Shown here: piece by piece, positions 1 through 64,000 of the stretch
How the letters are laid out: each line of letters begins with the position of its first letter
Numbering within the stretch: position 1 is the stretch's first letter
From: a virus
Taxonomy: Duplodnaviria > Caudoviricetes
Length of the DNA stretch: 64,000 bases
Virus record (IMG/VR): IMGVR_UViG_3300049141_000098
Coordinates: 195,647-259,646 of that record
Strand: one strand, 5' to 3'
The notes under the pieces: model-generated
What the model saw: only the letters and a program-made list of their open reading frames with translations
What the model was told of the DNA's origin: nothing
The model's database searches: none
Program-made: the position numbers and the translations under genes

Positions 1-436
1 GGATCTCATAGTGCCGGTGGTCGTGGCAGGGGATGACCACCTCCCGGTGCTCCCGGTGGTCGTAGTCGACCTTGCAGCCGCCGACACCCTCAGCGCACGC
101 CACGTAGTCCCGGACCAGGGACAGCTCCCCAGCATCCCAGAGCAGCGTCCACCCGGCGGGCAGCAGCTCCTCCATGTGATCCGAAGCCCGGTCCGAGAGG
201 CCTCCCTGTCCGACGATCACCTCCGCCATGTTTTCCTCGGCGTCAGTTCCGTCGCCGCAGCCGCCGGACGTCCCCTTGTACCACTCCAGGGCGGCGCGCT
301 CGTCGGCATCCATTGTGAAGCCGTGCGACTCGGCGATCTCGATGATCCGGTAGGTGTTCGTCCAGCCGTGGCACCCGTCCAGCCACGTTCCCGTACCGAC
401 TTCGGAGCCGTTCGTGAGCGTGATTGTGTCCTGCAT
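1..436 (-). CDS. hypothetical phage protein, runs off the window edge (MQDTITLTNGSEV...)
   Basis: Hand-translated, open to base 1; ATG preceded by CGGAAAGGGGAACGGG motif; not in the ORF track. Confidence 0.75.
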   Translation of the reverse strand, partial: MQDTITLTNGSEVGTGTWLDGCHGWTNTYRIIEIAESHGFTMDADERAALEWYKGTSGGCGDGTDAEENMAEVIVGQGGLSDRASDHMEELLPAGWTLLWDAGELSLVRDYVACAEGVGGCKVDYDHREHREVVIPCHDHRHYEI

Positions 437-460
437 CCCGTTCCCCTTTCCGCTACGTTT

Positions 461-619
461 TCAGTGATCGAACCCGCTGAACAGCCACGCCCGGTACTCC
501 GGGTCGTTGTTCATCACCATGGAATCCCCGAACGGATTGCACTCCAGGCACATGCCGCGCCGGTCCTCCGGGTTCGCCTCATTGTGGCATTCGGCACTGA
601 CACACGGCCTACCCTTCAT
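461..619 (-). CDS. small Cys-containing hypothetical protein (MKGRPCVSAEC...)
   Basis: ATGA overlap with upstream gene; C-terminal part of track ORF 461..1111. Confidence 0.65.
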   Translation of the reverse strand: MKGRPCVSAECHNEANPEDRRGMCLECNPFGDSMVMNNDPEYRAWLFSGFDH

Positions 620-987
620 CCTCCCGTCTCGGCGTGCAGTCGGGCGCGCTCCCGGCCTACGTTCTCCCAGTTCTCCATGTCGGCCTTGCGGCGCTGCGAC
701 CCCTCCATGTAGGCCGCCTGCACCTGCTTCAGGTATGCCATGTCGTCGTCCGGGATCAGCTTGCCGGTCGCCTTCGTTGTCCCGAGTGCCCCGCCGATGT
801 AGTACGCGCAGGCCTGACGCGCTCCCTCCGGCCCATGCCACACCCGCATCTGGTGCGCGTCGAAGTAGCGGGTCCCGCCACCCAGGTCGCTGCCGGTCGT
901 TTCCAGTGCGAAGTAGCCGTCCGTGAAGGCCTTCACCCGGGCGGACACCTCCCGCACCGTGGCCGCCGTGAACTTGATCGCCTTCAC
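616..987 (-). CDS. hypothetical protein
   Basis: Track ORF; GTGA coupling with upstream ORF. Confidence 0.75.
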   Translation of the reverse strand: MKAIKFTAATVREVSARVKAFTDGYFALETTGSDLGGGTRYFDAHQMRVWHGPEGARQACAYYIGGALGTTKATGKLIPDDDMAYLKQVQAAYMEGSQRRKADMENWENVGRERARLHAETGG

Positions 988-1130
988 CCGTTGACCCCTT
1001 CCTGATTGTCACTCTTGACCACCCGCAGGGTGACCGGCGTCCCGTCCATCGCCACCCAGTCGACTTCGCGCCCTTCGTCGATGTCTGCCAATGCTGCGTG
1101 CAGGTCGTCACTCGTCACGTAGACGAACAT
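984..1130 (-). CDS. 48-aa hypothetical protein (MFVYVTSDDLH...)
   Basis: Hand-translated; RBS CGGAAGGGAGAAGG; stop overlaps next start. Confidence 0.65.
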   Translation of the reverse strand: MFVYVTSDDLHAALADIDEGREVDWVAMDGTPVTLRVVKSDNQEGVNG

Positions 1131-1172
1131 TCAGCCTTCTCCCTTCCGTCCCCATTCGTCCCGTTCATGCTG

Positions 1173-1232
1173 ATCAGGAACACACTGGAAGATTCCGAAT
1201 TCGCTCCGGAATCTTCCCGAACGTTCCCGTCC
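1173..1232 (-). other. long intergenic RNA hairpin, family 1 (candidate RNase III-type site)
   Basis: 11-bp perfect upper stem 1187-1197/1207-1217; GUUCG/AGUGU core; paired lower stem. Confidence 0.75.
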
Positions 1233-1241
1233 GGCTGGCCG

Positions 1242-1754
1242 TCAGTGCGGGGTCCGGTCGATATACCGGCCCGGATCCCAGTTCGCGGCGTCCTCCCGCC
1301 CCCGCTCCCGCTCCCGGCCGTACTCCGTGATGTAGCCACGCTCGTCGCACTCGCCGCGCTCCCGGCGGTGCTTCTGGCTGGTGAAACACATCCCCTTGAT
1401 CATCTCAATGGGGAAGCCGCCGTGCGACTTGTGCTCGTGGCACGGCTGAAGCTCTTCGGCAGTGAACCGGCGCTCCCAACCACACCGGTCGAACTCCGAG
1501 CACCGGAAGCCGATGTGTACGCCGTCCTCCCACAGGGGGCGGAGAGAGACCGACGTGCGCCACGATTGGCCCGCCTTGTACGTCCCGGCCTTCACTTGGG
1601 CCGGACTCGGGTAGTAGGTGTGGCTGTGCTCCCGGTAGCCGGAGAGCAGCGTGCACGTGGAGCAGTGACTGAAGTAGCCGCCCGGCCCGGGGGGCTCATC
1701 GTCGTAACTACGTTCCCGGATCTTGCAGAGGGGGCACATGGGTGCCTTCTCCAT
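1242..1754 (-). CDS. Cys/His-rich hypothetical protein (MEKAPMCPLC...)
   Basis: RBS motif before ATG 1754; several CxxC motifs. Confidence 0.7.
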   Translation of the reverse strand: MEKAPMCPLCKIRERSYDDEPPGPGGYFSHCSTCTLLSGYREHSHTYYPSPAQVKAGTYKAGQSWRTSVSLRPLWEDGVHIGFRCSEFDRCGWERRFTAEELQPCHEHKSHGGFPIEMIKGMCFTSQKHRRERGECDERGYITEYGRERERGREDAANWDPGRYIDRTPH

Positions 1755-1793
1755 CCCCTTCTCCCTTCCGTCCGCATTCGCGGTAATTCGCAC

Positions 1794-1866
1794 CCGATCG
1801 GAGATGCACTGGAAGATTCGGAACCGGATTGGAAGGCTCCGAATCTTCCCGAACGTCACCGATCAG
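1794..1866 (-). other. long intergenic RNA hairpin, family 1
   Basis: 12-bp upper stem 1811-1822/1838-1849; GUUCG/AGUGC core; ~12-bp lower stem. Confidence 0.8.
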
Positions 1867-1873
1867 ACCTGTG

Positions 1874-2203
1874 TCACTGTCCCGCCTGGCGGAGCGTGAT
1901 GATCAGCTTCCGGGCCGTCTCGATGGTCCGCTCCCCGTTCTCGATCTGATCGAACAGGGCTTTCACCGCCTTTGAGTCACCATGCCGCCGCTCCGGCACC
2001 GCCCGGTCATGCTCGTCCAGGTGGTCCCAGTAGGCCGCCAGATCAGGGTCCCCGACACAGACGGTCTGCTTGCTCCCCCCCGAGGACATCTGATTCGTTC
2101 CGGCGATCGGCTCCGGTGCCGCGAACGACCGGGGGTCCGGCATCCGGTGCCGTCCGTTTTCGTCATGCCAGTGCTTAGGCTCCCGGCCGGTCAGCTCACT
2201 CAC
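1874..2203 (-). CDS. hypothetical protein
   Basis: Track ORF; GTGA coupling. Confidence 0.7.
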   Translation of the reverse strand: MSELTGREPKHWHDENGRHRMPDPRSFAAPEPIAGTNQMSSGGSKQTVCVGDPDLAAYWDHLDEHDRAVPERRHGDSKAVKALFDQIENGERTIETARKLIITLRQAGQ

Positions 2204-2439
2204 GTCTCATTCCTCTCCTTGAACCACTCTTCGGCATCCTGTCGGGCATCCTCCCGGAAGACCCGGTCAGGCCACCTGTTACTGCTCTTGCCTCGCATGG
2301 ACGCGGGTACCTGGAAGGCGTATCCGCGTCGCCCCTCGACGACTAGGCACTTTGTGCCCTGCCCGTCCCGCAGCACGGGCCAGGTGTCGTACAGACTTCC
2401 CTCCCGCTTCTTCAGCGAGTCACCAAGGGTGATCTTCAT
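2200..2439 (-). CDS. hypothetical protein (MKITLGDS...)
   Basis: Start overlaps upstream stop. Confidence 0.7.
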   Translation of the reverse strand: MKITLGDSLKKREGSLYDTWPVLRDGQGTKCLVVEGRRGYAFQVPASMRGKSSNRWPDRVFREDARQDAEEWFKERNET

Positions 2440-2933
2440 TTCCCACCCTCCGCGATTTCCTTGTGGATCAGCGCCCAGCCGTACGCCTTTGACTCGGGGT
2501 CGTAGTCGGCGTGATCGCAGCGCTCCCGCTCGGTCCACTCCTGACAGGGCATCCCATCCTCCCCGGCTCCGCAGACCGGCGGATGCATCTCGACGGAGAC
2601 GATCGCCCACAGGCCCGGCTCTTCGAGGATGCGCTCCTCCAGGCCCCGGCCGAAGTGGCGGCGTCCGGCATCGAACACGAACAGCGATCCCCCCTCGGCC
2701 CACCCCGTGAGCGCCCGCCATCCGTTTCCGATCCCGTCCAGCGCGGACCGCTCGTGCGCTTCGAGCACGTCCGGCATGTCCCAGTCGCCCGACCAGTCAA
2801 TGTTGATCGACTCTGGCGCGTAGTCCTCCAGCTTGGCCGGAGGGTACGGAGCCGTCTCGTACGTCCCGTCGGGCTTAACCAGGATCGGCAGCGCACTCGG
2901 TCCGTGCAGCACCTCGTCCAGCGTCTCGCTCAT
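2436..2933 (-). CDS. hypothetical protein (MSETLDEV...)
   Basis: GGAAAGGGAA RBS before ATG. Confidence 0.7.
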   Translation of the reverse strand: MSETLDEVLHGPSALPILVKPDGTYETAPYPPAKLEDYAPESINIDWSGDWDMPDVLEAHERSALDGIGNGWRALTGWAEGGSLFVFDAGRRHFGRGLEERILEEPGLWAIVSVEMHPPVCGAGEDGMPCQEWTERERCDHADYDPESKAYGWALIHKEIAEGGK

Positions 2934-2957
2934 GATCGTTTCATTCCCTTTCCATTT

Positions 2958-3025
2958 GTCCGCGCCATACAGGCACTGGAAAGCGCGACCGTGTCGCGCC
3001 CTCCCGAACCGGCATGCCCCGGTCA
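2958..3025 (-). other. long intergenic RNA hairpin, family 1
   Basis: Upper stem pairs fully only on the minus strand (two G.U pairs); GUUCG/AGUGC core. Confidence 0.75.
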
Positions 3026-3313
3026 GTCCTCGTTTTCGTTGTCGTAGACGACCGGTAGCCGATCCCATGCCAGTCTGAGCATGTTCTCCAGGTCAACCAC
3101 GATCGACCGCTTCCCGTACGTCCCCGCCCAGTCGGCGTCACTGTGCGCTTTGCCGAGCGTCATAGCGAACGACACCCCGTGTCCGTACTCCGGACCGTCG
3201 CCGTGCACTCCCGTCGAGAGGATCATGTATCGCTGATCCTCCGACTCGTAGTTGAGCGCGTCGTTCACCGACTCACTCAGCGTGACGTAGTCGCCCAGCA
3301 CCTTGCTGCTCAT
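3023..3313 (-). CDS. hypothetical protein
   Basis: Track ORF with CGGAAAGGGGA RBS. Confidence 0.7.
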   Translation of the reverse strand: MSSKVLGDYVTLSESVNDALNYESEDQRYMILSTGVHGDGPEYGHGVSFAMTLGKAHSDADWAGTYGKRSIVVDLENMLRLAWDRLPVVYDNENED

Positions 3314-3328
3314 CCGTCCCCCTTTCCG

Positions 3329-3628
3329 TCAGTCTTCGTCATCGGCGACCATGTCGTGCAGCTTCATCGCCTCGACCATGTCACCGAGCCGCACGAACAT
3401 CCCGTCATCCCGCACCTCAGCGCTCTTGGGGATCACGCGCGTAGCCTGCACCGGCTCCGGAACCGTCACCATCTCGTCGTACGGCTCCGCGTTGCCGAAC
3501 CGCGCTTCGTACTCCGCGTCCTGCATCTTGGGTAGTAGCTCTGCCGCCCAGTCCACGTACTCCAGCGGCAGGGGCGGGAAGAAATTGCCCCGAAAATGCA
3601 CGGTCAGTGCGGTACGTACGTCGATCAT
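3329..3628 (-). CDS. hypothetical protein (MIDVRTALTVHF...)
   Basis: RBS motif before ATG. Confidence 0.7.
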   Translation of the reverse strand: MIDVRTALTVHFRGNFFPPLPLEYVDWAAELLPKMQDAEYEARFGNAEPYDEMVTVPEPVQATRVIPKSAEVRDDGMFVRLGDMVEAMKLHDMVADDED

Positions 3629-3644
3629 GCCTAACTCCCTTCCG

Positions 3645-3715
3645 TCAGGACCACCCGGCCCCACGGAGCCGCACGGAGTTGCCCCCATGCCGCCCCGAAG
3701 TGCGATGTTCCGACT
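3645..3715 (-). other. long intergenic RNA hairpin, family 1 variant (CUUC/GUGG core)
   Basis: 12-bp upper stem with minus-strand G.U pairs; flanks shared with the copy at 9535. Confidence 0.65.
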
Positions 3716-4184
3716 ACATCCACACCGGCACGAGTCGAACCGTCCGCTCCGGCGATCCCTTGTACTCGATCAGGAACCGGCGAATTTCCCGCCAGTCCCG
3801 GTCGTGCTCGCATCCGGCGTTCCGCTCCAGTTCACCGCGCACCGTATCGAACACGGCTCCTTCGAACCGGGGCGCGTCCCACAGCGCCCGGGTGATCCGG
3901 TGCACCGTCAGGTCAGCCGCCCGTGCCCGTTCCTGCGCCACGCCACAGAGCGAACCAGGGATCACGTAGTGGCGGCCGATGCACACCCGGGGCTGGTCCT
4001 CGATCTCCTTGTGGAGAAGGTCCCGCAGGTGGCCGAGATGATCGGAGAGCCGGATGTAGTGCGTCCAGTCCTCTTGCGGTGCATCCTCGTCCGGGCTGCC
4101 GGTCAGATCGGTCGCACCCCTCCGTGCCGCATTCCACAGCCACGTTTTCCCGGGCGGTAGGACGTACAGATACGTGTGCTTCAC
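3714..4184 (-). CDS. hypothetical protein (MKHTYLYVLPPG...)
   Basis: GTGA overlap with upstream stop. Confidence 0.7.
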   Translation of the reverse strand: MKHTYLYVLPPGKTWLWNAARRGATDLTGSPDEDAPQEDWTHYIRLSDHLGHLRDLLHKEIEDQPRVCIGRHYVIPGSLCGVAQERARAADLTVHRITRALWDAPRFEGAVFDTVRGELERNAGCEHDRDWREIRRFLIEYKGSPERTVRLVPVWM

Positions 4185-4381
4185 TTCCCACCCTCCCGCT
4201 CGTCCAGCATCTCCTGGCCCAACTCCATGAGCTGACGCCCCAGCTTGACGGCCTCCTCTGGTGGAAGCTGAAGACTGCCGTCGGTCTTGCCGCTCGCCTT
4301 CTCCGTCGTGAGCAGGGAGACGTCTCCGCCACAACGGGCAAGCCACAACTCCCGTCCGTCCCTGGACTCTGGCACGCTCAC
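4181..4381 (-). CDS. hypothetical protein
   Basis: Track ORF with RBS motif. Confidence 0.7.
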   Translation of the reverse strand: MSVPESRDGRELWLARCGGDVSLLTTEKASGKTDGSLQLPPEEAVKLGRQLMELGQEMLDEREGGK

Positions 4382-4417
4382 GCTTCTCCCCTTTCCGTCC
4401 GTCTTCAGGGTTGTCCG

Positions 4418-4918
4418 TTACGCCGGGTCCCCAGCGTGCAGTACCGTCCCCTCCGGGACGCCTGTCGCTGACCAGCGCACCTGCGTGTCCTGGTCCCCGA
4501 CCACGTGATAGAGCTGATAGCAGTACTCCTTGCCGTCCCGGTACTCGGCGAACCGCTCCGCGTATTCCCGAGCCATTTCGACCGTCGGGAAGGGAATGTT
4601 CCACGCTTCCGCGTGCCGGTAGTAGCCGCTTCCGCCGCCGATGATCGGCATGATCCGGAATCGCTCGCCCTCCGGCGGCATGTCACCTTCGAAGAGCCAT
4701 CCGTCCGTGGATCCCCAGCCGCGCGTCTTGGCGAACTCCCGGTCGGCCGATTCCCGCGTCTCGTGCTGCGTGACCTTGACTTCCCGTTCGTACCGGTGGC
4801 CGCAGCGCGGAGGCCATCCGCCCGGCGTCCGGTTCCATACCGGGCGCGGACCCGGGTCGTATCCCGGCTCCGTTTTCTCGCAGCACGGCTCCAGCACCAT
4901 CACCGTGATCATCTTCAC
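4418..4918 (-). CDS. hypothetical protein
   Basis: Track ORF; GTGA coupling. Confidence 0.7.
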   Translation of the reverse strand: MKMITVMVLEPCCEKTEPGYDPGPRPVWNRTPGGWPPRCGHRYEREVKVTQHETRESADREFAKTRGWGSTDGWLFEGDMPPEGERFRIMPIIGGGSGYYRHAEAWNIPFPTVEMAREYAERFAEYRDGKEYCYQLYHVVGDQDTQVRWSATGVPEGTVLHAGDPA

Positions 4919-5160
4919 GCCTCTCGAACCTTGTGCTGCGTGTCAGCGTCCAGCACCACGTTCGTCCCCTTGACCAGGACGTACGGCGTCCCGCCGTTCC
5001 CGTAGACCATGACGTAGACTCGCCGCCACACACCCAGATATTCGATCATGTGGGCCGTCGGGATCTTCCCGCCGTACCCGGTCACGGTGTGCCCGCTCAC
5101 CGGCACCTCCGTGACCTTGACTCCCGTCACGCCCTCCGGGTCCGTGTACTCGATACTCAT
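4915..5160 (-). CDS. hypothetical phage protein
   Basis: Track ORF with RBS motif. Confidence 0.75.
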   Translation of the reverse strand: MSIEYTDPEGVTGVKVTEVPVSGHTVTGYGGKIPTAHMIEYLGVWRRVYVMVYGNGGTPYVLVKGTNVVLDADTQHKVREA

Positions 5161-5176
5161 CCGCTTCTCCCTTCCG

Positions 5177-5668
5177 TCAGTCCCGAGTGTTGCGCAGCGC
5201 CATCAGTGCCGCTTGATCGTCCCGGCAGGCATGTACGGTCAGCTCACTGACTCCGACGTACTTCGCGAGGATGATGCACGCCCGCAGGTACTCCGCCGAG
5301 ACGTCCGCCATCGGCCGCCCGCCCGCCGTGGTGTCGTCTGGCCCGTACCCCTGGTTTCGGGCGAACTCGGCCGCCCCATAGGCGCTCATCACCTGAGAGA
5401 TCAGTTCGACCTCAAAGCGATCCCGTTCCCGGCCATCCCCCTGGCCCTTCTGCACGGCCTTCCAGGCCCCCAAAACCCTTCCGTAGTGGCTGGACGCCTC
5501 GATGGCCACGTAACGCATGGGGTTGCCCAACGGAAGGCGCCCCCGCAGATCCCCCTCCGTCTCCGACATGGTCTGCGTCGTGACCCGCAACCACTGGTCG
5601 AACCCGTCCGCCTCCCGACCTCCCAGGGGGTTGCGCTTCCGGTCCGGCGTCTCCGTGAACAGCGCCAT
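5177..5668 (-). CDS. hypothetical protein
   Basis: Track ORF with RBS motif. Confidence 0.75.
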   Translation of the reverse strand: MALFTETPDRKRNPLGGREADGFDQWLRVTTQTMSETEGDLRGRLPLGNPMRYVAIEASSHYGRVLGAWKAVQKGQGDGRERDRFEVELISQVMSAYGAAEFARNQGYGPDDTTAGGRPMADVSAEYLRACIILAKYVGVSELTVHACRDDQAALMALRNTRD

Positions 5669-5706
5669 GTTCGGTTCCTCTCCCTTTCCGTCTTCCGTGA
5701 TCCCGC

Positions 5707-6090
5707 TCAGTGCTGCGGCTGACCGATCTCAGGCAACGGCCGCTCCCGGGGGACTTCCCGGCCTTCCCGGCTGTAGCACTCGGCCACCCATTCCCGGACC
5801 GCGCGCATCTCCTCTGAGCCGACCCGCCAGGTCGGTTCGTCGCCCCACAGGGGGGTGGTTCCCGTCGGATCCGGCCCGTCCATGAACGTCGCGGCCGTCC
5901 AGTCCGTGACGAACTGGCCGACGACCGTAAACGGCGTTCCCGTTTCGGGGTGCCGGGCGGTGAATCGGTGGCGCAGGTCGAACCACAGAACACGTCCCGC
6001 CTTGTCCCTCTGGTGGTCCTCCGCCTCCGTGTCCAGCACCACCAGGAACGGAACTCCCGTGACCCCGGCCGTCGTCCTCATGTGCAGCAT
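5707..6090 (-). CDS. hypothetical protein
   Basis: Track ORF with RBS motif. Confidence 0.75.
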   Translation of the reverse strand: MLHMRTTAGVTGVPFLVVLDTEAEDHQRDKAGRVLWFDLRHRFTARHPETGTPFTVVGQFVTDWTAATFMDGPDPTGTTPLWGDEPTWRVGSEEMRAVREWVAECYSREGREVPRERPLPEIGQPQH

Positions 6091-6119
6091 CCCGTTTCCC
6101 CTTCCCGTCGTTCCCGGCG

Positions 6120-6180
6120 AACCGCCGTGATCACAGAGGAGCGCGGAGTGGTCCCCGCGCTCCCCTGAAACCGGACGCTC
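6120..6180 (-). other. long intergenic RNA hairpin, family 1 variant (UUUC/GUGA core)
   Basis: 12-bp upper stem AGGGGAGCGCGG/CCGCGCUCCUCU with a G.U pair on the minus strand. Confidence 0.65.
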
Positions 6181-6184
6181 CCCG

Positions 6185-6793
6185 TCAGACTGTCGGCCGA
6201 TTGTTCGTGATCAGATCGATCATGGGATGATCGGCGTACTTGCCGGGTTCGGTGGCGAACGCCATCATCACGTCCTCCCCCTTCCGGTCGTTTACGATCC
6301 GGCGGAACTCCGCCAGGCTCACGCCCGTGTATGCCCGCGCGAACTGCACCGTGACTTCGTGATCCAGTTCGATGCGCGCGACCGTCTCCGGCTTCCCGGT
6401 ACTCCGGGCCATCGGGAACATCTCGGCCGTCCACATGATCTCGCGGGCGAGGCTGCACTCCCAGTGCCGTACCGAATCGTCGTAGAACTTGGCCTCCCCG
6501 TTCGCGTCACACCGGTTGAACCGGGACCGCCTGGAGAGCAGGGAGAGGAACCTGTCGCGATCGACCCCGTCCGCCCAGAACGCCTCCCACGTGGGCCGGA
6601 TCCCGCGCACCGCCGCGCCGTTCGCGTAGCCGCTGGCCAGATGGGCGAACCGTCGCCACACCGTCACCGCGTTCTGTGATTCCTGGTTCAGGTAGCCCGG
6701 CTGTCCCGGCCCGGGGCGCCCGTCGTGCTTGCGCTTCGCGCTGGTCAGGTGGTCGGCCAGCAGCCCGTGAAATTCCGCCAGAGTACGTCCCAT
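6185..6793 (-). CDS. hypothetical protein (MGRTLAEFHG...)
   Basis: RBS motif before ATG 6793. Confidence 0.75.
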   Translation of the reverse strand: MGRTLAEFHGLLADHLTSAKRKHDGRPGPGQPGYLNQESQNAVTVWRRFAHLASGYANGAAVRGIRPTWEAFWADGVDRDRFLSLLSRRSRFNRCDANGEAKFYDDSVRHWECSLAREIMWTAEMFPMARSTGKPETVARIELDHEVTVQFARAYTGVSLAEFRRIVNDRKGEDVMMAFATEPGKYADHPMIDLITNNRPTV

Positions 6794-6815
6794 GGTCCCG
6801 TTTCTCCCTTTCCGA

Positions 6816-7115
6816 TTACGCCACCAGACCCGCGCGAATCGGGTCCGGCTCCCAGGTTTTTGTCTGTCCGTCATGGTGCGTGTACGTGACCGTGACGGAC
6901 TCCACCCGCAACACCGTGTACCGGCCGGTCGAATCGGTCCGGTACGTGGTCGCGACTTCCAGCTCAGTCCCGTTGCTCAGGTTGTTGCGCAGCCTCCCGG
7001 CCAGCAGGTCAGCGATGTTGTCGTCCGTCGCGAACCGCAGTGCGACGTACTCACCCCACCCGCACTCATTACAGCGGCAGTCCCAAGGGTCGACTGCGAT
7101 CAGTCGCACACTCAC
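6816..7115 (-). CDS. hypothetical protein with CxC/CxxC motif
   Basis: Track ORF with RBS. Confidence 0.7.
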   Translation of the reverse strand: MSVRLIAVDPWDCRCNECGWGEYVALRFATDDNIADLLAGRLRNNLSNGTELEVATTYRTDSTGRYTVLRVESVTVTYTHHDGQTKTWEPDPIRAGLVA

Positions 7116-7132
7116 GATCCCGCCCTTCCGCG

Positions 7133-7351
7133 CTACTCGCGAAGCCCGCAGGCCCGCTTGAATTCCACGGCGTTGAAGGCCCTGTTGCGCTCCGTGAACA
7201 ACCGGACGAACCGGTCGGCGACACCGTCAAGGGCGTCCATCGCTTCTCGGATGTACATGCCTTCCACGGGGCCGTCGCTCAGCTCCCAAGGGTGTTGTTC
7301 GAGTTCTGCCCGAATCTCCCGGGCGACGTCCTCCGGCGTCAGTCCGTCCAT
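7133..7351 (-). CDS. hypothetical protein (MDGLTPEDV...)
   Basis: Starts next to upstream stop; start uncertain. Confidence 0.6.
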   Translation of the reverse strand: MDGLTPEDVAREIRAELEQHPWELSDGPVEGMYIREAMDALDGVADRFVRLFTERNRAFNAVEFKRACGLRE

Positions 7352-7353
7352 GG

Positions 7354-7767
7354 TCAGATCCCGTTGCTCTCGCGCTTGCCGTACGTGCCGACCAGGCCGA
7401 TGGACAAGCGACACCCGCCGCATGTCACCCCGGCCAGAGCCGTACCCGACTCCCACACAGCCAGATCCCGCCCCTGCGAGTCGGCGCAGACTCCGCGCGG
7501 AGCCTCCCCGTCCTCCTTGGGCAGCACCAGCGCGTGACGCCTGCCGTCCGTGTCCTGGCCGACGTGATGGATGCGGACCGTCGGTGCGTAGATGAACAGC
7601 GTGCCGCCGGTCTCGTAGTGCCTCCCACCGTTCGTATCGAACCAGAACGGCCGCCCTTCCGGGCTTGCCGACAGCGTGTCCAGCACGACCGCGCCACCGT
7701 CACTCGGCTTCAGGCTCCCGCGCGTGATCTCACCGATCTCGACGCGAACGGCTCCCATGCGTTCCAT
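7354..7767 (-). CDS. hypothetical protein (MERMGAVRV...)
   Basis: C-terminal part of track ORF 7354..8091. Confidence 0.65.
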   Translation of the reverse strand: MERMGAVRVEIGEITRGSLKPSDGGAVVLDTLSASPEGRPFWFDTNGGRHYETGGTLFIYAPTVRIHHVGQDTDGRRHALVLPKEDGEAPRGVCADSQGRDLAVWESGTALAGVTCGGCRLSIGLVGTYGKRESNGI

Positions 7768-7775
7768 AGCGCTCC

Positions 7776-8075
7776 TCACTGACCCTTGACGGGGTTCGTC
7801 AGGGCCAGGTCCATCCCGTCGCCTGCTGCGGCGGACAGAACGACGTGCCGGGTGTCGTCGTGCATCCTGCCGTCTGTGTCGAGCAGACCGTAGCCGGACA
7901 GCACGCTCCCCAGGTTGCCGAACGGCAGGTGGCTGGGGTTGCGCGCGATCTGCACCGCCTCGAACAGTGCCAGGGGGTGTGCGTCCCGCACGACCTGAAG
8001 GGTCATCAGGGTTGTGCGCACGGTCGGCTCCGCAACGCTGCTGCCATCCTTCAGTTCCAGCATTTCCATAGTCAT
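7776..8075 (-). CDS. hypothetical protein
   Basis: Track ORF; ATGA coupling. Confidence 0.7.
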   Translation of the reverse strand: MTMEMLELKDGSSVAEPTVRTTLMTLQVVRDAHPLALFEAVQIARNPSHLPFGNLGSVLSGYGLLDTDGRMHDDTRHVVLSAAAGDGMDLALTNPVKGQ

Positions 8076-8263
8076 TCCTCCCGCTCTGCAACCGCTTCGA
8101 CCGTGGCCGTGATCATCACCTCGTACACGTCCACCGGCAGAGCCAGCCAGCGGGAATCCCCAGTCGGCCCCTCCGCCTTGACCCGGACCGTTTCGACCGG
8201 CCCTCCAGCCCCCTCCTTGAGCGCCCTACGCAACTCCCGCTCGACGTACTCTGCGTTCGTCAT
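8072..8263 (-). CDS. hypothetical protein (MTNAEYVE...)
   Basis: Purine-rich RBS before ATG. Confidence 0.65.
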   Translation of the reverse strand: MTNAEYVERELRRALKEGAGGPVETVRVKAEGPTGDSRWLALPVDVYEVMITATVEAVAEREE

Positions 8264-8279
8264 GATCTGCCTCTCTCCC

Positions 8280-8459
8280 TTACTTCTTTCCGAGCAGGCC
8301 CGCGCGGTAGCCCTCGCGCCAGGCATCAGCGACCGCACCGCCTTGGTAGGCAAGCGGGATCTCCGGCGCCCCCGACCCTGGGTTTTCTCGCTTCCAGCGG
8401 CCCCACTTGCGACCGTTCGCCCGCGCGTCCTCAATGAGGCTGCGCCTCTGTTCGGGCAT
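8280..8459 (-). CDS. hypothetical protein (MPEQRRSL...)
   Basis: GGGAGAGGAAA RBS. Confidence 0.65.
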   Translation of the reverse strand: MPEQRRSLIEDARANGRKWGRWKRENPGSGAPEIPLAYQGGAVADAWREGYRAGLLGKK

Positions 8460-8468
8460 TTTCCTCTC

Positions 8469-8533
8469 CCATCCGGTAATGCACTGGAACGCTCCGGTCA
8501 CCCTTCCGGAGCGTTCCCGAACGTCACGGGATG
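8469..8533 (-). other. long intergenic RNA hairpin, family 1
   Basis: 12-bp perfect upper stem GGAACGCTCCGG/CCGGAGCGTTCC; GUUCG/AGUGC core; lower stem paired. Confidence 0.8.
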
Positions 8534-8534
8534 A

Positions 8535-8867
8535 TCAGACGTACGGAGTCTCCCGGTACTCCGCGAGCGCTTCCCGGATACGGTTCTGGCAGCCGGACGT
8601 GGACGGGGTGTACTTGACGTCCGGCACCACCCAGCCACCGTCCCGGCTGTCGATCCAGGCGACCGGCGTCCCGTAGTGGTAGACGACGTGCGAGGCGTGC
8701 TCGATGTCCTTCCGCCACTCTTCGGGCAGACGGTTCGGGTCACCGGTCGGGCTGGCTCCGAGCTGTGCGGCCCCGCGCGGGAGCCTCCCGTCCGATCCGC
8801 CGCGCCCCATGTTGATCACGTGCTGGAGTTCCTGCCACGTTCCGGTACCGATCGTCATTCCGAACAT
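8535..8867 (-). CDS. phage hypothetical protein (VVYHYGTPVAW...KYTPSTS)
   Basis: Track ORF with RBS motif; resembles a common small phage protein type (from recall, not searched). Confidence 0.75.
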   Translation of the reverse strand: MFGMTIGTGTWQELQHVINMGRGGSDGRLPRGAAQLGASPTGDPNRLPEEWRKDIEHASHVVYHYGTPVAWIDSRDGGWVVPDVKYTPSTSGCQNRIREALAEYRETPYV

Positions 8868-8929
8868 GTCCCGTTTCTCCCTCTCCGTCTTTCGCTATCT
8901 CTTCGCAGATTCTAGTGATCAGATGACGC

Positions 8930-8939
8930 GACCTAGGCC
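8930..8939. promoter_or_regulatory. GRCCTAGGYC palindrome (candidate operator)
   Basis: GACCTAGGCC, intergenic. Confidence 0.65.
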
Positions 8940-8964
8940 AATCGACATCATCGTGACCCGTTCG

Positions 8965-9504
8965 TTACCGGGGCGGCAACTTCGCCAGCCCGACGAGCAC
9001 CTGACCGATCTCGTCGTCGTACTCCTCCGCGATCATGAGGCGGCTCTCGTACTCCAGGACCCCGGAGGGGAAGTCGCAGGTCCAGTCGTCCCCATCGCCC
9101 GGGTAGCCGGTCGCCATCGACGTGTCGACGCTGTAGCGGTCGCTCAGCTTGGACGAGAGGGATACGCCCCACCCGTTCGACAGGACCAGGCGCATGACCG
9201 AACGCGGTTCGTCCCCCTCGTAAGCGGGCTCCCACTCCCACGGACCAATCACGGTGGCTCCGTAACGCAGGGACAGGCGTTCCCCCGCGTTCGTCAGCTC
9301 CCGCGTCATCCACTCCCGGTACGTCATCCCGTCCGTCTCGACGTCGAACCGGGCAGACTCGACGTCGTACCCCTGCACGATGCACCAGCCGCGCATGTAT
9401 CCCTGCGCTTCCGCCGCGCTCCCGGCGGGGATCTCCGCCCGCTTGTTCACCGTCCCGTACATCGGGTGACTCGCCGTGGCTTTGATGCCGTAGATCTTGG
9501 TCAC
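8965..9504 (-). CDS. hypothetical protein
   Basis: Track ORF with RBS motif. Confidence 0.75.
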   Translation of the reverse strand: MTKIYGIKATASHPMYGTVNKRAEIPAGSAAEAQGYMRGWCIVQGYDVESARFDVETDGMTYREWMTRELTNAGERLSLRYGATVIGPWEWEPAYEGDEPRSVMRLVLSNGWGVSLSSKLSDRYSVDTSMATGYPGDGDDWTCDFPSGVLEYESRLMIAEEYDDEIGQVLVGLAKLPPR

Positions 9505-9534
9505 GCCCCTTTTTTCCTTTCCGTCACGCTCCCG

Positions 9535-9590
9535 AACCGGGAACCCACGGAGTACGTCCCGCAGCGCGGAACGCCCCCGAAGATCACCGC
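9535..9590 (-). other. long intergenic RNA hairpin, family 1 variant
   Basis: CUUC/GUGG core; upper stem needs three G.U pairs on the minus strand. Confidence 0.6.
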
Positions 9591-9760
9591 CCCCTGGGCT
9601 TCAAGGCCTCACGCATGGCGAGCACCAGGAAGACAAACCCAATACTGATGAACACCTCCCCCAGGGCTACGTGCACGGTTGCGTCCACCAGGTAGACGCC
9701 GCCGAGCAGATAGAAGATCGTCCCGGCGCACATGGCGTGGAATCTTCTGTCTTTGCCCAT
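9584..9760 (-). CDS. small two-TM membrane protein (MGKDRRFHAMCAG...)
   Basis: Hand-translated, 58 aa, two hydrophobic segments; not in the ORF track. Confidence 0.65.
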   Translation of the reverse strand: MGKDRRFHAMCAGTIFYLLGGVYLVDATVHVALGEVFISIGFVFLVLAMREALKPRGR

Positions 9761-9788
9761 CGCTCCCCGTTCCTACCCGTACGCCGGA

Positions 9789-10163
9789 TCAGACCGTGCG
9801 GCGTGTTGAATGCTGGTCTCGGGGGTCGATCGCCGGAAGATCCCGCAGCACGGCTACCGCCTTCCGCGCCGCCTTCAGCACCACATCCGACGTCCCAGCA
9901 GACTCCCCACCGTTCACGACCGGCGTCGACTGATCCGTGCGCCACGGCGTCCCGTCGTACGTGACGTCACGCAGCGGGACCGTCTCCCGAATCGTGATCA
10001 TGTCGATCCGGCCGGTGTCGGCCTTCCACATGAGGGAGATCCCGCGCTTGTTGGCCAGCCACACCCGCGCAACCTGGTCCCCCTTGTGCGGGCCCGTGAA
10101 CGGCCCTTCCACCGCCGCATTGAACTCCAGCGACAGATGACCGGCCACCTGCAAAGCGTCCAT
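9789..10163 (-). CDS. hypothetical protein
   Basis: Track ORF with RBS motif. Confidence 0.7.
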   Translation of the reverse strand: MDALQVAGHLSLEFNAAVEGPFTGPHKGDQVARVWLANKRGISLMWKADTGRIDMITIRETVPLRDVTYDGTPWRTDQSTPVVNGGESAGTSDVVLKAARKAVAVLRDLPAIDPRDQHSTRRTV

Positions 10164-10221
10164 TCCCGTCCCTCCCTCTCCGTTACTTCGCTGGCAAATC
10201 CGCGCTTTGACTTCCGAACGG

Positions 10222-10545
10222 TCAGCCCTGCCGGTCGCCCATGGGCGGATACGTCGCGCCCGGGGCGGGCTCCCGCTTGTGCCACGGGGTGTCGTCCCCA
10301 GTCGTCGCGCTTCCGTCTGCGAGATCCTGCGCCCGGACCGCGTAGCCGTCCCGGTACGCCCGGCACAGGATCCCGTCCGGCCCGTCGGCGTACATGAATG
10401 GCACGTCCGTCACCTCCGTGGCGAACGGCTCCCGGTAGGTTTCGCTGTAGTCGTGCGCCCGGTCGGCGTCGTCCCGTCCGTGCTCCCACGCCTCCGCCGC
10501 GTCCGCGTTCTGCGCGAACTCCGACGGCATCCCTTTGCTGGTCAC
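10222..10545 (-). CDS. hypothetical protein (MTSKGMPSEF...)
   Basis: RBS motif before GTG 10545. Confidence 0.7.
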   Translation of the reverse strand: MTSKGMPSEFAQNADAAEAWEHGRDDADRAHDYSETYREPFATEVTDVPFMYADGPDGILCRAYRDGYAVRAQDLADGSATTGDDTPWHKREPAPGATYPPMGDRQG

Positions 10546-10568
10546 CCTGGTCCCCTTTCCGTTGTCCG

Positions 10569-10630
10569 TGCCGGGCGGCACTCCCGGGCAACCGGTCTCA
10601 CGACCGGTTGCCCTAGGGCGTCTCCCGTCA
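10569..10630 (-). other. long intergenic RNA hairpin, family 2
   Basis: 11-bp upper stem; flanks GGGAGACGCCCTA/GGGAGTGCCG pair as a mismatched lower stem. Confidence 0.65.
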
Positions 10631-10810
10631 GGTACAGGCCCCGTGCGTTGTACGTCCGCGCGGGACCGTCCCGGAGGGGTCGGCCAGCATCGCGCGGGGC
10701 GTGATGTTGCTTCCGAAGTACACGCCCTTCCCCCGGTAGTCGTTCGTCGCGTCACCCCGGTCAGGGTCCTGCGCCGCCCGATGCCGCGCCATCTTCACCG
10801 TGTGCGTCAT
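10628..10810 (-). CDS. small hypothetical protein
   Basis: Track ORF with RBS motif. Confidence 0.65.
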   Translation of the reverse strand: MTHTVKMARHRAAQDPDRGDATNDYRGKGVYFGSNITPRAMLADPSGTVPRGRTTHGACT

Positions 10811-10835
10811 GTCCCGTTTTCCCTTTCCGAATGGT

Positions 10836-10896
10836 GTCAGGCGACACCCCCGGGCGGTCGGAATGTCTCCCGGCCGCCCTAGCGCGACTCCCTGAC
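10836..10896 (-). other. long intergenic RNA hairpin, family 2
   Basis: Same flanks and mismatch positions as the 10569 copy, different upper stem. Confidence 0.65.
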
Positions 10897-10897
10897 G

Positions 10898-11248
10898 TCA
10901 GAGTGCGTTGACTTGATCCCGGTAACCGCCCGCGCAGTCGATCATTTCCGGATCGATCCGGTCCTGTTCGACGTTGAACATTCCGCGTGCCGTCTCCTCG
11001 AACGACGTACGGACCAGGGTTGCCAGGCGCCTCCGCCCGTTACCGTGATCCCGCCCCTCCCGCAGTACCGTCCACGTGTAGACGCGTCCGTCGGTCATGA
11101 GCATCACGCCACGCGCGAGACACTGATCACCGGGGCGCATCCGGAACTGGATGCTCTGCGACACCTTCCCTTCCACGTACTCACCGCGCCCGAAGCTGTA
11201 ACCGTTCGGTCCGTACGGTGCTCCCTGGTCCCAGAACGCTTCCGTCAT
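10898..11248 (-). CDS. hypothetical protein
   Basis: Track ORF with RBS motif. Confidence 0.75.
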   Translation of the reverse strand: MTEAFWDQGAPYGPNGYSFGRGEYVEGKVSQSIQFRMRPGDQCLARGVMLMTDGRVYTWTVLREGRDHGNGRRRLATLVRTSFEETARGMFNVEQDRIDPEMIDCAGGYRDQVNAL

Positions 11249-11271
11249 ATCTCCCGCTCTCCCTTCCGTTC

Positions 11272-11281
11272 GGCCTAGGCC
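11272..11281. promoter_or_regulatory. GRCCTAGGYC palindrome (candidate operator)
   Basis: GGCCTAGGCC just upstream of an RBS. Confidence 0.65.
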
Positions 11282-11290
11282 ACGAGGATG

Positions 11291-11632
11291 CTACCGCATC
11301 CGCCCGACGCCCGCGAAGGTTCCGTCAGCGACCGTCCGACGCAGCCACGCATCCCGCAGGGTCTCCAGGGTGCCGAGATCCCCGTAGCTGTGCTCGATCC
11401 CGTCCGCCGAGATCAGCGTGACCTGAGCGGCGAAAACGGACACCCACTCAATGGCCACGCACGTGATACGCCGACCGGCATACCGGTAGCCCGACACGCG
11501 GATCGCCGCGCCGTTGATCTTCCGGGTCGGCAGCCCTCCCATGATCCGGAGCTGTCCGACCCCGTCGTTCGCAACGGCCCCCGTCCCGGATTCCGTCGCG
11601 TGATCGCTGGGCTTGTCCATCGTGACACCCAT
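11291..11632 (-). CDS. hypothetical protein
   Basis: Track ORF with RBS. Confidence 0.65.
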   Translation of the reverse strand: MGVTMDKPSDHATESGTGAVANDGVGQLRIMGGLPTRKINGAAIRVSGYRYAGRRITCVAIEWVSVFAAQVTLISADGIEHSYGDLGTLETLRDAWLRRTVADGTFAGVGRMR

Positions 11633-11678
11633 GTCCGTTCTTCCCTTCCCGAACTCCCCTGCGAACGCCTTTGCGTCC

Positions 11679-11747
11679 GTCGCGGCAAGCAGGCTGGAGC
11701 GCCCTTCGGCTCACCCCCGAAGGGCGCTCCCGTCCACCGGCCCCGAC
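11679..11747 (-). other. long intergenic RNA hairpin, family 1
   Basis: Perfect upper stem GGAGCGCCCTTCGG; G.A closing pair; U.U replaced by A.C at the same position; lower stem paired. Confidence 0.7.
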
Positions 11748-12157
11748 TACTTCTTGATCTTGTAGCCCATGGACAGACAGTCGGCCGACGCCGTGACCGT
11801 GGCGTACGAGATCACCGTGTTGTGGTTCCGGTAACGGTCGTACGCCATGTCGAACACGAACTCCCGCACGCTCGCACGGATCCCGGACTTCACAGCGGCC
11901 TTGCACACCGCGCGACGCTGCGCCGCACCCTCCCGGCTGCCGTCACCCAGCCACAGCAGGGCACCGTCCCGGAACGTCCCGGTCTTCAGGCACTTCCGGT
12001 CATACTCCGGCATGCCCCGGTAGCCGGTCTCACAGATGGACTTCGCCGCCTTGACCGTCCCGCGCGCCGGAGCTGCGTCCGCCGGGGGGTTGAACGCCAT
12101 CAGCGCGAGGAGCCCCGCGAGGACGGTCAGGATGCTGCGGCCCTTGATGTTGTTCAT
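11747..12157 (-). CDS. secreted protein (signal peptide ending ADA/A)
   Basis: Basic N-terminus, hydrophobic core, AxA site, four Cys. Confidence 0.75.
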   Translation of the reverse strand: MNNIKGRSILTVLAGLLALMAFNPPADAAPARGTVKAAKSICETGYRGMPEYDRKCLKTGTFRDGALLWLGDGSREGAAQRRAVCKAAVKSGIRASVREFVFDMAYDRYRNHNTVISYATVTASADCLSMGYKIKK

Positions 12158-12190
12158 GATTGTTTCCTCTCACTTTCCGTGTCTCGTCCC

Positions 12191-12256
12191 TCACTCCCGG
12201 ACGATTCGGCCCGGACCCGGGGCATCCCCGAGCCGGACCGGACCGCACGGCCGTGA
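12191..12256 (-). other. long imperfect intergenic RNA hairpin
   Basis: About 30 bp of pairing with several G.U pairs on the minus strand. Confidence 0.55.
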
Positions 12257-12877
12257 TCAGTAACCCTCGCGCCCCTGCGCTACCGCGCTTCCGTCCTCGT
12301 AGAACCGGACGTCATAGGGGTTGCGGTTGACGTCCCGCAGCGCTTGTTCACACTCCGCCGGTCCCTGTCCGCACTCCGTGTAGGCCTGCCAGGACAGGTA
12401 GGCGCCCTCGATGATCAGTTCCCGCGCGGCGTCCCGGTCCGGGTCACCCGCACCCGCCGGAGTCCCCACCACCGTGACTGGCAGCACCGGCCGGTCCGGC
12501 GCATCCGGGTTGTTGCCGAACGTCCCGAGCAGCCACGCGACCATGAGCAGCACGGCCACGCATCCGGCACCGATCACGCCGACCACCACCCGTTCCGACG
12601 TCCGGAGCTGTCCGCTCCCGTCCACCGGCATGGTTGCCCACGGTTCCCGCGCGTCCGTCTCCCGGTCCTGCCCGGCCGCCGTACCGGCCGCATCCCGGAT
12701 CAGTTCGTTGACGATCTCGGCGAACTCCGGCCCGTCGATCTTGCCGAGCACGTACCGGCCCGCCGCGCGGTCGAAGATCTCGCGGAACGATTCCCGCACG
12801 TCCCTGCCGTTCACCCGCTCGATGTGCGGAGCCAGCCGACGACGCTCCGCCGTGATCACGTTCTGCTGCTGCGTCAT
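12257..12877 (-). CDS. single-pass membrane protein
   Basis: Hydrophobic segment VVVGVIGAGCVAVLLMVAWLLG; RBS motif. Confidence 0.75.
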   Translation of the reverse strand: MTQQQNVITAERRRLAPHIERVNGRDVRESFREIFDRAAGRYVLGKIDGPEFAEIVNELIRDAAGTAAGQDRETDAREPWATMPVDGSGQLRTSERVVVGVIGAGCVAVLLMVAWLLGTFGNNPDAPDRPVLPVTVVGTPAGAGDPDRDAARELIIEGAYLSWQAYTECGQGPAECEQALRDVNRNPYDVRFYEDGSAVAQGREGY

Positions 12878-12898
12878 GTCCCGTTTCCCCTTCCCGGC

Positions 12899-12924
12899 GG
12901 GGCCCCGGTGCGTCCCGGGGCCCC
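12899..12924. terminator. GC-rich hairpin, possible terminator
   Basis: GGGGCCCCGG-TGCGTC-CCGGGGCCCC between genes. Confidence 0.45.
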
Positions 12925-12939
12925 TTGTGTGCGTGCGAG

Positions 12940-14811
12940 TTACTTACCGGCCCTTGCCAGACCCTTGCGCGCAGCCTCCTGCGTGCGCTTGTCCGCCTTG
13001 CGCGGGGCGGGCTTGCGCTCACCCTTCGGCGTGAACTCCGGGCGAGGCTCGTGCGAAACCGTCCCGCCCACGTTGCCATCAGCGAACGATCCGACCGACG
13101 CGACCTTGCGAGACTCCCGACGCTCCGTTCCCGTGAGCCGGGACCCCTCGGCAATCTCCCTGGCCTTGGACGCTTCCCGCGCTTCCTCGCGGCCCTTGAG
13201 GTATGCGCCTACCTTTGTGGAGTGACGCCGCCGCTGGGCCCGGCTCATGCCCTTGTGGGCAATGTCCTTGGGTGCCTGGCACAGTGGGCAGATTTCACCG
13301 GACACCCCGGGGTCAACTCCCGGGCGAACCGTCGCGGGAAGGCTCATGGTTCCCGCCTTACCGACCCATCCGCCGGGCCGGACCGGAGCCATGTTCTGAC
13401 TCCCGGTCGTCGCGGCACCGTCCACCGAACCGTGATCCCGCTGACCCTTACCGGCGTCCGCACCCGTCCCGCGCGGGGTCACCTTGCGCTCGCCCTTGCC
13501 GTCCGCTCCCGCCCGGCGGAACGACTCACCCGGCACGGTGTGAATCGACATGATCCACACGTCGCCCTTCTTGCGCTGGACCCGCTTCAGCTCAACGCCA
13601 CGCCGACCGCACCCCTTGGGACCGTCGCACGTGATCGTCCCGCCCGTCGCGTCCTTGACCACCTTGCGCGACCGGCCGCACCGGGTCTCGGCAACGCGCC
13701 GCTTGTCCGCCGCCGCAGGGTCGCCCGGAATGGTCCCGTGTTCCACCGTGTCCATGGACTTTGAGGACATGTGCGGGTTCGCGGGAGGGTTCACCCCGTA
13801 CTCAAAGTGCGAACCGATCCGGAAGTCGTCGTCTGCCACCGTGTCCGCGAGGGGGATGTACGCGCGGCACTCCGGGCACTTCCCGTGCGTCCGCTCCGGG
13901 TTGACGATCTCCACCGGGCCCTTACCCGCGCACCCTCGATAGTCCGTGTCACCCGCACCATTCGTCCCGGACCACTGCCCCCGTCGCACCGCCGGATCCG
14001 GAAGGGACGCCACCTCCGCCGGTACGGGGTGACCGGCCGCGTAGTAAGCGGCAACCTGGGCCCGCATCTCAGCGTGCGTCAGACCCGTGACCCCGGTCGT
14101 CTCGTCCATTCCGGGCAGGGTCGGGGCAGACTCGTCCCGCACCGCCGGAACGGTCGGACGCTTGTGACGACGCATGCCACCCTCGCGACTTACCGCGATG
14201 ATCCGGTCGCAACCTTCCCCCGGGCACTTCCCAGAGTGCTTGCCGTTGTAGTCGTCCGGCACGCTCACGGTGTGGTCATCGCGCTGTACACGCGTCCCAG
14301 CCATCGGAGGCTCACCGGTCCCGTCACACCGGTCGTTCTGCGCGTCCCGCGCCGCCCGCTGTTCGGTCAGCCGCGCCCGCTCCCGGTCAACCGCCACCGT
14401 GCGCCGCGCCTTACCCTGCGCGCCCTTGGACGCCTTGACGATTTCCCGCACTTCCTCACGGGCAATCTCCCGCACTGCCGGAGCAATGTCCGCGCCCAGC
14501 TCCGGGCCACCCTCGGCACCCTCCGCGTACTGGGCATACTTAGCCTCACGCGCGGCCTCAATGTCGTTCTTCCCGCCGGTCGTGGCCAGCCACTTGACGC
14601 ACCGGGCACACATTCTGTCGCCGGTGAACTTTTCCGTCAGACGCTCCGAGTCGACACCCTTTCCGCCGCACGCCGTCCCAATCGTCCCGCCCGTCGCAAG
14701 CGGGTCATTCATCGCTCCCGCCGGAATCAGCAGCGCGTGACCCGCTCCGCTTTCGTACCCGTACATACGGGGGGTGTCATCGGCCGTGAGTGCCACAAAC
14801 AGACTGGTCAT
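12940..14811 (-). CDS. 623-aa hypothetical protein with several Cys-pair motifs
   Basis: Longest left-arm ORF; RBS motif; CARC, CPGEGC, CPEC, CPLC. Confidence 0.8.
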   Translation of the reverse strand: MTSLFVALTADDTPRMYGYESGAGHALLIPAGAMNDPLATGGTIGTACGGKGVDSERLTEKFTGDRMCARCVKWLATTGGKNDIEAAREAKYAQYAEGAEGGPELGADIAPAVREIAREEVREIVKASKGAQGKARRTVAVDRERARLTEQRAARDAQNDRCDGTGEPPMAGTRVQRDDHTVSVPDDYNGKHSGKCPGEGCDRIIAVSREGGMRRHKRPTVPAVRDESAPTLPGMDETTGVTGLTHAEMRAQVAAYYAAGHPVPAEVASLPDPAVRRGQWSGTNGAGDTDYRGCAGKGPVEIVNPERTHGKCPECRAYIPLADTVADDDFRIGSHFEYGVNPPANPHMSSKSMDTVEHGTIPGDPAAADKRRVAETRCGRSRKVVKDATGGTITCDGPKGCGRRGVELKRVQRKKGDVWIMSIHTVPGESFRRAGADGKGERKVTPRGTGADAGKGQRDHGSVDGAATTGSQNMAPVRPGGWVGKAGTMSLPATVRPGVDPGVSGEICPLCQAPKDIAHKGMSRAQRRRHSTKVGAYLKGREEAREASKAREIAEGSRLTGTERRESRKVASVGSFADGNVGGTVSHEPRPEFTPKGERKPAPRKADKRTQEAARKGLARAGK

Positions 14812-14865
14812 GATCTTCCCGCTTTCCGTATCCGCGCCGCGCTTTTCGCGGCGTCTGCGATTTTC

Positions 14866-15051
14866 TTACTGCTCGACGATGTGCCGGGCGTCACTGCCCC
14901 ATGCGCTACCGCGCACCCATGCCGCACTCGCCGCGTAGTCACCCAAACCGGGCCGCCGGTAAATCCGGCCGGTTTCGCTCCGGTACTCAATCGTCCCGGA
15001 CTCCTTGACGATCACCGTTGCGCCATCCCGCAATGCGAGCGTAAGAGTCAT
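14866..15051 (-). CDS. hypothetical protein (MTLTLALRDG...), first ORF of the leftward arm
   Basis: CGGAAAGGAAAAGCGGG RBS before ATG 15051. Confidence 0.65.
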   Translation of the reverse strand: MTLTLALRDGATVIVKESGTIEYRSETGRIYRRPGLGDYAASAAWVRGSAWGSDARHIVEQ

Positions 15052-15179
15052 CCCGCTTTTCCTTTCCGAAGCCTCCCCATGCGGAGGGCGAAACGGACAC
15101 AGCTCACCCGTAATAGCGTCACGCAGGTTCTTTGCCTGCTGCCTACCGGACGTGAGTTGTCCGTTCGTGCTCACCGCAC

Positions 15180-16110
15180 GTGAGCGATAAGGGGGCGAAC
15201 CGTGCGTCGTCCAGTGGAAAGCGTCCCGTTTATCGGGTCGTCTGTCCGTGCGTCGCTATCAGCGTTCGCCCCCTCCTCATGCAATCCGGTCCCGTAGGAC
15301 CGGGCACGGGGCGCTAAGCGTTACCCGTGCGTCGCCGGGGGGAGTTTCTGAGGCTCCCCGTATCCGGCCGGTACCGTCGCACGTCACCCCGGTCAACCCC
15401 ACGGGGGATTAGACCCGTGCCCGGAGAGTGCGTGATCATCTATGCCGTCCTCGCATAGTGCGTTTGGTAACTCGCACCCGGGGTGAAACGGGTTCCGCTA
15501 CGGACTGACTATTTCGACACGTGTTCCCGAATGCATTCCCAGGTTTCACCGCGTGGCTTGCGGATGGACTCCCTGACAAGTGGCCCGTACTTACGTGCGC
15601 CGTAACTCGCGGAGGCTGGACTAACTGACTTGACACGCTTTCCCATGACATCCCCGGATTCCCCCGCCGCGCAGGTTGCGGCTGTAAGGCATTCCGGCGA
15701 GTGGCCACGTACTCCCGTGCGCCATACCCCCGACTGACGGAAGGTTTACCCCTCCCCCAGGTGCGAGCGCCCACCGTTTCCGGCCGTGGTGGACAGTGCC
15801 GTTTGCGCCTCCCGCGCTACCCGGTCAACCCGGGCGTTTCGCGTTCGGCTCCGAGAATCTCAAGGAACCCCATTCGGAGTTGCGAGCAACGAGACTGCCC
15901 GCGCTTCCGTCCGGCCCGCTCCCGCCCCATCGTCGTCCGGCGAACCGGTGCGTCAGAGCGAATGCGAGTGCTTGTGCTGTGCGCCCCGCGCTGCGTCCCG
16001 TAGGCGCTGCGTCGTGGCGACAACGAGAACATTGGCAGAGATGGCTGCCATTGCGTAAGCGAACAGCGCGAGCAACGGGTCTCCCGATTTGCAAACTCGC
16101 AGGTCAGAGC
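15180..16110 (-). ncRNA. candidate large structured noncoding RNA or leader
   Basis: No credible ORF; nested inverted repeats; two c(UACG)g loops and one GAAA tetraloop on the minus strand. Confidence 0.45.
15502..15726. repeat. imperfect tandem duplication (~105 nt units, 15502-15604 and 15618-15726)
   Basis: Shared blocks GGACTRACT, GACACG, TTGCGG, AGTGGCC(A)CGTACTYMCGTGCGCCRTA. Confidence 0.7.
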
Positions 16111-16800
16111 GTTGTAGCGAAGTTGATGTTGGATCCCATATCTCACGACCACATGCACCCTGACCTGCGAAGAAGACAAGTTTGGTAACGAACAGATAAC
16201 GGCCTAGGCCACACGGTATGACCTGCGACGATGCGACAAAGGTTTTTGTTTGTGCAGGTCAGAGAGGTCCCAAACTTCGAGGTCTCGCGAGTGAAACAGA
16301 CAGAACGGACAAAAATTGACCAACATTTACGAGTGCTGGGGGGTATGCAAACGTCAGTGGAAAAGAGTTTCCAGAGCTGAGTGTGACCCAAGTCACACGA
16401 CAATCGTCTCAGCAGTGACCAAACCGGACAGGTGCGGGGAGGGTTCCGGGCGAGTGAAAGGGGGGCGTCCCGATTCTCAAAACCAGCACTTGACCAGCAA
16501 CAACACGCGTGACGTACGCGTATGTCCAGTTTGGTATGTCTGTCTATGTATGTAGTGGAAAGAAATGGAAAGTGGGATAAGGGCCTTACGCTCTGTATGG
16601 GATTGGAAGTGCTGGAATTTCTCTCGCCGGAAACCTGTACCGGACGTCAGAAACATGCAGGTCAGAGGCGTGTCCCGAATGTCGGAATCAGCGCTGATCA
16701 TGCTGCTGAGCTGCGGGAATGCGACGTGATGACCAGGGCGCAGCACTCGGCTTGTGAGACACGCTGTCAGCAAAAGCGGAATAGCAAACACCGCAGGTCA
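16099..16800. repeat. cluster of six TGACCTGC/GCAGGTCA boxes
   Basis: Exact 8-mer at 16099, 16161, 16219, 16254, 16657, 16793. Confidence 0.65.
16201..16210. promoter_or_regulatory. GRCCTAGGYC palindrome (candidate operator)
   Basis: GGCCTAGGCC in the noncoding block. Confidence 0.65.
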
Positions 16801-17099
16801 GGCAGGGTGCGACTTGTGCTGTCTGGCGTACTGATCATGTGTCTGACCTGGGGATATGCCAGCCCTACGCGCGCGCGTGCGCTCTCCTGTCTCCCGCTCG
16901 GCCTGTCCCGAATGTCTGATACGCGACACATTGTGTGGAGTCCCGGACGCCATAGCCATACGGGGTAGGGGTATGTAAGAGATCTTGAGAGGGAGAGGTT
17001 CGAGCAGTGAGGTGGGTGGGGATGCTCGAAGGTTTGGCCAGTTCAGGGCGCAGGGTGCTGGCCAGACAGGGGACGTGACGAGACGAGACGTCTCGGAAG

Positions 17100-17820
17100 T
17101 GGTGACCAGGTGCACGCACGTGCGCGCGACGCACGATGCGGGCAGGCATGCGCGCGTGCCAGGCGCAGGCAGGCACGCGCGCGCGTTGCGGGCACGTTCG
17201 CGCTCGACGTTTCTCGATATCGCAGCGTGCCAGCAATGGCGACATGCGGCGCGCCTTTGTCGAGCGCCCAATGGGAGGCATGACGAGAATGGTGCGCAGC
17301 AATGCAAGAGGCCAGGCAGGGCAGGCAATGTGAGGCAGAGGGAAGTGAGCGGAAATGCTGGAATGTCAAAGCCTCTTTCGCTGCTTTATCTCGCATTCTG
17401 TTTTGTGTAAGTCGCTGCTACACATCACACCTAGTCTGACCAGCAATGACAGGAGAGGCAGGCAGGGAAGCAGGAGGGAAAAGAACTGGAAAGGAAAGGA
17501 GTCTCGCCAATGCTCACGACTATCGCCCTATGTCAACAAAGCAGGAAAGGCAGGGCAGAAGAATGCAAGAGACAAGGCAGAGGACAAGGCAAAAGATATG
17601 CAGGGAAAAGGAAGGGGAAAGGTCTGGCTATCTCGGCAGCAATCAAAGGGATATGAACAACTCTCTATGTCACGCCAATGCACAAGCCCTATGCGTACGA
17701 ATGCATGCATGAACAGGAGAGGAATGGAAGGCAAGCGAGTGCGAGGGAAGCAGCGGAGAAAATCAGCAGACAACTCGAAAGGAATTCGAATTGAAAGATG
17801 CACTATGCAGAAAACCAATT
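17100..17820. other. low-complexity noncoding tract: alternating RY run followed by a purine-skewed segment
   Basis: GCGCGCGCG/GCACGCACG runs, then GGCAG/GGAAAG/GCAAG-rich plus strand. Confidence 0.6.
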
Positions 17821-18073
17821 CTCTATAGCTATTTGGAAATGGGGCCCGGGTTAGGACTGCATGTCCGTCTACGCGTGGGCCCCGTGGGCAGTGTCCACAG
17901 CACCTCTCGATGCAGGAAATCATCCAGGAAGCGACAGACGGTGAATCCGAGTGCCAGAAAAATCCGCCGTCTGCTGCACACGTGGGCGCCCGGTGGGCTT
18001 ACTTTAGTTTCATGCGAGACCGGCCCGTCAAACTACAAGATCCTTTTAGTTTGTTCTGCGTTATCGTAGGGAG

Positions 18074-18577
18074 ATGGAAACGAAGCAGGCCTACTGGCGT
18101 TCCCGGCAACCTACCCTTCCGCATCTTGGAACCGCGTGGGACGTAGGTGAAGAGTTTGGGATAAGCGGAAGGCTGATCGAAGAGTGGTGTGTCAGGTATG
18201 ACAATCCAGCGTCACGACCCTCCGTCCCTGCTCAAGGAATTTTCCCTCCTCCGGTCATGCAGCTAGGAGGTCGGGACGTCTGGCTGATCGACCAGGTTCG
18301 AGAGTGGCACACATGGATGCTCGACAATGATCCGGACTTCGCCGCCTATCGAAAGCGTCGGGCTCCGCACCTTCTGTCGGCCTGGGGTGAGACAAAGTCG
18401 TATGCCGAGTGGCTGCTGGATGACCGATGCCCTCTCGTATACGTCTCGACCCTGACGGGGAGGCTGGGTCGCGGATGGCCGCCAGAGCGCGCCGTCTCAA
18501 CCCCGGTTCAACCCCAAGGCAGGTCTTCCGCTCAGAAGCCCTACACGGAGGGAGAATCCTTCGCCCGAGGCCGATAG
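18074..18577 (+). CDS. DNA-binding protein: AlpA/excisionase-like HTH plus C-terminal DNA-binding module
   Basis: VGEEFGISGRLIEEW...FPPPVMQLGGRDVWLIDQVREW; GETKSYAEW...RLGRGWPPERAVSTP. Confidence 0.65.
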   Translation: METKQAYWRSRQPTLPHLGTAWDVGEEFGISGRLIEEWCVRYDNPASRPSVPAQGIFPPPVMQLGGRDVWLIDQVREWHTWMLDNDPDFAAYRKRRAPHLLSAWGETKSYAEWLLDDRCPLVYVSTLTGRLGRGWPPERAVSTPVQPQGRSSAQKPYTEGESFARGR

Positions 18578-18672
18578 CCTATGGGGGCACGGTCGAGGTT
18601 CTTGAAACGGGTCCCTCCTGTGCGTGCCCCGCCTTTCGTGGATGGCGACCCGAAAGGCGGGGCCGACAACCT

Positions 18673-19044
18673 TTAACTGGGACGCCATCCGGCACGTCGG
18701 CACTCCGGGCATACCGTCGCGCTCTTATAGGCCCGCACTTCTGCACAGTCCCCCACCCCGTCCTGCATGCAGGCGAACATGCGCTGCATCGGGCCATAGG
18801 GTCCGTGCTCGTGTGCGTCATGGTCCGGCAGGGGAACGTTCGCCCACCCGGCAGCCATGGCGGCCTCCCACGCCTTGTCCCCATCGGGGAAGGTGGAGGC
18901 CCGTTCCGCCACGGTCGTGTAGACCCACGAGTCCCCCGAGCCCGCGAGGTAGTGGCCGCAGTCCGCCGAGCAGTAGACCCTCCAGTAGGAGATGCGCTCG
19001 TACCCCTTGCTCCGGTACGTCGACTCGCGCTGCTCTACGTCCAT
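18673..19044 (-). CDS. Cys-rich hypothetical protein (MDVEQRES...)
   Basis: GAAGGGTGAAG RBS; CxxxC and CxxC motifs. Confidence 0.65.
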   Translation of the reverse strand: MDVEQRESTYRSKGYERISYWRVYCSADCGHYLAGSGDSWVYTTVAERASTFPDGDKAWEAAMAAGWANVPLPDHDAHEHGPYGPMQRMFACMQDGVGDCAEVRAYKSATVCPECRRAGWRPS

Positions 19045-19274
19045 GGCTTCACCCTTCACCCTTGGCTCGTAACCCTCGTCGCGTATTCTCGTCCTGCTGG
19101 CATCCGGGTGAAAGACCCGGCGCTCACGCCTTGCGCTGTTTGAAAGGTGGCCCGTCCTGGGGAGGTCGGAGGACCCCTGTGCCAGCACTCTCTACCCGCA
19201 ATCCCGTGCGTCTCGTATGGTCGGACCCATGCCGAAGAAGGGATGGCGCACTGAAGCGAGCGGTCCGGCACCGC

Positions 19275-19406
19275 ATGACATCCACGGACGAGACCTACAC
19301 GGTGGCCCGTCAGGCGATCCTCGACGAACGGAATCGGCAGGGCGAGGGGTCGGACGCCGAATCCCCGCCTGTGTCCGCACCTTTCCCCCGAGGAGTCACC
19401 TCATGA
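19275..19406 (+). CDS. small hypothetical protein
   Basis: ATGA coupling to the next ORF. Confidence 0.45.
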   Translation: MTSTDETYTVARQAILDERNRQGEGSDAESPPVSAPFPRGVTS

Positions 19407-19606
19407 AGACCGGAGTCGGCATCCAGTTCGTCGGTGGCCCAGCCAACGGAAGGCTCACGTTCATACCCGAGGATCCGATGGATCCTCCGCTCACCTACGA
19501 ACTGCTCCTGGCGAGTGGGTCGAAGGCCGTCTACGAGCGGCAGGCGAACCCGGGCGACGACGGGCCCCTCTGGCTGTACGGCTACTCGGGGAGGCTGGTC
19601 GAATGA
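19403..19606 (+). CDS. hypothetical protein (IQFVGGPANG motif)
   Basis: GAGGAG RBS. Confidence 0.7.
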   Translation: MKTGVGIQFVGGPANGRLTFIPEDPMDPPLTYELLLASGSKAVYERQANPGDDGPLWLYGYSGRLVE

Positions 19607-19879
19607 TCTACTCCCGGCGAGAGTGGCTGAAGGCCGAGTGGGAGTATCTGTTGTGGAAGGTCGGCTGGAAGGACTACTGCCTCCAGTGCGACGAGATCTT
19701 CTCTTGGCCCAGGAGGAAGAGGCACAGGGACTGCCGGTGTGCGGGCCTTTGGATGCTGTGAAAACCACCCGGTTCAATCCAGCTCCGAAATCCAGTCGGC
19801 AGAAAAATTCGCGGAACATTCTCTACGTGGGCCACTTTGGGACGATTTGCGCTGCGCGGCATTTTATAGTCTTGTCGAC

Positions 19880-20134
19880 ATGACCACCTTCAAGTACGGC
19901 GCTCCGTTTTCCGGCAGCTCCATGCTGGACCTGCCGGAAGGCGACATCCCCAACGTGGCCCTGACGTTCACTGTCGTCACGGAATTGGCCAACTCCCTGC
20001 CGACCGGAACCAATGAGATCACTCCGCTCATGCTGGCCGAAGCGCTGAACGATCTCCTCGTGGAGAACGGCTGGCCGCCCGCTCAGTTCTGGGGCACGCC
20101 CGCCGATGTGCATCTGAACGACCTCACCCCCTGA
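19880..20134 (+). CDS. hypothetical protein
   Basis: High-GC codon pattern; followed by hairpins. Confidence 0.65.
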   Translation: MTTFKYGAPFSGSSMLDLPEGDIPNVALTFTVVTELANSLPTGTNEITPLMLAEALNDLLVENGWPPAQFWGTPADVHLNDLTP

Positions 20135-20191
20135 CAGGGCTCCACCCTCACGAAGCCCTGTCAGCCAAGCACCCCTCTTCGGTCGGCTCCG
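20134..20191. terminator. tandem hairpins between convergent genes
   Basis: GACAGGGCT/AGCCCTGTC and CACCCCTCTTCGG/CCGAAGAGGGGTG. Confidence 0.55.
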
Positions 20192-20210
20192 AAGAGGGGT
20201 GTCGCAGTAC

Positions 20211-20627
20211 TCAGAGCCAGCCCTCGTCCTCGCTCTCGGCGACGGGACGCCGCATTCGCCGCTCGACAACATTCGGCCGGTCCGCCATCAAGTCGAAGAT
20301 GTCGTGCGACTTCATCTCCGGTGGGAAGGCCGTGTTGACGTCCAGACTGCCGTCGTCCACGAGGCGCAGGGCCCGGACGTCGGAGCGCTCGTGAGCGTTC
20401 AATCCATCCCGCACGACGAGCAAAACCATCTCGCGAGCATCGCAGAAGGCGTTGTCGCAGTACAGCTCTAGGCGCCCCGGATCCTGCGACCGGTCGGAGG
20501 CCGACCTTTTGAGCGTCTTGTCACCACAGAACATGCACTGCACAGAGTTGGACTCGTGCTCATGGGTGGCGTTGGGCTGATGACGTCGAAGCCACGGTTC
20601 GCCACCCGATCCCCATTCGTTTGACAT
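20211..20627 (-). CDS. zinc-ribbon hypothetical protein
   Basis: CMFC...YCDNAFC; start uncertain. Confidence 0.55.
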   Translation of the reverse strand: MSNEWGSGGEPWLRRHQPNATHEHESNSVQCMFCGDKTLKRSASDRSQDPGRLELYCDNAFCDAREMVLLVVRDGLNAHERSDVRALRLVDDGSLDVNTAFPPEMKSHDIFDLMADRPNVVERRMRRPVAESEDEGWL

Positions 20628-20699
20628 GGGCGGCAGCGTAGCGGGGTCGAGGCCACGGATGCCGGGCCGCTGCGGCAACAGCCCGGATATCCTCGAACG

Positions 20700-20918
20700 G
20701 TGGCCGACATCAGGAACTCCTCCGAACCGGATCAGGTAGAGCTGACCCTCACCCTCGAAGAGCTGCGGGTCATGGTTCACCGCCTGGCGCCGAGGGGTTC
20801 GTTCCTCCGCAAGAGGGCGGAGGCGTTCCTCCCCGAGGGGCACCGCAAGATGGCGGACGATCTGTCGGAGAAGCTGCGCCGGTTCCACGACCGAGGAATG
20901 AATCGGTCCGACGGCTGA
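20700..20918 (+). CDS. hypothetical protein
   Basis: Track ORF. Confidence 0.6.
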   Translation: MADIRNSSEPDQVELTLTLEELRVMVHRLAPRGSFLRKRAEAFLPEGHRKMADDLSEKLRRFHDRGMNRSDG

Positions 20919-20961
20919 TCTACCGGACGGCTCTACCACTGGCACGAATCCTCCTCAAGGT

Positions 20962-20971
20962 GGCCTAGGTC
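20962..20971. promoter_or_regulatory. GRCCTAGGYC palindrome (candidate operator)
   Basis: GGCCTAGGTC, 34 bp upstream of ORF 21005. Confidence 0.65.
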
Positions 20972-21004
20972 GCTGTAGGCTGGAGGTAGCGGAAAGGGGA
21001 AGCT

Positions 21005-21457
21005 ATGACCGACTCGAACCAGGAAACAGCCCGCCACCTACTGCATCGATACGGGGTGCCCGAAGACATCATCGACGGAGCACTCTGCCTGCATGCGCAG
21101 GAACTTGTGGCTATCCAACGGAAGGCGCACGACACCATGCGGCCGTACTCGCATGGCGGCCCGTCCTGCAAGCCTGGGTACCCCTGCGGGGCGCGCAAGG
21201 TGATCGACCTGATCGACCCGACCCGGCAGATGCCCGCCGGGTCGCAGCACGACAACCAGGATCACGAGCCCGTGTGGGTGACCGCGCTCGATGGGGACGA
21301 CGAGCCAGCCAGGGACGCCGAGGGCCGCACCTGGGCGCACTGCGGCATCTGCGGTACGCGGCGAGACGCCGAGCCGAAGCGTTGTGTTGGTTGCGGTGAA
21401 CCACAGAACAACGGAGTGCTGCACGGTCACGGTGGGGGATACGGTGGGTGCGCCTGA
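21005..21457 (+). CDS. hypothetical protein
   Basis: GGAAAGGGGA RBS. Confidence 0.7.
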   Translation: MTDSNQETARHLLHRYGVPEDIIDGALCLHAQELVAIQRKAHDTMRPYSHGGPSCKPGYPCGARKVIDLIDPTRQMPAGSQHDNQDHEPVWVTALDGDDEPARDAEGRTWAHCGICGTRRDAEPKRCVGCGEPQNNGVLHGHGGGYGGCA

Positions 21458-21464
21458 CCCCCTG

Positions 21465-21496
21465 GGCCCCCGCAGGTGACTGCGGGGGCCTTCTTC
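21465..21496 (+). terminator. intrinsic terminator
   Basis: 11-bp stem, GTGA loop, TTCTTC tail, between convergent genes. Confidence 0.7.
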
Positions 21497-21505
21497 TCGT
21501 CGAGG

Positions 21506-21712
21506 TCAGTCGGTAGCAACCTCGATCTTCTGAATCTCCAGCTCCAGAACGGTTTCCTCCTCCTCGCCCGGGTCTGCCGCGTACACCTCCAGTCCGCTCC
21601 ACTCGCTGTCGACCCACTCCTCCAGGGAGTCGAGAGTCTCGGGGGTGGCGCCGTCGGTCTGCTTCACCTTGAAGACGACGGTCAGGGTGCCGGTGAGCTT
21701 CTTCTTCGTCAT
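21506..21712 (-). CDS. small acidic hypothetical protein (MTKKKLTG...)
   Basis: GAGGAA RBS. Confidence 0.65.
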   Translation of the reverse strand: MTKKKLTGTLTVVFKVKQTDGATPETLDSLEEWVDSEWSGLEVYAADPGEEEETVLELEIQKIEVATD

Positions 21713-21988
21713 GTCGGGTTCCTCAACTCGCAGCGTGCAAGGAGGGGTTGGCCAACCCGGTGGCATCCACACTAGGGCAGCAAAGCCCCTGGTCAAAGGG
21801 CATGCCGGATGACTTGATTCCCGCTGGGGACGCGATTTCATGAAGACGCAGGGCCATTCGGGCGCAGAATGATGTGAGGGCAGCACAGAAGATGGCAATG
21901 GATGTGTCTGGAAGGCTCGCGAGAGCCAGAACTTCCGCCCGCAGTTGATATGTAACATATCGATAACACCTCTCGAAGGGGTCCGCCT

Positions 21989-22207
21989 GTGTCCGCGCCC
22001 GTCTCGCAGATGACCGTCGATCAGGTCATGCATGCACTCGACAACTCGACGCCCTACCCGGTGGAACTCGACAAGGCCGTGCTCCGCTTCATGGCCGAGC
22101 GCCTGCTGGAGATGACCGACATGCACAAGCGCCTCGATCACGAGGTGTGGCAGCCGGAGGATAAACCGGCCGACGGTCCCGAGCCGGAGCCGATGCCTCT
22201 CTGGTGA
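21989..22207 (+). CDS. hypothetical protein
   Basis: GAAGGGG RBS. Confidence 0.65.
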   Translation: MSAPVSQMTVDQVMHALDNSTPYPVELDKAVLRFMAERLLEMTDMHKRLDHEVWQPEDKPADGPEPEPMPLW

Positions 22208-22215
22208 AGACGACC

Positions 22216-22225
22216 GGCCTAGGCC
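22216..22225. promoter_or_regulatory. GRCCTAGGYC palindrome (candidate operator)
   Basis: GGCCTAGGCC, intergenic; degenerate GGCCTAAGCA at 22241. Confidence 0.65.
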
Positions 22226-22261
22226 GTTGCTAGACTGGGCGGCCTAAGCAATGGGGGTTTC

Positions 22262-23425
22262 ATGACCGACGCATCACACAACAGTCCGGCGTTCGAAGAC
22301 GCCTTGCAGAACCTTGGACACGCTCTTCTCGCGACAGATCCACGTCGGTCCCTGGTGTGCGTGCTGGAGACTTTTCGTGCTGAGCACCGTGAAGAGGTGC
22401 TCGCTGAGTCCGCCTCGCTTGCCGACCGAACGGCGTCGCCTGGCGCCTTCGTGCTGTGGCTCGACGCCTCGGACGGCTCGGTACCCACGCATGATGGCAT
22501 TCAGTGGCCCGACGGATCCGCAACCATCCATCATCGCCACTTCGGGATCACCACTACCCATCACAGCCCTGACGCTGCCTGCCAGGCCGCGCACGGCAAG
22601 CAAGGTCGGATTGTCTGGCCCGACCCCGCGCCCACCGACCGGGCTCTCACTCGCGCTGAAGCTTTGCGCGACGCCGCCTCCTATCTGGGGGCCAGGGCCT
22701 CAACGCTGGAGTTAATTTCCGGTTCCGACGACGACAACGAAGGGTACGCCGCCCGCAGACTGCGCACTGAAGCCGCCCAGTTGCGCCGCATGGCCGACGA
22801 GGCATCAGCCGCCGAGGATGATGGCGAGGGGGATGAACTCGTCTGCGTCGACATGTGCGGCAGTTGCAACGCCTGCGGCATGGAACCCTTCGGCACCCCC
22901 GCCGAGGGCTGGCGGGAGGCTGTCCGTTTCTTGCGTCGCAACGCCCGCGAGTCCGGCGACCGGACGGGCGCCCTGCACGGGGCCCGTCTCATCGAGGCCG
23001 AGCTGCGCCGCGTAGCCGATGAGACGCGGCGCACCCAGCCCGATGGACTCCGCTGCGTCTGCGGCGACCCCACCGCCTCTGACACCGTTCACCGAGCTGA
23101 CGCACCTTGCTACCAGATCGAGCCGACACAACGGATGCTGAACGAGGCGGAGCGCAGGATGCTGGCCTTCGCTCTCGATGAGGCTCAGGAGAAGATCTGG
23201 TCGCAGGACGGGTTCACCAACGAACATCAGAACGCCGTTGACTCGTTGCGCACCCTGCTCACTGAGGCTGCGCCGGTTCGGTCCATGAGTGTCGACGACG
23301 ACCCTCGACTGGCTCGCGCCCGGGAAGTGCACCGGGAAACCTGCCTGCTGGCACGAGGCGAGGTCAAGCCAACGGCCTTCACGTGTGGCATGTGTGAGGC
23401 ACTCGACGAGCCTGCTGGCCTTTGA
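22262..23425 (+). CDS. mosaic hypothetical protein
   Basis: Track ORF of 387 aa; RAEALRDAA motif also seen in ORF 29103. Confidence 0.7.
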   Translation: MTDASHNSPAFEDALQNLGHALLATDPRRSLVCVLETFRAEHREEVLAESASLADRTASPGAFVLWLDASDGSVPTHDGIQWPDGSATIHHRHFGITTTHHSPDAACQAAHGKQGRIVWPDPAPTDRALTRAEALRDAASYLGARASTLELISGSDDDNEGYAARRLRTEAAQLRRMADEASAAEDDGEGDELVCVDMCGSCNACGMEPFGTPAEGWREAVRFLRRNARESGDRTGALHGARLIEAELRRVADETRRTQPDGLRCVCGDPTASDTVHRADAPCYQIEPTQRMLNEAERRMLAFALDEAQEKIWSQDGFTNEHQNAVDSLRTLLTEAAPVRSMSVDDDPRLARAREVHRETCLLARGEVKPTAFTCGMCEALDEPAGL

Positions 23426-24105
23426 TTCGAAGACGCCAGGGCGCGGCGCCGTCTTCGATTGCCAGGCAAGATGTGCTTGATGGAGCCTATTCGCTTACTT
23501 ACCTGAGAGTCAGAACTCCTCACCTCAAGGTCATAGTCGTGGCCACGGCTCCCTCAAGTGGACTGCGCGCGTGCATACTTCGCGCCATGGGACGTGTTAA
23601 ACAGAACCGAGGCCGCCGTGACAAGCAGCCGAGCCCCCTCCACTGGACTCCGCTTCAGCAGTCGTGTGGATGTGTCGTCGAATGGGGATGGGACACGGAA
23701 GCATTCCCTCCCCCGGTGTTCATCGAGTGGTGCCTGGCCGTACTCGACGCACCCTGCATGTGGCACGGGGCAGAGACGGGAGTTCAGGTGCCTAGGGATG
23801 CTGAGATGATCCAGCTTCGTACACCACGAGGTCTCCTGCGTACCCGGCAGGCCAAGGGCGATCGGCTTCCCTTGGGGGCCGAGCTGACCCGGCAGGCGAA
23901 GGAGCTGACCGAGAAGCTGAAGCAGGACGACATCTCCGGCATCCTCGTCGACATCCCCGCCAAGTATCAGCGCGTCATGCGGGCCAAGGGCTACGACCCG
24001 GCAGAGACGTGGCTGGAGATGAGGATGGCGGACATCTTTCTCAATCACGGTCGGGTTACCCTCACCGCCGAGATGATCGAGAGGCTGCCCGAACCCAAGG
24101 GGTAG
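23422..24105 (+). CDS. hypothetical protein (start uncertain)
   Basis: Coding-like 3' part. Confidence 0.6.
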   Translation: MIRRRQGAAPSSIARQDVLDGAYSLTYLRVRTPHLKVIVVATAPSSGLRACILRAMGRVKQNRGRRDKQPSPLHWTPLQQSCGCVVEWGWDTEAFPPPVFIEWCLAVLDAPCMWHGAETGVQVPRDAEMIQLRTPRGLLRTRQAKGDRLPLGAELTRQAKELTEKLKQDDISGILVDIPAKYQRVMRAKGYDPAETWLEMRMADIFLNHGRVTLTAEMIERLPEPKG

Positions 24106-24154
24106 ACCATGCTGTCCGCGCCCAGGCTGTCGGGTCGAGAGGGATACTCAGCTC

Positions 24155-24964
24155 ATGACCTTGATGACCCTCCTTCACAGACTGCTCTACCCGCAGGCCT
24201 GCAATGACAGCGTTCGAAACCTGGATGGCTCGTTGCTTCGGTGCTCGCTGCGCAAGAGGCATGTCCAGGAGCGGCATCTGGCACGGAACGGTTGCACGTG
24301 GCGGCGACGCCCCGATGGCGGCATCGTGACAGTGATTCACCCGGGGGACGTCGAGGACTGGCATGACAGTAAGCAGGCGGCCGAGATCAAGAGGTTGCGT
24401 GGCGACCTCCGGTGGATGAAGGATCACGCGAGCGACGAGCAGCTTCTGGCCTGGGCGGATGATGCGGGCAAGCACATCGCTGAGATGGAGGACACAGACC
24501 CGGACTGGATCCGAAGGTACGCGGACCAGTTGACGAGCCTCACCTTCCGGTTGGACCAGGCTCTGAACGATCAGGACTGGGACATCAAGATCAGCGGCAT
24601 GGGCCGGGAGGTCCGCGTTATCGGAACCATCCCGAGGGAACGGGTTCCAGGTCTCCTGCACAGGTTGGCCGTCTCGTATGGCGAAGACTCCGGGACGACC
24701 CTGGAGAAGTCCCTCCGCTGGGAGGTCGACCGGTTTCGACTGGAGCGCAACGAGGCCCGCGACCGTCTGGAACGGATCGCCCAAGCGCACACCAAGAGCC
24801 TCGGCGCAGGAGGCATGACCGACGGCACATGCATCGAGTGCGGTGAGGCGGATCCGTGCCCGACGCGCATCTGGGCCACGACGGAAGGGCGGAATCCCGC
24901 CCTAAACGCCTGGGCTCCAGCCGATGATCCGGAGCCCGATGGGGCGCCTGGGACCTCGTCGTAG
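24155..24964 (+). CDS. hypothetical protein (start uncertain)
   Basis: Track ORF; C-terminal CIECGEADPCPT motif. Confidence 0.65.
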   Translation: MTLMTLLHRLLYPQACNDSVRNLDGSLLRCSLRKRHVQERHLARNGCTWRRRPDGGIVTVIHPGDVEDWHDSKQAAEIKRLRGDLRWMKDHASDEQLLAWADDAGKHIAEMEDTDPDWIRRYADQLTSLTFRLDQALNDQDWDIKISGMGREVRVIGTIPRERVPGLLHRLAVSYGEDSGTTLEKSLRWEVDRFRLERNEARDRLERIAQAHTKSLGAGGMTDGTCIECGEADPCPTRIWATTEGRNPALNAWAPADDPEPDGAPGTSS

Positions 24965-25006
24965 GATCAGAAACCGCAGTACACCGGAAAGGCAGAAGGA
25001 ACAAAA

Positions 25007-25603
25007 ATGCAGATCGGGCAACAGTGGGCTGACGAGAATCGCCCCAGCAAAGACCTTGACTACCTGCGGCTGGTAGCAGTCACGTCCGTCATCGAGTCAG
25101 AAAACCTGGCCAATGGACCGAAGGCGGCACTCGGCCAGCGCTTCGACTACGACACAACCCTGCGGTACGCCATGCGCCGAATTGAGGAGACCTCGCAGGA
25201 GACCAAGCTGGAGAACCCTCCGGCCGCCAAGCTGCTTGGCCTCCTCATTCAGTCCTGGGCCGAGGGTTTCATCTTCGGATCACTCATCTACCGGCAGGAG
25301 CATCGCGGCCTTCGGCCGGAACCCTTCCTGGATCGGATCGCCCTGGCGAACGCCAGGAACACCCTCGCCTCCCTCGACGGCGAGGGTCTCTCTCGCCTGT
25401 ACAACGAAGCCATTTCCAAAGATGCTCTTGGTTACGTCAGTAGCGTCAGGTCCATGAAGGCCCTCCAGATCCTCGACACCATGGCCCCAGTAGCCGACCA
25501 TCGGGCGATCAAGTCCCTCCTGGGCAGTCACTGGATGGACGGCTTGCTGCTCGGGCTGATCTTCGAGGAGATGGGCGGTCACGTAGAAGGACCGAAGGCC
25601 TGA
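25007..25603 (+). CDS. hypothetical helical protein
   Basis: GAAGGAA RBS; two W-x-[ED]-G-[FL] segments. Confidence 0.7.
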   Translation: MQIGQQWADENRPSKDLDYLRLVAVTSVIESENLANGPKAALGQRFDYDTTLRYAMRRIEETSQETKLENPPAAKLLGLLIQSWAEGFIFGSLIYRQEHRGLRPEPFLDRIALANARNTLASLDGEGLSRLYNEAISKDALGYVSSVRSMKALQILDTMAPVADHRAIKSLLGSHWMDGLLLGLIFEEMGGHVEGPKA

Positions 25604-25604
25604 C

Positions 25605-25877
25605 ATGGCATTTCTGGGACGCTGGCCCGACGAGTTCGTGCCGGAAGAGCACGGCTGGGTGCGCAGCGAATCAATGCCCGAGGCCAAGATCTGGCTGCGC
25701 TGGGAGATCCCCTATCGGTTCCCCGCCACCATCTCGGAGTGCCTGCACGATGAGGCGACGGGAGCCGTCGGTGGATGGTACGAGGGGCCGGTCAAGGGCG
25801 CGTTCCCGGAGGAGGTCCGGACGGGCGATGTGTGGGCCGAGATGCTGCGAACGGATCTCGGCCCAGTGAGGGTGTAA
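25605..25877 (+). CDS. hypothetical protein
   Basis: Directly follows upstream stop. Confidence 0.65.
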   Translation: MAFLGRWPDEFVPEEHGWVRSESMPEAKIWLRWEIPYRFPATISECLHDEATGAVGGWYEGPVKGAFPEEVRTGDVWAEMLRTDLGPVRV

Positions 25878-25878
25878 G

Positions 25879-26163
25879 TCACGTCCACCATCGGCGTATG
25901 TCGGCCCCACGGAAGCGGGCGTACGCCATCATCTCCTCCATCCGCCTCACGTCCTCGTGCGTGCGACAGGGCCACGCCCTCTGAAGGAACCAGACCTCCC
26001 AGGTGTCGAGTTGGCATCCGTGCAGATGCTCCCTCCTGGTCGCGATGCGACACTCGCGCGGGTTGTAGCCGGAGTCCCGCATGAAGAGCTGCGCCACGCG
26101 GACGGTTGGAGCGATGATCACCCGGCGTGCGGGCAATGCCGTCGGATTTTTCGCAAGCGTCAT
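25879..26163 (-). CDS. hypothetical protein (MTLAKNP...)
   Basis: ATGA overlap with the HTH gene. Confidence 0.65.
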   Translation of the reverse strand: MTLAKNPTALPARRVIIAPTVRVAQLFMRDSGYNPRECRIATRREHLHGCQLDTWEVWFLQRAWPCRTHEDVRRMEEMMAYARFRGADIRRWWT

Positions 26164-27410
26164 TCCTCTGCCTTTTCCTTCTCCTGCATCTTCTTCCACT
26201 TGCGGTAGCGATGAAGGGACATGTCGGGGAGATGGCCGCATTGCCGCAACGCTCGGGCCAGCCAGTTGTGATCCACCTCAAGATCCCTTGCGACCCCCTG
26301 AATCGGCTCCTCTTTATCGATAATTCGTTCAGTTAGTTCATCCAGACGATCCTCGATCTTTCTCCAACGGGGATCCGACATGTCCGGCTGTACTCGACCA
26401 TGCGAGTCCACACGTCCGGCAGTGAGATGTTCTATGGCTCCACTCCTCTCGGCGAACCGCCCATGCCGCGTGTACGACCTGGAATGAGGAGCCTTCTCCC
26501 GAGCTGGACGGGAGGTCTCTCTGAATGACACGCCTTCTCTTTTGAGCAGTGCGCGCAATTTGTCCAAACTGATATAAACGTCGCGTGCACTCAAGAAATA
26601 GAGAATAAACCCAAAATCCCTTTCCTCGTCCCGGTACATGCGAACAATTACTCCAGTCAGTCTGTCCAGCTCTCGACTGACCCACTCGCTTCGAGTAGAA
26701 ACGACATAGCCGCTCTGCTCCAACGCCTCCTTCAGTGCGTGAGTTCCGATTCCTGCGCGCCTGGCCAGGCGCGCAATGGATTCTCCCTTGCCTTCGGCGT
26801 GCCGCTTCGCGAGTGACCTCAATCGGTACTCGTTCAGCAGTGGCTCAGCCGAGGATGATGAACGCTCATCGGCGCGACGCACGAATCGATAAGGGCGAGT
26901 CGGAGGCTCGACCAGCCGAAGACCGTTGAAGAGCTGTGCGTGATAGAGATCCCTCGCCGACCTGAAGGAGAAGCCTTGTGGTGCGGCCCTCGGGATGTCG
27001 CCTGAATTCGCATGTCGAATAACCTGATGCCGGTCCAAAACCTGCTCTACAGCGCCTACCGTCACCGAGATGCCAGCCCTTTTCAAATCGGCGACGATGC
27101 GATGAACCGACTCTCCACCTTCATAGCGCTCGATCACTTCGCCTTGAGGAAGTTGCACAGCGATCCTATTAAGGGGCGTATTCCGCTCTTCCGGATCTAC
27201 GAGGAGACCTGCCCTCTTTAGGTGCTTCCTCAGAGTGACTCCTGTCGTGTCGACTTCTTTGGCGAGACTCGCCAAACTCTCGCCGCTGGCGTGCCGAATG
27301 GCCATCCTTGCAAGATCGACAAGGACCGAGTTCGGTCCTAGGCGGACGTAGTGCGCGACGAGGTCGCCCTCCATGTCGATGCCGTCCATCTCCTTCGACC
27401 GCTCCCCCAT
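26160..27410 (-). CDS. multi-helix-turn-helix DNA-binding protein
   Basis: Repeated units such as GESLASLAKEVDTTGVTLRKHL, GESIARLARRAGIGTHALKEAL, EPIQGVARDLEVDHNWLARAL. Confidence 0.75.
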   Translation of the reverse strand: MGERSKEMDGIDMEGDLVAHYVRLGPNSVLVDLARMAIRHASGESLASLAKEVDTTGVTLRKHLKRAGLLVDPEERNTPLNRIAVQLPQGEVIERYEGGESVHRIVADLKRAGISVTVGAVEQVLDRHQVIRHANSGDIPRAAPQGFSFRSARDLYHAQLFNGLRLVEPPTRPYRFVRRADERSSSSAEPLLNEYRLRSLAKRHAEGKGESIARLARRAGIGTHALKEALEQSGYVVSTRSEWVSRELDRLTGVIVRMYRDEERDFGFILYFLSARDVYISLDKLRALLKREGVSFRETSRPAREKAPHSRSYTRHGRFAERSGAIEHLTAGRVDSHGRVQPDMSDPRWRKIEDRLDELTERIIDKEEPIQGVARDLEVDHNWLARALRQCGHLPDMSLHRYRKWKKMQEKEKAEE

Positions 27411-27516
27411 GTTCACCCTCTTCCATGCGTCCCTTCCTGCTTCCATGGTATCACTTCTCCTGTGCCACTGAGGTGCTAAGCTGTGGAGCAGAACATACCC
27501 GTAGCCGGAGGTCCGC

Positions 27517-28002
27517 ATGACCGTACTGAACATCCACCTCGAACCAGAGGTGCTTGCCCACCTCTCCAGCGCGGGTTCCACCGACGTCATCAACATCTCG
27601 ATCTCCCTCGGTGCGAAGCCTGTCGAGCCCGAGCCGGTGAAGGCTAAGCTCAGCGGTCCCCTAGCGGACCTCATGGAAGCTGGCCTGCTCAAGGCTGACG
27701 AGAAGCTGGCGTTCTACCAGCGTCGCGCCAAGCGGACCGGTCGGGCCACAGTGACGGCTGACGGGCAACTCATCGTTGAAGGGCAGGCCAAGGTCTTCTC
27801 GTCACCCTCCAAGGCGGCGGCGGCCGTCACAGGGAACGTCATCAACGGATGGACGCTGTGGCGGACCCAGAACGGCGAGGGGTCGACCCTCGACGAGCTG
27901 CGTCAGAGGCTGAACGCTCAGCCGCCCGGCTGCTGCGGACATGATCCGGAGCGTCATGACGACGACGGCTCGTGTCAGAGCTGCAACTGCAACTGGAAGT
28001 AA
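27517..28002 (+). CDS. RAMA-like (modified-DNA reader) domain protein
   Basis: LADLMEAGLL...ATVTADGQLIV...FSSPSKAAAAVTG...INGWTLWR. Confidence 0.7.
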   Translation: MTVLNIHLEPEVLAHLSSAGSTDVINISISLGAKPVEPEPVKAKLSGPLADLMEAGLLKADEKLAFYQRRAKRTGRATVTADGQLIVEGQAKVFSSPSKAAAAVTGNVINGWTLWRTQNGEGSTLDELRQRLNAQPPGCCGHDPERHDDDGSCQSCNCNWK

Positions 28003-28018
28003 CGGAAAGGGGAGAGAA

Positions 28019-28231
28019 GTGGCCGACAAGAAGGTTCCATCGTTGGGTGGCAAGAAGTTCTCCATCCGGCGCAACGGATACGAAGTTGAGATGGCCTGGG
28101 TGGACGAGGCGATCCGAAAGCAGAACGGTGACGCCCTGTTCGCGCCGGAGGATGCCGTCAGCCTCGGAGAGGCGCTGATCCTCATCGGCCGCGAGGTACA
28201 GCAGGAGCAGGAAGGGAAGGGTGATGACTGA
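28019..28231 (+). CDS. hypothetical protein
   Basis: CGGAAAGGGGAGAGAA RBS before GTG. Confidence 0.65.
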   Translation: MADKKVPSLGGKKFSIRRNGYEVEMAWVDEAIRKQNGDALFAPEDAVSLGEALILIGREVQQEQEGKGDD

Positions 28232-28502
28232 GCACCCGAACGAGACGGCCCGCATGGCGAGGCGTGGACTCACCTCGCAGATGGATTACAACCGGGCGGC
28301 CGTGGCCCGCGAAGCTGAGCACATCGCGGAGTCCGCCAAGCAGATCGCCAGCAACGTAGATAGCGCTATCGCCGGAGGCCGAGTGTCGAGCCTCGCGCAG
28401 CAGGTGCAGCAGCTCCTGATCCGGGCTACTCAGCTCGGCGCCCAGACGGAAGCGCTGGAGGTTTTCGACGCCGCGCTCCCCGTGGAAGGCGACAAGAAGT
28501 GA
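28221..28502 (+). CDS. hypothetical protein
   Basis: Track ORF; coupled. Confidence 0.65.
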   Translation: MMTEHPNETARMARRGLTSQMDYNRAAVAREAEHIAESAKQIASNVDSAIAGGRVSSLAQQVQQLLIRATQLGAQTEALEVFDAALPVEGDKK

Positions 28503-28750
28503 TCAATTCGTGGTCGCAATTGATCGAAGCTCAGCTTGAGGGACCCGAGCTGCCGAGCGGGCACAATATCTGGATCGCAAGCAAGGAACTGCGGCCCCGA
28601 ATGACTCCAAAGTTCGGCCGCAGGTACGACCGTTCCCGACGTCGATTGACAGCGGAGTGGACGCAGCGAGAGCTGGTGATGCAAGAATCTCGCCAATACG
28701 TGCAGGTGGTAGCCCGCAAGCGTCGAACGAGGAAGCGGAAGAGGCGCTGA
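28499..28750 (+). CDS. basic hypothetical protein
   Basis: GTGA overlap. Confidence 0.55.
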   Translation: MINSWSQLIEAQLEGPELPSGHNIWIASKELRPRMTPKFGRRYDRSRRRLTAEWTQRELVMQESRQYVQVVARKRRTRKRKRR

Positions 28751-28791
28751 TCGCGGAGGGACTCCGTAGGCGCAAAAGGAAAGGGAGAAGG

Positions 28792-29106
28792 GTGACCAAC
28801 CAGGAAGATTTCGACGGCTGCTATCGCAAGTGCCGAGTTCAGGGCAAGCACAGCCTGGAGTACGGCCGATGCGAGCACGCCGACAAGCCGGAGCCCACGG
28901 TGTCAATGAGCAAGGCCTTCATCGGCACCGACGGACATCCGTCGATCGGCTTTGACCAGTACACCGTGCAGCAGCTCGCCGATGAGCTGATCGAGCCCGC
29001 GCTGCGCCTTGTGGGACTTCGCCTGCCCGATGGTGAATTCTCCATTCTGGCCCGAGCGGCGTCGTACGCCATCGTGCACCGGAACGATGAGGGGGAGAAC
29101 GGATGA
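28792..29106 (+). CDS. hypothetical protein
   Basis: GGAAAGGGAGAAGG RBS before GTG. Confidence 0.65.
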   Translation: MTNQEDFDGCYRKCRVQGKHSLEYGRCEHADKPEPTVSMSKAFIGTDGHPSIGFDQYTVQQLADELIEPALRLVGLRLPDGEFSILARAASYAIVHRNDEGENG

Positions 29107-29951
29107 GCCCCACCGACTCGACTCACGGTCTGTCCGTGCAACGCGCTGACGCCCTATGGGACGCTGTCGCCATCCCGGGGCCGGAGAATCCCACCTTCCC
29201 CAAGCAGCACGAGAGGGTGTGCCGGGCCGTCGCCGAGATCGTCAAGGAGGCGGAGTGGACCACGCCGCCCGAGGTGCAGGCCGCCATCCTGCGGGATGCC
29301 GCCGATCGTATCGACGAGACCAAGGACGACTTCCCCATCGCAGTGCGCAACGGAGTCACGTGGGCCACGGCGGAACTGCGCCGGTCGGCCGCCGCTCTGG
29401 TCCGAGCATCCAAGCAGCAAGAGATGGTCCTCGCCTACCGAGCCCCGGGCCTTGACGTCATCTACTGCGTGCAGTGCCGCCCTGAGGACGACCGATTCAT
29501 GGGCATGGGGTCGGATGACCTTCCCGATGGAGGCATCTGCGCCAATTGCGACACCGATGTCCTGATCCGGGTGAAGCCGTCTCCGTGCCCCCGCTGCGGC
29601 GAGGACGTCAGCGGTTACCAGCCGGACGATCTCGTGTACCGGGCTGGCGACAATCGGCCGTACTGCTCTGGAGAGTGCGTGGTGGCTGCACATCGGGTCA
29701 ACGCTTCCACGGCGGACCTCTCCGACGATGAGATCGTCGAGGCGGCGCGAGAGATCGGACTGGTCGAGCCGGAGAAGGCGCCCGGGATCATCGCCGCAGC
29801 TCGTGAATTCCTGGCTCAGTCCGGCGTCGACACCCCTGGCTGCAACTGCGGCCACAAGGGAGCCGGTCCGGCCTGGCATCTGAAGACGTGTGCGTGGACC
29901 AAGACACTGAACGTGCCTCACCCCGACGAGGTGACCGGAGGGACGCCATGA
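29103..29951 (+). CDS. mosaic Cys-rich hypothetical protein
   Basis: ATGA coupling; multiple CxxC motifs. Confidence 0.7.
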   Translation: MSPTDSTHGLSVQRADALWDAVAIPGPENPTFPKQHERVCRAVAEIVKEAEWTTPPEVQAAILRDAADRIDETKDDFPIAVRNGVTWATAELRRSAAALVRASKQQEMVLAYRAPGLDVIYCVQCRPEDDRFMGMGSDDLPDGGICANCDTDVLIRVKPSPCPRCGEDVSGYQPDDLVYRAGDNRPYCSGECVVAAHRVNASTADLSDDEIVEAAREIGLVEPEKAPGIIAAAREFLAQSGVDTPGCNCGHKGAGPAWHLKTCAWTKTLNVPHPDEVTGGTP

Positions 29952-30358
29952 CCCGGATCGGCCCTCATGACGGTGAGCAGTTCGGGTCTCCTGGTTGCAC
30001 CTGCCGACCGTTTACGGGGCAGAATGGCATGCCTCGCTATCTCGATCGACCCGGAGACACCGCTGACCTGATCAGCGGCTGGAAAACGAACACCGACTGC
30101 CCGCATCACAGCAAAACGGGTACGACGGTACCCGGCCTTCGGGGCCTCCTCGAACGGGTCGGCATCGACACCACCGGCAAGGACATCCGGGTCGGCAATC
30201 GAGTGGTCGACGCTTGGCCTCACTCCTGTACCTACCGCGCCATCCGGTGCAACCTGGCGCGCACCCGGCAGGAGCATGGGCGGCACGACTGGGAGCCGCA
30301 GCCTGGCATGACCCCGCTGCACTGCTCTGGCTGGAACCCGGAAGAGGGGGTGCTCTGA
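29948..30358 (+). CDS. hypothetical protein
   Basis: ATGA coupling. Confidence 0.65.
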   Translation: MTRIGPHDGEQFGSPGCTCRPFTGQNGMPRYLDRPGDTADLISGWKTNTDCPHHSKTGTTVPGLRGLLERVGIDTTGKDIRVGNRVVDAWPHSCTYRAIRCNLARTRQEHGRHDWEPQPGMTPLHCSGWNPEEGVL

Positions 30359-30717
30359 TGTGCAGCGACTGCGGGTTGACCGAGGCCCAGAAGGCGTACA
30401 ACACCGCCCAGTATGAGGTGTTCCAGCTCGCCGCCTACGGCCACCACAGGTTCGCCCCTTTGCCCAACAGGCGAACCGGGGAGTATTTGTCCATTTCGGA
30501 GATCGAAGCCGGGCAGCGCGACTACAACGACCGCATTCAGGCTGCCCGCGAGGCGCTGGAAGCTGCCGTGCTGCGGCTCGTCGCCGAGCATGGCGAGACG
30601 TACCAGACGCTTCCGGAACCCGTGGTGGGGTGGCTGCGGATGCTGGCCGACGATCCGGCGGAGCTGTCGCAGCTCGCCGTTCGGCCTGATGAGCGTGAGG
30701 AGATCCGCAATGACTGA
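30358..30717 (+). CDS. hypothetical protein
   Basis: TGATG coupling. Confidence 0.65.
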   Translation: MCSDCGLTEAQKAYNTAQYEVFQLAAYGHHRFAPLPNRRTGEYLSISEIEAGQRDYNDRIQAAREALEAAVLRLVAEHGETYQTLPEPVVGWLRMLADDPAELSQLAVRPDEREEIRND

Positions 30718-31144
30718 CCAGCCCGTTGCTTACCAGTACAGCGATCAGCAGCGAGCCGAGTGGGTCGCCGACATTCTCGCGGCTGCCGCCGACAAGCCAG
30801 GCCACCACACCTACGCTCTCGCACTCGCCAAGTACTGGCGTGCTGCGACGCCTTCATCTGACGCCGATCAGGATGAGCCGACTGCCGACGACATCGCGGG
30901 CATCACATGGAGGGTGGAGTGTGCACTGTCAGCCGACTTTGCCGCCATCCACCAGCCGCAGCGCTCCAAGGGCATGTATGGAGGCGAATACGCCCACGAG
31001 TACGTTCGTATGCGTGGCGCTGCACGGAGGGCCGCCCTGCTCGCAGCGAGGGAGCGTCGTCTGAAGAGGGAGAAGGCTGAGCGTTCTGCTGCCGAGTCCC
31101 TCGCCGACCTGATCACCTTCGCCTCCGACGAGGAGCAGACGTGA
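30710..31144 (+). CDS. hypothetical protein
   Basis: GAGGAG RBS. Confidence 0.65.
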   Translation: MTDQPVAYQYSDQQRAEWVADILAAAADKPGHHTYALALAKYWRAATPSSDADQDEPTADDIAGITWRVECALSADFAAIHQPQRSKGMYGGEYAHEYVRMRGAARRAALLAARERRLKREKAERSAAESLADLITFASDEEQT

Positions 31145-31713
31145 ACATCAGCGAAGCCTTGGGTGAGCGAATCGCCGCCTCTCTGCACGCCAGGATGCCT
31201 GGATGTACTCACTACGGGCACGGAAGTGACTGCAAGGAACTGGCCAGCGCCGTCATGGCCGAGGTGGGTCACCTGCAACTTGCCCAGCATCAGACCTGCA
31301 CGACGTGCGGGGCGGGCTACAAGATCGGTGCTTCGTGCGCCACGTGTGCCTTTCAGGCCCGAATGGCTGCCGAGGCGTCGACCCCCATCTCCGTCCAGGA
31401 GCGTCCGGCTGACGACTACGACCATGTCACGGGTCACCTCGTCACGTGCCTGGCTGTGACTGGAGGTGAGGCCGACCCCGACTGCCCTTGCAAGGCGGAG
31501 CATGCCTGGATCTACCGGGTTACGGCCCTGCCGGAAGGCAGGAATCCGGAGTCGCAGTACTACGCCAGCGCCAGCCAGGCCAAGTTCTGGCGAGACCAGG
31601 TCGGCTCCATCGGATACCGAATCACGGTAGGTCGCGTCCCGGCGGAAGCCTTTGAGGCCCTGCCGGAGAAAGTCCTCGACCGGCTGGCCGACGGGGAGCG
31701 GAGCGCCTCGTGA
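31141..31713 (+). CDS. hypothetical protein
   Basis: GTGA coupling. Confidence 0.65.
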   Translation: MNISEALGERIAASLHARMPGCTHYGHGSDCKELASAVMAEVGHLQLAQHQTCTTCGAGYKIGASCATCAFQARMAAEASTPISVQERPADDYDHVTGHLVTCLAVTGGEADPDCPCKAEHAWIYRVTALPEGRNPESQYYASASQAKFWRDQVGSIGYRITVGRVPAEAFEALPEKVLDRLADGERSAS

Positions 31714-32087
31714 GCACCGCACGCATCCTCATTCCTGGCGAGTATCTCGACGGCTATCTCGCCGTCGGCCGCCCTCAGGGCGTGCCAGACGCCCTGCACG
31801 CCCTTCTCACTGGCGGTGAGGCTGGCGAGGATGGCGTGCGCCGTCGAGTTGTTCTCGATGTCCCCACGGACCTCTTGCCCGCACTGGCAGAGATCGCCTA
31901 TGGCCACTTCATGTCCTGGGGCAATGAGCAGGACCGGCGCAAGCACAGCATGCCTCGCGGTGAACGCGAGACACTGGCCCGTCGGGCTCGCGCGGCGTTC
32001 GCGATCTACAACCAGGCCAGGCTTTCTGGCTTGCGTGTTCGTTCGGCCGAGCCCTCCAGGGGTGCGACAAAGGAACCGGACGTGTAG
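31710..32087 (+). CDS. hypothetical protein
   Basis: GTGA coupling. Confidence 0.65.
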   Translation: MSTARILIPGEYLDGYLAVGRPQGVPDALHALLTGGEAGEDGVRRRVVLDVPTDLLPALAEIAYGHFMSWGNEQDRRKHSMPRGERETLARRARAAFAIYNQARLSGLRVRSAEPSRGATKEPDV

Positions 32088-32185
32088 CTGACATCTGCCA
32101 GGCCGGGGACCGATCCATCCGGTCCCCGGCGCGTTGTCAGTGCATGGGTGCAAGATGGGTAACCGAAGGGAAGGGGAAGCCGGAG

Positions 32186-34018
32186 ATGACGAAGAAGAAC
32201 CCAGCCTATGAGAACGGTTGGCACACCACAGGAACCCTGAAGGTGCTGCCGAGCATCGAGCAGATCGTCCAACGGCTGGAGGGAAATCCGGACGTCGTCC
32301 TACATGCCAGGCAGTTCAGGCAGGTGGATGGCTGGTGGGCCTGCGACGCCGTGTGGATGGCTGGGGGTGCTCGCGTGCGGGGACGGCTGAGCATCAACCA
32401 TCGCTCAAACCCGAACGATTCAACAGGCTCAGCGAAGAGCACATTCGATCCGAGCACCTACGATCCGGCAGTCGACCCCTCGGATGGCTACTTCCATGTC
32501 TTCGCTGAAGCAGATCGCCCCTGGGAAGCTCACTGGCCCTCCCCGCTTCAAGTGTTCTTGGACCGAAAGCTAAAGCCAAGCTACGTCACAATGGACTACG
32601 GCAGTCATAATCCGCTCCATTTGAAGAGCACCACTAATCTGAGTGGCTTGCTCGGCACGCTTGCCGAGCTGCCCTGGCTAGCCACAGTCCTTGTTCACGA
32701 CGAAATCAATCTCAACGTTATCACGCCACCTAGCGGCGTAGGCTATGAAATGCCTCTGATTTCCAGACTTCCCTCCAGTCTGTACGGTCGCATTCTCGAT
32801 GTTCGCATTATGGGCGAAGCGACCCGCAAGAAGACCAATGTCATCCTGAAGAAGTACGGCACCCATCTGCCTCAAGGCGGTGCGGCAATTCTGTTGTCGA
32901 CGGGGCGCAGGAAAGGCATTTCGCAGGCCAATCTATCCTTCCCGATGACTGGCAAATCCTTTGCCGAGGGTGGCGACATCACGCCCCTCGCGGTGTCGCT
33001 TTCCAACCTGCTGGCAGAACAGGTGATGGAAACTGACACCGATGCGATCGACGAATTGCGCAAGGAGTGGACGCTGCTCACCGACGCGGAGAAGACTCAA
33101 GAGGAAACTCTCTTCTTGGCCTCCGCCGCCGATCGCATCAAAGAACTGGAAGAAAAGAATGAGCATCTCCTTGAACTCCTGAACACCAGCCAGGAGTTCA
33201 ATGATCATTTTCGTAACAGCGCAGACTCTCTGCTTGAAGAGCTTCAGAAGTCAGTTCTGCGGGAGTGTGATGCGATCAACGAACGAGATGAAGCCCAAAA
33301 CGAGTTGATCAATCTGAGGGACTTCATAGCTGAAAGCGACCTCGGTAAGGCTATACAGGAGCGCGACGAAGCCCTGGAAGAAGCAGAGCTTTCTGAAGAG
33401 CTACTGGATGAGCAGACACACGAGCTGACCGCCTTGCGCCAAGAGGTTGCCAGCCTTCGTCGCGAACTGGGCCGCCTCGGCAGCACCTTCACCTCCGCAC
33501 CCCCTGTGACCATCGAAGATGAAACGCCCAGCACCTGGGATGACTTCTTCACTCGCGCCAGCAGCCTGGAGTTCGTAAAGCTCGGCAAGGTGGAGAGTGA
33601 GGTCGACAAACTTCGCGGGCAGGTGCAGGAACGCATCTGGATCAATCGATCCTGGGAAGCCCTGTTGGCTCTGGAGGAGTATGCCCGGCTCAAGAAGGAG
33701 CGAGGCACTGAGGAGCTGCCCCACTTCCACGCCTACCTTCTGGACTCCAAGGCCGAACATGTCATCCCCCGCACCCGGTACTCCAGCACGGAGTCGAAGG
33801 GCGTGATGATGAACAGCCGATTCGTGGCCGCGCGCACTCTGCCGGTATCAACACAGGTCGAGCCTTCCGGGAAGATCGTAATGGAGGCTCACATCCGCAT
33901 CGGATCAGGCAAGCCACCTGCGCCGAGGATGCACTTCTATGACGACACCAGCGGCTCAACCGGGAAGATCTACGTCGGTCACCTCGGCCCACATTTGCCG
34001 AACTATCAAACGAACTGA
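32186..34018 (+). CDS. large coiled-coil protein with putative C-terminal RelE-like nuclease domain (moron)
   Basis: Visibly lower GC; own RBS and terminator; heptad-rich middle; C-terminus AHIRIG...RMHFYDD...KIYVGHLGPHL. Confidence 0.7.
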   Translation: MTKKNPAYENGWHTTGTLKVLPSIEQIVQRLEGNPDVVLHARQFRQVDGWWACDAVWMAGGARVRGRLSINHRSNPNDSTGSAKSTFDPSTYDPAVDPSDGYFHVFAEADRPWEAHWPSPLQVFLDRKLKPSYVTMDYGSHNPLHLKSTTNLSGLLGTLAELPWLATVLVHDEINLNVITPPSGVGYEMPLISRLPSSLYGRILDVRIMGEATRKKTNVILKKYGTHLPQGGAAILLSTGRRKGISQANLSFPMTGKSFAEGGDITPLAVSLSNLLAEQVMETDTDAIDELRKEWTLLTDAEKTQEETLFLASAADRIKELEEKNEHLLELLNTSQEFNDHFRNSADSLLEELQKSVLRECDAINERDEAQNELINLRDFIAESDLGKAIQERDEALEEAELSEELLDEQTHELTALRQEVASLRRELGRLGSTFTSAPPVTIEDETPSTWDDFFTRASSLEFVKLGKVESEVDKLRGQVQERIWINRSWEALLALEEYARLKKERGTEELPHFHAYLLDSKAEHVIPRTRYSSTESKGVMMNSRFVAARTLPVSTQVEPSGKIVMEAHIRIGSGKPPAPRMHFYDDTSGSTGKIYVGHLGPHLPNYQTN

Positions 34019-34022
34019 AGTT

Positions 34023-34051
34023 CTGCGGCCCCGAGCGATCTGGGGCCGCAG
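34023..34051. terminator. hairpin terminator
   Basis: CTGCGGCCCC/GGGGCCGCAG directly after the stop codon. Confidence 0.65.
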
Positions 34052-34059
34052 TGTTGCAG

Positions 34060-34311
34060 TCAGTCGATGTCTTCATGCCCAATCAGCAGCGTGCACTCCC
34101 CTAGGTCATTCAGGGGGAAGTTGCACTCGTACCCGTTCGCAGCCTGCGCACTGCACAGTCCGTTGCCGCTCGACCAGTAATCATCCTCCCGGTCGAGCGG
34201 GATCCAGTCGGGATAAGCCTCTTCGAGTTCGATCTGTTCGTACTTCTCCGGGTGGTTGGTCTGTTCGATGATCGTCGCCTGTAGCTTCAAGCCTGCGCCA
34301 GAGGTCTTCAC
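34060..34311 (-). CDS. possible small hypothetical protein
   Basis: Track ORF filling the gap. Confidence 0.45.
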   Translation of the reverse strand: MKTSGAGLKLQATIIEQTNHPEKYEQIELEEAYPDWIPLDREDDYWSSGNGLCSAQAANGYECNFPLNDLGECTLLIGHEDID

Positions 34312-34362
34312 ACGCCATAGACGACGTGATCTTGTGGATCGTTACACGGAGGGAGAAAGCCG

Positions 34363-34830
34363 GTGCCGACCGGAGACCGCAGGACTACAGAGATAGCCCG
34401 CGCCGCAGCGATGGCCTTTCCGGACGTATCAGCGAAGGCCATCGCCGAGGCGCTGGGGATGGACCCGAAGACCGTCCGGCGGCATCGCGTGAAGAAGCGT
34501 CCCTCCACCCGATGGAGGGAGCTGCCGGTGGACAGGATCGCCGAAGCCTACGACGAGGGAGCCAGCATCGGTTCGCTGGCCTCCGAGTACGGAGTGAGTC
34601 CACAAACGATCCGCAGAAGGTTGGAGAAAGCCAACGTCACGATGCGGGACGAGGCGCCGACCGCCAAGCTCGACCTGCCGATGGCTGAGATCGCTGGACG
34701 GTACTTGGCTGGCCGAAGCGCCGCGTTCCTCGCCGATGCGTACGGGTGCAGCGAGACGACGATCAAGCGACGACTGCGGGACGAGTGCGGCATCACCCTG
34801 CGTCCACCTCATCGACCCAAGTCTGGATAA
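34363..34830 (+). CDS. triple-HTH DNA-binding protein
   Basis: SAKAIAEALGMDPKTVRRH; SIGSLASEYGVSPQTIRRRL; SAAFLADAYGCSETTIKRRL. Confidence 0.8.
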   Translation: MPTGDRRTTEIARAAAMAFPDVSAKAIAEALGMDPKTVRRHRVKKRPSTRWRELPVDRIAEAYDEGASIGSLASEYGVSPQTIRRRLEKANVTMRDEAPTAKLDLPMAEIAGRYLAGRSAAFLADAYGCSETTIKRRLRDECGITLRPPHRPKSG

Positions 34831-34857
34831 CCTCTCTAGGGAAGAGAGGAGTCCGGT

Positions 34858-35835
34858 ATGGCCGACCAGCCCAAGTATCAACGCATCGCCGAGACGCTGC
34901 GGAGAGCCATCAGGTCTGGGGAGTACGCCCCCGGGGACCGACTGCCTGGGGAAAACGAGCTGGCGGCCGTCCATGCGGTAGCCAAGATGACAGCCCGGCA
35001 CGCTCTGGCCGTCCTGAAGGAAGAAGGCCTCACGGAAACCCGAAGGGGTGCCGGAGTCTTCGTTCTGCCCTCCACTGGCGACCTAGGCCATGCTAAGGTT
35101 GGAGAAGCGCTCGGGAAGCCCCCGGTCGCGATCCACAACAAAGGTCCGGGAAGCCCCCGGCCCCACACAGGAGAAGCCATGATCTTTGGCGGAGAAGCAA
35201 CGTCCGCGCAGGTTGGCACGGATCCGGTCCGTGTTCGCGTCCTGGAGCTGGAAGAAGTCCGCAACCTTGGCCCAGAAGAGCTGATCTACGTTCAGGCCCA
35301 GGACTTCAAGTCCCTCGTCCTCGTGCCCGCATATCGGAAGATGCGCGACGAGGCCTACCTCGATCGCGGGGACAACCCCAGGGTCCATGTTCGCTCCATC
35401 TTCGGCAGTGAGTTTTACGCCTCCGCCGAGAACGGCGTGTTCGAGGCCGACGACCTGGGCGAAGAGATGCCCGTCATTCGCTCGGCCGGAACGCGTGTGT
35501 CCAGTTCCGTGTTCATCTCCGGCCTAGACCCTGATGTCGCTGAAGAGCGGGTACGCAAGGCCCTTCGCGCCGAGTTCGGCCCCGGAGTCGTTGAGGTGTG
35601 GAACATGCGCTCCGGCCCCGTGCGCGACCTTCGCTGGGATGTCTACGCAATCCGCACCTCTTGGGTCTCCGAGAGCCGCAAGGGAGAGGGCTCCTTCCAG
35701 GAGGTCGAACGGAGGGTGGTCGCCCGCAACATCCGGGACGGTCATGAGCGGTACTACATGGGCAAGGAGCCGGTGGGCTGGCAGTTGGTGACCGAGCCGC
35801 ACCAGCCCGACACCACGCAAACCGAAGTGCTGTAG
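34858..35835 (+). CDS. GntR-family wHTH regulator with unrelated C-terminal region
   Basis: PKYQRIAETLRRAIRSGEYAPGDRLPGENELA...GLTETRRGAGVFV. Confidence 0.8.
   Translation: MADQPKYQRIAETLRRAIRSGEYAPGDRLPGENELAAVHAVAKMTARHALAVLKEEGLTETRRGAGVFVLPSTGDLGHAKVGEALGKPPVAIHNKGPGSPRPHTGEAMIFGGEATSAQVGTDPVRVRVLELEEVRNLGPEELIYVQAQDFKSLVLVPAYRKMRDEAYLDRGDNPRVHVRSIFGSEFYASAENGVFEADDLGEEMPVIRSAGTRVSSSVFISGLDPDVAEERVRKALRAEFGPGVVEVWNMRSGPVRDLRWDVYAIRTSWVSESRKGEGSFQEVERRVVARNIRDGHERYYMGKEPVGWQLVTEPHQPDTTQTEVL
35080..35089. promoter_or_regulatory. GRCCTAGGYC palindrome inside the GntR ORF
   Basis: GACCTAGGCC just after the HTH-coding segment. Confidence 0.5.
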
Positions 35836-35849
35836 GACGGCGAGTCGAG

Positions 35850-36152
35850 ATGATCGGGCGGAACTACCCGACCGTTCAGGTAACCGCCTGGCTTCAGCAT
35901 GATCCACAGGTGCTCGCGGTAGCCAGGCGCATCATCCAGCTTGAGTCCACTCCCAAAGAGGGCGTGAGCACTCTCCCAGAGTGGATGCGTTGCCGGATGG
36001 GCTGGTGCGAACTCAACCATGCCTCGTCCGACATTCCGGGTCGAGCCATCCCCAGTCTTTACGAGCTGCGGAAACTACTTTCTCCGGAGCTGTTCGATGA
36101 AGTTGACTGGGACGCTGTTCGGCGCGCTGTAACGGAAGGAGAAGAAGGGTGA
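35850..36152 (+). CDS. hypothetical protein
   Basis: Track ORF. Confidence 0.6.
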   Translation: MIGRNYPTVQVTAWLQHDPQVLAVARRIIQLESTPKEGVSTLPEWMRCRMGWCELNHASSDIPGRAIPSLYELRKLLSPELFDEVDWDAVRRAVTEGEEG

Positions 36153-36319
36153 CTAAGGAAGAGTACGAGCAGAAGCGGCGGGAGCTGGACGAGCAGGCGG
36201 AGGTGGCCAAGAAGGCGTACCTCGACGCCAAGAGGGTCTACGACAAGATCTGCGATCAGATGCTCAACCTCCGCATCGAGTTCCGCGAGCAACAGAAGGC
36301 GGAGGAGGGGGGACGATGA
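36149..36319 (+). CDS. small coiled-coil protein (MTKEEYEQKRREL...)
   Basis: Hand-translated; coupled at both ends. Confidence 0.65.
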   Translation: MTKEEYEQKRRELDEQAEVAKKAYLDAKRVYDKICDQMLNLRIEFREQQKAEEGGR

Positions 36320-36840
36320 AACCCCTCCTGATGATCGACGTGGACGGACCGCTGAACCCCTGGGCCGCCAAACCCCATCGACGTCCCGAGGGTTACCGGA
36401 CGCACCGCATGCGCCCCGCTGGCTGGGAGCAGCCCTGGCAGAAGCCGCTCAGAGTCTGGCTCAACCCACAGCACGGACCTGCCCTGCTCGCCCTTCCATT
36501 CGACCTCGTCTGGTGCACCACTTGGGGTCACGAGGCGAACGAGTGGATCGGCCCCCACATAGGGCTGCCAAGCCTTCCGGTGATCGAGTGGCCGGAAGGC
36601 GTGAGGGAACAGTCGAGCCCGTACTGGAAGTCTGAGCCCAAGGTCTTCTGGAAGACCGAAACGCTCGTCAAGTACGCGGCCGGTCGTCCCTTCGCGTGGA
36701 TCGACGATGACCTCACGGACCTGGACCGGGAGTTCGTCACCCGACATCACAACGGGCGAGCCCTCCTGCATCACGTCGACCCCCGGAAGGGGCTCTTGGA
36801 AGGTGACTTCCGGGCCCTTTCCAACTGGGCTTCGTCGTAG
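36316..36840 (+). CDS. HAD-superfamily phosphatase-like protein
   Basis: LLMIDVDGPLNP, VWCTTW, FAWIDDD. Confidence 0.85.
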   Translation: MKPLLMIDVDGPLNPWAAKPHRRPEGYRTHRMRPAGWEQPWQKPLRVWLNPQHGPALLALPFDLVWCTTWGHEANEWIGPHIGLPSLPVIEWPEGVREQSSPYWKSEPKVFWKTETLVKYAAGRPFAWIDDDLTDLDREFVTRHHNGRALLHHVDPRKGLLEGDFRALSNWASS

Positions 36841-36876
36841 GGCCGGAGGGAAGTGCGGACTGAGGAGACAAGGGTA

Positions 36877-37155
36877 ATGAGCAACGAGGATCGGACCGAC
36901 TACAAGCCTGGCGACCCGCCCGTTCCCGTCGGGGCAGTCGTGGAGTACCGGGACGGCGAGTACGAGGTGGTCGAGCACCAGGAGCCGCGAGAGGGCACGC
37001 CCGATCTGGAAGTGCACTATCCCGATGGGGTCGGCTATCTGGTGCACGTCGTCGGCCAGCCCAAGAAGTTCGGGAGCGAAGGATGGGTATCTGGCGTGCG
37101 CCGCCGTTCCTTCCGCGTCAAGACCGAGGCTGCGCCCCCGAAGCAGGAGGACTGA
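36877..37155 (+). CDS. hypothetical protein
   Basis: RBS before ATG. Confidence 0.65.
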   Translation: MSNEDRTDYKPGDPPVPVGAVVEYRDGEYEVVEHQEPREGTPDLEVHYPDGVGYLVHVVGQPKKFGSEGWVSGVRRRSFRVKTEAAPPKQED

Positions 37156-37157
37156 CC

Positions 37158-37376
37158 ATGGCGGTGTACAAGGTTCCGCTGACAACCTGGGCCAACGCAA
37201 CGGTCGAGGTGGAGACCAACGAAACCGATCCGGAGAAGATCGTCGAGCTGGCACTGGACAACATGCAAGCCTCGCTGTGCCACCAGTGTTCAGGGCGTGA
37301 CAGCCTGGAGATCGGCGATGTCTGGGATGCGGTCCTGGACGGCGACAAACCCGAGATCTACAAGGTCAGCGACTGA
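37158..37376 (+). CDS. hypothetical protein
   Basis: GGAGGA RBS. Confidence 0.7.
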   Translation: MAVYKVPLTTWANATVEVETNETDPEKIVELALDNMQASLCHQCSGRDSLEIGDVWDAVLDGDKPEIYKVSD

Positions 37377-37652
37377 CCTTCTGTGAGGCAACCCCTACTT
37401 GTAGGGGCACTCGCTTCGCAACCCCGAGACGCGTGCTTCACTGTTCATCGGGAGGTTCTCCGGGTCCACCCCGGTATGGAATTGAGCATCCCTCGACCCC
37501 TGGCTTCGGACTGATGACCCGTGCAAGGCCAGGGGTCATCCACATCCAGAACCCCAGATCCACAAATCCTCATCCACAACATCTCGTCGTTGTAGATGAG
37601 GGTTGTAGGTCTGACTGCATGCGTCTTACAGTGATCGTGCGCGGCCAACGCA

Positions 37653-37910
37653 TCAGGCTTCATTGCCTGCCTGAGGCCCCGACGGCGAGGCGGTCCCCTC
37701 GGTGTCGGGGCCTTCTGCGTTCACGGCTCGGAGGCGCTTAGGGGATCGATGCTTGCCGTCCTCGCTAACCAGAACTACGGGTAGGCAGCCGGGGCATGAA
37801 AACAGGTCATGCGTCCCGATCCAGCGCCAGCCCTTATCCCATAACCTCCGGTGGTCACGGTCCTTCGGCAGGGTTGCCACCTCTGCACAGTTGGTGCAGA
37901 TCAGGATCAT
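37653..37910 (-). CDS. small zinc-ribbon protein
   Basis: CTNC...FSCPGC. Confidence 0.55.
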   Translation of the reverse strand: MILICTNCAEVATLPKDRDHRRLWDKGWRWIGTHDLFSCPGCLPVVLVSEDGKHRSPKRLRAVNAEGPDTEGTASPSGPQAGNEA

Positions 37911-37979
37911 CGGCCGTGCGCGTGCAGACATAGAACGAGCCTACCGGCGTCAGCAGGTGTGCCCTCCTGGACTCGATTT

Positions 37980-38288
37980 CTATACGCACTCGTTCACCGC
38001 GTAGGGCAGCATCTCGGCGGCATCCGGCTGACCCATGCCCGTGTCCATGAGGGCATGCAGCATGCCCCGGTAGTCGGGTCCCTCGGTCTGGAGGGCCTGC
38101 TCGCAGACCGCGTTCTGCTCGGGCTCCGAAAGGCCCTTCCAGCGCTCAGAGACTGCCCTGAGGTCTGCCGAAGCCGTAACCGTGGCGGAACCGGGCGATG
38201 GGTCCGGTCCAGTTTCCGACGAGCAACCGGCCATGCCGAGGAACATGGCGGCGGTGATCCCTGTGAAAACAGCTCCGGTTCTCGGCAT
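37980..38288 (-). CDS. lipoprotein
   Basis: Signal peptide with lipobox-like MAG/C-SS; GGAGG RBS. Confidence 0.75.
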   Translation of the reverse strand: MPRTGAVFTGITAAMFLGMAGCSSETGPDPSPGSATVTASADLRAVSERWKGLSEPEQNAVCEQALQTEGPDYRGMLHALMDTGMGQPDAAEMLPYAVNECV

Positions 38289-38443
38289 GACGCCTCCAGA
38301 AAACCACGGGAAATATCCAATAAGTGTAATACGTTCACCGATGCAATGTTCTGGGTCCGGTGTATCGGGTGTGGATGACCTGTCGACGATTCGTCACCAA
38401 TTCCCCTTGGGAACGAAACTCGATGTAGTTGATCCTGGTGAGC

Positions 38444-38641
38444 ATGGACAACGTGATAGACATCAGCAGCCGCAGCCCCTCCGCTTCGAGCGGGTACGAC
38501 GGAGCTGTATGCCCGTGCGGCGAGGCGTGGTTCACCGTCGGCCCCGTATGCATGACCCAGAACGGAGAGGTGACGGGCCATGCCGGACGCCCCCACTGCG
38601 TCTCGTGCGGGCGGGCCTATTCTCCGCGCTACAACGGATGA
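38444..38641 (+). CDS. small Cys-rich protein
   Basis: CPCG...CVSCG. Confidence 0.55.
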   Translation: MDNVIDISSRSPSASSGYDGAVCPCGEAWFTVGPVCMTQNGEVTGHAGRPHCVSCGRAYSPRYNG

Positions 38642-38670
38642 GGTACTGAACCTGGAGGTGCTCTCAAGTC

Positions 38671-38856
38671 ATGACGCGCATGCTCGGTGCGTGGTCCAAG
38701 TCCTGGTGCCAAACGTGCAGGGCCCCTGCGGGGGCGGACTGTGCCGACGTCTCTGTCACGAAGAAGGCGCGACGGGTGGCGGAGAAGAAGGCCTGGAGGA
38801 AGGAGGCTCGTGAGCAGATGCCTGGCAACGATAGGTGCGTACCGCACTCTTCGTAG
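38671..38856 (+). CDS. small basic protein
   Basis: GGAGGTG RBS. Confidence 0.6.
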   Translation: MTRMLGAWSKSWCQTCRAPAGADCADVSVTKKARRVAEKKAWRKEAREQMPGNDRCVPHSS

Positions 38857-38913
38857 TCAAGTTGGCCACTCCTGGCCTTCACTTACCTAACAAGGAACCT
38901 TCAAACTGTGACA

Positions 38914-39150
38914 ATGGCGAAGCATCCGCGCGTCTCATGCCCTTCATGCTCAGACCCTGTGGCTGGGACCCCCACCCGCCGGATCGGCATAGTCAGCGTC
39001 CACGACCACAAGTCGGAACCTCGATCCCTGAGCCTGTGCCCTGGGTCGATGCAGCACGTGCAGGCGCCGGGCGCTAAGTACGTGCAGGAGATGTTCACCG
39101 AGGAGGAACCGGACGGTGACACGCCGGAGGAGCCGATCACGATCTTTTGA
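38914..39150 (+). CDS. small zinc-finger-like protein
   Basis: CPSC...H...CPGS. Confidence 0.65.
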   Translation: MAKHPRVSCPSCSDPVAGTPTRRIGIVSVHDHKSEPRSLSLCPGSMQHVQAPGAKYVQEMFTEEEPDGDTPEEPITIF

Positions 39151-39235
39151 GTAGCTTGCATGTAGCGATGACGTGCTGGTGAATCAGCAGGCTGAAGCCA
39201 CGCTGCCGGACTTCAAGCTGCTTTGCAGTAGTCGG

Positions 39236-40024
39236 CTACACCTTGCGCCAGCTTGGCACCCAGGCTCCGCTCTCGGTTACCTCGTAGTCACCGAAGAGCG
39301 CTGGGACTTCCTTCTTCATCAGCTCACCGACCTTGCCGAAGACGAGCCTGATCTCTTCCTCGGCACCTTCTGCGGTGCGGCACTCGATAACGTGCCGAAG
39401 CGTCCTGACGTTGGCGCTCCAGACCACGGTGGTTGCGACCCCTTCAGGGGCGAAGCGGCGCATGAAGGATGTCTTGTGCTTCTTCTCCTTGAAGGGCACG
39501 CCGTCGTCGTCGAGGCCGAAGTGGTCGGCCATCCAGAGCTGGAGCTTCTCCATCTCCTGGAGCAGGCGAACCGTTCGGGTCATCAGCTCGCCGTCCTCCT
39601 GGGCCCACTTGGGGAACCAGAACGGAAGGCTGTCGAGCCGGACGAAGCGCAGAGACTCCTGGCTGATGGCTGTTCCAACGCGATGACGCACCTGCTCATG
39701 CGTTTCGACTCGACTGACGTTGGAGAAGATGAAATTGAAAGTCAAGTGCTCCAGGACTGAGCCGTGCGCGCTGGAGAGGATGTTTTCCAGGTAGGCCTCC
39801 TGATCGGTGCGCACCCTGGTGACGTTCGGATTCAGACCCGGCTCCCAGGAGCGATAGCAGGTGCGCCCGCAGATCTCGGCGAGGGCCTGGGCGTCATTGC
39901 GCTCGCCCCTGTCCAGGCGCTCCAGCCAGCTCTCTCCACCGACCTCTTTCAGGTAGTCGGCGACTGCCTCGTAGTCGAGTGATGGTCGGCCTATCAGCCG
40001 AACATCGGGCTGTACGAAGTGCAT
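39236..40024 (-). CDS. thyX: FAD-dependent thymidylate synthase
   Basis: THEQVRHRVGTAISQESLRFV (RHR motif), NVRTLRHVIECR. Confidence 0.95.
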   Translation of the reverse strand: MHFVQPDVRLIGRPSLDYEAVADYLKEVGGESWLERLDRGERNDAQALAEICGRTCYRSWEPGLNPNVTRVRTDQEAYLENILSSAHGSVLEHLTFNFIFSNVSRVETHEQVRHRVGTAISQESLRFVRLDSLPFWFPKWAQEDGELMTRTVRLLQEMEKLQLWMADHFGLDDDGVPFKEKKHKTSFMRRFAPEGVATTVVWSANVRTLRHVIECRTAEGAEEEIRLVFGKVGELMKKEVPALFGDYEVTESGAWVPSWRKV

Positions 40025-40055
40025 TCACGTGCTCCAGGTCGAACGAGGGTGGTCT

Positions 40056-40340
40056 TTACTCGGTGAAGGCCGGGAGAGGCGAACGCCCGAGTCCCGAGAA
40101 GGCGAAGCCATCCTCTTCTGTGCAGGTGACCTCGATGTCGCACGCAGGGACTCCAGGTATCCGGAGCCAGACATCTTCGCTGCCGAACGCCCTGAAACGG
40201 GCAACGTCGCCATACGGGCCAGTCTCCAGGTAGCCACCCCAGTCCTGAATGAGCTGATCTTGCGCTGAGTCGATGAAGGCCATCACGTCGTACGCCTCGC
40301 CATCCACAAGCAGAACGGCGGGGCCGGAGTAGAAGTCCAT
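40056..40340 (-). CDS. hypothetical protein
   Basis: Track ORF upstream of thyX. Confidence 0.6.
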   Translation of the reverse strand: MDFYSGPAVLLVDGEAYDVMAFIDSAQDQLIQDWGGYLETGPYGDVARFRAFGSEDVWLRIPGVPACDIEVTCTEEDGFAFSGLGRSPLPAFTE

Positions 40341-40483
40341 GCACGAATGATCCCTCATCTGCTGTGAAAGACGGGACCCTCGTGAACGAAGTTCGCGTCA
40401 CAATCCTTGTGACAATTTTGGGCGGGTCCTGCAATACCCCCGGTTACGAAGGCAACCCTTAGCGGCAAGTCTTCACAAACGAC

Positions 40484-40515
40484 GAAGCGTGGGCGTTTAC
40501 AAACGCCCACGCTTC
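40484..40515. terminator. perfect 15-bp inverted repeat
   Basis: GAAGCGTGGGCGTTT-AC-AAACGCCCACGCTTC. Confidence 0.55.
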
Positions 40516-40627
40516 TAAATGTCTATACCAGCAGTTCTACCCGAACTATCCCAACGCGCGCTCTTGCCGTATGCCCTGGAGTGCCAGACTCTCTAATACT
40601 TGAAAGTTCAGAAAAGTCTTCAGGCAA

Positions 40628-40984
40628 TCACAACTGCGGCGCTGAAGGCAGGTCGATGACCGGGAAAGCGAGCTGACCTCCGCAACCGGTGAACACCACT
40701 CGATGGTCACCGCCGCCCCAGAACGGAGAGATACCGACCTGCTGGGTGTCGTCCTCCTGCATGCGCAGCCACGCCCTGACGGTGTCCAGGCTGGCAGAGA
40801 AGGCCGTCAAGTCCCAGGTGGCTTGCTTGATACCATCCACCTCAGTCCGGGCGAGGGGGCGTTCCGGCTGAGCCGTGTCTGTCAGGGTCAAGTGAATGCC
40901 GTCGTACACCATGCGCACCCCTTGCAGACCTCGCGGTATCGGCTCCAGCAGGTCTCGCAACTCCCGAACGGTCAGCACGGCCAC
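40628..40984 (-). CDS. hypothetical protein
   Basis: GTG next to upstream stop. Confidence 0.6.
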   Translation of the reverse strand: MAVLTVRELRDLLEPIPRGLQGVRMVYDGIHLTLTDTAQPERPLARTEVDGIKQATWDLTAFSASLDTVRAWLRMQEDDTQQVGISPFWGGGDHRVVFTGCGGQLAFPVIDLPSAPQL

Positions 40985-40985
40985 G

Positions 40986-41192
40986 TCAGGCGTTGCCCGT
41001 CTGGGCAGCGTCACAGTCGTGCAGGAGGTCCGTGGTGGCCCCGCATTCACACAGGGTGGGGCCGGGTTCGTCGCCGTCGTAGTTCCCGCCGCAGGAACAG
41101 TGATGGCCCTCGTAGATGTAGCAGTGCACGAAGTGCGGGCCGTCCGGCAGCCGGTTGTCGTTGGCGATGACCTGGTGGGTCAGGAAGTTCAC
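40986..41192 (-). CDS. small Cys/His-rich protein
   Basis: GTGA coupling. Confidence 0.65.
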   Translation of the reverse strand: MNFLTHQVIANDNRLPDGPHFVHCYIYEGHHCSCGGNYDGDEPGPTLCECGATTDLLHDCDAAQTGNA

Positions 41193-41680
41193 TCCTGCCC
41201 TCCTTCGTTCGTGACGTTACTGCCGATGTCCATGCTCCGCAGCACCGCCTCGGTCATGTTGCGGGCGGCATCGGATCGGTTGGTGTCCGGGATGAAGTCG
41301 ACCAGCACCTCACTCACGGCCAAACGAACCTGCTCCTCGGCATCGCGACGCCAACTTTCGACCGTCTCGGCAACGCGTTGCTTCGCCCAATCGAAGTAGC
41401 CTGTCGGGACTTCGCTCTCGATGACCTCGGCGAGTCGCTCCTGAAGTGTTCCCATGGTGCCGGGAGGCGGGTACTTCAGAGGTGGCGGCCCCATGCGTTC
41501 GATGCACTTGGTGCAGGTGACCTCGGCATCCTTGGCGCACCAAACGTGCGGATTCTCGGGGTTCAGCCAGAGCAGGCAGACGGTGCGGTGACCACTGACG
41601 GAATGGCTTCGTGCAGCGTGAACCTCATCGGTCCCCGCATAGCGCACCCTGAGAGGGAACTTGTCTGGGGGGATGGGCAT
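41189..41680 (-). CDS. hypothetical protein
   Basis: Track ORF with RBS. Confidence 0.65.
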   Translation of the reverse strand: MPIPPDKFPLRVRYAGTDEVHAARSHSVSGHRTVCLLWLNPENPHVWCAKDAEVTCTKCIERMGPPPLKYPPPGTMGTLQERLAEVIESEVPTGYFDWAKQRVAETVESWRRDAEEQVRLAVSEVLVDFIPDTNRSDAARNMTEAVLRSMDIGSNVTNEGGQE

Positions 41681-41732
41681 ATCGACCGTCCTCGTTTCGC
41701 TTCTTCTCCATTTCCGTACTATCCAGACTACC

Positions 41733-41742
41733 GGCCTAGGTC
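41733..41742. promoter_or_regulatory. GRCCTAGGYC palindrome (candidate operator)
   Basis: GGCCTAGGTC, intergenic. Confidence 0.65.
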
Positions 41743-41766
41743 ACCTCGTGAGGCCCTGGCCTTCTG

Positions 41767-42516
41767 TCACTTCTCCGGAGTGCGGTTGTACTCAGCCAGC
41801 GCCGCCTTGCTGGTGTCGGCCGTCTGGAACACCAGCTCCCACGGTCCGGTGTTGACGTCGAACTCCTTGCCGAAGCCGACCCACTGCCCCTGCATGCGCC
41901 GCCCGGTAGGTTCGACCAGCATCTGGATCGCGCCGTGATACACAGCCCCCCGGTAGTAGCCGTCCTTCGCCGTCTCCTCCGTCCAGGTACCAGTGACGAT
42001 GTGCCGGTCAGCCTCAAGGGTCATCCAGAGCGGGGACTCAGGATTGAGTGACCCCTTCGGCAGGGACTGCACCGACAGACCAGTGCCGTGCTGGAGAACG
42101 ACCACGTAGTGCATGCCAAGCAGCTCGGCGTTGTCGCGCCCGGAACTGACGTACTTGTACTTCGACAGCCAGATGCCCGACAAAGGCCCGGCCGTAGGGA
42201 CGATGGGCTTAGGGGCCGGGATGGTGACGGGCAGCAGCTCACCCTCAACATCCACGAAGGCGGGAAGCTGGAAGCCGAGTGCGGAGAGGGGGCGGCCTGT
42301 CACCGCCTCCAGGACGCCCCGGTAGTTGGACCGGGGGGCGGCGATTTCGCCCGACTCCCAGCGCTGAACAAGCCTCTTGCTGGCGTCGTTGGCACTCCCC
42401 AGCTTTTCACCCGCCTCACGCAGGGCTTCGGCGAATCCTTCTTGTGTCATGCCTAAAGACTTCCTGACTGCTCGAAGTGTGTGGTTGGGCGTCTTGGCCC
42501 GTACGGGTGTGGTCAT
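41767..42516 (-). CDS. XRE-family regulator with C-terminal beta-rich domain
   Basis: LRAVRKSLGMTQEGFAEAL...VQRWESGE; GIWLSKY...GTWTE...GQWVG. Confidence 0.85.
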   Translation of the reverse strand: MTTPVRAKTPNHTLRAVRKSLGMTQEGFAEALREAGEKLGSANDASKRLVQRWESGEIAAPRSNYRGVLEAVTGRPLSALGFQLPAFVDVEGELLPVTIPAPKPIVPTAGPLSGIWLSKYKYVSSGRDNAELLGMHYVVVLQHGTGLSVQSLPKGSLNPESPLWMTLEADRHIVTGTWTEETAKDGYYRGAVYHGAIQMLVEPTGRRMQGQWVGFGKEFDVNTGPWELVFQTADTSKAALAEYNRTPEK

Positions 42517-42689
42517 GTCCTCACCGTAGCTCAGAGTCGATCGAAATGACGCCCTAATGACGCCCTCTATGACGTCGCGAACTACCCCTGGGGGAGGGCA
42601 TCTTGGAGTCGTGAACAACAGGCCCCACCCGGAGCAACCGCAGGTCGCCAGCCGCGAGGTGAAGCAAGAGTTATATGGTCCATCAGGAT

Positions 42690-42699
42690 GGCCTAGGCC
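42690..42699. promoter_or_regulatory. GRCCTAGGYC palindrome (candidate operator)
   Basis: GGCCTAGGCC in the divergent region upstream of the XRE gene. Confidence 0.65.
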
Positions 42700-42856
42700 G
42701 TCAAGGTGGTTCGGTGACCAGGATGTTCCGGGTGGCAGGGCGGCTCCCTCGATGTGGCCCGAGGGAGTGAGGGAGATTCGGTAGTGGAGACCGAAGCTCC
42801 GATCGCCAGGCCTGACCAAAGGAAAGGTGGGACTCCGTTGGGAGGCCTGCCGGGCT

Positions 42857-42963
42857 CCTCCGGGTGACTTGCCCCCGGATGTAGAGGCCCCTCGGGTGAC
42901 TTGCCCCCGAGGGGCCTCATCCCGTTTTGCGGAAGTTGGCAAAAGTCACCCCATAGGGTGACG
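42857..42963. repeat. twin hairpins with identical loop plus an inverted third copy
   Basis: CGGGTGACTTGCCCCCG at 42861 and 42893; GGCAAAAGTCACCC near 42940. Confidence 0.7.
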
Positions 42964-42965
42964 CC

Positions 42966-43187
42966 ATGAGTGAACCCGACGACCCGCGCTTCGAGTGGAT
43001 CTGCATCACGACCTTCGGGAGCGACGGTGAAGAGTGGGTCCGAGGCCAGTGCAAGCACCTCAACCCGATCCCCGTACATGCGCGCCCAACCGGCGAGCTG
43101 GTGGCCAAGCTCTGCCCAGACTGTGACGCTCAGTTGTCCGTGCCGGATCCGGGTCCGGCCTGGCTGAGTACTCCGTCCCCCGAGTGA
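42966..43187 (+). CDS. small zinc-binding protein
   Basis: CKH...LVAKLCPDCD. Confidence 0.65.
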   Translation: MSEPDDPRFEWICITTFGSDGEEWVRGQCKHLNPIPVHARPTGELVAKLCPDCDAQLSVPDPGPAWLSTPSPE

Positions 43188-43266
43188 AGTTTCGGGAGTT
43201 GGCGCACAACGGCTCCTGTGGAAGCGCATAATGTGGATTAAGAGTCCACTCCAGAGAGGTCCAACT

Positions 43267-43542
43267 GTGAACAACTCGGCCGACCATCCAGGGTCCATCA
43301 CGTTCGGCTGGTGCTTCGATCACGGTCGACTGCACCGCTTCGCCCCAAACCTCGACGAGGGCGGGAAGGTCGAGCAGTGCAGCGCCGCCTGGGCTCCCCT
43401 CGACGGCTCGACCGACGAGGAGGCGCTGGCCCAGAAGGAACTGATCTGGGGTCCGGCGCAGTTCTTCCATGAACTCGACCTCGATCGCCAAGGCGGCCTG
43501 GTCGGCATGATGATGGTCCGTCGAGGTGCGCGCTCCTCGTGA
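43267..43542 (+). CDS. hypothetical protein
   Basis: GAGAGG RBS; GTGA coupling to the recombinase. Confidence 0.6.
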   Translation: MNNSADHPGSITFGWCFDHGRLHRFAPNLDEGGKVEQCSAAWAPLDGSTDEEALAQKELIWGPAQFFHELDLDRQGGLVGMMMVRRGARSS

Positions 43543-44645
43543 CACTCCCCTCAACTCCCCCTCGCGCGGAACTCGTTCGCGGTGGAGCCGAGGAGACCGT
43601 CCTGACGTGGCTACGAGACACACTTGGCACGGTGGCACCCAGGGACCCCCGCACTCGGCGCCTCGGGGAGCGTCGGCACCGACTTGATCTCCTCGCAGAA
43701 CTTCTCGATCGGGAAACGTTTCTACTGGCCACATCCTGGCTGGGGTCAAGTGCGGTTCCTAGCGCAAAAAGCAAGCAGGCCTACGCAGACGATCTGCGCT
43801 ACTGGGCTAATTGCGTAAGGGAACTGACCGAGGAAGAGCCTCTTTCCTGGGCCTCCATCACCCCGGAAATCATCGAGATCTGGACGAAAATCCAAGAGGC
43901 AAACAAGGTCAAGCCCCGGACGATGAATCGCCGAATGTCCTCATGGTCTTCCTTCATCAAATACGTGTCCTGGAAGAAGAAGGATCCACAGATCGGCACG
44001 CCGGTGAGTGAGTATGACCGGGCTTCCGTTCAGTCTCTGGACGAGGACAGCGCCACGCCGATCCTTGAGAAGGAGGAGCTTCAGCAGGTCATCCTCGCTG
44101 CCGACACGGTCGAAGAGGCCTTGACCGTCGTCCTCATCTACACCCTTGCGGGGCGGGTCACCGAGTCGTGTACAGCGCTGCGCGAACAGATGACCCACAG
44201 GCTGGTTGAGGGGAAGCTAAAACACTTCATCAAGCTGATCCGCAAGCGCGGCAAGAAGCCTGACTGGCCAATCCCGGATGAGTTGTGGGAGCTGATTCAG
44301 GCGGTCTCGGAACTGCATCCCAACGCGCCGACGATCTTGGTAGACAGCGATGGAAATCCAATGGACCGGCATACGGTCGACCGGATTCTAACCCGCCTCG
44401 GAAAGAAAGCCAACGTACTTTCGGGACGCGATCTAACCCCACACGTCCTGCGGGCCTCGCGCCTGACTCACATGCACGACGAGGGTGAAAGGCTCCAGGA
44501 CATTCGGGACTACGCGGGGCACTCGCGATCAGACACCACCTTGGGCTACATCATTCGACGAGACACCAGCCGCAGGCGGGCCGAGCTTGCCGACAAGGCG
44601 GCCAGCGTCTACGTCGATCTCACCAAACGATTCCTGAGACAGTGA
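43539..44645 (+). CDS. tyrosine recombinase (Xer/integrase family)
   Basis: Catalytic set R (AGRVTE), K, HVLR, GHS, TTLGY; N-terminal core-binding region. Confidence 0.9.
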   Translation: MTLPSTPPRAELVRGGAEETVLTWLRDTLGTVAPRDPRTRRLGERRHRLDLLAELLDRETFLLATSWLGSSAVPSAKSKQAYADDLRYWANCVRELTEEEPLSWASITPEIIEIWTKIQEANKVKPRTMNRRMSSWSSFIKYVSWKKKDPQIGTPVSEYDRASVQSLDEDSATPILEKEELQQVILAADTVEEALTVVLIYTLAGRVTESCTALREQMTHRLVEGKLKHFIKLIRKRGKKPDWPIPDELWELIQAVSELHPNAPTILVDSDGNPMDRHTVDRILTRLGKKANVLSGRDLTPHVLRASRLTHMHDEGERLQDIRDYAGHSRSDTTLGYIIRRDTSRRRAELADKAASVYVDLTKRFLRQ

Positions 44646-44718
44646 CCCCAGTAGGCTGGCTACATCCTTCGTTGTCGGCAGCGCCTCGACGCTCCTGGCT
44701 TGCCCGCCGGGGGCGTCG

Positions 44719-45402
44719 TCATCTGTCCTTCATGCCCCACGCAAGGACGTTCATGATGGCCGGGTGCTTGCGGGCCTTCGGATCGTTCGTCCAGCCATCC
44801 AGATCGGCGGCCAAGATCTCAGGCCACGGCGCCCCTTGATCGAGTACGTGCTTCAGCAGGCCGTGAAAGCCGTCGCCGATGGGCGCCTCGTGCTTGCAGC
44901 CAACGTAAGTCAGTCCGTGCCGCATCAATTGGGCGGGCAGGTCGAGAGACCCGGGAAGCTCCATCCGCCGAACGAGCGCCTGCATCACGTTCCGGTAGGG
45001 GCCCTCGCGAAGCGCCGCGACCGGATACGCGTCGGGCGACTCGACAAGCAGCACACCCCCGGGTCTGAGCCAGCGGGTCAGGTTCGCAAGGGTGGCTGGC
45101 CCCATGGAGACCCATCGTGCGTGCACCAGCCCGAAACGGGCAGGCGGAAAAACCAGCGGGTCCGCAGGTCCGGCGATCCTGACTTCAACCTCAGGCACCC
45201 GCTCTTCGGGTAACAGGTCGGCGCTGAAGGATCTATGTGCCAGCACCGTTCGGCCATAGGAGGACAAGGTGCGTGCCACCTCTGGGGCCCCAAAGGTGAG
45301 ATAGGGTCCTTCTGGGGCAAAGTACTCAATCAGGTTGTCGAGTGCGGAAAGCGTGCCGTCATCCAGGGCGGCAGACAGAAGTTGAGGCGGAAAGAGCGTC
45401 AT
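44719..45402 (-). CDS. class I SAM-methyltransferase-like protein with degenerate motif I
   Basis: FGLVHARWV...LRPGGVLLVES; no canonical GxGxG. Confidence 0.55.
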   Translation of the reverse strand: MTLFPPQLLSAALDDGTLSALDNLIEYFAPEGPYLTFGAPEVARTLSSYGRTVLAHRSFSADLLPEERVPEVEVRIAGPADPLVFPPARFGLVHARWVSMGPATLANLTRWLRPGGVLLVESPDAYPVAALREGPYRNVMQALVRRMELPGSLDLPAQLMRHGLTYVGCKHEAPIGDGFHGLLKHVLDQGAPWPEILAADLDGWTNDPKARKHPAIMNVLAWGMKDR

Positions 45403-45475
45403 ACCCCTCACCTTTCCCCGTGTATCCGATTGATGGCCCTGAAACCGTGTTCGGGCTCGTGCCACTTTTCACCCA

Positions 45476-45727
45476 TCAGGAGGACGCCGCTTGTGGATCG
45501 TTGAACCTGGCGTGAGCATCCGGGGCGCAGGTGCAACCGTCCACTGGAGACCAGGATGGGCACGCGCTTTCGACGCCAAGTCCGCAGCGGCAGGGGGTGT
45601 TGAGTTCCGGAGTCTTGCAGCCGCACCTGTCGGGATCGTGCCAGCCTGTCGCCCAGTCTCCACATCGAATGCAGCGCAGATACGGGTTGGCGAGAGTAAT
45701 GCTGACGTGTGTCCTCGTGAAGCTCAT
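45476..45727 (-). CDS. possible Cys-rich small protein
   Basis: Ten Cys/His; divergent from the protease gene. Confidence 0.45.
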   Translation of the reverse strand: MSFTRTHVSITLANPYLRCIRCGDWATGWHDPDRCGCKTPELNTPCRCGLGVESACPSWSPVDGCTCAPDAHARFNDPQAASS

Positions 45728-45764
45728 AGCTTCATGGTCTCTTATCGTGCGTAGACTTCCCAGC

Positions 45765-46661
45765 ATGATCTGCTCTTTCATTCCGCCGCACATCGCGAAG
45801 AAGGTCGCAGAGACCGACCGCTCTTTCGCGTCCGGCATCCAGGTAGACACAAAGCTTCGCGCGGCGCGCGAGAAGGCGGTGGAGGTTGCCGGGCCGATCA
45901 CCGTCTACACGGCATCGAACAGGACGGCCATTCCAGGGAGGCTCGTCACTGAGGATGACGAAGACGCCAACCGCGTGAAGGGGCACTCGTACCTCATATC
46001 CCAGGTGCTCGGTGTCGACGAGTTCCCTGACGGCGTCGTGCACTACGGCGAGGGCTATGCCAACGCCTTCTTCAACGGCAACTACCTGGTATTCGGCGAG
46101 GGCGATGGTGAAGTGTTCGGCAACTTCACCATGTCGCTGGACATCATGGCTCATGAGTACGGTCACGCCCTCGTGTCGCTGGGGCCAAGGCTGATCTACT
46201 CCGGGGAACCCGGTGCGATGAACGAGCACTTGGCCGACGTCATCGGAATTTCCGTGCAGCAGTGGACGTCAAAGGACCAGGCTGACTGGCGCATCGGCGA
46301 AGAGATCATGGCTGATGGCGTATCGGCCGTTCGGGACATGCTCCGCCCCGGGCAAGCCTACGACTCGCCAATCCTTGGACGAGATCCTCAGCCGGGCCAC
46401 ATGGACCAGTACGCCAAAGTCCGTCACGACAACGGCGGAGTCCACATCAACTCAGGCATCCCCAACCGGGCGTTCGCCCTGCTGTGCGAGAAGACCGGGG
46501 AACCGAGCTGGGGACGACCGCTGGCGATGTGGCGCCGCGCCATGCAGGATCTCGGCCCACGTTCGAATTTCCGGAATCTGGCTGCGGCGACGTGGCGTCA
46601 CTCAGGCGGGCTGAACCCAGCGGTTCGAGAGGCCTGGGCCGAGGTTGGCATCTCGATCTGA
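45765..46661 (+). CDS. M4-family (thermolysin/protealysin-like) zinc metalloprotease
   Basis: CSFIPPHI propeptide; YANAFFNG; AHEYGH; GAMNEHLAD; GGVHINSGIPNRAF. Confidence 0.92.
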   Translation: MICSFIPPHIAKKVAETDRSFASGIQVDTKLRAAREKAVEVAGPITVYTASNRTAIPGRLVTEDDEDANRVKGHSYLISQVLGVDEFPDGVVHYGEGYANAFFNGNYLVFGEGDGEVFGNFTMSLDIMAHEYGHALVSLGPRLIYSGEPGAMNEHLADVIGISVQQWTSKDQADWRIGEEIMADGVSAVRDMLRPGQAYDSPILGRDPQPGHMDQYAKVRHDNGGVHINSGIPNRAFALLCEKTGEPSWGRPLAMWRRAMQDLGPRSNFRNLAAATWRHSGGLNPAVREAWAEVGISI

Positions 46662-46789
46662 GGAAGTTGTTCGGGCCAACGGAAGGGAATCGAACAGAAC
46701 AACTTCCGTGCAGCATCCCTGCATTGCAACGCACCCCATTCGCGTTGGGGCGTATGCCCAATGTCGAGACGAAAGACGGTAGAGACTCC

Positions 46790-46942
46790 ATGACCAACAC
46801 CCAAGAGGTTACGGTTCACGTCGACCTGGACAACGAGCTTGCAACCGCATGGCTCGATCGCCTCCTGGAGTGCACGCGGCATCCGATGTACCAGAACGGG
46901 ATTCGCCTCATACGGAAGACGAACCTCACCGAGGAGCGATAG
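46790..46942 (+). CDS. 50-aa hypothetical protein
   Basis: TAGTG overlap with the next gene. Confidence 0.55.
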   Translation: MTNTQEVTVHVDLDNELATAWLDRLLECTRHPMYQNGIRLIRKTNLTEER

Positions 46943-47517
46943 TGGCACACGACTCGCTCGCCCAGGTGATGGTCGATTACGCCTCACAGGGCATGACCTT
47001 GGCTCAGATCGCAGCCAAGGTGGGCATGGACGTCGAGGCCGTACACGAGCGCATGACCTCGTACCTGGAAAACCAGGCGACCTCGATGTCCGTCGTGCAG
47101 ATGCGCATGCTCCAGCTCAACAGGCTGGAGCGCGTCATCCAAGCACTGTGGGATCAGGTGATGGCCGGTGACCTGATGACTCAAGGCCGGAACGTCAAGA
47201 ACATGATCGAGACGGTCCGCGAGATCACTGAGCTGATGGATCTGAAGAAGGACCGCCTGCGCGATGAGCAGGTGCGGCTGACCCAGGCCCAGACTCAGCT
47301 CGTCACCACGGCGATCGACGTGATCCGTATAGGGATGCTGGAGAAGATCGTAGAGATCCTCCCCGAAGAGTTCCGGGAAGCCGTCGAGGTCATGTGGAAC
47401 TCGGCTTTCCCTGCGATGGCCGCTGACGCCATCGCCCGCAACAAGGCAGCCGTCGTCAAGATGGGGACTGGCGCGGGGCCAATAGAACTGGCGCCGATTA
47501 TGGAGGAGACGGACTAG
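46942..47517 (+). CDS. probable terminase small subunit
   Basis: N-terminal HTH, RMLQLNRLERVIQALW segment, coiled coil, located upstream of TerL. Confidence 0.65.
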   Translation: MAHDSLAQVMVDYASQGMTLAQIAAKVGMDVEAVHERMTSYLENQATSMSVVQMRMLQLNRLERVIQALWDQVMAGDLMTQGRNVKNMIETVREITELMDLKKDRLRDEQVRLTQAQTQLVTTAIDVIRIGMLEKIVEILPEEFREAVEVMWNSAFPAMAADAIARNKAAVVKMGTGAGPIELAPIMEETD

Positions 47518-47734
47518 TCGCCGAAGCCATTGGCAGCAACGGCCGATGGCAGAAGACGCAAAGCCACCTCATCCGAGCCCGTCGCTCCACTTCGCGAATC
47601 CACTCGTCGCTGATGCCTGCACGGGAGAGCCAGTGAGGGCACGCGCATAGCTCCGTCCGTTCTTGCTGTGTGGACGGCACTGATTTCACGGTCGCAGCTC
47701 CTCTGATTTACGTCTTGTCCGGTACTCTCTTTGC

Positions 47735-48292
47735 GTGACGACGATCGGCGACATCATCTCTGACGAGCTGCCCGCTTTCATGCAGCGCTCCGGCAAGAAG
47801 AAGCTGCGCGTCCTGGAAGTTGGAGTACTGCGAAATCTAGACAAGGAGCACCTCGAAGGTGACGGGCATTCAACGCTGGCTTTCGCCCGCCTGCTGAAGC
47901 AGCACCCTGGCAGCGAGTACGTCGGCATCGACCTGGATCCCAGCCAGGCGCGCTCTGCCGTCGACTCGGAGGGCCTGGGCGGCATCTGCACCTTCTGCAC
48001 TGGCGATTCCGTCAGGGTAATGCGAGAGATGGCTGTCGACGGCGAGAGATTCGACATCGTCTACCTGGACGCTGACAACGATGGTGCGACCACAATGCGG
48101 GAGTACCTGCTCGCCGAGGATCTCGTCACGTCTCCCGGGTTGATCATGGGCGACGACATGAACACCGACCATACTGAAGTGCGCAAGGGCCGCGTGCTCA
48201 TCCCGTATCTGCGCGAGTCGGGTGCGAAGTTCAAGCTGCTCCAGCGACACACCCCCTGGGATACCCGAGACATTCTCATCCAAGAGGTCTGA
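47735..48292 (+). CDS. class I SAM-dependent methyltransferase
   Basis: LRVLEVG, YVGIDLDP, GDS, FDIVYLDAD, GGLI-like PGLIMGDD. Confidence 0.8.
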   Translation: MTTIGDIISDELPAFMQRSGKKKLRVLEVGVLRNLDKEHLEGDGHSTLAFARLLKQHPGSEYVGIDLDPSQARSAVDSEGLGGICTFCTGDSVRVMREMAVDGERFDIVYLDADNDGATTMREYLLAEDLVTSPGLIMGDDMNTDHTEVRKGRVLIPYLRESGAKFKLLQRHTPWDTRDILIQEV

Positions 48293-48404
48293 GTGCGGTC
48301 CTGGACGATGATCCGTTGGCGCTGCGTCTGCGGTCAGCGGCACGCCCCATGGTGGCGCACGACGCAGGCGCCTTCCTGTACGGCCAAGAGGAAGTGAGAT
48401 CTTA

Positions 48405-48710
48405 ATGAAGCCGACCGTCGGCCGCATTGTGCACTACGTCTCCCACGGCACCCCCATCCGCGAGGACGGCACCCAGGCTTACACCAAGGAGTGCCGAGCC
48501 GCGATCGTCACCATTGTCCATGGCCCAGCGCTGGATCCAGCGACGCTAGAGGACTCGGAGATGTGGGACGTGGGACTGTGCGTTTTCAATCCGACCGGCC
48601 AGTTCTTCCAGGAGCATTGTGTGCAGATGGAGAGCGCTCGCGACGGCGGGACGTGGCACTGGCCGGAACGAGAAACGGAGCAGGCCCCGTCCGAGACGAA
48701 CGGGGCCTGA
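48405..48710 (+). CDS. phage hypothetical protein
   Basis: MKPTVGRIVHYV...CRAAIVT...GTWHWPER. Confidence 0.75.
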   Translation: MKPTVGRIVHYVSHGTPIREDGTQAYTKECRAAIVTIVHGPALDPATLEDSEMWDVGLCVFNPTGQFFQEHCVQMESARDGGTWHWPERETEQAPSETNGA

Positions 48711-48737
48711 CACTCGGTGCCGCTGTCGTGCATGCCG

Positions 48738-49145
48738 TCAGTTGAACATCCTGGGGGCCGAGGTGAACTTGACCGGTATCCAGCCCTGGTACAGGGAGCC
48801 CCAGCCGCCCTTCCCCGTGCTGATCTGCTTGACCTCGATCAGCATGCCGTCCCCGTTCTTGCCGGGCTTCTTGCCGCCCAGCCACTCGAACTGGTCCTGG
48901 TTGCTCATGCCGGAGGAAGTGCGGTTGCCGTCGTTGTCGCGGAAGTCCACATCCACCGTCACGAACGACGTGGAGCCGGTTCCCTGCCGGATCGTTTCGT
49001 CGTCGTAGTTCTTGACCGTGGCGCAACCCATGACGGTCATCTCCTGACCGGTGGGGCAGTCGCTGGCAGCCACGCCACCGAACGTGACGCCTCCCGCGAG
49101 GAGGGCACCAGCAGCGACCTTGGCAGCAGCAGTCTCAAAAAGCAT
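48738..49145 (-). CDS. secreted protein, possibly SH3-like
   Basis: Ala/Gly-rich signal peptide; C-terminal GWIP. Confidence 0.7.
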   Translation of the reverse strand: MLFETAAAKVAAGALLAGGVTFGGVAASDCPTGQEMTVMGCATVKNYDDETIRQGTGSTSFVTVDVDFRDNDGNRTSSGMSNQDQFEWLGGKKPGKNGDGMLIEVKQISTGKGGWGSLYQGWIPVKFTSAPRMFN

Positions 49146-49200
49146 CTTGTGGGTTCTCCTTTCCGATGGGGCGCGAAAGCCCTCTTTAAGAGAACCACAT

Positions 49201-49210
49201 GACCTAGGCC
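49201..49210. promoter_or_regulatory. GRCCTAGGYC palindrome (candidate operator)
   Basis: GACCTAGGCC between divergent genes. Confidence 0.65.
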
Positions 49211-49239
49211 ATTTTCAACCCTCGGTGAAGGAGGAAGAC

Positions 49240-49476
49240 ATGGACATCACGCCCGTCTCGACCGTGACCATAGAACGCGCTTGCCTGCGACTCGAAGAAC
49301 TCGCCAGGCAGACCAACCCAGACGCCCCGGGAGATGCAGTGGCGCCGTGCGGGCAATGTGAACCCTGTCACCGAGCAGCCAAGTTGCACCTGGCTTCCTA
49401 CGCACTAAAAGAGGAGGACCCCAGGGGGGCCCTCCTTGATCTGCTTGGCACGCTTGGCCTGTCGTCAGGCGTGTGA
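49240..49476 (+). CDS. hypothetical protein
   Basis: AAGGAGG RBS. Confidence 0.65.
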   Translation: MDITPVSTVTIERACLRLEELARQTNPDAPGDAVAPCGQCEPCHRAAKLHLASYALKEEDPRGALLDLLGTLGLSSGV

Positions 49477-49848
49477 TTCCTCCATCACGAGGTGGCTCAG
49501 AATCCCCTCGACCTCCAGGCGCTCCATCCCACTGAGGGCAGGTGAGCCCAGCAGGATCCGCTCGCAGGTCTCAACGCTCGTCCAACGCGTGCGCGCGAGA
49601 GCAGAAAGGCCATCAACGGCCGTCAGAACCTCTTCGAGGGTGGCGTCGCTGCGACGCAGCACGCCCATGACGCGACGCGTGTACGCCTGCGCGTACCCCT
49701 GGCGGATTGCGCCGCCCTCTTCAGCCCCCCGTGGGCAGGCGTCGGCATGGGTGAGGCTCCAGCCAGAGCCCTCCCTGCGCAGGGTCCCTTCACCGGCTGG
49801 AACAGTTCCCTGGCAGATGCTGCACGGTTTCGGGTACATGTTCCTCAT
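49465..49848 (-). CDS. hypothetical protein
   Basis: Track ORF; CxxC...H..C. Confidence 0.6.
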   Translation of the reverse strand: MRNMYPKPCSICQGTVPAGEGTLRREGSGWSLTHADACPRGAEEGGAIRQGYAQAYTRRVMGVLRRSDATLEEVLTAVDGLSALARTRWTSVETCERILLGSPALSGMERLEVEGILSHLVMEESHA

Positions 49849-50293
49849 GTTTTAAAGAGTGGCACAGAGTGCTCGGAAAGGAAAGTTGGAATGTAGACCG
49901 GAAGTTCGAGAACCCTAGCACTTCTGTCTACGGGGGGGCGGTACCGACCACAAGTCCCCCATTAAATGACTGCAACCCACTCCCGTCTTCTTACCCTAAG
50001 CAGCCAAGAGATCACTCCAGAACCTGCCGCAAATGGCTCGATCCGGGTACATCCCGTGACTCATCTGGCGTACTTGACACCGAAGTTCGCACCTTGGCCC
50101 CCACGTGGGCGGGACGGGCCATGCGTGAGGAAAGGCCCGGCGGCATATGCACGCGCGGGCCTTCTCTGACGATTCCTCAGCCCCTGGAAGTGGAGACCGG
50201 TCAGCCCTGTGCCGACCGGATGGGGCATGACTAGGTTACCGAAAAGCCTGCCCCATAAGGAATGCTGTACTCGTCGTACGAGAAAGGGGCGGC

Positions 50294-52663
50294 ATGCTTT
50301 CACAGGAAGAGCGCATAGCTACTGACGCTGAGGCGTACTTCAGAAACCAGGCACGTCAGGCCGGTTGGGTAAACGATCCTGCGGGCTGGGCCAGGGACGT
50401 TCTGGGGGTCCACCTGTGGAGTAAGCAGCGCGAGATCTGCGACTCGCTCATCCACAACAAGAGGACCGTCGTCGCTTCATGTCACGGCACCGGGAAGGCC
50501 CTGGGGCTGGACGAGTTGGTGCACACACCCGACGGGCCGATGGCTATGGGTGACGTGCGCGAAGGCACGACGGTGTTGGGCGCCGACGGCAAGCCGGTGT
50601 CGGTGGTCGCCACGACGGGCGAGCACAAGGCGGAGTCTTACAAGGTTCGCCTTGAACGAGGCGGCGCAACCGAGGAAATCGTCGCTTCCGGCGACCATCT
50701 CTGGCCCGTCCTTCCGCTTCAGATCCTGGCTGACATCCAGATCAAATCCGACCGTGCGGGGGTCCCGGTGGAGACGGGTTTGTGGCATCACCGGGCACAG
50801 GTCATGTCCACGAAAGAGCTGGCCCGACTCCAGGGAATCGCGGTAGTTCCGGGGAAAGTTCCAGAGATCTTCCCCCGTGGAACGGAGTGGGACACCCGCG
50901 AAGTGCTGTCGGACTCATTGAGGGAGAGGGCGGTCCTGGACCCCCTCGGTCGAACTTCCCTGCTCTGGAAGACGCGCAAGGATGAACCAGAGGAGATCTC
51001 AGCAATCCGGGATCGCATGCGGGCGGCCGGGGTGCACACGATCTACCGGCGCGAGCGGCAGTACGGCACCACGATGCGGCATCTGGCCCTGATGGGGACC
51101 CACGCCCCGAACCTGCTTCCAGACCCGAACGTTCGCGCAGTCGCTCTTTCGCACCTGCTGAGCAAGCAGGGAAGTTGGGGCGATGACGGGTGGAGGGTCG
51201 TTTCCGTAAAGCCTGTCGGTGAGCGGGATGTGCAGTGCATCCAGGTCGACTCACCAGACCACCTGTATCTGTGCGGCGAAAGCGGGGTTCCCACCCACAA
51301 CTCGATGATCGCCTCCGTGCTGGCCTGTTGGTGGGTGTCCACCAAACCGCCCGGCCAGGCCATCGTGGTATCGACTGCCCCAACGTACGCCCAGGTCAAC
51401 AAGATCCTCTGGGAGGAGATTCGCAAGCACCACTCCAACTCGCAGCGGGGGGAGTACCCCATGCCGGGCCGAGTGACGCAGGCAGACGAATGGAAGCTGG
51501 CCGACGGCCAGATCGTCGGATTCGGCCGTAAGCCAGCCAAGGGCGACCGGCACTCCTTCCACGGCATCCACCGGCGCTTCGTGCTGGTCCTGTTGGATGA
51601 AGCGTGCGGCGTGCCGGAGGAGATCTGGACCGGCGTTGAGGCCATCACCACGAACGTCGGTTGCCGCATCCTGGCCATTGGGAACCCCGACGACCGCAAT
51701 ACGGAGTTCGGCAAGAACTTCCTGGAGCCCAAGACGGCCCACCTCTGGAACCGCGTCTCGATCCCGGCAGCGACCACACCGAACTTCACCGGCGAGCCGG
51801 TGCCGAGGCTGCTGAACGAAGTGCTCATCTCCCGAGAGTGGGCAGAGGAGCGTCTGGCCGACTGGGGAGAGAAGGATCCTCGCTACATATCGAAGATCGA
51901 AGCCAAGTTCCCCGAGCAGAGCCAGTCGTCGCTGTTCTCACCGTCGCTCATTGCCGACGCGATTGATGAACCCCCTGCGCCGTCGAAGTACTCGATCCTG
52001 CGCCTGGGTGTGGACGTTGCCCGCTTCGGCTCCGACAAGACAGTGGTCGCCTCCTGCTCGGGCGTGACCGCACAGATCGAGGAGTCGTGGTCCGGCGTCG
52101 ACACCGTGTCGTCGGCATACAAGGTGCTGGACATCGCCGAGCGCCTGAAGGAAGAACGCAAGGCACCCTGGGTGGAGATCCGAGTTGACGGCGTCGGCCT
52201 GGGGGCTGGCGTCATCGACACCCTCAACGCCCGTGCCGCACTGCTGCCCGACCCCTGGTTCACCGTGTACGAGATGCACGGGTCGGCTTCCCCTCCGGCA
52301 AATGTGGGCGGCTCGGTCTACGGCTTCTACAACGCAAGGGCTTACTGGTTCGACCAGCTCCGTCAGAAGATGCGCAACAGCTCGGTGAAGCTGATCGACC
52401 CTGACGAGCTGATCGCTGACGACCTGAAGATGGTCTTCTACTCGATCAAGAACGGCCGCCTGCTCATCGCCTCGAAGGAAGCGATGAGATCCGAGTATGG
52501 CCGCTCCCCTGACCTTGCCGACGCCGTCGCCTACGCCACGGCACCCGTTGCTGATGGTCTTCAGCAAGGCGACATCGTCGCCGAGACGGCGGTAGAGGTT
52601 GCCGGTATGTACGGCGAGGAAGAGTGGCTGACAGATCCCGAGACTGTGATCGCCCCGTACTGA
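50294..52663 (+). CDS. terL: terminase large subunit with intein
   Basis: Walker A SCHGTGK/S split by the intein; Walker B LVLLDEA; GNP motif; nuclease LGVDVARFGSD, PDLADA. Confidence 0.95.
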   Translation: MLSQEERIATDAEAYFRNQARQAGWVNDPAGWARDVLGVHLWSKQREICDSLIHNKRTVVASCHGTGKALGLDELVHTPDGPMAMGDVREGTTVLGADGKPVSVVATTGEHKAESYKVRLERGGATEEIVASGDHLWPVLPLQILADIQIKSDRAGVPVETGLWHHRAQVMSTKELARLQGIAVVPGKVPEIFPRGTEWDTREVLSDSLRERAVLDPLGRTSLLWKTRKDEPEEISAIRDRMRAAGVHTIYRRERQYGTTMRHLALMGTHAPNLLPDPNVRAVALSHLLSKQGSWGDDGWRVVSVKPVGERDVQCIQVDSPDHLYLCGESGVPTHNSMIASVLACWWVSTKPPGQAIVVSTAPTYAQVNKILWEEIRKHHSNSQRGEYPMPGRVTQADEWKLADGQIVGFGRKPAKGDRHSFHGIHRRFVLVLLDEACGVPEEIWTGVEAITTNVGCRILAIGNPDDRNTEFGKNFLEPKTAHLWNRVSIPAATTPNFTGEPVPRLLNEVLISREWAEERLADWGEKDPRYISKIEAKFPEQSQSSLFSPSLIADAIDEPPAPSKYSILRLGVDVARFGSDKTVVASCSGVTAQIEESWSGVDTVSSAYKVLDIAERLKEERKAPWVEIRVDGVGLGAGVIDTLNARAALLPDPWFTVYEMHGSASPPANVGGSVYGFYNARAYWFDQLRQKMRNSSVKLIDPDELIADDLKMVFYSIKNGRLLIASKEAMRSEYGRSPDLADAVAYATAPVADGLQQGDIVAETAVEVAGMYGEEEWLTDPETVIAPY
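50498..51301 (+). mobile_element. class 3 intein (268 aa) in the TerL P-loop
   Basis: Starts with Ala (ALGLDELVHTPDG); DHLW, VQCIQV, PTHN/S give the Trp-Cys-Thr signature. Confidence 0.9.
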
Positions 52664-52688
52664 GCACTGCCAACCGCCCGTCCTGGGA

Positions 52689-52997
52689 GTGAACGTGACC
52701 CTCATCCACGAGTACGAGCGCAGCCCCCACAGCAACGCCGGAAACTGCCGGTGCGGACTGCATTACGAGTCCCATCGCCACCCTCATCCGTTCACGCAGG
52801 CGTACCGCAGCAACGCTTGCGTGTGTGCCCAACCTGCGAACGCCCCCATTCACACCGACGCCAGCACGGCTCGGCCCGACCCGGTCTACCCCGAACCCCG
52901 AACCGATGGGCGGCGCGGGATTGAAGCCGCACGTGAAGCGGTTCGATGGGCGCGCGGAGATGCAGAGCCCCCCACCACGCCGATCAGTTGGAGCTGA
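52689..52997 (+). CDS. small Cys/His-rich protein
   Basis: GGGAG RBS. Confidence 0.55.
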   Translation: MNVTLIHEYERSPHSNAGNCRCGLHYESHRHPHPFTQAYRSNACVCAQPANAPIHTDASTARPDPVYPEPRTDGRRGIEAAREAVRWARGDAEPPTTPISWS

Positions 52998-52999
52998 CC

Positions 53000-53449
53000 A
53001 TGTCCGAGACTCAAACCTGTCCTCGCCGCATGAACGAGATGGGGCCCTGGGGTCACGAGGAGAACCTGGACACCTGGCGTGAGAATAACCGGGATGCAGA
53101 GGAGGCCCCCGTGCGCGATCCCGGTCCGTTCTGCTCGTTCTGCGGGTCCCTGCATCCGGAGACGTTCCTGAGCCTGATAGCCGAGGGCTGGATGGTCGAG
53201 CCAACCGACAAGACGTACAAGGCCTACCTGAATGAGGTGCTGAACCTGCCGGAGCGGACTGCCACCCCTGGGGAACCGCTGCCACCCATTGCGTGCGGGC
53301 GAGCCAAGTTCTACTACCAGCACTTCTCCGATGAGCAGATGCAGCGGTTCGTCGATCTCTACAACGACAACACGATGCGGCTTGGGCATCCGGGCTACTT
53401 CTATCGCATGCCGTTCTTCATGGCCGTTGGCGAGGTGGGCGAAGAGTAG
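53000..53449 (+). CDS. hypothetical protein
   Basis: GGAG RBS; CSFCGSLHP. Confidence 0.7.
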   Translation: MSETQTCPRRMNEMGPWGHEENLDTWRENNRDAEEAPVRDPGPFCSFCGSLHPETFLSLIAEGWMVEPTDKTYKAYLNEVLNLPERTATPGEPLPPIACGRAKFYYQHFSDEQMQRFVDLYNDNTMRLGHPGYFYRMPFFMAVGEVGEE

Positions 53450-53464
53450 GCGGGGGGTGACGCA

Positions 53465-53716
53465 ATGTACGACAGGTCGGAAGCTGCCGTACGCCGGATA
53501 GTTGCCAGGGCAAGGGAAAATGGCGAAGTTGGAAAACTATACGTGAACCTGGCAATGGTGTTGATGAAATCGACTCCGCCTTCTCCTCTTCGCGATAGGG
53601 CACTGAAGCGTCTCGCAGACTCATGCGACGACGCGATGCCAATGCTCGAAAAGGTGGAACAAACTCCTGGACTATCGGTCCCCAACCCTTCCTCACGGAG
53701 GCAAACGGGCCGTTAA
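53465..53716 (+). CDS. hypothetical protein
   Basis: Track ORF. Confidence 0.55.
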   Translation: MYDRSEAAVRRIVARARENGEVGKLYVNLAMVLMKSTPPSPLRDRALKRLADSCDDAMPMLEKVEQTPGLSVPNPSSRRQTGR

Positions 53717-53725
53717 GGTGATCAC

Positions 53726-55450
53726 ATGAAGATGCCGAGGTCCCTCGAAGAGATGTCACTCACGGAAATCCAGACTTTCGTGAGCAACCTCGAAGCCCAC
53801 AACGAGGAACTGGTTGGTCTGGTCTCCGAGGAGATGCGGGAGGCCGGAGAGTTCGGCCGTGCGCAGCTCGCTCTGGAGGACATCGGCTGGCGTCCCCTGA
53901 TGGGTATGGCAGAAAACGCCAACTCGTTCACGCTGGACGCCCTGCACCACGCGAGTGACTTGTGCCGGGCCGTCGCTACGGTCAATCCCCTAGTCGGCCG
54001 TGGCCTTCGTGTACGCACCGGCTACATCTGGGGCTCTGGTGTGTCGGTTGTCCCCAAGGAGTTCATCCAGGGACCGGGTCGGCCCAGGACGGTGAACGTC
54101 GAGCCAGAGCTTCCCGAGGGTATCGAGGAAGTACTGACCGGACCTCTCGCCCAGCTTGAGCTGGAGCGAAGTTCGGGAACCGACGGCAACCTCTTCTTCC
54201 TTGTCGACCGCCGGACGAAGGAAGTGCAACGCGTCCCTTTCGAGGAGATAACCGAGGGGGTTTCTCAGCGCGGCAACCGGGAGCGGCTGATGTACATACG
54301 CCGCACCTGGAACGACTGGGATCTCGAACTCGACTTCGGCAACGACATCGAGCTGAGTCCCATCACCGCACCAAAGGCTGCCGCGCGAGGCCGGAGCTGG
54401 ATGCGCGCAGACCGCGAAGGAGACTCGGGCGGGGCCGCGAAGTTCTCCTTCCGGGATTGCTGGTATCCGACGCCCGCCGGACTGCGGACCATGGGACGCA
54501 ATCGCGGAGCCGCGAACATCGCAGGGGATCCGGTCGACAACACAAAGGTGCTCGTGCACGTCCCCTTCAACCGGCTGACCGGCTGGCGCTGGGGCATCCC
54601 TGACGTGCTGCCTGCCGTTTGGTGGACCAAGGCATACAAGGAGTACCTGGAAAACTGCTCAACGCTCACGAAGGCCTACGCGCGCTTCGCCTGGAAAGTC
54701 ACCTCCGACAAGTCCCGGTCGGTACGACGCACTGCCGCCGCCATCGCCCAGAGCCCGCGCCTCGATCCCGCCACTGGAGCGCCTCTGAACGTGGGCGGTT
54801 CAGCAGTGCTGGGTGCGGGGCAGGATCTGTCGTCCGTGGGCGGCAACACCAAGGTCGACTTCGACTCCGGCAGGCCGCTGGCCGCCATGATTGCTTCAGC
54901 CCTGGATGTTCCCCTTCCAGCCCTGCTGGAGGATCCCTCTATTGCGAACAACGCGGCGGCCACCTCCCTGGACACCTCGACGATCCTGGTGATGCAGGCT
55001 CGTCAGAAGGTCATGGACGAAACATTCCGCCAGATCTTCAAAGTGCTGGGCCTGAAGGTGAGGTTGCGCTGGCCGGAGATCTCCGAAGAGCCCGTCCATC
55101 GCCGCATGCAGGCGCTCGATATGGCAATTCGACTGGGACTGGTGTCAGCAGACGAAGCACGCGCTATGGTTCTCGACGCCTGGCATGACAAGTGGGAAGA
55201 CTTCGAGCGCAGGGCGCCGATGATTGACAAACTTCCTCTTGTGGCGGGCGGAACAGCCCAGGGGACTCAAGAGCCTCCATCGTCGGCAAATCCCGGAAAA
55301 CCCTCCACTAATTCCGGCGAAACTGGCACCGATGGCACGGGCGGGCCAGGCGCCCCTGCCCCTTTGAAGTCCGGAAACTCCCGCTCAAACGCCGCCCCGA
55401 AGCAACCGGATCCGATGTCCTACGCAGACCACGAACTGCGGGATGAATAA
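53726..55450 (+). CDS. portal protein
   Basis: 574 aa between TerL and protease; DGNLF, RWGIPDV motifs. Confidence 0.85.
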   Translation: MKMPRSLEEMSLTEIQTFVSNLEAHNEELVGLVSEEMREAGEFGRAQLALEDIGWRPLMGMAENANSFTLDALHHASDLCRAVATVNPLVGRGLRVRTGYIWGSGVSVVPKEFIQGPGRPRTVNVEPELPEGIEEVLTGPLAQLELERSSGTDGNLFFLVDRRTKEVQRVPFEEITEGVSQRGNRERLMYIRRTWNDWDLELDFGNDIELSPITAPKAAARGRSWMRADREGDSGGAAKFSFRDCWYPTPAGLRTMGRNRGAANIAGDPVDNTKVLVHVPFNRLTGWRWGIPDVLPAVWWTKAYKEYLENCSTLTKAYARFAWKVTSDKSRSVRRTAAAIAQSPRLDPATGAPLNVGGSAVLGAGQDLSSVGGNTKVDFDSGRPLAAMIASALDVPLPALLEDPSIANNAAATSLDTSTILVMQARQKVMDETFRQIFKVLGLKVRLRWPEISEEPVHRRMQALDMAIRLGLVSADEARAMVLDAWHDKWEDFERRAPMIDKLPLVAGGTAQGTQEPPSSANPGKPSTNSGETGTDGTGGPGAPAPLKSGNSRSNAAPKQPDPMSYADHELRDE

Positions 55451-55528
55451 AATTGTTCTCTTCCCGTTGGGACTTTTAGCCACCAGTGCTATTAGTGTGT
55501 GCCTCGTCGTTGATCAGCGAGGGGGCGT

Positions 55529-56617
55529 ATGAACCAGGAAACGTTGCGGGAGTCCGCGACCCTTATGCCGGACCCCTCGTCCGGCAAAGGTATCTGGCGC
55601 GTATGTCTCATCGAGGCCGACATCCAGGGCAGCAGCGGTTACTACCCAGCTGAGGTTCTGGTGCGTGACGGGGCCACTGCCTTTCCTTCTGGAACGCATA
55701 TCTACTTCGACCACCCCACGGGGACCGAAGAGATGGAGCGCCCCGAGCGCAGCGTTCGAGACCTGGCTGGCTACCTGCTTGACGACGCGGCATTCGAAGA
55801 CGGCAAGGACGGCCGGGGTCTGTTCTCCCGGGTCCAGTTCACCGAGAACGCCAAGTCCCTGGTACAGGAACTCAAAAACGTCATCGGCTTGTCGATCCGT
55901 GCCGCTGGCCAGATCGAAGAGACCCCGGCGGGGCGAATAGTTCGCCGAATATCCGAGGGTCTTTCCGTTGACCTCGTCACCCGCGCTGGAGCGGGAGGAA
56001 GGCTCGTCACTATGACTGAGTCGGCCGTGCCGGAGTCCCCTCCGGCCGTCGAGCAGCCCACAGCGTCGCCCACCACGGCAGTCGCTCCCACCACCATCCC
56101 CTCCACCCTCGGATCGGGTGACCTGCGCAACGAGGTCGCCGCCCTCAAGGAGAGCGTCAAGGAGAACCTCGACCAGGTTTCGGTCGATGTGGCTCGCATG
56201 GCGCAGGCGCTCCGTGAGGCGCAGAGCGAGGCCGCGAGGCAGGCCCGCGAGAATCAGAAGCTCGCCGAGGCCATCACGTACCTGCGCGACCGAGCCGAGG
56301 TCGCCGACAAGGCGCTCAAGGAATCCAAGAGCACTGGTGACGTTCTCACCGAGCTGCTCGAAGCGAAGCTCCCCCTTCCTTCGATGATCCGTCTCGCGCA
56401 GTCCTACCGTCCGGACCAGGACCTGCACGAGTCGATCACCCACGAGCGTGAGTACCTCAAGAAGCTGCTGCGCGAGACCGAGCGGACCAGCCTGGAGCAC
56501 CGCGAGCCGTCGAACCTCGGCCTGACCGAGTCGACCTCGTCATACACCAGTCCGTCCGGGACGTCCGACAGCGACCTCGCCGAAATCCGTGACCTGCTGA
56601 AGGGGAGCGCGTACTGA
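55529..56617 (+). CDS. capsid maturation protease-scaffold fusion
   Basis: GYYPAEVL, YFDHP, GLSI protease half; coiled-coil C-terminal half. Confidence 0.8.
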   Translation: MNQETLRESATLMPDPSSGKGIWRVCLIEADIQGSSGYYPAEVLVRDGATAFPSGTHIYFDHPTGTEEMERPERSVRDLAGYLLDDAAFEDGKDGRGLFSRVQFTENAKSLVQELKNVIGLSIRAAGQIEETPAGRIVRRISEGLSVDLVTRAGAGGRLVTMTESAVPESPPAVEQPTASPTTAVAPTTIPSTLGSGDLRNEVAALKESVKENLDQVSVDVARMAQALREAQSEAARQARENQKLAEAITYLRDRAEVADKALKESKSTGDVLTELLEAKLPLPSMIRLAQSYRPDQDLHESITHEREYLKKLLRETERTSLEHREPSNLGLTESTSSYTSPSGTSDSDLAEIRDLLKGSAY

Positions 56618-57102
56618 TGGCCACCAACGAGGTCTTCAAGTACGGGCAGTGGATTTCCCTTCCGCTGCCTCTGCGTGGAAACGACCCGTCGAAGAACGAC
56701 GACCCGACGCTGGCTGGTGACCCGGTCAAGATCGGTTCCATCGTGGGCTTCGCGCAGGAGGTCGGCGGCAAGCCCGTCACCTACACGACCGGCATGATGA
56801 CGGTCACCGCAACCCGGAACACGGCGAACTCGCTGAACCCGGGCTGGGCCTCGGTTGCCCTGGTGGGCGCCTTCGCCTTCCCGGTCACCGGCTGGGACGC
56901 GGAAACCATGGGCTCCGGCACGCCGGTCTACATCGTGGCGGCCAACGGCTCCAACCGCGCCACCCTCACCACGGCGTCGAACTCCGACCCGTTCGGTGTG
57001 ATCGTCGGTCAGACGACCAACGGCACTCCCATCGTCAATGTCGTTCAGCCCGTTCCGGGCGACGCCAACGCGGTCCCCGACAAGGCCGCCACCGGATCCT
57101 GA
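56617..57102 (+). CDS. capsid decoration/cement protein
   Basis: TGATG coupling; AGDPVKIGSIVGFA; G..VY..A pattern; precedes the capsid gene. Confidence 0.7.
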   Translation: MATNEVFKYGQWISLPLPLRGNDPSKNDDPTLAGDPVKIGSIVGFAQEVGGKPVTYTTGMMTVTATRNTANSLNPGWASVALVGAFAFPVTGWDAETMGSGTPVYIVAANGSNRATLTTASNSDPFGVIVGQTTNGTPIVNVVQPVPGDANAVPDKAATGS

Positions 57103-57119
57103 AAGGAGGCTCCTGAGAC

Positions 57120-58502
57120 ATGAACACCCTGAACCTCCTCGACGGAATCAAGGCCACCTCGAACCCTCAGTTCGAGCGGATCGCCGAGGCTCACAAGCAG
57201 CGTCGCGCCGCCATCCGTGAGGGCGCGGATGCGCGTCTGCTCAAGATGAACCGCGCCGTCGAGTTCCTGCGCCTCAAGCGCGAGGCGGAAGTCGGCTCGC
57301 CCGTTGCGATGGGCCGTCTGCGCGAGGCCGTGTCCAGCGGCGACTTCCCGCTGCTGTTCCAGTCGATCAGCCAGGCGTCGATGCTCGGTCAGTACGCCGA
57401 ACTGCCGCAGCAGTGGCCGACGTTCTCCGTGCGGACCACGGTTCCGGACTTCCGTCCGGCGCGCATGGTCCGCTGGGACACGGTGGCCGGTCAGAGCCAG
57501 ACGACCGACTACAACGGCGGCGCCGAGCGTCATGTCCGGGCGCTGCCCCGGATCCCGGAGCTGACCGAGTACCCGACGTTCAACCTGACGACGGAGGGTA
57601 CGGACTACTTCGTCAACAAGTACGGAGCCAGGTTCCCCTTCTCGTGGGAAGCCTTCATGAACGACGAGCTGCGGGTTCTCTCGCAGCTCCCCACCGAGAT
57701 GGCACGGTGGGCCCGTGACACCGAGGACGTCCTGACCACGGGCGTGCTGGCCACCTCCAGCGGTCCGAACCCGGACTTCTTCAACACCACGGAGAACTTC
57801 GGCGCCAACGCTCCGGTGGGCAACTACGTCGAGGGCAACCCGGCGCTGACCCTGGACGCCCTGGAGCACGCGATCAACCAGATCAGCATGCGCACCGTGG
57901 CGGGCCGCCAGGTCCGAGTGCAGAACTTCGTTCTGCTCGTCCCGCCGTCTCTCGCGCTCACCGCGCAGGAGATCGCGCAGGGCACCACGTACCTCAAGGT
58001 GCGCCAGCTCCCCGACGGCACGGAGATGCGTCAGAACATCTCCTCGCCGGTCGCGGGCCGCTTCACGGTCGTGGAGTCCCCGTGGCTGCCGCTCATCGAC
58101 TCGTCGGCCACCGCTCCGACGACCTGGTACCTGATCCCGGCCGGTGGGCAGACCGATCGTGGTCCGGCGATCGTGACCGCATTCCTGCGTGGCCACGAGA
58201 CCCCCGAGGTCCGAGTCATGGGCGACACGGGCCGGGCACTCGGCGGCGGCGACCTCTCCGCCTTCGAGGGTTCGTTCTCCCACGACGACATCCAGTACCG
58301 CGTTCGCTCGATCATCGGCGCCGCCGGTATCGACGCGTCGGCGGTCGCGGTGTCGCTGGGCAACGGCGTGGACAACAACCTGCGGATGGCCTCCATCACC
58401 AGCGGTCCCTCGGTGACGGGTCCCTCCTCGGCGCCCACCGCCACCGCTTCGGACACGAAGCAGTCCAGCACCACCAAGGGCAGCAACCCGAAGAGCTCCT
58501 GA
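57120..58502 (+). CDS. major capsid protein
   Basis: GAAAGGAGG RBS; strong codon bias; DFPLLF, VPDFRP, YGARF..SWE.F.ND motifs. Confidence 0.9.
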   Translation: MNTLNLLDGIKATSNPQFERIAEAHKQRRAAIREGADARLLKMNRAVEFLRLKREAEVGSPVAMGRLREAVSSGDFPLLFQSISQASMLGQYAELPQQWPTFSVRTTVPDFRPARMVRWDTVAGQSQTTDYNGGAERHVRALPRIPELTEYPTFNLTTEGTDYFVNKYGARFPFSWEAFMNDELRVLSQLPTEMARWARDTEDVLTTGVLATSSGPNPDFFNTTENFGANAPVGNYVEGNPALTLDALEHAINQISMRTVAGRQVRVQNFVLLVPPSLALTAQEIAQGTTYLKVRQLPDGTEMRQNISSPVAGRFTVVESPWLPLIDSSATAPTTWYLIPAGGQTDRGPAIVTAFLRGHETPEVRVMGDTGRALGGGDLSAFEGSFSHDDIQYRVRSIIGAAGIDASAVAVSLGNGVDNNLRMASITSGPSVTGPSSAPTATASDTKQSSTTKGSNPKSS

Positions 58503-58581
58503 CTCTGGGGTAAAGGCCGGGCGGCGGGTGACCCGGGAAGATCCCGACCGCCCCTGCCCGGTCTCCGTCCCTGCCGGGCAA

Positions 58582-58618
58582 CAGCAAGGCCCCCCAGTTC
58601 GCCTGGGGGGCCTTGCTG
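58582..58618. terminator. strong hairpin terminator after the capsid gene
   Basis: 16-bp perfect stem CAGCAAGGCCCCCCAG/CTGGGGGGCCTTGCTG. Confidence 0.75.
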
Positions 58619-59094
58619 CGCTTCTCACTCTGAGCTTCTGGCCGGAGCGCGGGAGCGAGAAGCCGACTTCCGATACTGCGCAACCGGGCGACCGATCCGA
58701 CGCTCAGGATGCCAGATCAACTGCGCCCCGTCTGGTTGTTGGCGACGAACGACCGCGTGCTGTACATTCGAGGTATGGCGGTGGACTCACCCTCCCCGCC
58801 TGTGGAAGAACCGTCCCCGTGTGAACCCTTTCGAGGGAGAATTCGGTCACGTTTCTTCTCCTTTCCGAAGGAGCCCCCGCCCCGGCGGGGGCTCTACGGT
58901 TTTCTGGGCTCATCACACAGCGATGACGCTCCCCGTACAGGAGCAGCAATAGAACCCCTGGTCGAGGACTGAACAAAGCCGATCGCCATGGGCAGGGTGC
59001 GGGCAGTTGGAGCAGGTCGACACCTTTTCGTCACGGCCCTCCGCCACCTCAGGCTCCTGGCCCCTCATGTACTTCCCCTCATGTAACTTCACCC

Positions 59095-59460
59095 TCAGCC
59101 GTACCGCAGGGCTTCCGGCAGCAGCTCCGTCACCTCATTGACATGGATCAATCCGTCGCGCTCCGGGTTGCGGCAGAGGGCGGCGATGTCGGCGAGAGCT
59201 GACCAGGAGGTCATCGCTCGTTGCCGCAGTTCGTGCAGGTTGTCCTCGTGCAGATTCATGGCGCACTGGTGACCGGCCTCAGCCGCATTGAGCAGAACCC
59301 CCAGGCTCTGAATGCGTCGCTCTTCGTCGAGATCGTGCAACCTCTTCAGGTACTGCCCCGGTGTCGGGATGGTGCTCTCAACCCACCCCCCTTCCTCCCC
59401 TGCGCGCAGCTCGTCGATCTCGCTGCGGAGGCTGTGGGGCGTCTTCTCATCCTCGGGCAC
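59095..59460 (-). CDS. hypothetical protein
   Basis: TAGTG overlap; GAGGAAGAGG RBS. Confidence 0.65.
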   Translation of the reverse strand: MPEDEKTPHSLRSEIDELRAGEEGGWVESTIPTPGQYLKRLHDLDEERRIQSLGVLLNAAEAGHQCAMNLHEDNLHELRQRAMTSWSALADIAALCRNPERDGLIHVNEVTELLPEALRYG

Positions 59461-59855
59461 TATGCCTCTTCCTCTTGATTCAGGTCGCCCAAGCTGGCGA
59501 CCAGCGTCTTCCACTCACCATCAATGCGCGCCTGCTCGATCCACACCTCGGAAAGCCGCCCACCCGTGCAGCGCGCTTCGTCATGCCACAGGCTGGTGTC
59601 ATCGAAGCGCAGACAGCAGGGGTCCAGCGGAGACTGCCGGATCCCCAGCTTTGTGCGCCGCCACCATTCGGCCTCTTCTTCCAGTCGGCGTGCCCTTCTG
59701 CGCTGAGCGCGGGCACACCACAAGGAAGCGACAGCCATGTGGCAGGCGATGAGAACGCCGGGCCAGTAGGGGGTAGCGGCGAACCATGTCGCGGAAGCAA
59801 CGAACAGCGTGCCCGCCGCCAGCAAGATGCGCGTGTTCCTCTGGTGCGGGTTCAC
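59460..59855 (-). CDS. two-TM membrane protein
   Basis: GGGGGAGGGG RBS; two hydrophobic segments. Confidence 0.65.
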   Translation of the reverse strand: MNPHQRNTRILLAAGTLFVASATWFAATPYWPGVLIACHMAVASLWCARAQRRRARRLEEEAEWWRRTKLGIRQSPLDPCCLRFDDTSLWHDEARCTGGRLSEVWIEQARIDGEWKTLVASLGDLNQEEEA

Positions 59856-60282
59856 AACCCCTCCCCCGTTGACGCGTGCGACGACCGAAGCGGATACGTC
59901 GGTTGCCGGGCCCGACATAGACGAGTGTCGCAGGACAGCACACAAAAGGGGAACCTGTTGCCACTGAAAGATGTGAGCCGGACACAGTAAATCTGCATCC
60001 GGCTCAACTGTTGAGATCGCAGTCACCCCAAGCGGCCCACGCCCCTTAAGGAGGTGACCTCTGTCTTTTCGAGGTGCTCCACAACCTTAATTGCGCCATC
60101 CCACAGGAATCATTTTCCAGAAAAGACCACAGGCGCCGCAGGTATAACCTGCGGCGCCTGTGGTCGTCATGAGTGTCGCGGCACAATCGAGGATCAAGCC
60201 TTTCGCAGACAACCTCGGCAGTGGCCCCACGCCAGAAAGATCGCTGCGGCAGAGGCGACAAGCCGCCCCACCCCCAGATCTG

Positions 60283-60534
60283 TCACGTCTGTGCCTCCTT
60301 GCGCCCCAAAGCAGTGAGGAGTATCCGGTGCATCTCATCATTGACTTGAGTGATGCGAATCTCGTGGGGCTCGGACATCGGCTCATCACCGAAACATGAA
60401 CGGTTCACCCGAGCCCCGCAGGTGCCGCAGATGACGCCAAGGCCACGGGAGTCCATCAAGCGGAGTACTTCGCGCAGAGCGGTGCGGAGTTGGTCGATCT
60501 GGGCGGTCAGCGCTATCTCATTGCTCTTGTTCAC
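60283..60534 (-). CDS. hypothetical protein with CxxC
   Basis: Track ORF. Confidence 0.6.
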   Translation of the reverse strand: MNKSNEIALTAQIDQLRTALREVLRLMDSRGLGVICGTCGARVNRSCFGDEPMSEPHEIRITQVNDEMHRILLTALGRKEAQT

Positions 60535-60780
60535 CCGTGCTCACTCCAGCGGTTCTGTTGTGTCTTACTCGGGGGTCGTCGGCTGGACCCCAACGCCAGC
60601 ACCGCAGGTCCGCAAGGACGGCGAAGTCTGCGATGTACCGGCATGGGCCACCGGCCTCAAGACCGACAACTCCACGCCGAGGTGATGAGCGTGCGGGCTC
60701 ACCTGTCATCCCGCTTCTCCCCGTCGAGCGAGAGGAGGAAGCTCTCTTCTAGAAGGCGGCTTGCGGATGTTTTCGGCTCA

Positions 60781-61056
60781 CTATGACCCCCCGAGTTGAG
60801 TCAGATGGGCTTCGACCTCACCCAGTGGGCAGCCGCCCTCCTCCTGACAGGACTCTTCGTCGCGAACCGCCATGAGGAACCGCAGGTCTCGCTTGCCCCC
60901 TGCGAACGAAAGGTTCCCCCTGGCGTCCCGGGCCACGATCCAGTCCGGACCGACCGCCTCGACCTTCGTGCAGTTGTAGTGATCCCGGCCAAACGCACCA
61001 CGGGCAAAACCATGGAACACGTCACCCGGGGACAGTGGCCTTCTCGGCTGAGTCAC
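60781..61056 (-). CDS. hypothetical protein
   Basis: GGAGAGG RBS. Confidence 0.65.
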   Translation of the reverse strand: MTQPRRPLSPGDVFHGFARGAFGRDHYNCTKVEAVGPDWIVARDARGNLSFAGGKRDLRFLMAVRDEESCQEEGGCPLGEVEAHLTQLGGS

Positions 61057-61076
61057 GTCCCCTCTCCTTTCCTCTT

Positions 61077-61394
61077 TCATCGGATGCCTCCGTTGCGCAG
61101 GCGAGACCGCCTATCCATCAGTGCGGTCATGGCTTTCTGCCGCCCCGCCCTTGTGAGCTGATACAGCTTGCGGGGCGGTCGCCCGGGGTGGTCGCCGTCC
61201 TCATCCTGCGTGGACACCCAGTTTCGCTCGTAAAGCCTGGCCAGGATGGGGTAGACCGTTCCAGGGTCGAGGTCTGCGCTGCGGCAGATCTCAAGGCCCC
61301 AGACTGGCTCTCCGTCCACTCTGACGAGCAGCTTCTCCAAGACGAGGATCGTTGCCCTCGTAAGGCGTACGTCCTGAACCTCTGGGGTGTTCAT
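61077..61394 (-). CDS. PadR-family transcriptional regulator
   Basis: WGLEIC...GTVYPILARL...WV...PPRKLYQLT. Confidence 0.85.
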   Translation of the reverse strand: MNTPEVQDVRLTRATILVLEKLLVRVDGEPVWGLEICRSADLDPGTVYPILARLYERNWVSTQDEDGDHPGRPPRKLYQLTRAGRQKAMTALMDRRSRLRNGGIR

Positions 61395-61885
61395 TCGAAG
61401 GCCTCGAAAACTGCTCGCAGCCCCCCGGAGGCACCCCGCTGCCCAGCCGCCTTGAGGTCTGTTCCAAGGCGGTGTTGATGTTGGCGTCCAGCCAGGCTGC
61501 TCACTTCCCCCACGGCAAGCATCCTGGGGCACGTCACCCTCTTGGTCACGTTCCTTCTCCGATCCGTTGCAGAGGAACCGTCGGTCAGTCGGTCCTCTGT
61601 CCATGGAAGCAACTTAGTTCTTCCATTTCCGGCATTCGGGGGACTGCACACCCCCAAGATCTGCACCTGCCCGGACCGATGTGACTCCTGAGCCCACTGC
61701 TTCGGAACCACATCGTCCGGCAGGCTGGCGCATCAACAAGGAGGGAAAGGCCTTTCCGTGCCCTCCACAGCCTCTCCACTGAATCCGACGAAGCCGGACG
61801 GCGTGGAGAATACCCCACGGTTCAGGATGAACTCACTGTTGTAACAAGGATGTTCAACACATTGGAAGATGCATTGGCCAACGGT

Positions 61886-62449
61886 TTACTGCATCTCGAT
61901 GACTCGTCCCACGTCAGACGCGGTGAGCCGGGACCCGTCGGTCGCTTCCCAGGTGAGCTGTGACGTTTTGGATCCTGCACCGGCGTTGCTCGCCTTCGGG
62001 TACAGCACCTTCACGAGGACGGGAAGGTCGGGCTCGCTGCGGTACAAGGTGGCCCGCATGTGGAGCAGACCTTCCATCTTCAGCTCGTTGATCTGCTTGA
62101 AGATCGTCGTGACCCCGGCCTCCTTGCCTGCCGTCCCCGGATGCACTCTTTGCAAGCCATTCAACGTGACCGGAAAGAACTTGCCCCGCGAGCCTCTCTT
62201 CCGCGCCACGGCTGCAAGGATCACGTAGAGGCGGAAGGACCCATGCGAGAGGCCCGGTGTGCAGGCGACCGTCAGCAACTCGTCGGTCTCCGCTTCGGCG
62301 GCAGCGCGAACGGTGGAAACGGAGCTGCCTTTCGGGCGACCCCGTCTGGGGGCGGCCCTCTTGGCTGGCGACACTCCGGATTCAGACTCCACGCCCTCGT
62401 CACCTTGAGGGTTCTCCGTCATTGCCTCGTCACTCAGCGGCTCATCCAT
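61886..62449 (-). CDS. AT-hook plus winged-helix DNA-binding protein
   Basis: RRGRPKG AT-hook; LSHGSFRLYVIL...TTIFKQINELKMEGLL. Confidence 0.65.
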   Translation of the reverse strand: MDEPLSDEAMTENPQGDEGVESESGVSPAKRAAPRRGRPKGSSVSTVRAAAEAETDELLTVACTPGLSHGSFRLYVILAAVARKRGSRGKFFPVTLNGLQRVHPGTAGKEAGVTTIFKQINELKMEGLLHMRATLYRSEPDLPVLVKVLYPKASNAGAGSKTSQLTWEATDGSRLTASDVGRVIEMQ

Positions 62450-63226
62450 CTCAGCCTTCTCCTTTCCAGGGAGAACCGTACACCCTTTTACGGTCAACTC
62501 CGCAACCATATCCGGGACTTGACGAATCACGCCGTCTCTCATCACGTCCCTGGCAAGCACGAAGCCCTGTACGGCCGCCTGCGGGCCTGAGCCCCACCGG
62601 CGGGGGTCCGGCGTCCAGACTCGCGCTGCGCGCACCGTACAACGGCGCTCAGGCCCCTCCTTGCGGCACCCAAAGACTGCACTGCCCCCGACTCGCTTTT
62701 TGAGCGAAGCGACGTCCTCCTCCTGCCACCCTCCAGCCGCAGCGCGACGATCACAGCCGCCCCAACGGATCTTGCGCAGCGACGCTCACCCCTACTACCT
62801 GCACTTTGACTACTACGAGGAGGATCTTTTGTTATTAGGCGGGGTGGTTGCCCAGGTCAATCCTGATGCATCTCTGTTTTTTCCGAGAGTTGGCTGTCGT
62901 CCTGATGGTGTACAACTTGACATGAAACGGACATTGCATACCTACCCTTGCCACTGGTGAGCGCTGCTGTTGAGGGAAGTGTACGCAAGTCCACCGAAGG
63001 GGTACTTGACCTGCATGTTTATTGAACGTTCACCACATTTGCCTGCACTTCGATGAGCACATCATCTTGCTCAAGTCGCCGCTTCCCTGAAGGTTGATAC
63101 AGGTGAGCGGATCAAAAGCGTGCACACCTTCCCAGATTGTGACATTAGGTCAAATTCGGGCACTGAGCCCAAAATGGGTGAACTGCACGCTAGGTCATAC
63201 GTTCGTACACTGCGTAAAGTTGAGAC

Positions 63227-63415
63227 ATGCAACAAGCACGACGAACGACGTCTTCGCTGTCCCGCAAAGATGCCCTCCAGCAGCAAGAAGTCATGGCGCA
63301 GGTGCTCAAGGCCATGGGGCTCACCCGTCCACCTCATCGCATGTGCGCCGGACTGAGGCGGTACGGTCAGGGTTGGGCCGTCTATGTCGGACATCAGGAT
63401 TCAGATGAAGTCTGA
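63227..63415 (+). CDS. possible small protein
   Basis: Track ORF; start uncertain. Confidence 0.4.
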   Translation: MQQARRTTSSLSRKDALQQQEVMAQVLKAMGLTRPPHRMCAGLRRYGQGWAVYVGHQDSDEV

Positions 63416-63453
63416 GTAGGTCGCCGCAAAGAATCGAAGAGGGAGCGTGCAGA

Positions 63454-63945
63454 ATGGCTGCAATGGGGACCTCGGCCTCGATGGACGTGTGGCCGCCTGA
63501 TTTTTCCACGCCCATCGGGCGCATCCGTGCGCTCATTCCGGATGTGGAGATGGTCGATTACTCGGCTGAGGGGACGGCGCAGTATCTGTTTTCAGACGCC
63601 CACCTGGCCGGTCTCTACGCAATATCCGGCGGTCCTGAAGCAGCTCGCACTTATCGCGCCGCCGCCTCCGCCCTGCGAGCACTAGCCGTCTCCGAAGGGC
63701 TAATTCAGAAGGTCATTCGAACAGAAGACCTTCAAACCGACGGCGCAAAGCTGGCTTCAGCTTTGCTTGCTGGCGCCAAGCAACTGGATGACCGCGCCGA
63801 TGCTGCTGAGGATGAGGACGAGGCGATGATGATCGTCGACTTCCAACCTTTGCCGCAGGACGGATTCTCGTACACGCTGCACGGCTTTCCCTCCAGCGCA
63901 GTAGCGAATATCCCGAGCGGCCAAGGATTCCGGGGGTGGTTGTGA
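63454..63945 (+). CDS. probable head-to-tail adaptor
   Basis: PIGRIRALIPD...FSDAHL...AAASALRALA...LQTDGAKLA. Confidence 0.75.
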   Translation: MAAMGTSASMDVWPPDFSTPIGRIRALIPDVEMVDYSAEGTAQYLFSDAHLAGLYAISGGPEAARTYRAAASALRALAVSEGLIQKVIRTEDLQTDGAKLASALLAGAKQLDDRADAAEDEDEAMMIVDFQPLPQDGFSYTLHGFPSSAVANIPSGQGFRGWL

Positions 63946-64000
63946 CGCCAGGGTCCCTGTTGCGCCGCTGGAGTTCGCAACTGTTGGCACAGTGGCGCGG

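Follow-up and report, generated by a model that had tools for sequence, protein, structure and literature searches.

Among the described systems closest to the one analysed here, the early region of the Streptomyces phage phiC31 reportedly contains terminators or stem-loops that lack a poly-U tract, for which Ingham, Hunter and Smith, in 1995, are said to have weighed termination against processing; to our knowledge, these sites have no conserved mismatch core. In phage T7 the intercistronic R sites include R1.1, which has an asymmetric 4/5-nt internal loop (PMC6121014). Cluster K mycobacteriophages carry the SAS and ESAS elements, whose function is unknown (PMC3203893). ESAS are 17-bp inverted repeats with arms conserved in sequence and a variable spacer, and their authors, who saw no compensatory changes, favoured DNA binding (PMC3203893). 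T4-type phages carry PeSLs, which are repeated stem-loops that include an early promoter (PMC2839356, PMC4122927). We analysed a window of 64,000 nucleotides, i.e. the whole stretch of DNA presented here, from a Streptomyces phage with a 260-kb genome, in which hairpins lie between the small genes of one long leftward operon arm. A covariance model detected 15 copies in this genome, every one of them on that arm's coding strand; nine are inside the window and six further to its left, at 179131-195415 of the genome. The copies in the window, together with two related hairpins and one gap, are as follows.

1168..1236, minus strand: family copy, core UUC/GUG with G.A; R2 score 51.7 bits, E 4e-8; dG -36; stop codon 12 nt upstream, start codon 44 nt downstream; upper stem nearly identical to that of the 1792 copy
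1792..1868, minus strand: family copy, core UUC/GUG with G.A; R2 score 60.7 bits; dG -44.7; upper stem 15 bp, loop 9 nt
2959..3023, minus strand: family copy, core UUC/GUG with G.A; R2 score 57.7 bits; dG -42.5; upper stem 12 bp; stop codon 6 nt upstream
3653..3714, minus strand: weak variant (CUUCG...CCGUGG) with an ill-formed lower stem; R2 score 22.6 bits, E 0.03; Frankenweenie has an orthologue behind the homologous gene
6119..6186, minus strand: variant, core UUC/GUG with A-U replacing G.A; R2 score 31.7 bits; dG -49.5; orthologous hairpins in Frankenweenie and Kela
8467..8532, minus strand: family copy, core UUC/GUG with G.A; R2 score 54.8 bits; all three BM phages have an orthologous hairpin behind the homologous gene, its upper stem differing and compensated
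9531..9598, minus strand: variant, core UUC/GUG with G-C, overlapping the stop codon; R2 score 32.5 bits
10164..10221, minus strand: gap with the 5' core word only and no hairpin; dG -11.9, 3' partner absent
10563..10636, minus strand: related hairpin GCCCUAGGG...CCCGGGAGUG, a 35-nt inverted repeat supported by its fold; R2 score 16.8 bits; C.A mismatch or bulged A at the family's mismatch place; BM homologues score 30-34 bits
10836..10896, minus strand: the other related hairpin, with the form GCGCUAGGG...CCCGGGGGUG; fold dG -40.9
11675..11748, minus strand: variant, core GAC/GCC (G-C, A.C, C-G, G.A); R2 score 28.2 bits; the three BM phages all show this core type behind the homologous gene
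12190..12257, minus strand: copy, core UCC/GAA (U-A, C.A, C-G, G-C); R2 score 47.7 bits, E 3e-7; BM phages have this type at the orthologous position

The original prediction had named seven clear copies and a variant at 9535, and all eight proved to be real minus-strand hairpins, each matched by the R2 model. For its further decayed copy near 10185, the gap held no hairpin and only the 5' word CCGTTCGGAAG, which may be a remnant or a chance occurrence; the C.A-type copy at 12190-12257 had been missed. The hairpins at 10563-10636 and 10836-10896 have the same architecture. With the covariance model, 13-17 copies each were observed in Frankenweenie, Satis and Kela, which are cluster BM Streptomyces phages, and nine more copies were noticed in IMG/VR contig L245, where they follow a homologue of the gene g0. 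The hairpin is conserved in at least six phages. Since the best E-values of the model reach 1e-11, and 56 of the 57 whole-genome matches in the four phages (this one and the three BM phages) fall on the coding strand of one arm, chance is excluded as the origin of the family. Exact-pattern scans with two core words, against IMG/VR and one genome per prokaryote species, listed matches that were nearly all due to chance, and folding left L117 as the sole true copy among the pattern matches listed. Core words alone were not enriched outside the hairpins; two TTCGGGA words occur at 16673 and 16906. When the R2 model was run against four actinomycete genomes, with 150 of about 20,000 candidates per genome scored, it gave one match, a perfect 24-bp palindrome without the core. 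An Rfam scan of window positions 1-17000 at E <= 1 returned no family; a miRNA match at 28 bits, far below the 100-bit gathering cut-off, was set aside as chance. The hairpins are a well-supported structured RNA family that is absent from Rfam and of which we found no description in the searchable literature.

Each hairpin consists of a lower stem of 8-13 bp, the core and an upper helix of 12-16 bp, and the whole helix, of about 24-30 bp, is long enough for RNase III, whose substrates have about two helical turns (roughly 20 bp or more) of double-stranded RNA. The core reads as had been proposed, U.G, U.U, C-G and then G.A or G-C, and the 11679 copy indeed has A.C in place of U.U; the upper stems, mostly 11-14 bp long, vary among copies and yet stay paired, again as claimed. 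The C-G pair is invariant (53/53 copies), and the 1x1 mismatch adjoining it is kept in 52 of 53 (UU 39, AC 8, CA 5), being U.U, A.C or C.A and never purine-purine. The type of mismatch covaries with the neighbouring pair, and at the junction after g33, which is orthologous among the phages, the mismatch is retained though its identity has changed. The two bases of the C-G pair lie 28-34 nt apart in 42 of 49 copies, which makes the distance from core to loop fairly constant; many of the loops are stable tetraloops and the mean dG is -36. A covariance model with a covariation check across related phages revealed compensatory double changes in 21 of the 24 modelled pairs, and 87% of cells pair, against 36-49% when the partner column was slid. 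Similar results were obtained in an independent run of MAFFT and RNAalifold, which gave the same fold and left the mismatch column unpaired too. Folded as sense RNA, 47 of 49 copies are more stable than as antisense (by a mean of 8.4 kcal/mol, p = 2e-9), and the predicted confinement of G.U pairs to the minus strand was borne out, with 160/1030 pairs there against 35/881 on the antisense. These results support the conclusion that the hairpins are selected RNA-level structures on the coding strand, sited between cistrons; that the arms vary and covary points to RNA.

The hairpins start 1-14 nt after a stop codon (median 6) and leave 10-49 nt to the following start codon, with a purine-rich start motif (GACGGAAGGGAGA) immediately beyond them. 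Their positions confirm the earlier statement that a stop codon precedes every copy and a ribosome-binding site follows it. By our own reading of the gap list, about 20 of about 24 arm gaps of roughly 58-141 nt contain such a hairpin, and the arm genes without one overlap or are at most 40 nt apart. Where gene order changes, the hairpin remains with the upstream gene, as expected of a 3'-end element, and one gene together with its 3' hairpin has shifted as a unit between this phage and the BM phages. No U tract follows the stem, the next 10 nt being 72% purines with 0-3 T, which is not the signature of an intrinsic (Rho-independent) terminator, and a terminator scan called no member of the family. 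A scan for sigma-70-type promoters over window positions 1-17500 found none, which is weak evidence since Streptomyces promoters are diverse. Some copies abut a GGCCTAGGCC palindrome, a putative promoter operator, and the arm may therefore not be one transcript. A Pfam search with ten conserved arm proteins assigned no family.

We argued that the hairpins could be intercistronic processing and stabilising signals and candidate sites for the host RNase III, a reading which we hold tentatively, at somewhat less than an even chance, and whose RNase III part we regard as plausible. The hairpins would act in cis, forming on what is probably a single polycistronic transcript of the leftward small-gene arm, and a double-strand-specific endonuclease would bind the helix of roughly 24-30 bp and cut at or near its irregular core. 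Cutting there would leave a protective hairpin at the end of the upstream message and let the downstream message start a little ahead of its own ribosome-binding site, and expression would presumably be affected in consequence. The four phages encode neither an RNase III nor a dsRBD, while each of two Streptomyces genomes carries one RNase III gene, so that the host enzyme would be needed; it is the best candidate because the phages have none of their own. We know of no sequence rule for Streptomyces RNase III. In E. coli, the two positions that separate the cuts made by RNase III in vivo are as a rule base-paired, a G-C or C-G pair among them (PMC6212723), with which the invariant C-G would be compatible. 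What is irregular in our hairpins is one conserved 1x1 mismatch, often accompanied by G.A, in a helix that is GC-rich and very stable, and such a single mismatch could hinder RNase III instead of guiding its cleavage.

A sequence-specific RNA-binding protein could just as well account for the invariant pair and the small set of mismatches. If a dedicated protein of the phage or the host, belonging to no recognised family, reads the C-G and the mismatch, the stability or translation of the flanking cistrons would be controlled without RNase III. The conservation of C-G in every copy and the limitation of the mismatch to U.U, A.C and C.A resemble a specific protein contact, the fairly constant distance between core and loop fits as well, and the arm and genome are rich in proteins without a Pfam family; but no candidate protein was identified, the phages encode no dsRBD, and helices of 24-30 bp far exceed the usual protein-binding hairpins. 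We consider this reading unlikely, though with a real chance of being right. Comparable odds are given to a self-contained phage system. Here a putative structure-specific nuclease or RNA-binding protein of the phage, related to neither the RNase III nor the dsRBD family, would recognise the C-G pair and mismatch, and would punctuate the entire host-takeover arm or gate it. Such a protein might work with a putative ~1-kb leader RNA and might free the upper hairpins, 35-40 nt long, as small RNAs.

Terminators, attenuators or pause sites without a U tract, read through by an RNA polymerase modified by an antitermination device such as the putative ~1-kb structured leader RNA at the head of the arm, are a distinctly unlikely explanation. 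Stable GC-rich hairpins directly past a stop codon and travelling with the upstream gene would suit it, as would the poly-U-less terminators reportedly present in phiC31. It is opposed by the missing U tract and the failure of the terminator scan to call the family, and the conserved mismatch is left unexplained; moreover, at least 15 terminators in one arm, with no room for a promoter after them, would silence the distal genes. In a clean preparation, actinobacterial RNA polymerase needed a U tract in vitro, and earlier reports of U-less terminators may reflect nucleases (PMC3993855), which also argues against such termination here.

It is quite improbable that the hairpins act only passively and have no specific partner, serving as barriers to 3'-5' exonucleases and insulating the ribosome-binding site from upstream structure, with the mismatch retained only to avoid a long perfect palindrome. 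Their high stability at cistron 3' ends and their many stable tetraloops agree with this, and long perfect palindromes are unstable in DNA; a passive barrier, however, needs neither an invariant C-G, nor a mismatch at a fixed position, nor its coupling to the neighbouring pair. A primary role at the DNA level, with the hairpins as recombination or mobility sites at the borders of gene cassettes (compare integron attC, REP/RAYT elements or T4 PeSLs), is very improbable, for although the array is made up of small genes without assigned function, all in one orientation, and one gene has moved with its 3' hairpin, the three BM phages lack a tyrosine recombinase and all four phages a Y1 transposase, the stems differ between copies and were not copied, the G.U-rich pairing functions on the sense strand only, and no promoter motif lies alongside the hairpins. 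Three further ideas were dropped: N4-type hairpin promoters, as loop conservation is lacking; a mimic of the tRNA T arm, as GUUCG is paired with covariation; and translational coupling via sequestration, as the ribosome-binding site is outside the stem.

Streptomyces RNase III is tied to antibiotic regulation. If the RNase III reading is true, no T7-like punctuation of mRNA would have been known in actinobacteria before these hairpins, and they would be a natural set of substrates for defining the specificity of the Streptomyces enzyme. The preserved mismatch next to the invariant pair is sharply defined and can be mutated, which makes the question directly testable, and the cultivable cluster BM phages that carry the hairpins give tractable access to the way in which large actinophages arrange the expression of dozens of small early-type genes. 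In Streptomyces engineering, the elements could find use as intercistronic insulators.

Compared with known systems, the hairpins resemble the phiC31 early stem-loops, set beside them without sequences, in being intergenic, free of poly-U and in the early region, here a putative one, of a Streptomyces phage. They share with SAS and ESAS a place in the non-structural arm of an actinophage, one orientation and many copies; SAS/ESAS combine a purine-rich motif before starts with an upstream inverted repeat (PMC3203893), of which only the start motif has an analogue here. The ESAS arms are conserved in sequence whereas ours vary and covary, and our hairpins are thus not members of that family. T4-type PeSLs are likewise repeated stem-loops that flank small genes of unknown function in variable regions, where gene and motif can move as a unit (PMC2839356, PMC4122927), but they include an early promoter; none was found here in window positions 1-17500, and the 10-49 nt from hairpin to start leave too little room, which sets our hairpins apart. 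Integron attC sites do not match either, for Frankenweenie, Satis and Kela all carry the hairpins and gave no PF00589 match, a tyrosine recombinase being present only in this phage among the four; nor do REP/RAYT or IS200/IS605 hairpins, with no PF01797 match and stems that differ between copies.

The likeness to T7 RNase III sites, on which the original prediction had relied, stands for a coding-strand intercistronic RNA structure of about 24-30 bp with a conserved helix irregularity; in our hairpins this is a single 1x1 mismatch and not the asymmetric 4/5-nt loop of R1.1. Like our hairpins, the T7 R sites (R0.3, R0.5, R1, R1.1, R1.3 and others) are an intercistronic family of a phage polycistronic unit, a probable one in our case. 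In both, a conserved irregularity parts an upper from a lower stem and a U tract is absent. The T7 sites depend on an enzyme supplied by the host and not by the phage, as our hairpins would under the proposed cleavage. The T7 cleavage coordinates marked in our comparison are those reportedly given by Dunn and Studier 1983. The T7 sites have a sequence-conserved upper stem of about 10 bp, the asymmetric loop and a dG of about -20, whereas the hairpins described here combine variable upper stems of 12-16 bp with a single mismatch beside an invariant C-G and a dG of about -36.

Folding of the minus strand at each position named in the original prediction gave long hairpins of -36 to -56 kcal/mol for all seven clear copies (window 1173, 1794, 2958, 3645, 6120, 8469 and 11679) and for the variant at 9535; the exception was the stretch near 10185, where no long hairpin formed and the supposed decayed copy may be a remnant or chance. 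The source is a complete IMG/VR phage genome that is 259,646 bp long and carries direct terminal repeats, and of which the window is the final 64 kb, and among cultured phages it is closest to the cluster BM Streptomyces phages Satis, Kradal, Quantum, EhyElimayoE, Kela and Frankenweenie (PMC6687918, PMC10652959). The leftward arm of small genes, marked by high third-position GC, runs from ~210.5 kb down to ~174 kb and includes window 1 to ~15,000; ten conserved arm proteins matched no Pfam family. When the whole genome was scanned by motif and fold, the pattern turned up only on the minus strand, at 184.8-205.2 kb. A covariance model, suggested beforehand as a check, was built from four copies (R1) and then rebuilt as R2 with 32 hits taken from the window and from three BM phages. 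R2 recovered the family in this genome (13 hits), Frankenweenie (14), Satis (13) and Kela (17), and 56 of the 57 hits lay on the coding strand, all within the homologous leftward arm. With filters off and E < 0.05, it returned 15 minus-strand copies here, of which nine fall inside the window, and nine further copies were found in a 192-kb IMG/VR contig, directly downstream of a homologue of the arm's first gene. No Rfam family matches these hairpins, and neither the papers on cluster BM genomes nor full-text literature searches yielded a description of them; they are a new RNA family. Outside the arm, a weak plus-strand R2 match (window 20782-20842, 23 bits) carries the GGGGTTCG word but lacks the family core, and probably has no relation to the family. 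A plain 10-bp GGGGCCCCGG hairpin, also coreless, follows the 623-aa gene in the arm's first gap (window 12899-12924). A tyrosine recombinase at window 44064-44552 (PF00589, E 2e-16, 390-aa frame) was not found in Frankenweenie, Satis or Kela.

The conserved mismatch core proved as real as predicted: all 53 minus-strand copies keep its C-G pair unchanged, and 52 of these have a mismatch on its 5' side (U.U in 39, A.C in 8, C.A in 5), which is never purine-purine. The mismatch type tracks the next outward pair, U.U occurring with U.G, A.C with G-C, and C.A with U-A or C-G. Directly above the C-G stands G.A (23 copies) or G-C (22 copies). In 42 of 49 copies the invariant C and G are 28-34 nt apart, corresponding to an upper helix of ~12-16 bp and a loop of 3-8 nt. 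Core type is stable at orthologous junctions; arm gene g2 is followed by a GAC/GCC hairpin in each of the four genomes, and g1 by a UCC/GAA hairpin in this genome, Frankenweenie and Kela, whereas the model alignment shows UCC/GGG for the copy at the matching place in Satis (L004:22344-22405). The upper stems at both junctions have diverged, with compensation. After g33 the core reads C-G/A.C/C-G in this genome versus U.G/U.U/C-G in Frankenweenie and Kela; the mismatch was retained and only its identity changed. Two related hairpins share the architecture:

Window 10563-10636: related hairpin, with a C.A mismatch or bulged A at the mismatch place
Window 10836-10896: related hairpin, with a C.A mismatch or bulged A at the mismatch place

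Five copies have nearly identical upper stems of GGAAGATTCGG type (window 1168-1236 and 1792-1868, and L005:17988-18067, L004:16212-16291 and L003:6870-6949 from BM phages, whose versions hold an extra helix within the loop), pointing to a subfamily that was duplicated recently or is under unusual constraint. In many copies of these three BM sequences the loop resembles a Shine-Dalgarno sequence, with the form A(A/G)GGGGG (e.g. L004:19515-19535); such loops are mostly absent from the copies of this genome.

Upper stems had been noted to vary between copies and yet stay paired, with G.U pairs on the minus strand, and both points held. In the 56-row alignment, which is fitted to the model, standard pairs occupy 87% of cells, compared with 36-49% if the 3' partner is shifted by 1-3 columns; 21 of 24 pairs have changed on each side, with a covariation score of 0.695 versus 0.07-0.12. 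Because of that fitting, 16 copies were newly aligned with MAFFT and analysed again by RNAalifold, which gave the same fold (lower stem, U.G pair, unpaired column, C-G pair, unpaired column, upper stem) with 11 of 16 pairs compensated. Sense RNA exceeds antisense in stability in 47 of 49 distinct copies (mean difference 8.4 kcal/mol, p = 2e-9), with 160 G.U pairs in sense versus 35 in antisense. Together, covariation, sense-strand stability and G.U bias locate the structure under selection to the coding-strand transcript.

Each copy sits, as had been claimed, between a stop codon and the next ribosome-binding site: the lower stem starts at a median distance of 6 nt past the upstream stop (range -6 to 24; TGA in 41 of 48), and 10-49 nt separate the end of the hairpin from the next start. 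After the hairpin comes a purine-rich start-associated motif, typically GACGGAAGGGAGA. Approximate GACGGAAGGGAGA-like motifs precede most arm starts, hairpin or not (window 437-15070, e.g. 8435-8460, 1131-1160 and 5669-5706). From the gap list of the arm in this genome, ~20 of ~24 gaps of ~58-141 nt hold a hairpin (15 family, 5-6 related type), and genes without one between them overlap by 4 nt or are separated by <=40 nt, which divides the arm into blocks of 1-5 tightly coupled genes. In places where the order of genes departs from that in the BM phages, the upstream gene keeps its hairpin. Thus g2 with the hairpin 3' of it (window 11747-12157 with 11675-11748) precedes g3-g4 here and follows them in Frankenweenie, Satis and Kela (cf. 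L003:12632-13083); this gene-plus-hairpin unit has moved. A palindrome lies right beside some hairpins, either 5' or 3' of them, or occurs in a gap by itself:

Window 11249-11290: palindrome GGCCTAGGCC
Window 8868-8964: palindrome, GGCCTAGGTC form
L001:16394-16410: palindrome of this type
L003:11950-12000 (BM phage): palindrome of this type

Such anatomy matches that of a double-stranded RNA element which a factor recognises and which belongs to the cistron 3' end. We rank first, as a candidate somewhat short of an even chance, that host RNase III processes and stabilises the arm message at the hairpins, since their helix length is sufficient for RNase III, the phages encode no RNase III or dsRBD domain, each of two Streptomyces genomes has one RNase III gene, and in E. 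coli pairing is usual at the two positions that lie between in vivo cuts, with a G-C or C-G pair among them (PMC6212723), a pattern compatible with the invariant C-G. A dedicated RNA-binding protein, which the invariant pair and restricted mismatch would suit equally well, is unlikely. Less probable still are U-less attenuators read through via an antitermination leader RNA: actinobacterial RNA polymerase requires a U tract in vitro (PMC3993855), but the 10 nt past the stem contain 0-3 T, with purines making up 72%, and the terminator scan called no family member. That the hairpins are passive stabilisers we consider quite improbable. DNA-level cassette sites are very improbable, and attC-like or REP-like roles are argued against, since no tyrosine recombinase was found in the three BM phages and no Y1 transposase in any of the four.

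Among known systems, the ESAS repeats of Cluster K are placed similarly, but their arms are sequence-conserved and lack covariation (PMC3203893), and the SAS of these mycobacteriophages resembles the GACGGAAGGGAGA-type motif in placement. The PeSLs of T4-type phages include a promoter (PMC2839356); for the hairpins here, a sigma-70 promoter scan of window 1-17500 found none. As a working model for the hairpins, the T7 RNase III sites come closest; among them R1.1 has been described (PMC6121014). When folded for comparison, the T7 sites showed a conserved ~10-bp upper stem, an irregular loop, within which the cut lies, and a lower stem. Phage intercistronic hairpin punctuation is a known idea, of which the present family is a new variant.

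Follow-up and report, generated by a model that had tools for sequence, protein, structure and literature searches.

The window, by which we mean the whole 64,000-nucleotide stretch of DNA analysed here, forms the final 64 kb of a virus record that is 259,646 bp long. At the locus described below, a leftward operon is separated from a direct terminal repeat by DNA that carries no gene, and most of this gene-free DNA appears to be occupied by a structured element read on the minus strand. The principal features, in window coordinates, are as follows.

12940..14811, minus strand: second gene of the leftward operon, 623 aa, very basic, with at least five CxxC-type pairs (zinc-ribbon-like)
14866..15051, minus strand: 61-aa gene that opens the leftward operon; the records of Frankenweenie, Satis and Kela annotate it
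15060..16110, minus strand: the whole putative structured element, with its 5' boundary at about 16095-16110, beside the first GCAGGTCAGAG site, and its 3' boundary at about 15060, at the ribosome-binding site (RBS) of the first gene
16096..16716, both orientations: array of GCAGGTCAGAG sites directly upstream of the predicted RNA, a DNA-level element that is not part of the fold
16201..16218, minus strand: GGCCTAGGCC palindrome with the -10-like hexamer TACCGT two bases upstream, about 100 nt upstream of the fold
16618..17851, no strand assigned: direct terminal repeat, placed by homology, since the repeat starts and ends of Frankenweenie, Satis and JustBecause map here

The locus matches the right ends of Streptomyces cluster-BM phages at 70-79% identity. 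Seven isolated phages are involved: Frankenweenie, Satis, Quantum, Kradal, EhyElimayoE, JustBecause and Kela. Cluster-BM phages are prolate-headed siphoviruses with genomes of 184-200 kb and direct terminal repeats of 1,038-1,049 bp, and their physical ends were established by experiment, from the build-up of reads and a doubling of coverage; the two genome announcements that report this do not mention the region (PMC10652959, PMC6687918). Repeat lengths that we re-derived from the records are 1,038 bp for Frankenweenie, 1,049 bp for Satis and 1,043 bp for JustBecause.

Further copies were sought with a conserved-pattern search of IMG/VR and of soil and rhizosphere metagenome contigs, and full regions were then mapped by BLAST. 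The element is collinear in the seven isolated phages and in about ten metagenomic contigs, which together represent about 11 distinct lineages. Four of the 14 metagenome pattern matches (L027, L028, L032 and L036) were discarded as unrelated. A conserved 22-base pattern also matched bacterial genomes 11 times, in unrelated MAGs; none of these matches was accompanied by the D2 domain described below, and we took them as chance. The public sequencing runs listed as carrying the locus are DNA runs from soil and rhizosphere metagenomes, with no RNA run among them.

Gene order is the same in every relative: leftward genes, a small gene of about 60 aa, roughly 1.5-1.65 kb of gene-free DNA, and a gene-free terminal repeat. 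The position of the element is fixed between the last leftward gene and the direct terminal repeat, in unique DNA about 0.5 kb inward of the right terminal repeat. The 61-aa gene and a gene of about 520-650 aa always follow it. The 61-aa protein is 31-40% identical to its relatives, with nine invariant residues. The 623-aa protein has no match in Pfam or PHROG.

By homology, the physical ends of this phage and its direct terminal repeat, about 1.2 kb long, would lie within 16618-17851, in which case the IMG/VR record and the virion DNA would be circular permutations of each other. In the relatives the repeat begins with TTTCTC and ends near GGGTCCCAGGT. The site array straddles the start of the repeat, in DNA that is less G+C-rich, and comprises six to eight GCAGGTCAGAG sites whose positions are conserved in all relatives. 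Three of the four exact copies of GCAGGTCAGAG in the 260-kb genome fall in this array. The motif is essentially confined to the locus, and on that ground we rejected the idea that it is a genome-wide promoter motif. As a side observation, the roughly 2 kb spanning the array and the terminal repeat (16100-18100) contain no open reading frame (ORF) of coding character, have a G+C content of 55-57% against about 64-69% in the flanks, and show a GC skew that turns positive. A 148-aa ORF at 16522-16968 gave one sub-threshold Pfam match, to DUF2116; the neighbouring proteins otherwise belong to no Pfam or PHROG family.

Does the gene-free DNA between the array and the operon encode a protein that has escaped annotation, or is it a functionless G+C-rich spacer in which palindromes arise by chance? 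ORFs of 90-130 aa are present in several frames, as a coding region would require, but none has a G+C pattern of the coding type. There is no 3-base periodicity in the region, and variable sites show no preference for any of the three phases. Most insertions and deletions break the frame: only 15% of gap runs in the alignment are multiples of three, compared with 57% in the neighbouring coding gene. The annotators of the seven cluster-BM phages called no gene at the locus in any of the seven records. A sequence-only reading of the region had asserted that it holds no credible ORF, and the tests of periodicity, gap runs and G+C pattern agree that it is non-coding.

The spacer explanation draws what strength it has from folding of the single sequence. 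Compared with dinucleotide shuffles (20 per strand), the region gives z-scores of only -1.8 (minus strand) and -2.0 (plus strand), essentially equal, although the 3' 261 nt folded alone give a z of -3.5. The sequence-only reading had itself proposed the comparison with shuffled controls, and by that measure its case is weak. What decides the matter is comparative folding. We prepared a sequence-based MAFFT alignment of 14 minus-strand sequences (A1), which probably understates the structure and misaligns the rod hairpin described below. The RNAalifold consensus on A1 contains 204 pairs, of which 64-65 are compensatory, that is, changed on both sides; all the alignments, this one included, sample a single phage clade, so that many of the two-sided changes go back to common ancestry and are not independent events. 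In the minus reading the structured region has a consensus minimum free energy (MFE) of -198.1 kcal/mol against -109.5 ± 8.1 for column shuffles (z -11), with 64 compensatory pairs against 18.7 ± 4.7 and a covariation term of 13.6 against 2.0. In the plus reading the corresponding values are -148.3 against -99.0 ± 7.9 (z -6.3), 53 against 18.1 ± 4.5, and 12.2 against 2.2.

The adjacent coding gene from the same phages served as a control. Its consensus MFE is -68.8 against -71.4 ± 5.9 in the sense direction (z +0.4) and -66.7 against -57.3 ± 6.6 in antisense (z -1.4). Compensatory pairs number 34 against 22.8 (sense) and 33 against 19.1 (antisense), and the covariation term is negative. Against a z of -11 and 64 compensatory pairs where shuffled columns give 19, we hold that chance palindromes or a missed gene have next to no prospect of explaining the region.

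Three domains were realigned with covariance models, R1, R2 and R3 (alignments A6, A9 and A11), each compared with 500 shuffles. Model R1 (15299-15467) has 42 pairs, with 98.5% of cells paired and 17 pairs changed on both sides; none of the 500 shuffles reaches its covariation score, and slid partners are only 40-49% paired, with one to five two-sided changes. Model R2, covering 15797-15914 in domain D1, has 21 pairs, 96.9% paired, eight of them changed on both sides. Its covariation score is 0.398 against 0.193, reached by 0 of 500 shuffles, and slid controls are 28-45% paired. Model R3 (15614-15765) has 18 pairs, 96.7% paired, of which nine have changed on both sides; the covariation score of 0.393 (against 0.208) is again reached by none of the 500 shuffles, and slid partners pair at 41-48%. 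Loop sequences and junctions are strongly conserved, and the fold as a whole has at least 20 helices. The proposal that the region encodes a new large structured RNA thus survives column-shuffle, letter-shuffle and slid-partner controls, all of which its covariation far exceeds, and the homologues that had been suggested as a check share the conserved fold, with compensatory changes, across the roughly 11 lineages.

The array upstream behaves differently. Its consensus MFE (16096-16720) is -67.7 against -37.8 ± 4.2 on the minus strand and -78.4 against -40.7 ± 5.2 on the plus strand, a z of about -7 on both, yet compensatory pairs number only 15 against 10.9 (minus) and 24 against 12.3 (plus), and the covariation term is about 0. 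Stability on both strands with no covariation is what inverted DNA repeats would show, and the array thus looks like a set of sites for protein binding, perhaps by a terminase, a replication initiator or a regulator. A conserved repeated motif free of compensatory variation, the mark of iterons and operators, is found in the array and not in 15060-16095.

The proximity of this array raises the question of whether the element itself functions as DNA. Its hairpins could form in single-stranded or supercoiled DNA and serve in packaging, end formation or replication, for example in terminase recognition beside the terminal repeat or as a single-strand origin. Its location about 0.5 kb inward of the right terminal repeat in every relative would suit such a role, as would the iteron-like array next to it, which has no counterpart at any other place in the genome, the similar single-sequence z-scores of the two strands, and the almost exclusively Watson-Crick character of the pairs that the two strand readings have in common. 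Protein-binding sites, however, conserve sequence; here the sequences change and the pairing is kept, in long-range and nested helices and in a three-way junction as well, whereas the neighbouring array, a true DNA site, is stable on both strands without covariation. We know of no packaging or origin element that is a multi-domain fold of 1 kb. The strand asymmetry described next also speaks against a DNA-level element, and we regard one as improbable.

Which strand folds? A G·U pair on one strand reads as A·C on the other, and the model-based domains contain 50 (R1), 50 (R2) and 44 (R3) G·U cells, all of which would be A·C on the plus strand; read that way, pairing falls to about 83-92%. Raw wobble counts are not decisive for the consensus folds. 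RNAalifold finds wobble-containing helices on either strand, and for this reason we counted only within helices that both readings predict. Among these, pairs specific to the minus reading include 110 G·U cells, whereas pairs specific to the plus reading include 19. The minus reading is also 50 kcal/mol more stable. One helix, near 15219-15253, runs contrary and favours the plus strand, with 25 A·C cells against one G·U. Two other approaches were set aside: a strand-neutral helix finder that allowed both G·U and A·C returned many spurious helices and did not decide the strand, and a count of neighbours of core pairs was uninformative (82 G·U, 88 A·C). From the wobble pattern in the alignments, the folded strand is the minus strand. 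G·U usage thus bears out the earlier assignment to the minus strand, and likewise its co-orientation with the leftward genes, the folded strand being the sense strand of the leftward operon.

Taken as a whole, the minus strand from about 16095 to 15060 most likely specifies a multi-domain structured RNA of a new family, as predicted from comparative folding. At about 1.04 kb here, and 1.1-1.17 kb in most relatives, the element is real but longer than the 0.9 kb first proposed. From 5' to 3' it would comprise a 5' domain, domain D1, a tandemly duplicated middle domain, domain D2, a rod hairpin and a terminal three-way junction:

15965..16095, minus strand: 5' domain (A1 columns 105-183), nearly invariant, with little Watson-Crick covariation
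15797..15919, minus strand: domain D1 (model R2), nested helices round a hairpin with a conserved 9-nt loop, then a hairpin with an 11-nt loop
15614..15765, minus strand: middle domain, repeat unit A (model R3)
15494..15595, minus strand: middle domain, repeat unit B, recognized by self-alignment of the two halves as a tandem copy that has diverged from unit A
15299..15467, minus strand: domain D2 (model R1), six helices, including the hairpin 15304-15310/15324-15330
15286..15303, minus strand: c(UACG)g hairpin with an exact 7-bp stem, a window-specific insertion absent from the relatives in A1
15191..15273, minus strand: rod, a long irregular hairpin whose base is the 10-bp helix 15191-15200/15264-15273 of the sequence-only reading
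15091..15185, minus strand: hairpin 15169-15185, then a three-way junction closed by 15158-15166/15091-15099
15060..15089, minus strand: conserved hairpin 15073-15088, then the RBS GGAAAGGA at 15060-15067, from the sequence and the alignments

The 5' domain contains an invariant small hairpin, AUGG-CAG-CCAU, at 16041-16051 and a long imperfect hairpin at 15982-16019. The latter is capped by UACG here and has a longer stem with UCCG in most relatives. A 1x1 internal loop in this hairpin (A1 columns 150 and 173) is A·A in the window, in Satis and in contig L035, and G·G in most others. Put another way, a direct repeat, GACGCRGCGC, changes its R in both copies. This could be an isosteric purine-purine pair and a candidate site of protein recognition. 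This co-varying purine-purine loop resembles sites at which proteins recognize RNA helices, the HIV Rev-response element being an example.

RNAalifold also proposed that the 5' end and D1 pair at long range with the 3' hairpin. We rejected this as unsupported; the columns concerned are invariant, and D1 pairs locally with covariation. In the middle domain the tandemly duplicated unit is about 125 nt long. Model R3 finds a second, weaker match on unit B (27.7 bits, E 1e-6), which is confined to the window and one group of relatives (L030, L035, L002, L016, L017 and L033) and is missing from lineages of the Satis and JustBecause types.

Toward the 3' end the lineages differ in their hairpins. 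The D2 hairpin 15304-15310/15324-15330 covaries, with C-G, G-C and U-A at one position. At the place of the c(UACG)g insertion, JustBecause-type phages have a different insertion that forms a 13-bp hairpin. The equivalent of the rod measures 85-95 nt and forms the same long hairpin in every lineage from different sequences; its closing helix is GGGGGCGAAC/GUUCGCCCCC here and GGGAGCGGAC/GUCCGCUCCC in JustBecause. The helix that closes the three-way junction has 110 Watson-Crick, seven G·U and no A·C cells, with two compensatory pairs. The Satis group has no terminal three-way junction, and its structure runs almost into the RBS.

The local observations of the sequence-only reading can now be set against this fold. 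The five pairings that it listed are all perfect complements (10/10, 7/7, 11/11, 7/7 and 8/8), and its repeats are exact: CCGTGCGTCG occurs three times (15200, 15246 and 15325), CCCGGTCAACCC twice (15388 and 15820), and GGCGAACC(G)GTGCGTC as a pair (15194 and 15939). Helices 15191-15200/15264-15273 and 15304-15310/15324-15330 are conserved; 15300-15310/15414-15424 and 15286-15303 are not. The suggested switch has no comparative support: the strand 15414-15424 of the 11-bp alternative helix falls in an insertion found in this phage only.

The suggestion that the RNA matches no known class has held up. A search of the 64-kb window with Rfam 15 (4,227 families) at the gathering score returned no match. 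Permissive searches gave no family match either: with E<=10 for 14900-17800 and E<=5 for the loci of six relatives, single chance matches to animal lncRNA and miRNA models were all that appeared. The families without a match include GOLLD, ROOL, OLE, HEARO, raiA, group I and II introns, RNase P, tmRNA and riboswitches.

How would such an RNA act? One answer is that it is a stand-alone large 'ornate' noncoding RNA of the GOLLD, ROOL or OLE kind, made by leftward transcription and freed either by processing or by a termination signal unrecognized in our scan. It would act in trans, for example in a ribonucleoprotein (RNP) with the basic CxxC-rich protein or as an RNA assembly, and its position before the operon would be incidental. 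To our knowledge, an RNA of about 1 kb with at least 20 helices far exceeds any cis-regulatory leader, and a size beyond that of known leaders fits a stand-alone RNA better. The same can be said of the duplicated unit and the lineage-specific hairpin insertions and deletions, which match large noncoding RNAs better. The strongly conserved loops and junctions, the co-varying A·A/G·G loop and the constant presence of the 61-aa and 520-650-aa genes downstream also favour this reading; from its composition, the 623-aa protein is a candidate nucleic-acid-binding partner of the RNA. Against it, neither a terminator-like site nor a conserved 3'-end signal precedes the first gene, the structure abuts the RBS in every lineage, and there is no tRNA gene within the 64-kb window, in contrast to many GOLLD and ROOL loci. 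A stand-alone RNA is the main rival to the reading that we favour, and has, in our judgement, a modest chance of being the right description.

GOLLD and ROOL are large ornate noncoding RNAs, often found in phages or prophages, and their structures have been described (bioRxiv 10.1101/2024.12.08.627333). The present element is likewise large, multi-domain, phage-borne and defined by covariation alone. It differs from them in matching neither Rfam model, in being longer (about 1.0-1.17 kb), and in residing in actinobacteriophages, at a fixed place that adjoins a terminal repeat and immediately precedes an operon. A large screen of IMG/VR for structured RNAs yielded short candidates, 67 nt on average, and its main text names no case from Streptomyces or Actinobacteria (PMC10690425). 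As with those candidates, the evidence here is covariation in viral contigs from the same source database.

Apart from ribosomes, introns and a few ornate classes, there are few large RNAs whose complex folds are conserved, and each new class of this sort has tended to reveal new RNA biochemistry or architecture. The element described here exceeds 1 kb, with strong covariation along its whole length. It also occupies an unusual and well-defined site in prolate-headed Streptomyces phages of 185-260 kb, immediately inward of the terminal repeat and at the head of a probable host-takeover operon. Its occurrence in cultured phages with tractable hosts (Satis, JustBecause, Kela, Frankenweenie and others) opens it to experiment. 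The boldest interpretation is that it is the largest phage-encoded ornate RNA to date, more than 1 kb long with duplicated domains, and a free RNA machine or RNP at the genome terminus instead of a passive leader. We consider this rather unlikely. If true, the RNA might act with the basic CxxC-rich protein or with the GCAGGTCAGAG array, and might have a role in end formation, packaging, the start of replication or host takeover. The packaging RNA of phi29, a protein-primed podovirus, is about 120-174 nt long and is encoded near the genome end. It too is a structured phage RNA from near a genome terminus and presumed packaging signals, but it has no similarity to the present element, and nothing at this locus shows a packaging role.

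The reading that we favour, and think probable, is that the element is a giant structured leader of the terminal operon, acting in cis. It would occupy the stretch devoid of genes that separates the terminal repeat and the GCAGGTCAGAG array from the long leftward operon of small genes, and would be made as the 5' part of the operon transcript. The fold might then influence elongation or antitermination, the stability of the mRNA or access to the first RBS. Our main reason is that the element is contiguous with the first gene in all lineages with no terminator between them. A scan found no terminator-like site between the structure and the 61-aa gene, and the three terminator-like sites that it did return are no more than expected by chance. 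We also count in favour of a leader that the last helices abut the RBS of the conserved 61-aa gene, and that the Satis-group structure, for all its missing junction, comes almost up to that RBS.

Among cis-acting antitermination leaders, HK022 put and lambda nut, from phage early operons, are about 20-70 nt long with one or two stem-loops. The present element resembles them in its place ahead of the first gene of a long phage operon that runs in its own direction, with no terminator-like site in between, and by analogy a structure-dependent action on its own transcript is plausible. In contrast to put and nut, it is about 1 kb long, has at least 20 helices and shares no sequence similarity with them.

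The evidence on a promoter cuts both ways. We count for the leader the -10-like hexamer and GGCCTAGGCC palindrome about 100 nt upstream of the fold, present in this phage only, and against it the absence of any sigma-70-type promoter that passes a consensus scan, together with the absence of the palindrome from the equivalent place in all relatives. The site at 16201-16218 is possibly a regulated leftward promoter, in this phage alone. The other copies of GGCCTAGGCC in the window, at 11272, 22216 and 42690, also lie beside -10-like or -35-like hexamers.

Follow-up and report, generated by a model that had tools for sequence, protein, structure and literature searches.

The window analysed here, a stretch of 64,000 nucleotides, forms the end of an IMG/VR virus record of 259,646 bp that has direct terminal repeats. 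With its terminase, portal, protease and capsid genes, the source element is a real phage, of Streptomyces type and ∼260 kb in size. The protease gene lies in the window alongside the terminase, portal and capsid set, and the following genes were located there as well:

39236-40024, ThyX
43539-44645, tyrosine integrase
50294-52663, large terminase
53726-55450, portal
57120-58502, capsid-type protein

The gene under study encodes a protein of 610 amino acids and sits within a block of small phage genes; its neighbours encode a multi-HTH protein, a GntR regulator and proteins with no assigned function. Two of the listed sequencing runs with this DNA were soil metagenomes, and none of those listed was an RNA data set.

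The protein resembles HEC-07 (Hma-embedded candidate 07), a single-gene defence protein (Payne et al., bioRxiv 10.1101/2024.01.29.577857). Its gene is an autonomous unit in which a hairpin, a PafBC-type promoter motif, the ORF and a second hairpin follow one another:

32102-32130 (+), upstream GC-rich hairpin with an 11-bp stem (dG -31.8 kcal/mol, z -4.1)
32135-32156 (+), PafBC / RecA-NDp-type promoter motif TGTCAG-N10-CAAGAT, TGTCAGTGCATGGGTGCAAGAT, 51 nt before the ATG
32186-34018 (+), coding sequence of the HEC-07-like protein, 610 amino acids plus stop
34023-34051 (+), downstream GC-rich hairpin right after the stop codon (dG -26.9 kcal/mol, z -4.2)

The open frame extends from 32144 to 34018 (+) and counts 624 amino acids from its first ATG. 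The ATG at 32186 is a better start than that at 32144, since it is preceded by a Shine-Dalgarno-like run (GGAAGGGGAAG) and all homologues begin with an aligned M-[TSA]-K-K that matches it. A 624-residue protein was rejected, as its start codon lies within the promoter motif region and the extension occurs in no homologue. The 610-amino-acid ORF with visibly lower GC content and a terminator of its own, as described in a first-pass annotation made from the sequence alone, could be confirmed in all three respects. The GC content was 0.54–0.58 within the gene vs 0.63–0.67 on both flanks (500-nt windows), and GC3 was 0.69, compared with about 0.72–0.82 in neighbouring ORFs. It should be noted that this dip is real yet not the only one in the window, positions 26250-26749 likewise showing a value of 0.54. 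The terminator corresponds to the downstream hairpin, which is imperfect (about 12 pairs) and terminator-like, though it has no T-tract; the T-tract is also absent from the upstream hairpin, and a consensus terminator scan therefore called neither of them. Hairpins without a T-tail are common in actinobacteria. In both cases, none of 200 shuffled sequences was as stable. The upstream hairpin, which has counterparts at the equivalent position in three related phage contigs (L002, L006 and L007), closes the upstream gene block and insulates the gene at its 5′ side.

The promoter motif, of the kind that responds to DNA damage in actinobacteria, comprises a -26 element plus a -10 element, and TGTCAGTGCATGGGTGCAAGAT fits the PafBC consensus tGTCgg(N10)tA(N3)T (PMC8635444) save for the first base of the -10 element, which is C and not T. 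Two matches were found in the window, where 0.2 were expected, and six in the whole phage genome vs none in the reversed control. Among the relatives described below, 12 loci carried the motif at a distance of 51–61 nt before the start, most of them at 51–53 nt. L002 and L007 carried it, L006 had it with one mismatch, and it also occurred, with a differing spacer, in ten plasmid or phage-like loci. When the loci were divided by the type of their N-terminus, the motif occurred in 12 of 27 loci of the phage type vs only 1 of 52 chromosomal loci of the HEC-07 type (Fisher p = 3.5e-6, a value inflated by the shared ancestry of the loci). No promoter was found by a sigma-70 promoter scan, and no WYL regulator gene could be identified in the phage genome.

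The last quarter of the protein carries the putative effector, with four candidate catalytic residues:

33551-34015 (+), predicted C-terminal RelE/YafQ-like (BECR) RNase domain, amino acids 456-610 (model m62956f234715)
33833-33835 (+), R550, candidate catalytic residue
33890-33892 (+), H569, candidate catalytic residue
33926-33928 (+), R581, candidate catalytic residue
33992-33994 (+), H603, candidate catalytic residue, seven residues from the C-terminus

The first-pass annotation had likened this tail to RelE-fold RNases, which was borne out both by structure and by a sequence profile. For the last 175 residues, AlphaFold gave a model with a pLDDT of 96.4 and a pTM of 0.90. When it was aligned with 48,161 PDB representatives by VIA-align, ranks 1–24 were all occupied by toxins of the RelE/ParE superfamily (Z 6.9–3.9), the targets being covered nearly whole. 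The top match was HP0894 (4ls4; Z 6.9, rmsd 3.1, 86 of 90 residues aligned), and further matches included YafQ (4q2u; Z 6.5), YoeB (7v6w; Z 6.4), RelE (Z 5.7) and HigB (Z 5.3). Foldseek against the PDB listed the same toxin families, 4ltt among them, but weakly (E > 0.3); at E ≤ 0.001 it returned no PDB match for either the C-terminal or the N-terminal model. With PADLOC, the NsnC model PDLC03912 matched residues 489–605 (E 2.3e-11; profile positions 221–311 of 316), and PDLC03879 matched the C-terminal domain at E 5e-5. Searches of the 610-residue protein with Pfam, PHROGs and NCBIfam gave coiled-coil noise only, and a match to CP12, the best in a profile search of PDB sequences (E 0.0045), was dismissed as chance. 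All four candidate catalytic residues, as well as G601, were invariant in 132 aligned C-terminal parts, and in 22 full-length homologues the invariant positions were H569, R571, R581, H583, G598, G601, H603 and L604. Thus, a RelE-type fold of the modelled tail is supported by the uninterrupted run of one superfamily among the best matches, in which the targets were fully covered, as well as by the NsnC profile and the set of invariant His and Arg residues, the Z-scores of 6–7 being middling.

A tail of this superfamily might also be a ParE-like gyrase poison or a pure binding domain and not an RNase, in which case the protein would affect DNA topology, or serve as a decoy by pairing with HEC-07-like proteins of the host via its coiled coil. 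The ParE matches almost equalled those of the RelE-type RNases (8c26, Z 6.0; 5czf, Z 5.8), and the profile search of PDB sequences, carried out with the 132-row alignment A2, yielded no RelE relative. However, the best matches were HP0894, YafQ and YoeB, the NsnC effector profile fits the tail, and R550, H569, R581 and H603 are invariant, the last of them parallel to H543 of HEC-07. We know of no ParE protein with such a His/Arg set, and we regard this explanation as the least likely of those considered here.

The preceding three quarters of the protein consist of two candidate domains and a coiled coil:

32204-32575 (+), N1 domain, beta-alpha-beta4-alpha, candidate sensor, amino acids 7-130 (model m1e7fae592e5d)
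32576-33055 (+), N2 domain, thioredoxin-like without cysteine, amino acids 131-290 (from fold matches)
33056-33550 (+), coiled-coil region, amino acids 291-455 (heptad-rich; dimer model)

The N-terminal alpha/beta region, the long coiled coil and the C-terminal sequence motif pointed out earlier were all present. The model of residues 1–300 (pLDDT 90) contains two alpha/beta sub-domains. Fold matches of N1 were weak and included SciW, KA1, the adaptin appendage, START/PYL and YwmB (Z about 6; Foldseek E at least 3e-3). Dozens of thioredoxins matched N2, the best being 3d6i (Z 7.7, 102 of 107 residues aligned), a likeness that appears to concern the fold class only, with a middling Z-score. The sole cysteines of the protein are C53 and C361, and N2 has none. 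Three ESM Atlas clusters matched the whole N-terminal module (TM 0.76–0.78) and represent unannotated actinobacterial proteins of 334–415 amino acids. No new architecture emerged when the N-terminal 300 residues were used in a word-index search, and an ESM Atlas feature search gave no usable match.

In a two-copy model of residues 285–610, the coiled coil formed a parallel, in-register dimer over amino acids 307–432. The dimer score (ipSAE) was 0.47 vs 0.00 for the best of three controls, a level that 20 of 30 solved homodimers and 1 of 23 monomers attain; at least 96% of contacts were shared by the three runs, and the partner had a pLDDT of 80. The protein is therefore predicted to pair through a parallel coiled coil of ∼125 residues, such dimers being easy to predict. 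The parts of the protein differ in conservation, the effector domain being the best conserved (83%) and the N-terminal half (59–69%) and the coil (52%) the least (P0004).

To place the gene among its relatives, we considered both bacterial and phage loci. An exhaustive HMMER search at E ≤ 0.001 returned 1215 representative clusters; of the best 150, nearly all matched just the last ∼230 residues and were 500–650 amino acids long. At least 232 matches were present in a one-genome-per-species collection. The 80 bacterial loci that were fetched via conserved motifs (alignment A1) all belonged to Actinomycetota, mostly to Streptomyces, and three recurrent contexts could be recognized. First, 13 loci had a DrmMI/type-IIG-like methyltransferase of 1371 amino acids upstream. 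Second, approximately ten loci were flanked by an SMC-like ABC ATPase (LmuB/mad3-like), an AAA_5+DUF4357 protein and a UvrD helicase. Third, 12 loci were located on ∼150-kb plasmid or phage-like elements, where two ORFs with no assigned function follow the gene; a named Streptomyces plasmid (L028) is among the ∼150-kb elements that carry close relatives. Neighbourhood analysis thus placed bacterial relatives in defence islands with methylases, ATPases and helicases. By single-sequence searches, the fetched family was split into 72 members with the N-terminal type of the phage protein and 117 with the HEC-07 type. Pfam recognized no domain in ten diverse bacterial family members, and neither megablast nor tblastn matched the phage gene to any of 50,697 GenBank phage records.

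The gene was found to be syntenic in four related large phage contigs, L002, L006, L007 and L009. L002 (253 kb) stems from the assembly of a Streptomyces isolate and encodes a near-full-length relative, and L007 and L009 measure 251 kb and 199 kb, respectively. Identity to L002 was 63–88% for the flanking genes and 60% for the 610-residue protein, which makes the gene the least conserved of its neighbourhood. As it occupies the same place in all four contigs, the gene is an old and fast-evolving resident of the phage lineage and no recent one-off insertion. The first-pass designation of the gene as a moron therefore holds in the sense of an autonomous, low-GC transcription unit, but not in the sense of a one-off insertion.

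The fixed position within a block of small genes is also what might be expected of a nuclease for host takeover, whose RelE-type domain would cut host mRNA in the lytic cycle and shut off host translation; the N-terminal half would direct the nuclease to host ribosomes or transcripts. The lack of an immunity gene is compatible with such a role, as are the repeated occurrence of the promoter motif in the phage genome and the likelihood that a PafBC-type promoter would fire once replication yields single-stranded DNA (PMC8635444 for the motif; the timing is our inference). However, all identifiable non-phage relatives reside on plasmids or in defence-type islands, HEC-07, the sole tested relative of such a layout, protects cells from phages, and the gene is less well conserved than its neighbours, with the N-terminal half evolving fastest. 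Fast evolution of this kind is usual in conflict genes and not in core takeover functions. We thus consider host takeover unlikely, and a defence function is preferred. It should be noted that, against the defence reading, the fixed place among genes with no assigned function also fits a function within the cycle of the phage itself.

No conserved antitoxin gene was observed, in agreement with the earlier remark that no antitoxin was obvious: no RelB/Phd/YefM-like or other antitoxin family adjoins the gene, and the small ORFs found downstream are not kept among the orthologues. Specifically, a small acidic ORF lies just downstream in L002 and L007 and is absent in L006, in L009 and in this window. 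An acidic ORF of 83 amino acids at 34060-34311, on the opposite strand and convergent with the gene, was rejected as an antitoxin, having no family match and no tblastn counterpart in L002, L006, L007 or L009. These observations bear on the question of whether the gene could be an addiction module that stabilizes a large episomal phage-plasmid by post-segregational killing, the toxin being restrained by a labile partner whose gene would be a small ORF nearby or would lie elsewhere. The RelE-superfamily fold of the tail, the close relatives on ∼150-kb plasmid or phage-like elements (the Streptomyces plasmid L028 included), the phage-sized 253-kb contig that stands alone in its isolate assembly, and the small acidic ORFs mentioned above would all suit such a module. 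However, the candidate partners are not conserved, the 83-residue ORF is on the other strand, no antitoxin family adjoins the gene, and classical RelE toxins of ∼90 amino acids lack a sensor-like extension of 450 residues. An addiction module therefore appears very unlikely.

On the basis of the above results, we propose that the gene probably encodes a divergent, phage-borne relative of the single-polypeptide anti-phage protein HEC-07 that works as follows. Host PafBC, activated by single-stranded DNA in DNA damage and probably in phage replication too, would turn the gene on. The dimer would be kept in an inactive state for as long as no trigger reaches its fast-evolving N-terminal half; thereafter, the RelE-type domains would cleave mRNA, probably on the ribosome like RelE, YoeB and YafQ, and translation would stop. 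In a cell bearing the phage as a prophage or episome, the infection by a competing phage might thereby be aborted. As control would lie within the molecule, an antitoxin would be unnecessary. The sensor-coil-effector defence gene suggested by the first-pass annotation is supported by the likeness to HEC-07 and by the location of bacterial relatives in defence islands.

A further possibility, which we advance only tentatively and with considerable doubt, is that the phage/plasmid branch represents a distinct design, in which a HEC-07-like RNase is combined with an unrelated N-terminal sensor and wired to the PafBC single-stranded-DNA alarm. If so, a giant phage or plasmid residing in the cell would hold an abortive or exclusion nuclease in reserve and arm it only upon DNA damage or the replication of a rival, and the N-terminal part would amount to a novel sensor module that can be reused and is also present in the unannotated actinobacterial proteins of 334–415 amino acids. 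HEC-07 is so far known from one preprint and one tested protein. The effector and layout of HEC-07 type are widespread in Actinomycetota, and they also occur on giant Streptomyces phages and on 150-kb plasmid-like elements. The phage/plasmid branch offers a concrete handle on the regulation of single-protein RNase defences, and it bears on how phages that are large and temperate or episomal compete with others in antibiotic-producing Streptomyces, a genus in which phage defence has been little explored.

Three kinds of known systems can be compared with the phage protein. With the type II toxins RelE, YoeB, YafQ and HP0894, which are ribosome-dependent mRNA endonucleases, it has in common the fold that its last ∼150 residues adopt (Z 5.5–6.9 over 83–87 residues), as well as a His/Arg set of catalytic type close to the C-terminus. 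The type II toxins are stand-alone proteins of ∼90 amino acids that are neutralized by an adjacent antitoxin, whereas the phage tail contains insertions, forms part of a protein with ∼455 further residues and lacks an antitoxin gene; at the sequence level, there was no match between the tail and any solved toxin.

The second is NsnC, the effector of Menshen, most tail families of which are BECR (Barnase/EndoU/colicin/RelE) RNases; the commonest NsnC tail, PB-BECR1, bears an H-R-H triad (PMC12065111). The BECR/RelE-like domain of the phage protein matches the NsnC profile, and the invariant H569-R581-H603 resembles the triad described for PB-BECR1. However, the 610-residue protein is twice as long, the entire 259,646-bp phage genome gave no match to an NsnA-type gene (PF03235, ParB-DUF262), and no ABC ATPase was found adjoining the gene. 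No PIN entry, which would correspond to the N-terminal inactive PIN-like (inPIN) domain of NsnC, was among the 50 fold matches listed for the N-terminal model.

The third and closest is HEC-07 itself, which consists of an AdoMetDC-like part, a thioredoxin-like part without CxxC and a RelE-family tail like HP0892, and which was among the seven of nine candidates that lowered plaquing in E. coli; its conserved C-terminal His, H543, has a counterpart that matters for RNase activity in several RelE-family toxins (bioRxiv 10.1101/2024.01.29.577857). The HEC-07 models of PADLOC (PDLC04158-04161) gave no match to the 610-residue protein at E ≤ 1, and a comparison of the N-terminal profiles of the phage type (A3) and the HEC-07 type (A4) was not significant (probability 0.5%, E 0.12). 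Moreover, neither AdoMetDC nor spermine synthase was among the listed fold matches of N1, all of them weak. The phage protein also differs in its longer coiled coil (∼165 amino acids), in being encoded on a 260-kb phage and not embedded in an Hma system, and in the PafBC-type motif, which is found on phage and plasmid copies and is missing from all but one of the 52 chromosomal loci of HEC-07 type. On the other hand, both are single polypeptides of ∼550–610 amino acids without a partner gene, and in both an alpha+beta domain is followed by a thioredoxin-like domain without CxxC and then by a RelE-family tail that is closest to HP0892/HP0894 of H. pylori and has a conserved His near the C-terminus (H603 here). 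The C-terminal ∼230 amino acids of the phage protein are homologous to those of proteins that do match the HEC-07 models, namely the two scanned relatives L063:5050-6702 (PDLC04161, E 5.5e-24) and L042:5011-6648 (E 1.8e-24), both of which matched NsnC as well; the family members with such matches come from the first two of the recurrent contexts named above. Since the HEC-07 models were unmatched and the comparison of the N-terminal families was not significant, the 610-residue protein appears from its sequence to be a divergent relative of HEC-07 and no plain member of the family. Thus, the kind of system has already been described with HEC-07, and what is new is a divergent phage/plasmid branch with an N-terminal module of its own and a PafBC-type promoter motif.

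Six copies of the PafBC-type motif (TGTCRGTG-N8-nAnnnT), an actinobacterial DNA-damage promoter type, were counted across the 260-kb genome of the phage (genome positions 13139, 98126, 176115, 181511, 196227 and 227781), whereas a reversed control pattern matched nowhere. All but one of the six were located on the minus strand, including the one at window 581-602 (-). No WYL regulator could be identified in the 260-kb genome, and a small gene set of the phage may be under the control of the DNA-damage activator of its host.

Small acidic ORFs were observed next to the putative RNase gene, which encodes the 610-aa HEC-07-like protein, and behind its orthologues in two related phage contigs:

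Window 34060-34311 (-): 83-aa ORF, convergent to the RNase gene
L002:9886-10011 (+): small acidic ORF, directly 3' of the orthologue
L007, about 7870-7985 (+): small acidic ORF, directly 3' of the orthologue

The 83-aa ORF was coding-like (GC3 = 0.76) and strongly acidic (17 D+E versus 4 K+R); neither Pfam nor PHROG gave a match for it, and the related contigs L002, L006, L007 and L009 lacked a counterpart. The ORFs of L002 and L007 shared MLDFLAES...VPADPDW and were missing from the window, L006 and L009.

Other proteins encoded in the window included a 161-aa stand-alone protein with RAMA and DUF4357 domains (27517-28002, +). RAMA is usually associated with restriction or methylase proteins, and DUF4357 was also present in the AAA_5 protein that adjoins bacterial HEC-07-type genes (L042:6726-8618). 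A 174-aa protein encoded 2.3 kb beyond the RNase gene on its downstream side (36316-36840, +) resembled the HAD domain found in 'Swiss Army Knife' RNA repair proteins, but the match was weak and did not reach the cut-off (E 3e-4).

The tyrosine integrase gene (window 43539-44645, +) of this 260-kb phage, which has terminal repeats, and the occurrence of its 253-kb relative L002 as a contig of its own within a Streptomyces isolate assembly suggest that the life style of these giant phages is temperate or episomal (carrier).

On plasmid or phage-like Streptomyces elements of ~150 kb, the RNase-gene relative was followed after 64-70 nt by a ~735-aa ORF and then by a ~390-aa ORF, neither of which had a Pfam or PADLOC match:

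L010-L018, L026, L028, L031, L037: loci with both ORFs after the relative
L013:7818-10025 and L013:10448-11620: example of the ORF pair

The three genes could represent an undescribed cassette.

Follow-up and report, generated by a model that had tools for sequence, protein, structure and literature searches.

Twin hairpins with identical loops near a phage recombinase gene: a candidate 3' end of an XRE-controlled transcript

Two neighbouring hairpins that display the same 9-nt loop lie between the gene for an XRE-family regulator and a tyrosine recombinase gene in the genome of a phage, and the question is to which of these genes they belong. The first-pass annotation offered two answers, namely arm and core sites of an attP or resolution site for the recombinase, or a bipartite RNA or single-stranded DNA element that binds a protein and controls the recombinase operon. 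The window, i.e. the whole 64-kb stretch of DNA analysed here, is the last part of a 259,646-bp IMG/VR virus record (GC 63.6%), and 47 related loci were found in IMG/VR for the portal protein of this phage. Its host is probably a member of the Streptomycetaceae, because distant relatives of the integrase and homologues of the XRE protein sit in Streptomyces and Embleya genomes. We assume, with a probability of roughly 0.45, that the twin hairpins are the 3'-terminal stem-loops and the terminator of a short, strongly folded plus-strand transcript under XRE control, and we infer the ends of this transcript, its termination and any role for the loops from the sequence. If so, the result is mainly a correction of the annotation, since the element would mark the end of a repressor-controlled transcript in a mobile XRE cassette and would not serve a jumbo-phage recombinase as its attP or resolution site. 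The features are collected in Table 1.

Table 1. Features around the twin hairpins (positions of the window)
Feature	Position	Strand	Remarks
XRE-family HTH regulator gene, 249 aa	41767-42516	-	ATG at 42516; left cassette edge
Operator array	42545-42578		three phased repeats: TGACGCC 42547, TGACGCC 42558, TGACGTC 42570
Leaderless-type divergent promoter (putative)	42598-42613	+	CATCTT + 6 nt + GTG(42611); 95 nt from XRE start; placed from the family layout
Predicted ~320-nt highly structured transcript	42611-42929	+	z -5.56
Hairpin H1	42859-42879	+	TCCGGG-TGACTTGCC-CCCGGA; 6-bp stem, 9-nt loop UGACUUGCC; -9.8 kcal/mol
Hairpin H2	42884-42918	+	GAGGCCCCTCGGG-TGACTTGCC-CCCGAGGGGCCTC; perfect 13-bp GC-rich stem, same 9-nt loop; -30.2 kcal/mol; candidate intrinsic terminator
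Tail AUCCCGUUUUG	42919-42929	+	U tract; UUUU on the plus strand only
C box GGCAAAAGTCACCC	42938-42951	+	GGC-AAAA-GTCACCC; inverted near-copy of the loop core with two extra T/A
Palindrome GTCACCC-CATA-GGGTGAC (7-4-7)	42945-42962		unique in genome; ends 3 nt before ATG 42966
73-aa CxH...CxxC protein gene	42966-43187	+	right cassette edge; TAGGGT + 6 nt + ATG
Conserved upstream block of the 103-aa and integrase genes	43205-43250	+	CACAAC..AGCGCATAAT.TG..TTAAG.G; separate from the hairpin element
Tyrosine recombinase gene, 368 aa	43539-44645	+	Pfam Phage_integrase and Phage_int_SAM_1

The recombinase locus and the adjacent cassette

The gene order, established from GC3 profiles and translation, is divergent, with a spacer of 449 bp between the XRE gene and the 73-aa gene, and an ORF of 103 aa (likely true start GTG 43267) stands between the 73-aa gene and the recombinase gene. 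The candidate catalytic residues of the recombinase, R (AGRV), HxxR (HVLR), H and Y, are read as invariant in an alignment of three orthologues. This integrase is encoded in two of the 31 related records, G002 (58% identity) and G003 (54% identity), both of which also have the 103-aa gene, while the 73-aa gene is found in none of the 31. The gene to the left of the XRE gene (41189-41680) is a homologue of the G002 gene that directly faces the int genes there. Since the collinearity with G002 breaks at about 41740 and resumes at about 43190, the XRE gene, the spacer and the 73-aa gene (insert at about 41741-43190) form an accessory cassette of ~1.45 kb that is specific to this phage in comparison with G002 and G003; in G003, a PadR gene takes its place. 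Moreover, the repeat GGGTGACTT does not occur in the 3-kb stretches around int of G002 and G003, where the sole GGGTGAC is one in G003.

These findings bear directly on the proposal that the hairpins are a recombination site, in which H2 would serve as a core of the lox/FRT kind (13-9-13), accompanied by the repeats as arm-type or accessory sites, either in an attP or in a site for dimer resolution. As in loxP, FRT and dif cores and in attP of the lambda type, perfect 13-bp inverted arms flank an asymmetric spacer near a tyrosine recombinase gene; the spacer is identical in two direct copies, the element lies 576 bp upstream of int, and ~70 N-terminal residues of the integrase, ahead of its SAM_1 domain, match no Pfam family. 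Unlike those sites, the H2 spacer has 9 nt, one base beyond the 6-8 known for simple sites of this type, whose arms measure 11-13 bp, the direct copies are only 32 bp apart, too close for partners, and the hairpins are not conserved together with the recombinase. Nor was a host counterpart found in the search of Streptomyces genomes for a common core that the annotation had proposed: there was no attB-like match to 42857-42965 among 301 Streptomycetaceae genomes (E<=1e-3, with the best two candidates per genome scored) or among 401 further ones at E<=1e-8, a search in which short cores lie below detection, and the 64-kb window has no tRNA, the 3' end of which often provides the core of an attB. 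The attP or resolution reading thus loses its main support and is very improbable, and the link of the hairpins to the recombinase is probably coincidental. The other proposal of the annotation holds in part. An action at the RNA level fits better, as judged from the strand-asymmetric fold, the terminator-like H2 and the variation in T-run length described below, whereas the link to the recombinase operon is not demonstrable; the hairpin element fits better as a part of the XRE-controlled transcript and the adjacent 73-aa gene.

A better-conserved candidate for a site of the recombinase is found at 43219-46, within the block at 43205-43250, which is unique in the genome and is kept in G000, G002 and G003, all three with the integrase (in L055 at ~1500-1560 and in L059 at ~2915-2975 on the minus strand). 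The block reads AGCGCATAA-N6-TTAAG(A/C)G, with conserved arms and a variable 6-nt centre, and its version in G003 is nearly palindromic (GCGCATAA/TTAAGCGC). The block is also reminiscent of the XerC arm of E. coli dif. It could be a promoter, the recombinase's own site, or both; it has no match in five Streptomyces genomes, nor did it give one in the 301 and 401 Streptomycetaceae genomes at the thresholds stated above. Among the relatives, the recombinase is present in the ~250-260-kb members G000 and G003 and the fragment G002 only, and it is absent from the four near-complete (99-100%) relatives of 150-190 kb that were searched. Downstream of the recombinase gene are a weak small-terminase-like ORF (46849-47517, PHROG E 0.001), ~3 kb away, and an ORF at 50294, ~5.6 kb away; this position may be compared with that of P1 cre-lox near pac.

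The cassette itself is found in at least four further contigs, in which the 73-aa protein is 90-93% and the XRE protein 94-95% identical, with 86% in Streptomyces sp. NPDC058947. The carriers in JGI are contigs of 40,108 nt (P0130/P0002), 17,529 nt (P0132), 5,159 nt (P0122) and 2,568 nt; another, of 252,977 nt, belongs to Streptomyces sp. NPDC058947 and encodes WP_384857189.1. In addition, the 73-aa gene, which belongs to a small mobile family and whose product has homologues of 59-93% identity, also occurs without the XRE gene or the hairpins in other Streptomyces phage contigs and in plasmids (e.g. NZ_CP108852), and a DNA search of plasmids gave matches to the XRE and 73-aa coding parts only. 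The AlphaFold model of the 73-aa protein is poor (pLDDT 52).

Anatomy of the twin hairpins and the complementary box

The different outer stems and the identical 9-nt loop described in the annotation are read directly from the sequence. The two hairpins have in common the exact 17-mer CGGGTGACTTGCCCCCG (42861-77 and 42893-909), which consists of the loop and four closing pairs and has sharp boundaries with unrelated flanks. Beyond this core the outer stem of H1 adds only 2 bp, so that the contrast of stems rests mostly on H2. In the 259,646-bp genome the 17-mer is found at H1 and H2 only, and the motif is therefore not a dispersed operator or promoter; of the five genome-wide copies of GGGTGACTT, three are at the hairpin element, and GGGTGAC is present in four copies within 101 nt, compared with 29 in the whole window on both strands. 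Nowhere else in the genome do two neighbouring hairpins display the same loop, and the fold of 42840-42975 has a z of -4.6. The hairpin structure is thus real and non-random. The exact 17-mer has a single match in IMG/VR, in an unrelated low-GC locus (L004), the 18 matches to the twin-loop pattern in JGI metagenomes are all unrelated tandem repeats and say little on relatives, and a DNA search of GenBank phages gave no match. A REP or MITE element was rejected, as neither the rest of the phage nor the ~700 genomes that were searched have further copies. In about 1 Mb of loci, the only other pair with different stems and identical loops is at 5084-5146 of L137, a 55.6-kb IMG/VR contig (GGCCGGCCGAGCGG-ttcgcac-... 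and CAGCGAG-ttcgcac-...), 40 nt upstream of a 94-aa gene and with an XRE homologue 1.3 kb away.

The inverted near-copy and the palindrome noted before ATG 42966 are both present, with the correction that the centre of the palindrome is CATA and not CAT. The C box is complementary to all nine loop bases with a 2-nt bulge, and the palindrome region (42945-42965) overlaps a -10-like TAGGGT (42954-59) and a fourth TGACGCC (42959-65); the 18-nt palindrome has a single match in IMG/VR, in an unrelated low-GC locus (L143). Together, the sites make up a family of four copies (A to D) of GGGTGAC(T)nGCC, with n = 2, 2, 4 (inverted) and 0, in which the length of the T run is the sole difference. Such differences are tolerated by bulged RNA helices and usually not by a protein that reads duplex DNA, and they are thus easier to reconcile with bulged helices of RNA, or with slippage, than with a protein that binds the duplex.

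Slippage is the core of an explanation in which H2 is an ordinary terminator, while H1 and the C box arose by recent hairpin-mediated slippage or duplication and have no function of their own. The two base pairs that H1 adds to the duplicated core and the changes in T-run length, typical of slippage, agree with it, and so does the finding that the exact twin-loop arrangement was not found elsewhere in IMG/VR or the JGI metagenomes. It is doubtful in view of the 17/17 identity with sharp boundaries inside otherwise unrelated units of 32 nt, and of three to four copies having been kept without any substitution in GGGTGAC or GCC.

The XRE regulator family and the predicted transcript

The XRE protein has sub-threshold matches to HTH_31 and HTH_3, matches the N-terminal HTH of the NsdA family, and has 1398 homologues, mostly annotated as 'XRE family transcriptional regulator' in Streptomyces; the family is present in 64 of the 301 sampled Streptomycetaceae genomes. 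An ESM Atlas search with the C-terminal domain gave no informative match, and an in-frame N-terminal extension of the gene up to 42942 was rejected as not protein-like. Just upstream of the XRE start, repeats of the TGACGCC type with a phasing of 11-12 bp are found in 29 of 30 chromosomal loci, often followed by inverted copies, and the same layout is present in three ~50-kb IMG/VR phage contigs (L137-L139). Variants of the repeat at the XRE loci L107-L139 are TGACGCC, TGACACC and TGTCGCC. As read from the sequences, the chromosomal modules have a divergent small gene ~99 nt from the XRE start, with CAnnnT + 6 nt + ATG/GTG, which reads as the layout of leaderless actinobacterial genes. The phased repeats with the leaderless-reading divergent start thus look like the conserved operator grammar of the family, and since the phage keeps this layout, a plus-strand transcript from about 42611 is to be expected; scans for sigma-70 -35/-10 elements gave nothing usable. 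Furthermore, the TAGGGT placed 6 nt before ATG 42966 suggests a leaderless start of the 73-aa gene, which probably has its own leaderless-type, XRE-controlled start.

The predicted transcript is a clear outlier in its genome by its fold. Positions 42611-42856 fold with -121.5 kcal/mol (z -4.84) on the plus strand and with -101.7 kcal/mol (z -2.49) on the minus strand, compared with a z of -0.61 +/- 1.09 and a minimum of -2.61 for forty random 246-nt windows of this genome. The asymmetry of 20 kcal/mol between the strands points to RNA rather than to the symmetry of duplex DNA. The transcript may also encode a 57-aa sORF (42611-42784), which is weakly coding-like (GC by codon position.64/.55/.71); it was rejected as a homologue of the small divergent proteins of the chromosomal XRE modules, as their HMM gives no match to it. 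Outside the hairpins, 42706-42761 has recurrent weak matches in Streptomyces genomes, which we read as chance similarity to common coding sequence. None of the families of Rfam 15 reaches its gathering threshold, e.g. 6C (19.2 bits versus 47), His_leader (25.8 versus 49) and sodF sRNA (22.8 versus 46).

H2 with the tail AUCCCGUUUUG looks like the terminator of the transcript from ~42611. With its perfect 13-bp stem, H2 is a stable GC-rich hairpin like that of an intrinsic terminator, and as in intrinsic or tandem terminators of short regulatory transcripts, it has a U run behind it on just one strand and stands between the predicted end of one transcription unit and the next promoter. Unlike those, the second hairpin repeats its apex and a complementary box lies downstream; the 9-nt loop is long for a terminator, and the UUUU begins 6 nt past the stem, so that H2 is not a textbook terminator. 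A scan for consensus terminators did not call it. AUCC (42919-22) can pair with GGAU (42877-80); H2 is then longer (-33.3 kcal/mol), H1 is sacrificed, and only 2 nt separate the stem from the U tract. Displaced U tracts are also seen at other hairpins of this genome (genome positions 29661, cggtttt, and 254517, tacggtttt).

Taken together, the preferred explanation would work as follows. The XRE protein would bind the phased TGACGCC repeats at 42545-78, and the divergent leaderless-type promoter would fire at about 42611; the resulting ~320-nt RNA, possibly also an mRNA for the 57-aa peptide, would end at H2 and its U tract (~42928). This end would insulate the next promoter, the TAGGGT-N6-ATG of the 73-aa gene, and H1 would repeat the apex of H2.

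Possible actions of the repeated loops

A different reading takes the repeats as duplex DNA. In that case, the two 17-bp cores, the C box and site D would be an array of operator or activator sites through which the XRE protein or some other regulator, e.g. the 73-aa Cys/His protein, controls the 73-aa promoter. The four GGGTGAC copies lie in helical phase, as a DNA-binding array would, with centres 32 and ~52 bp apart, which corresponds to about 3 and 5 turns of the helix; the 17-mer has partial dyad symmetry, CGGGTG-N5-CCCCCG; the 7-4-7 palindrome covers the -10-like element, and a genuine operator of the family is present at 42959-65. A DNA-binding array therefore stays a serious rival because of the helical phasing, although we regard it as unlikely. 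The loops read TGAC-TT-GCC and do not match the family operator TGACGCC, which is matched only at 42547, 42558, 42570 and 42959, and the spacing between GGGTGAC and GCC varies (0, 2, 2 and 4 nt), which is rarely tolerated by a sequence-specific duplex binder. Moreover, copy B is flanked by a further 9 bp that are perfectly complementary, which would be useless for duplex binding, and the chromosomal XRE modules do not have comparable hairpins. In comparison with modules of the CI/Cro type, the phage locus likewise has a repressor gene, a phased operator array and a divergent promoter, with the array kept across the 64 of 301 genomes and the phage contigs, and it differs from them in the loop sequence and in ~340 bp of structured sequence added between the array and the next gene.

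In the transcript reading, the identical loops may act as RNA, either by binding a protein or by pairing with the C box in a read-through RNA, because the core belongs to the four-copy family whose last two copies form a hairpin or palindrome on the 73-aa start. The loop and the C box would form a duplex of -9.7 kcal/mol, and this pairing would compete with the hairpin that buries the AUG. A further extension of this idea, which we consider improbable, is a phage riboregulator, in which the identical 3' loops of the derepressed ~320-nt RNA pair with the C box or recruit a protein and so couple the repressor switch to the 73-aa gene and, via read-through, to the recombinase genes. If true, it would be a 6C-like mechanism of 'two redundant loops' in a new RNA family on a mobile cassette.

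The pairing could also work in cis. A leadered or read-through mRNA of the 73-aa gene, and perhaps of the downstream genes, would carry an anti-SD-like GUCACCC that buries an SD-like GGGUGAC together with the AUG, and the upstream hairpins would be decoys or sites for an RNA-binding protein. GGUGA is complementary to the 3' end of 16S rRNA and sits at an SD-like spacing before the 73-aa AUG. As RNA, the C:D hairpin (-15.6 kcal/mol) takes in the A of the AUG, the duplex of the whole core with the C box reaches -20.4 kcal/mol, and 6C sRNA is a functional analogue (PMC6486639). Such a leader is nevertheless rather unlikely. The distance from TAGGGT to the ATG is exactly 6 nt, which is also that of the leaderless-reading starts in the XRE family, and a leaderless 73-aa mRNA would not contain the C box; in addition, the C box is transcribed only after the terminator decision, and the MFE structure is more stable than the alternative pairings, by 7 kcal/mol for a forced A:C pairing.

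Paired RNA stem-loops are known from phage regulatory regions such as lambda nut boxB and HK022 put, where they either affect RNA polymerase during transcription or serve as protein-binding sites. The twin hairpins may be compared with these in form, with no sequence or Rfam relation, and neither an antitermination protein nor a downstream terminator logic was identified here. A further similarity is to 6C sRNA of Actinobacteria (Rfam RF01066), also a high-GC case of two adjacent stem-loops that have their loop sequence in common. Both loops of 6C base-pair with mRNA close to the RBS, in a redundant manner and with no chaperone involved (PMC6486639). Unlike 6C, the phage hairpins score far below the gathering value, as given above, their loops UGACUUGCC are not C-rich, and they stand at the 3' end of a predicted ~320-nt RNA. 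Two by-products of the analysis could be of more consequence than the corrected annotation, namely the putative operator grammar of an XRE family that roughly one in five of the sampled Streptomycetaceae genomes carries, and a candidate ~320-nt structured RNA. The repeated loop and its complementary box also offer a small system in which loop-mediated RNA control in a Streptomyces phage could be tested by mutation.

Two further observations concern the record as a whole. The 'direct terminal repeat' at its ends (window 63874-64000) is 127 bp long, a length typical of the k-mer overlap of an assembler, and may be only an assembly overlap or reflect a circular assembly rather than physical ends. 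Another family of hairpins, GGA....TCC, is found at 1187-1217 and 8486-8517 of the window and at 184818-184843 and 185862-185888 of the genome, with CGAACG on one flank and the complement of AGTGCA on the other; members of this family are repeated in the minus-skewed gene arm and may serve as a transcription or processing signal specific to the phage.
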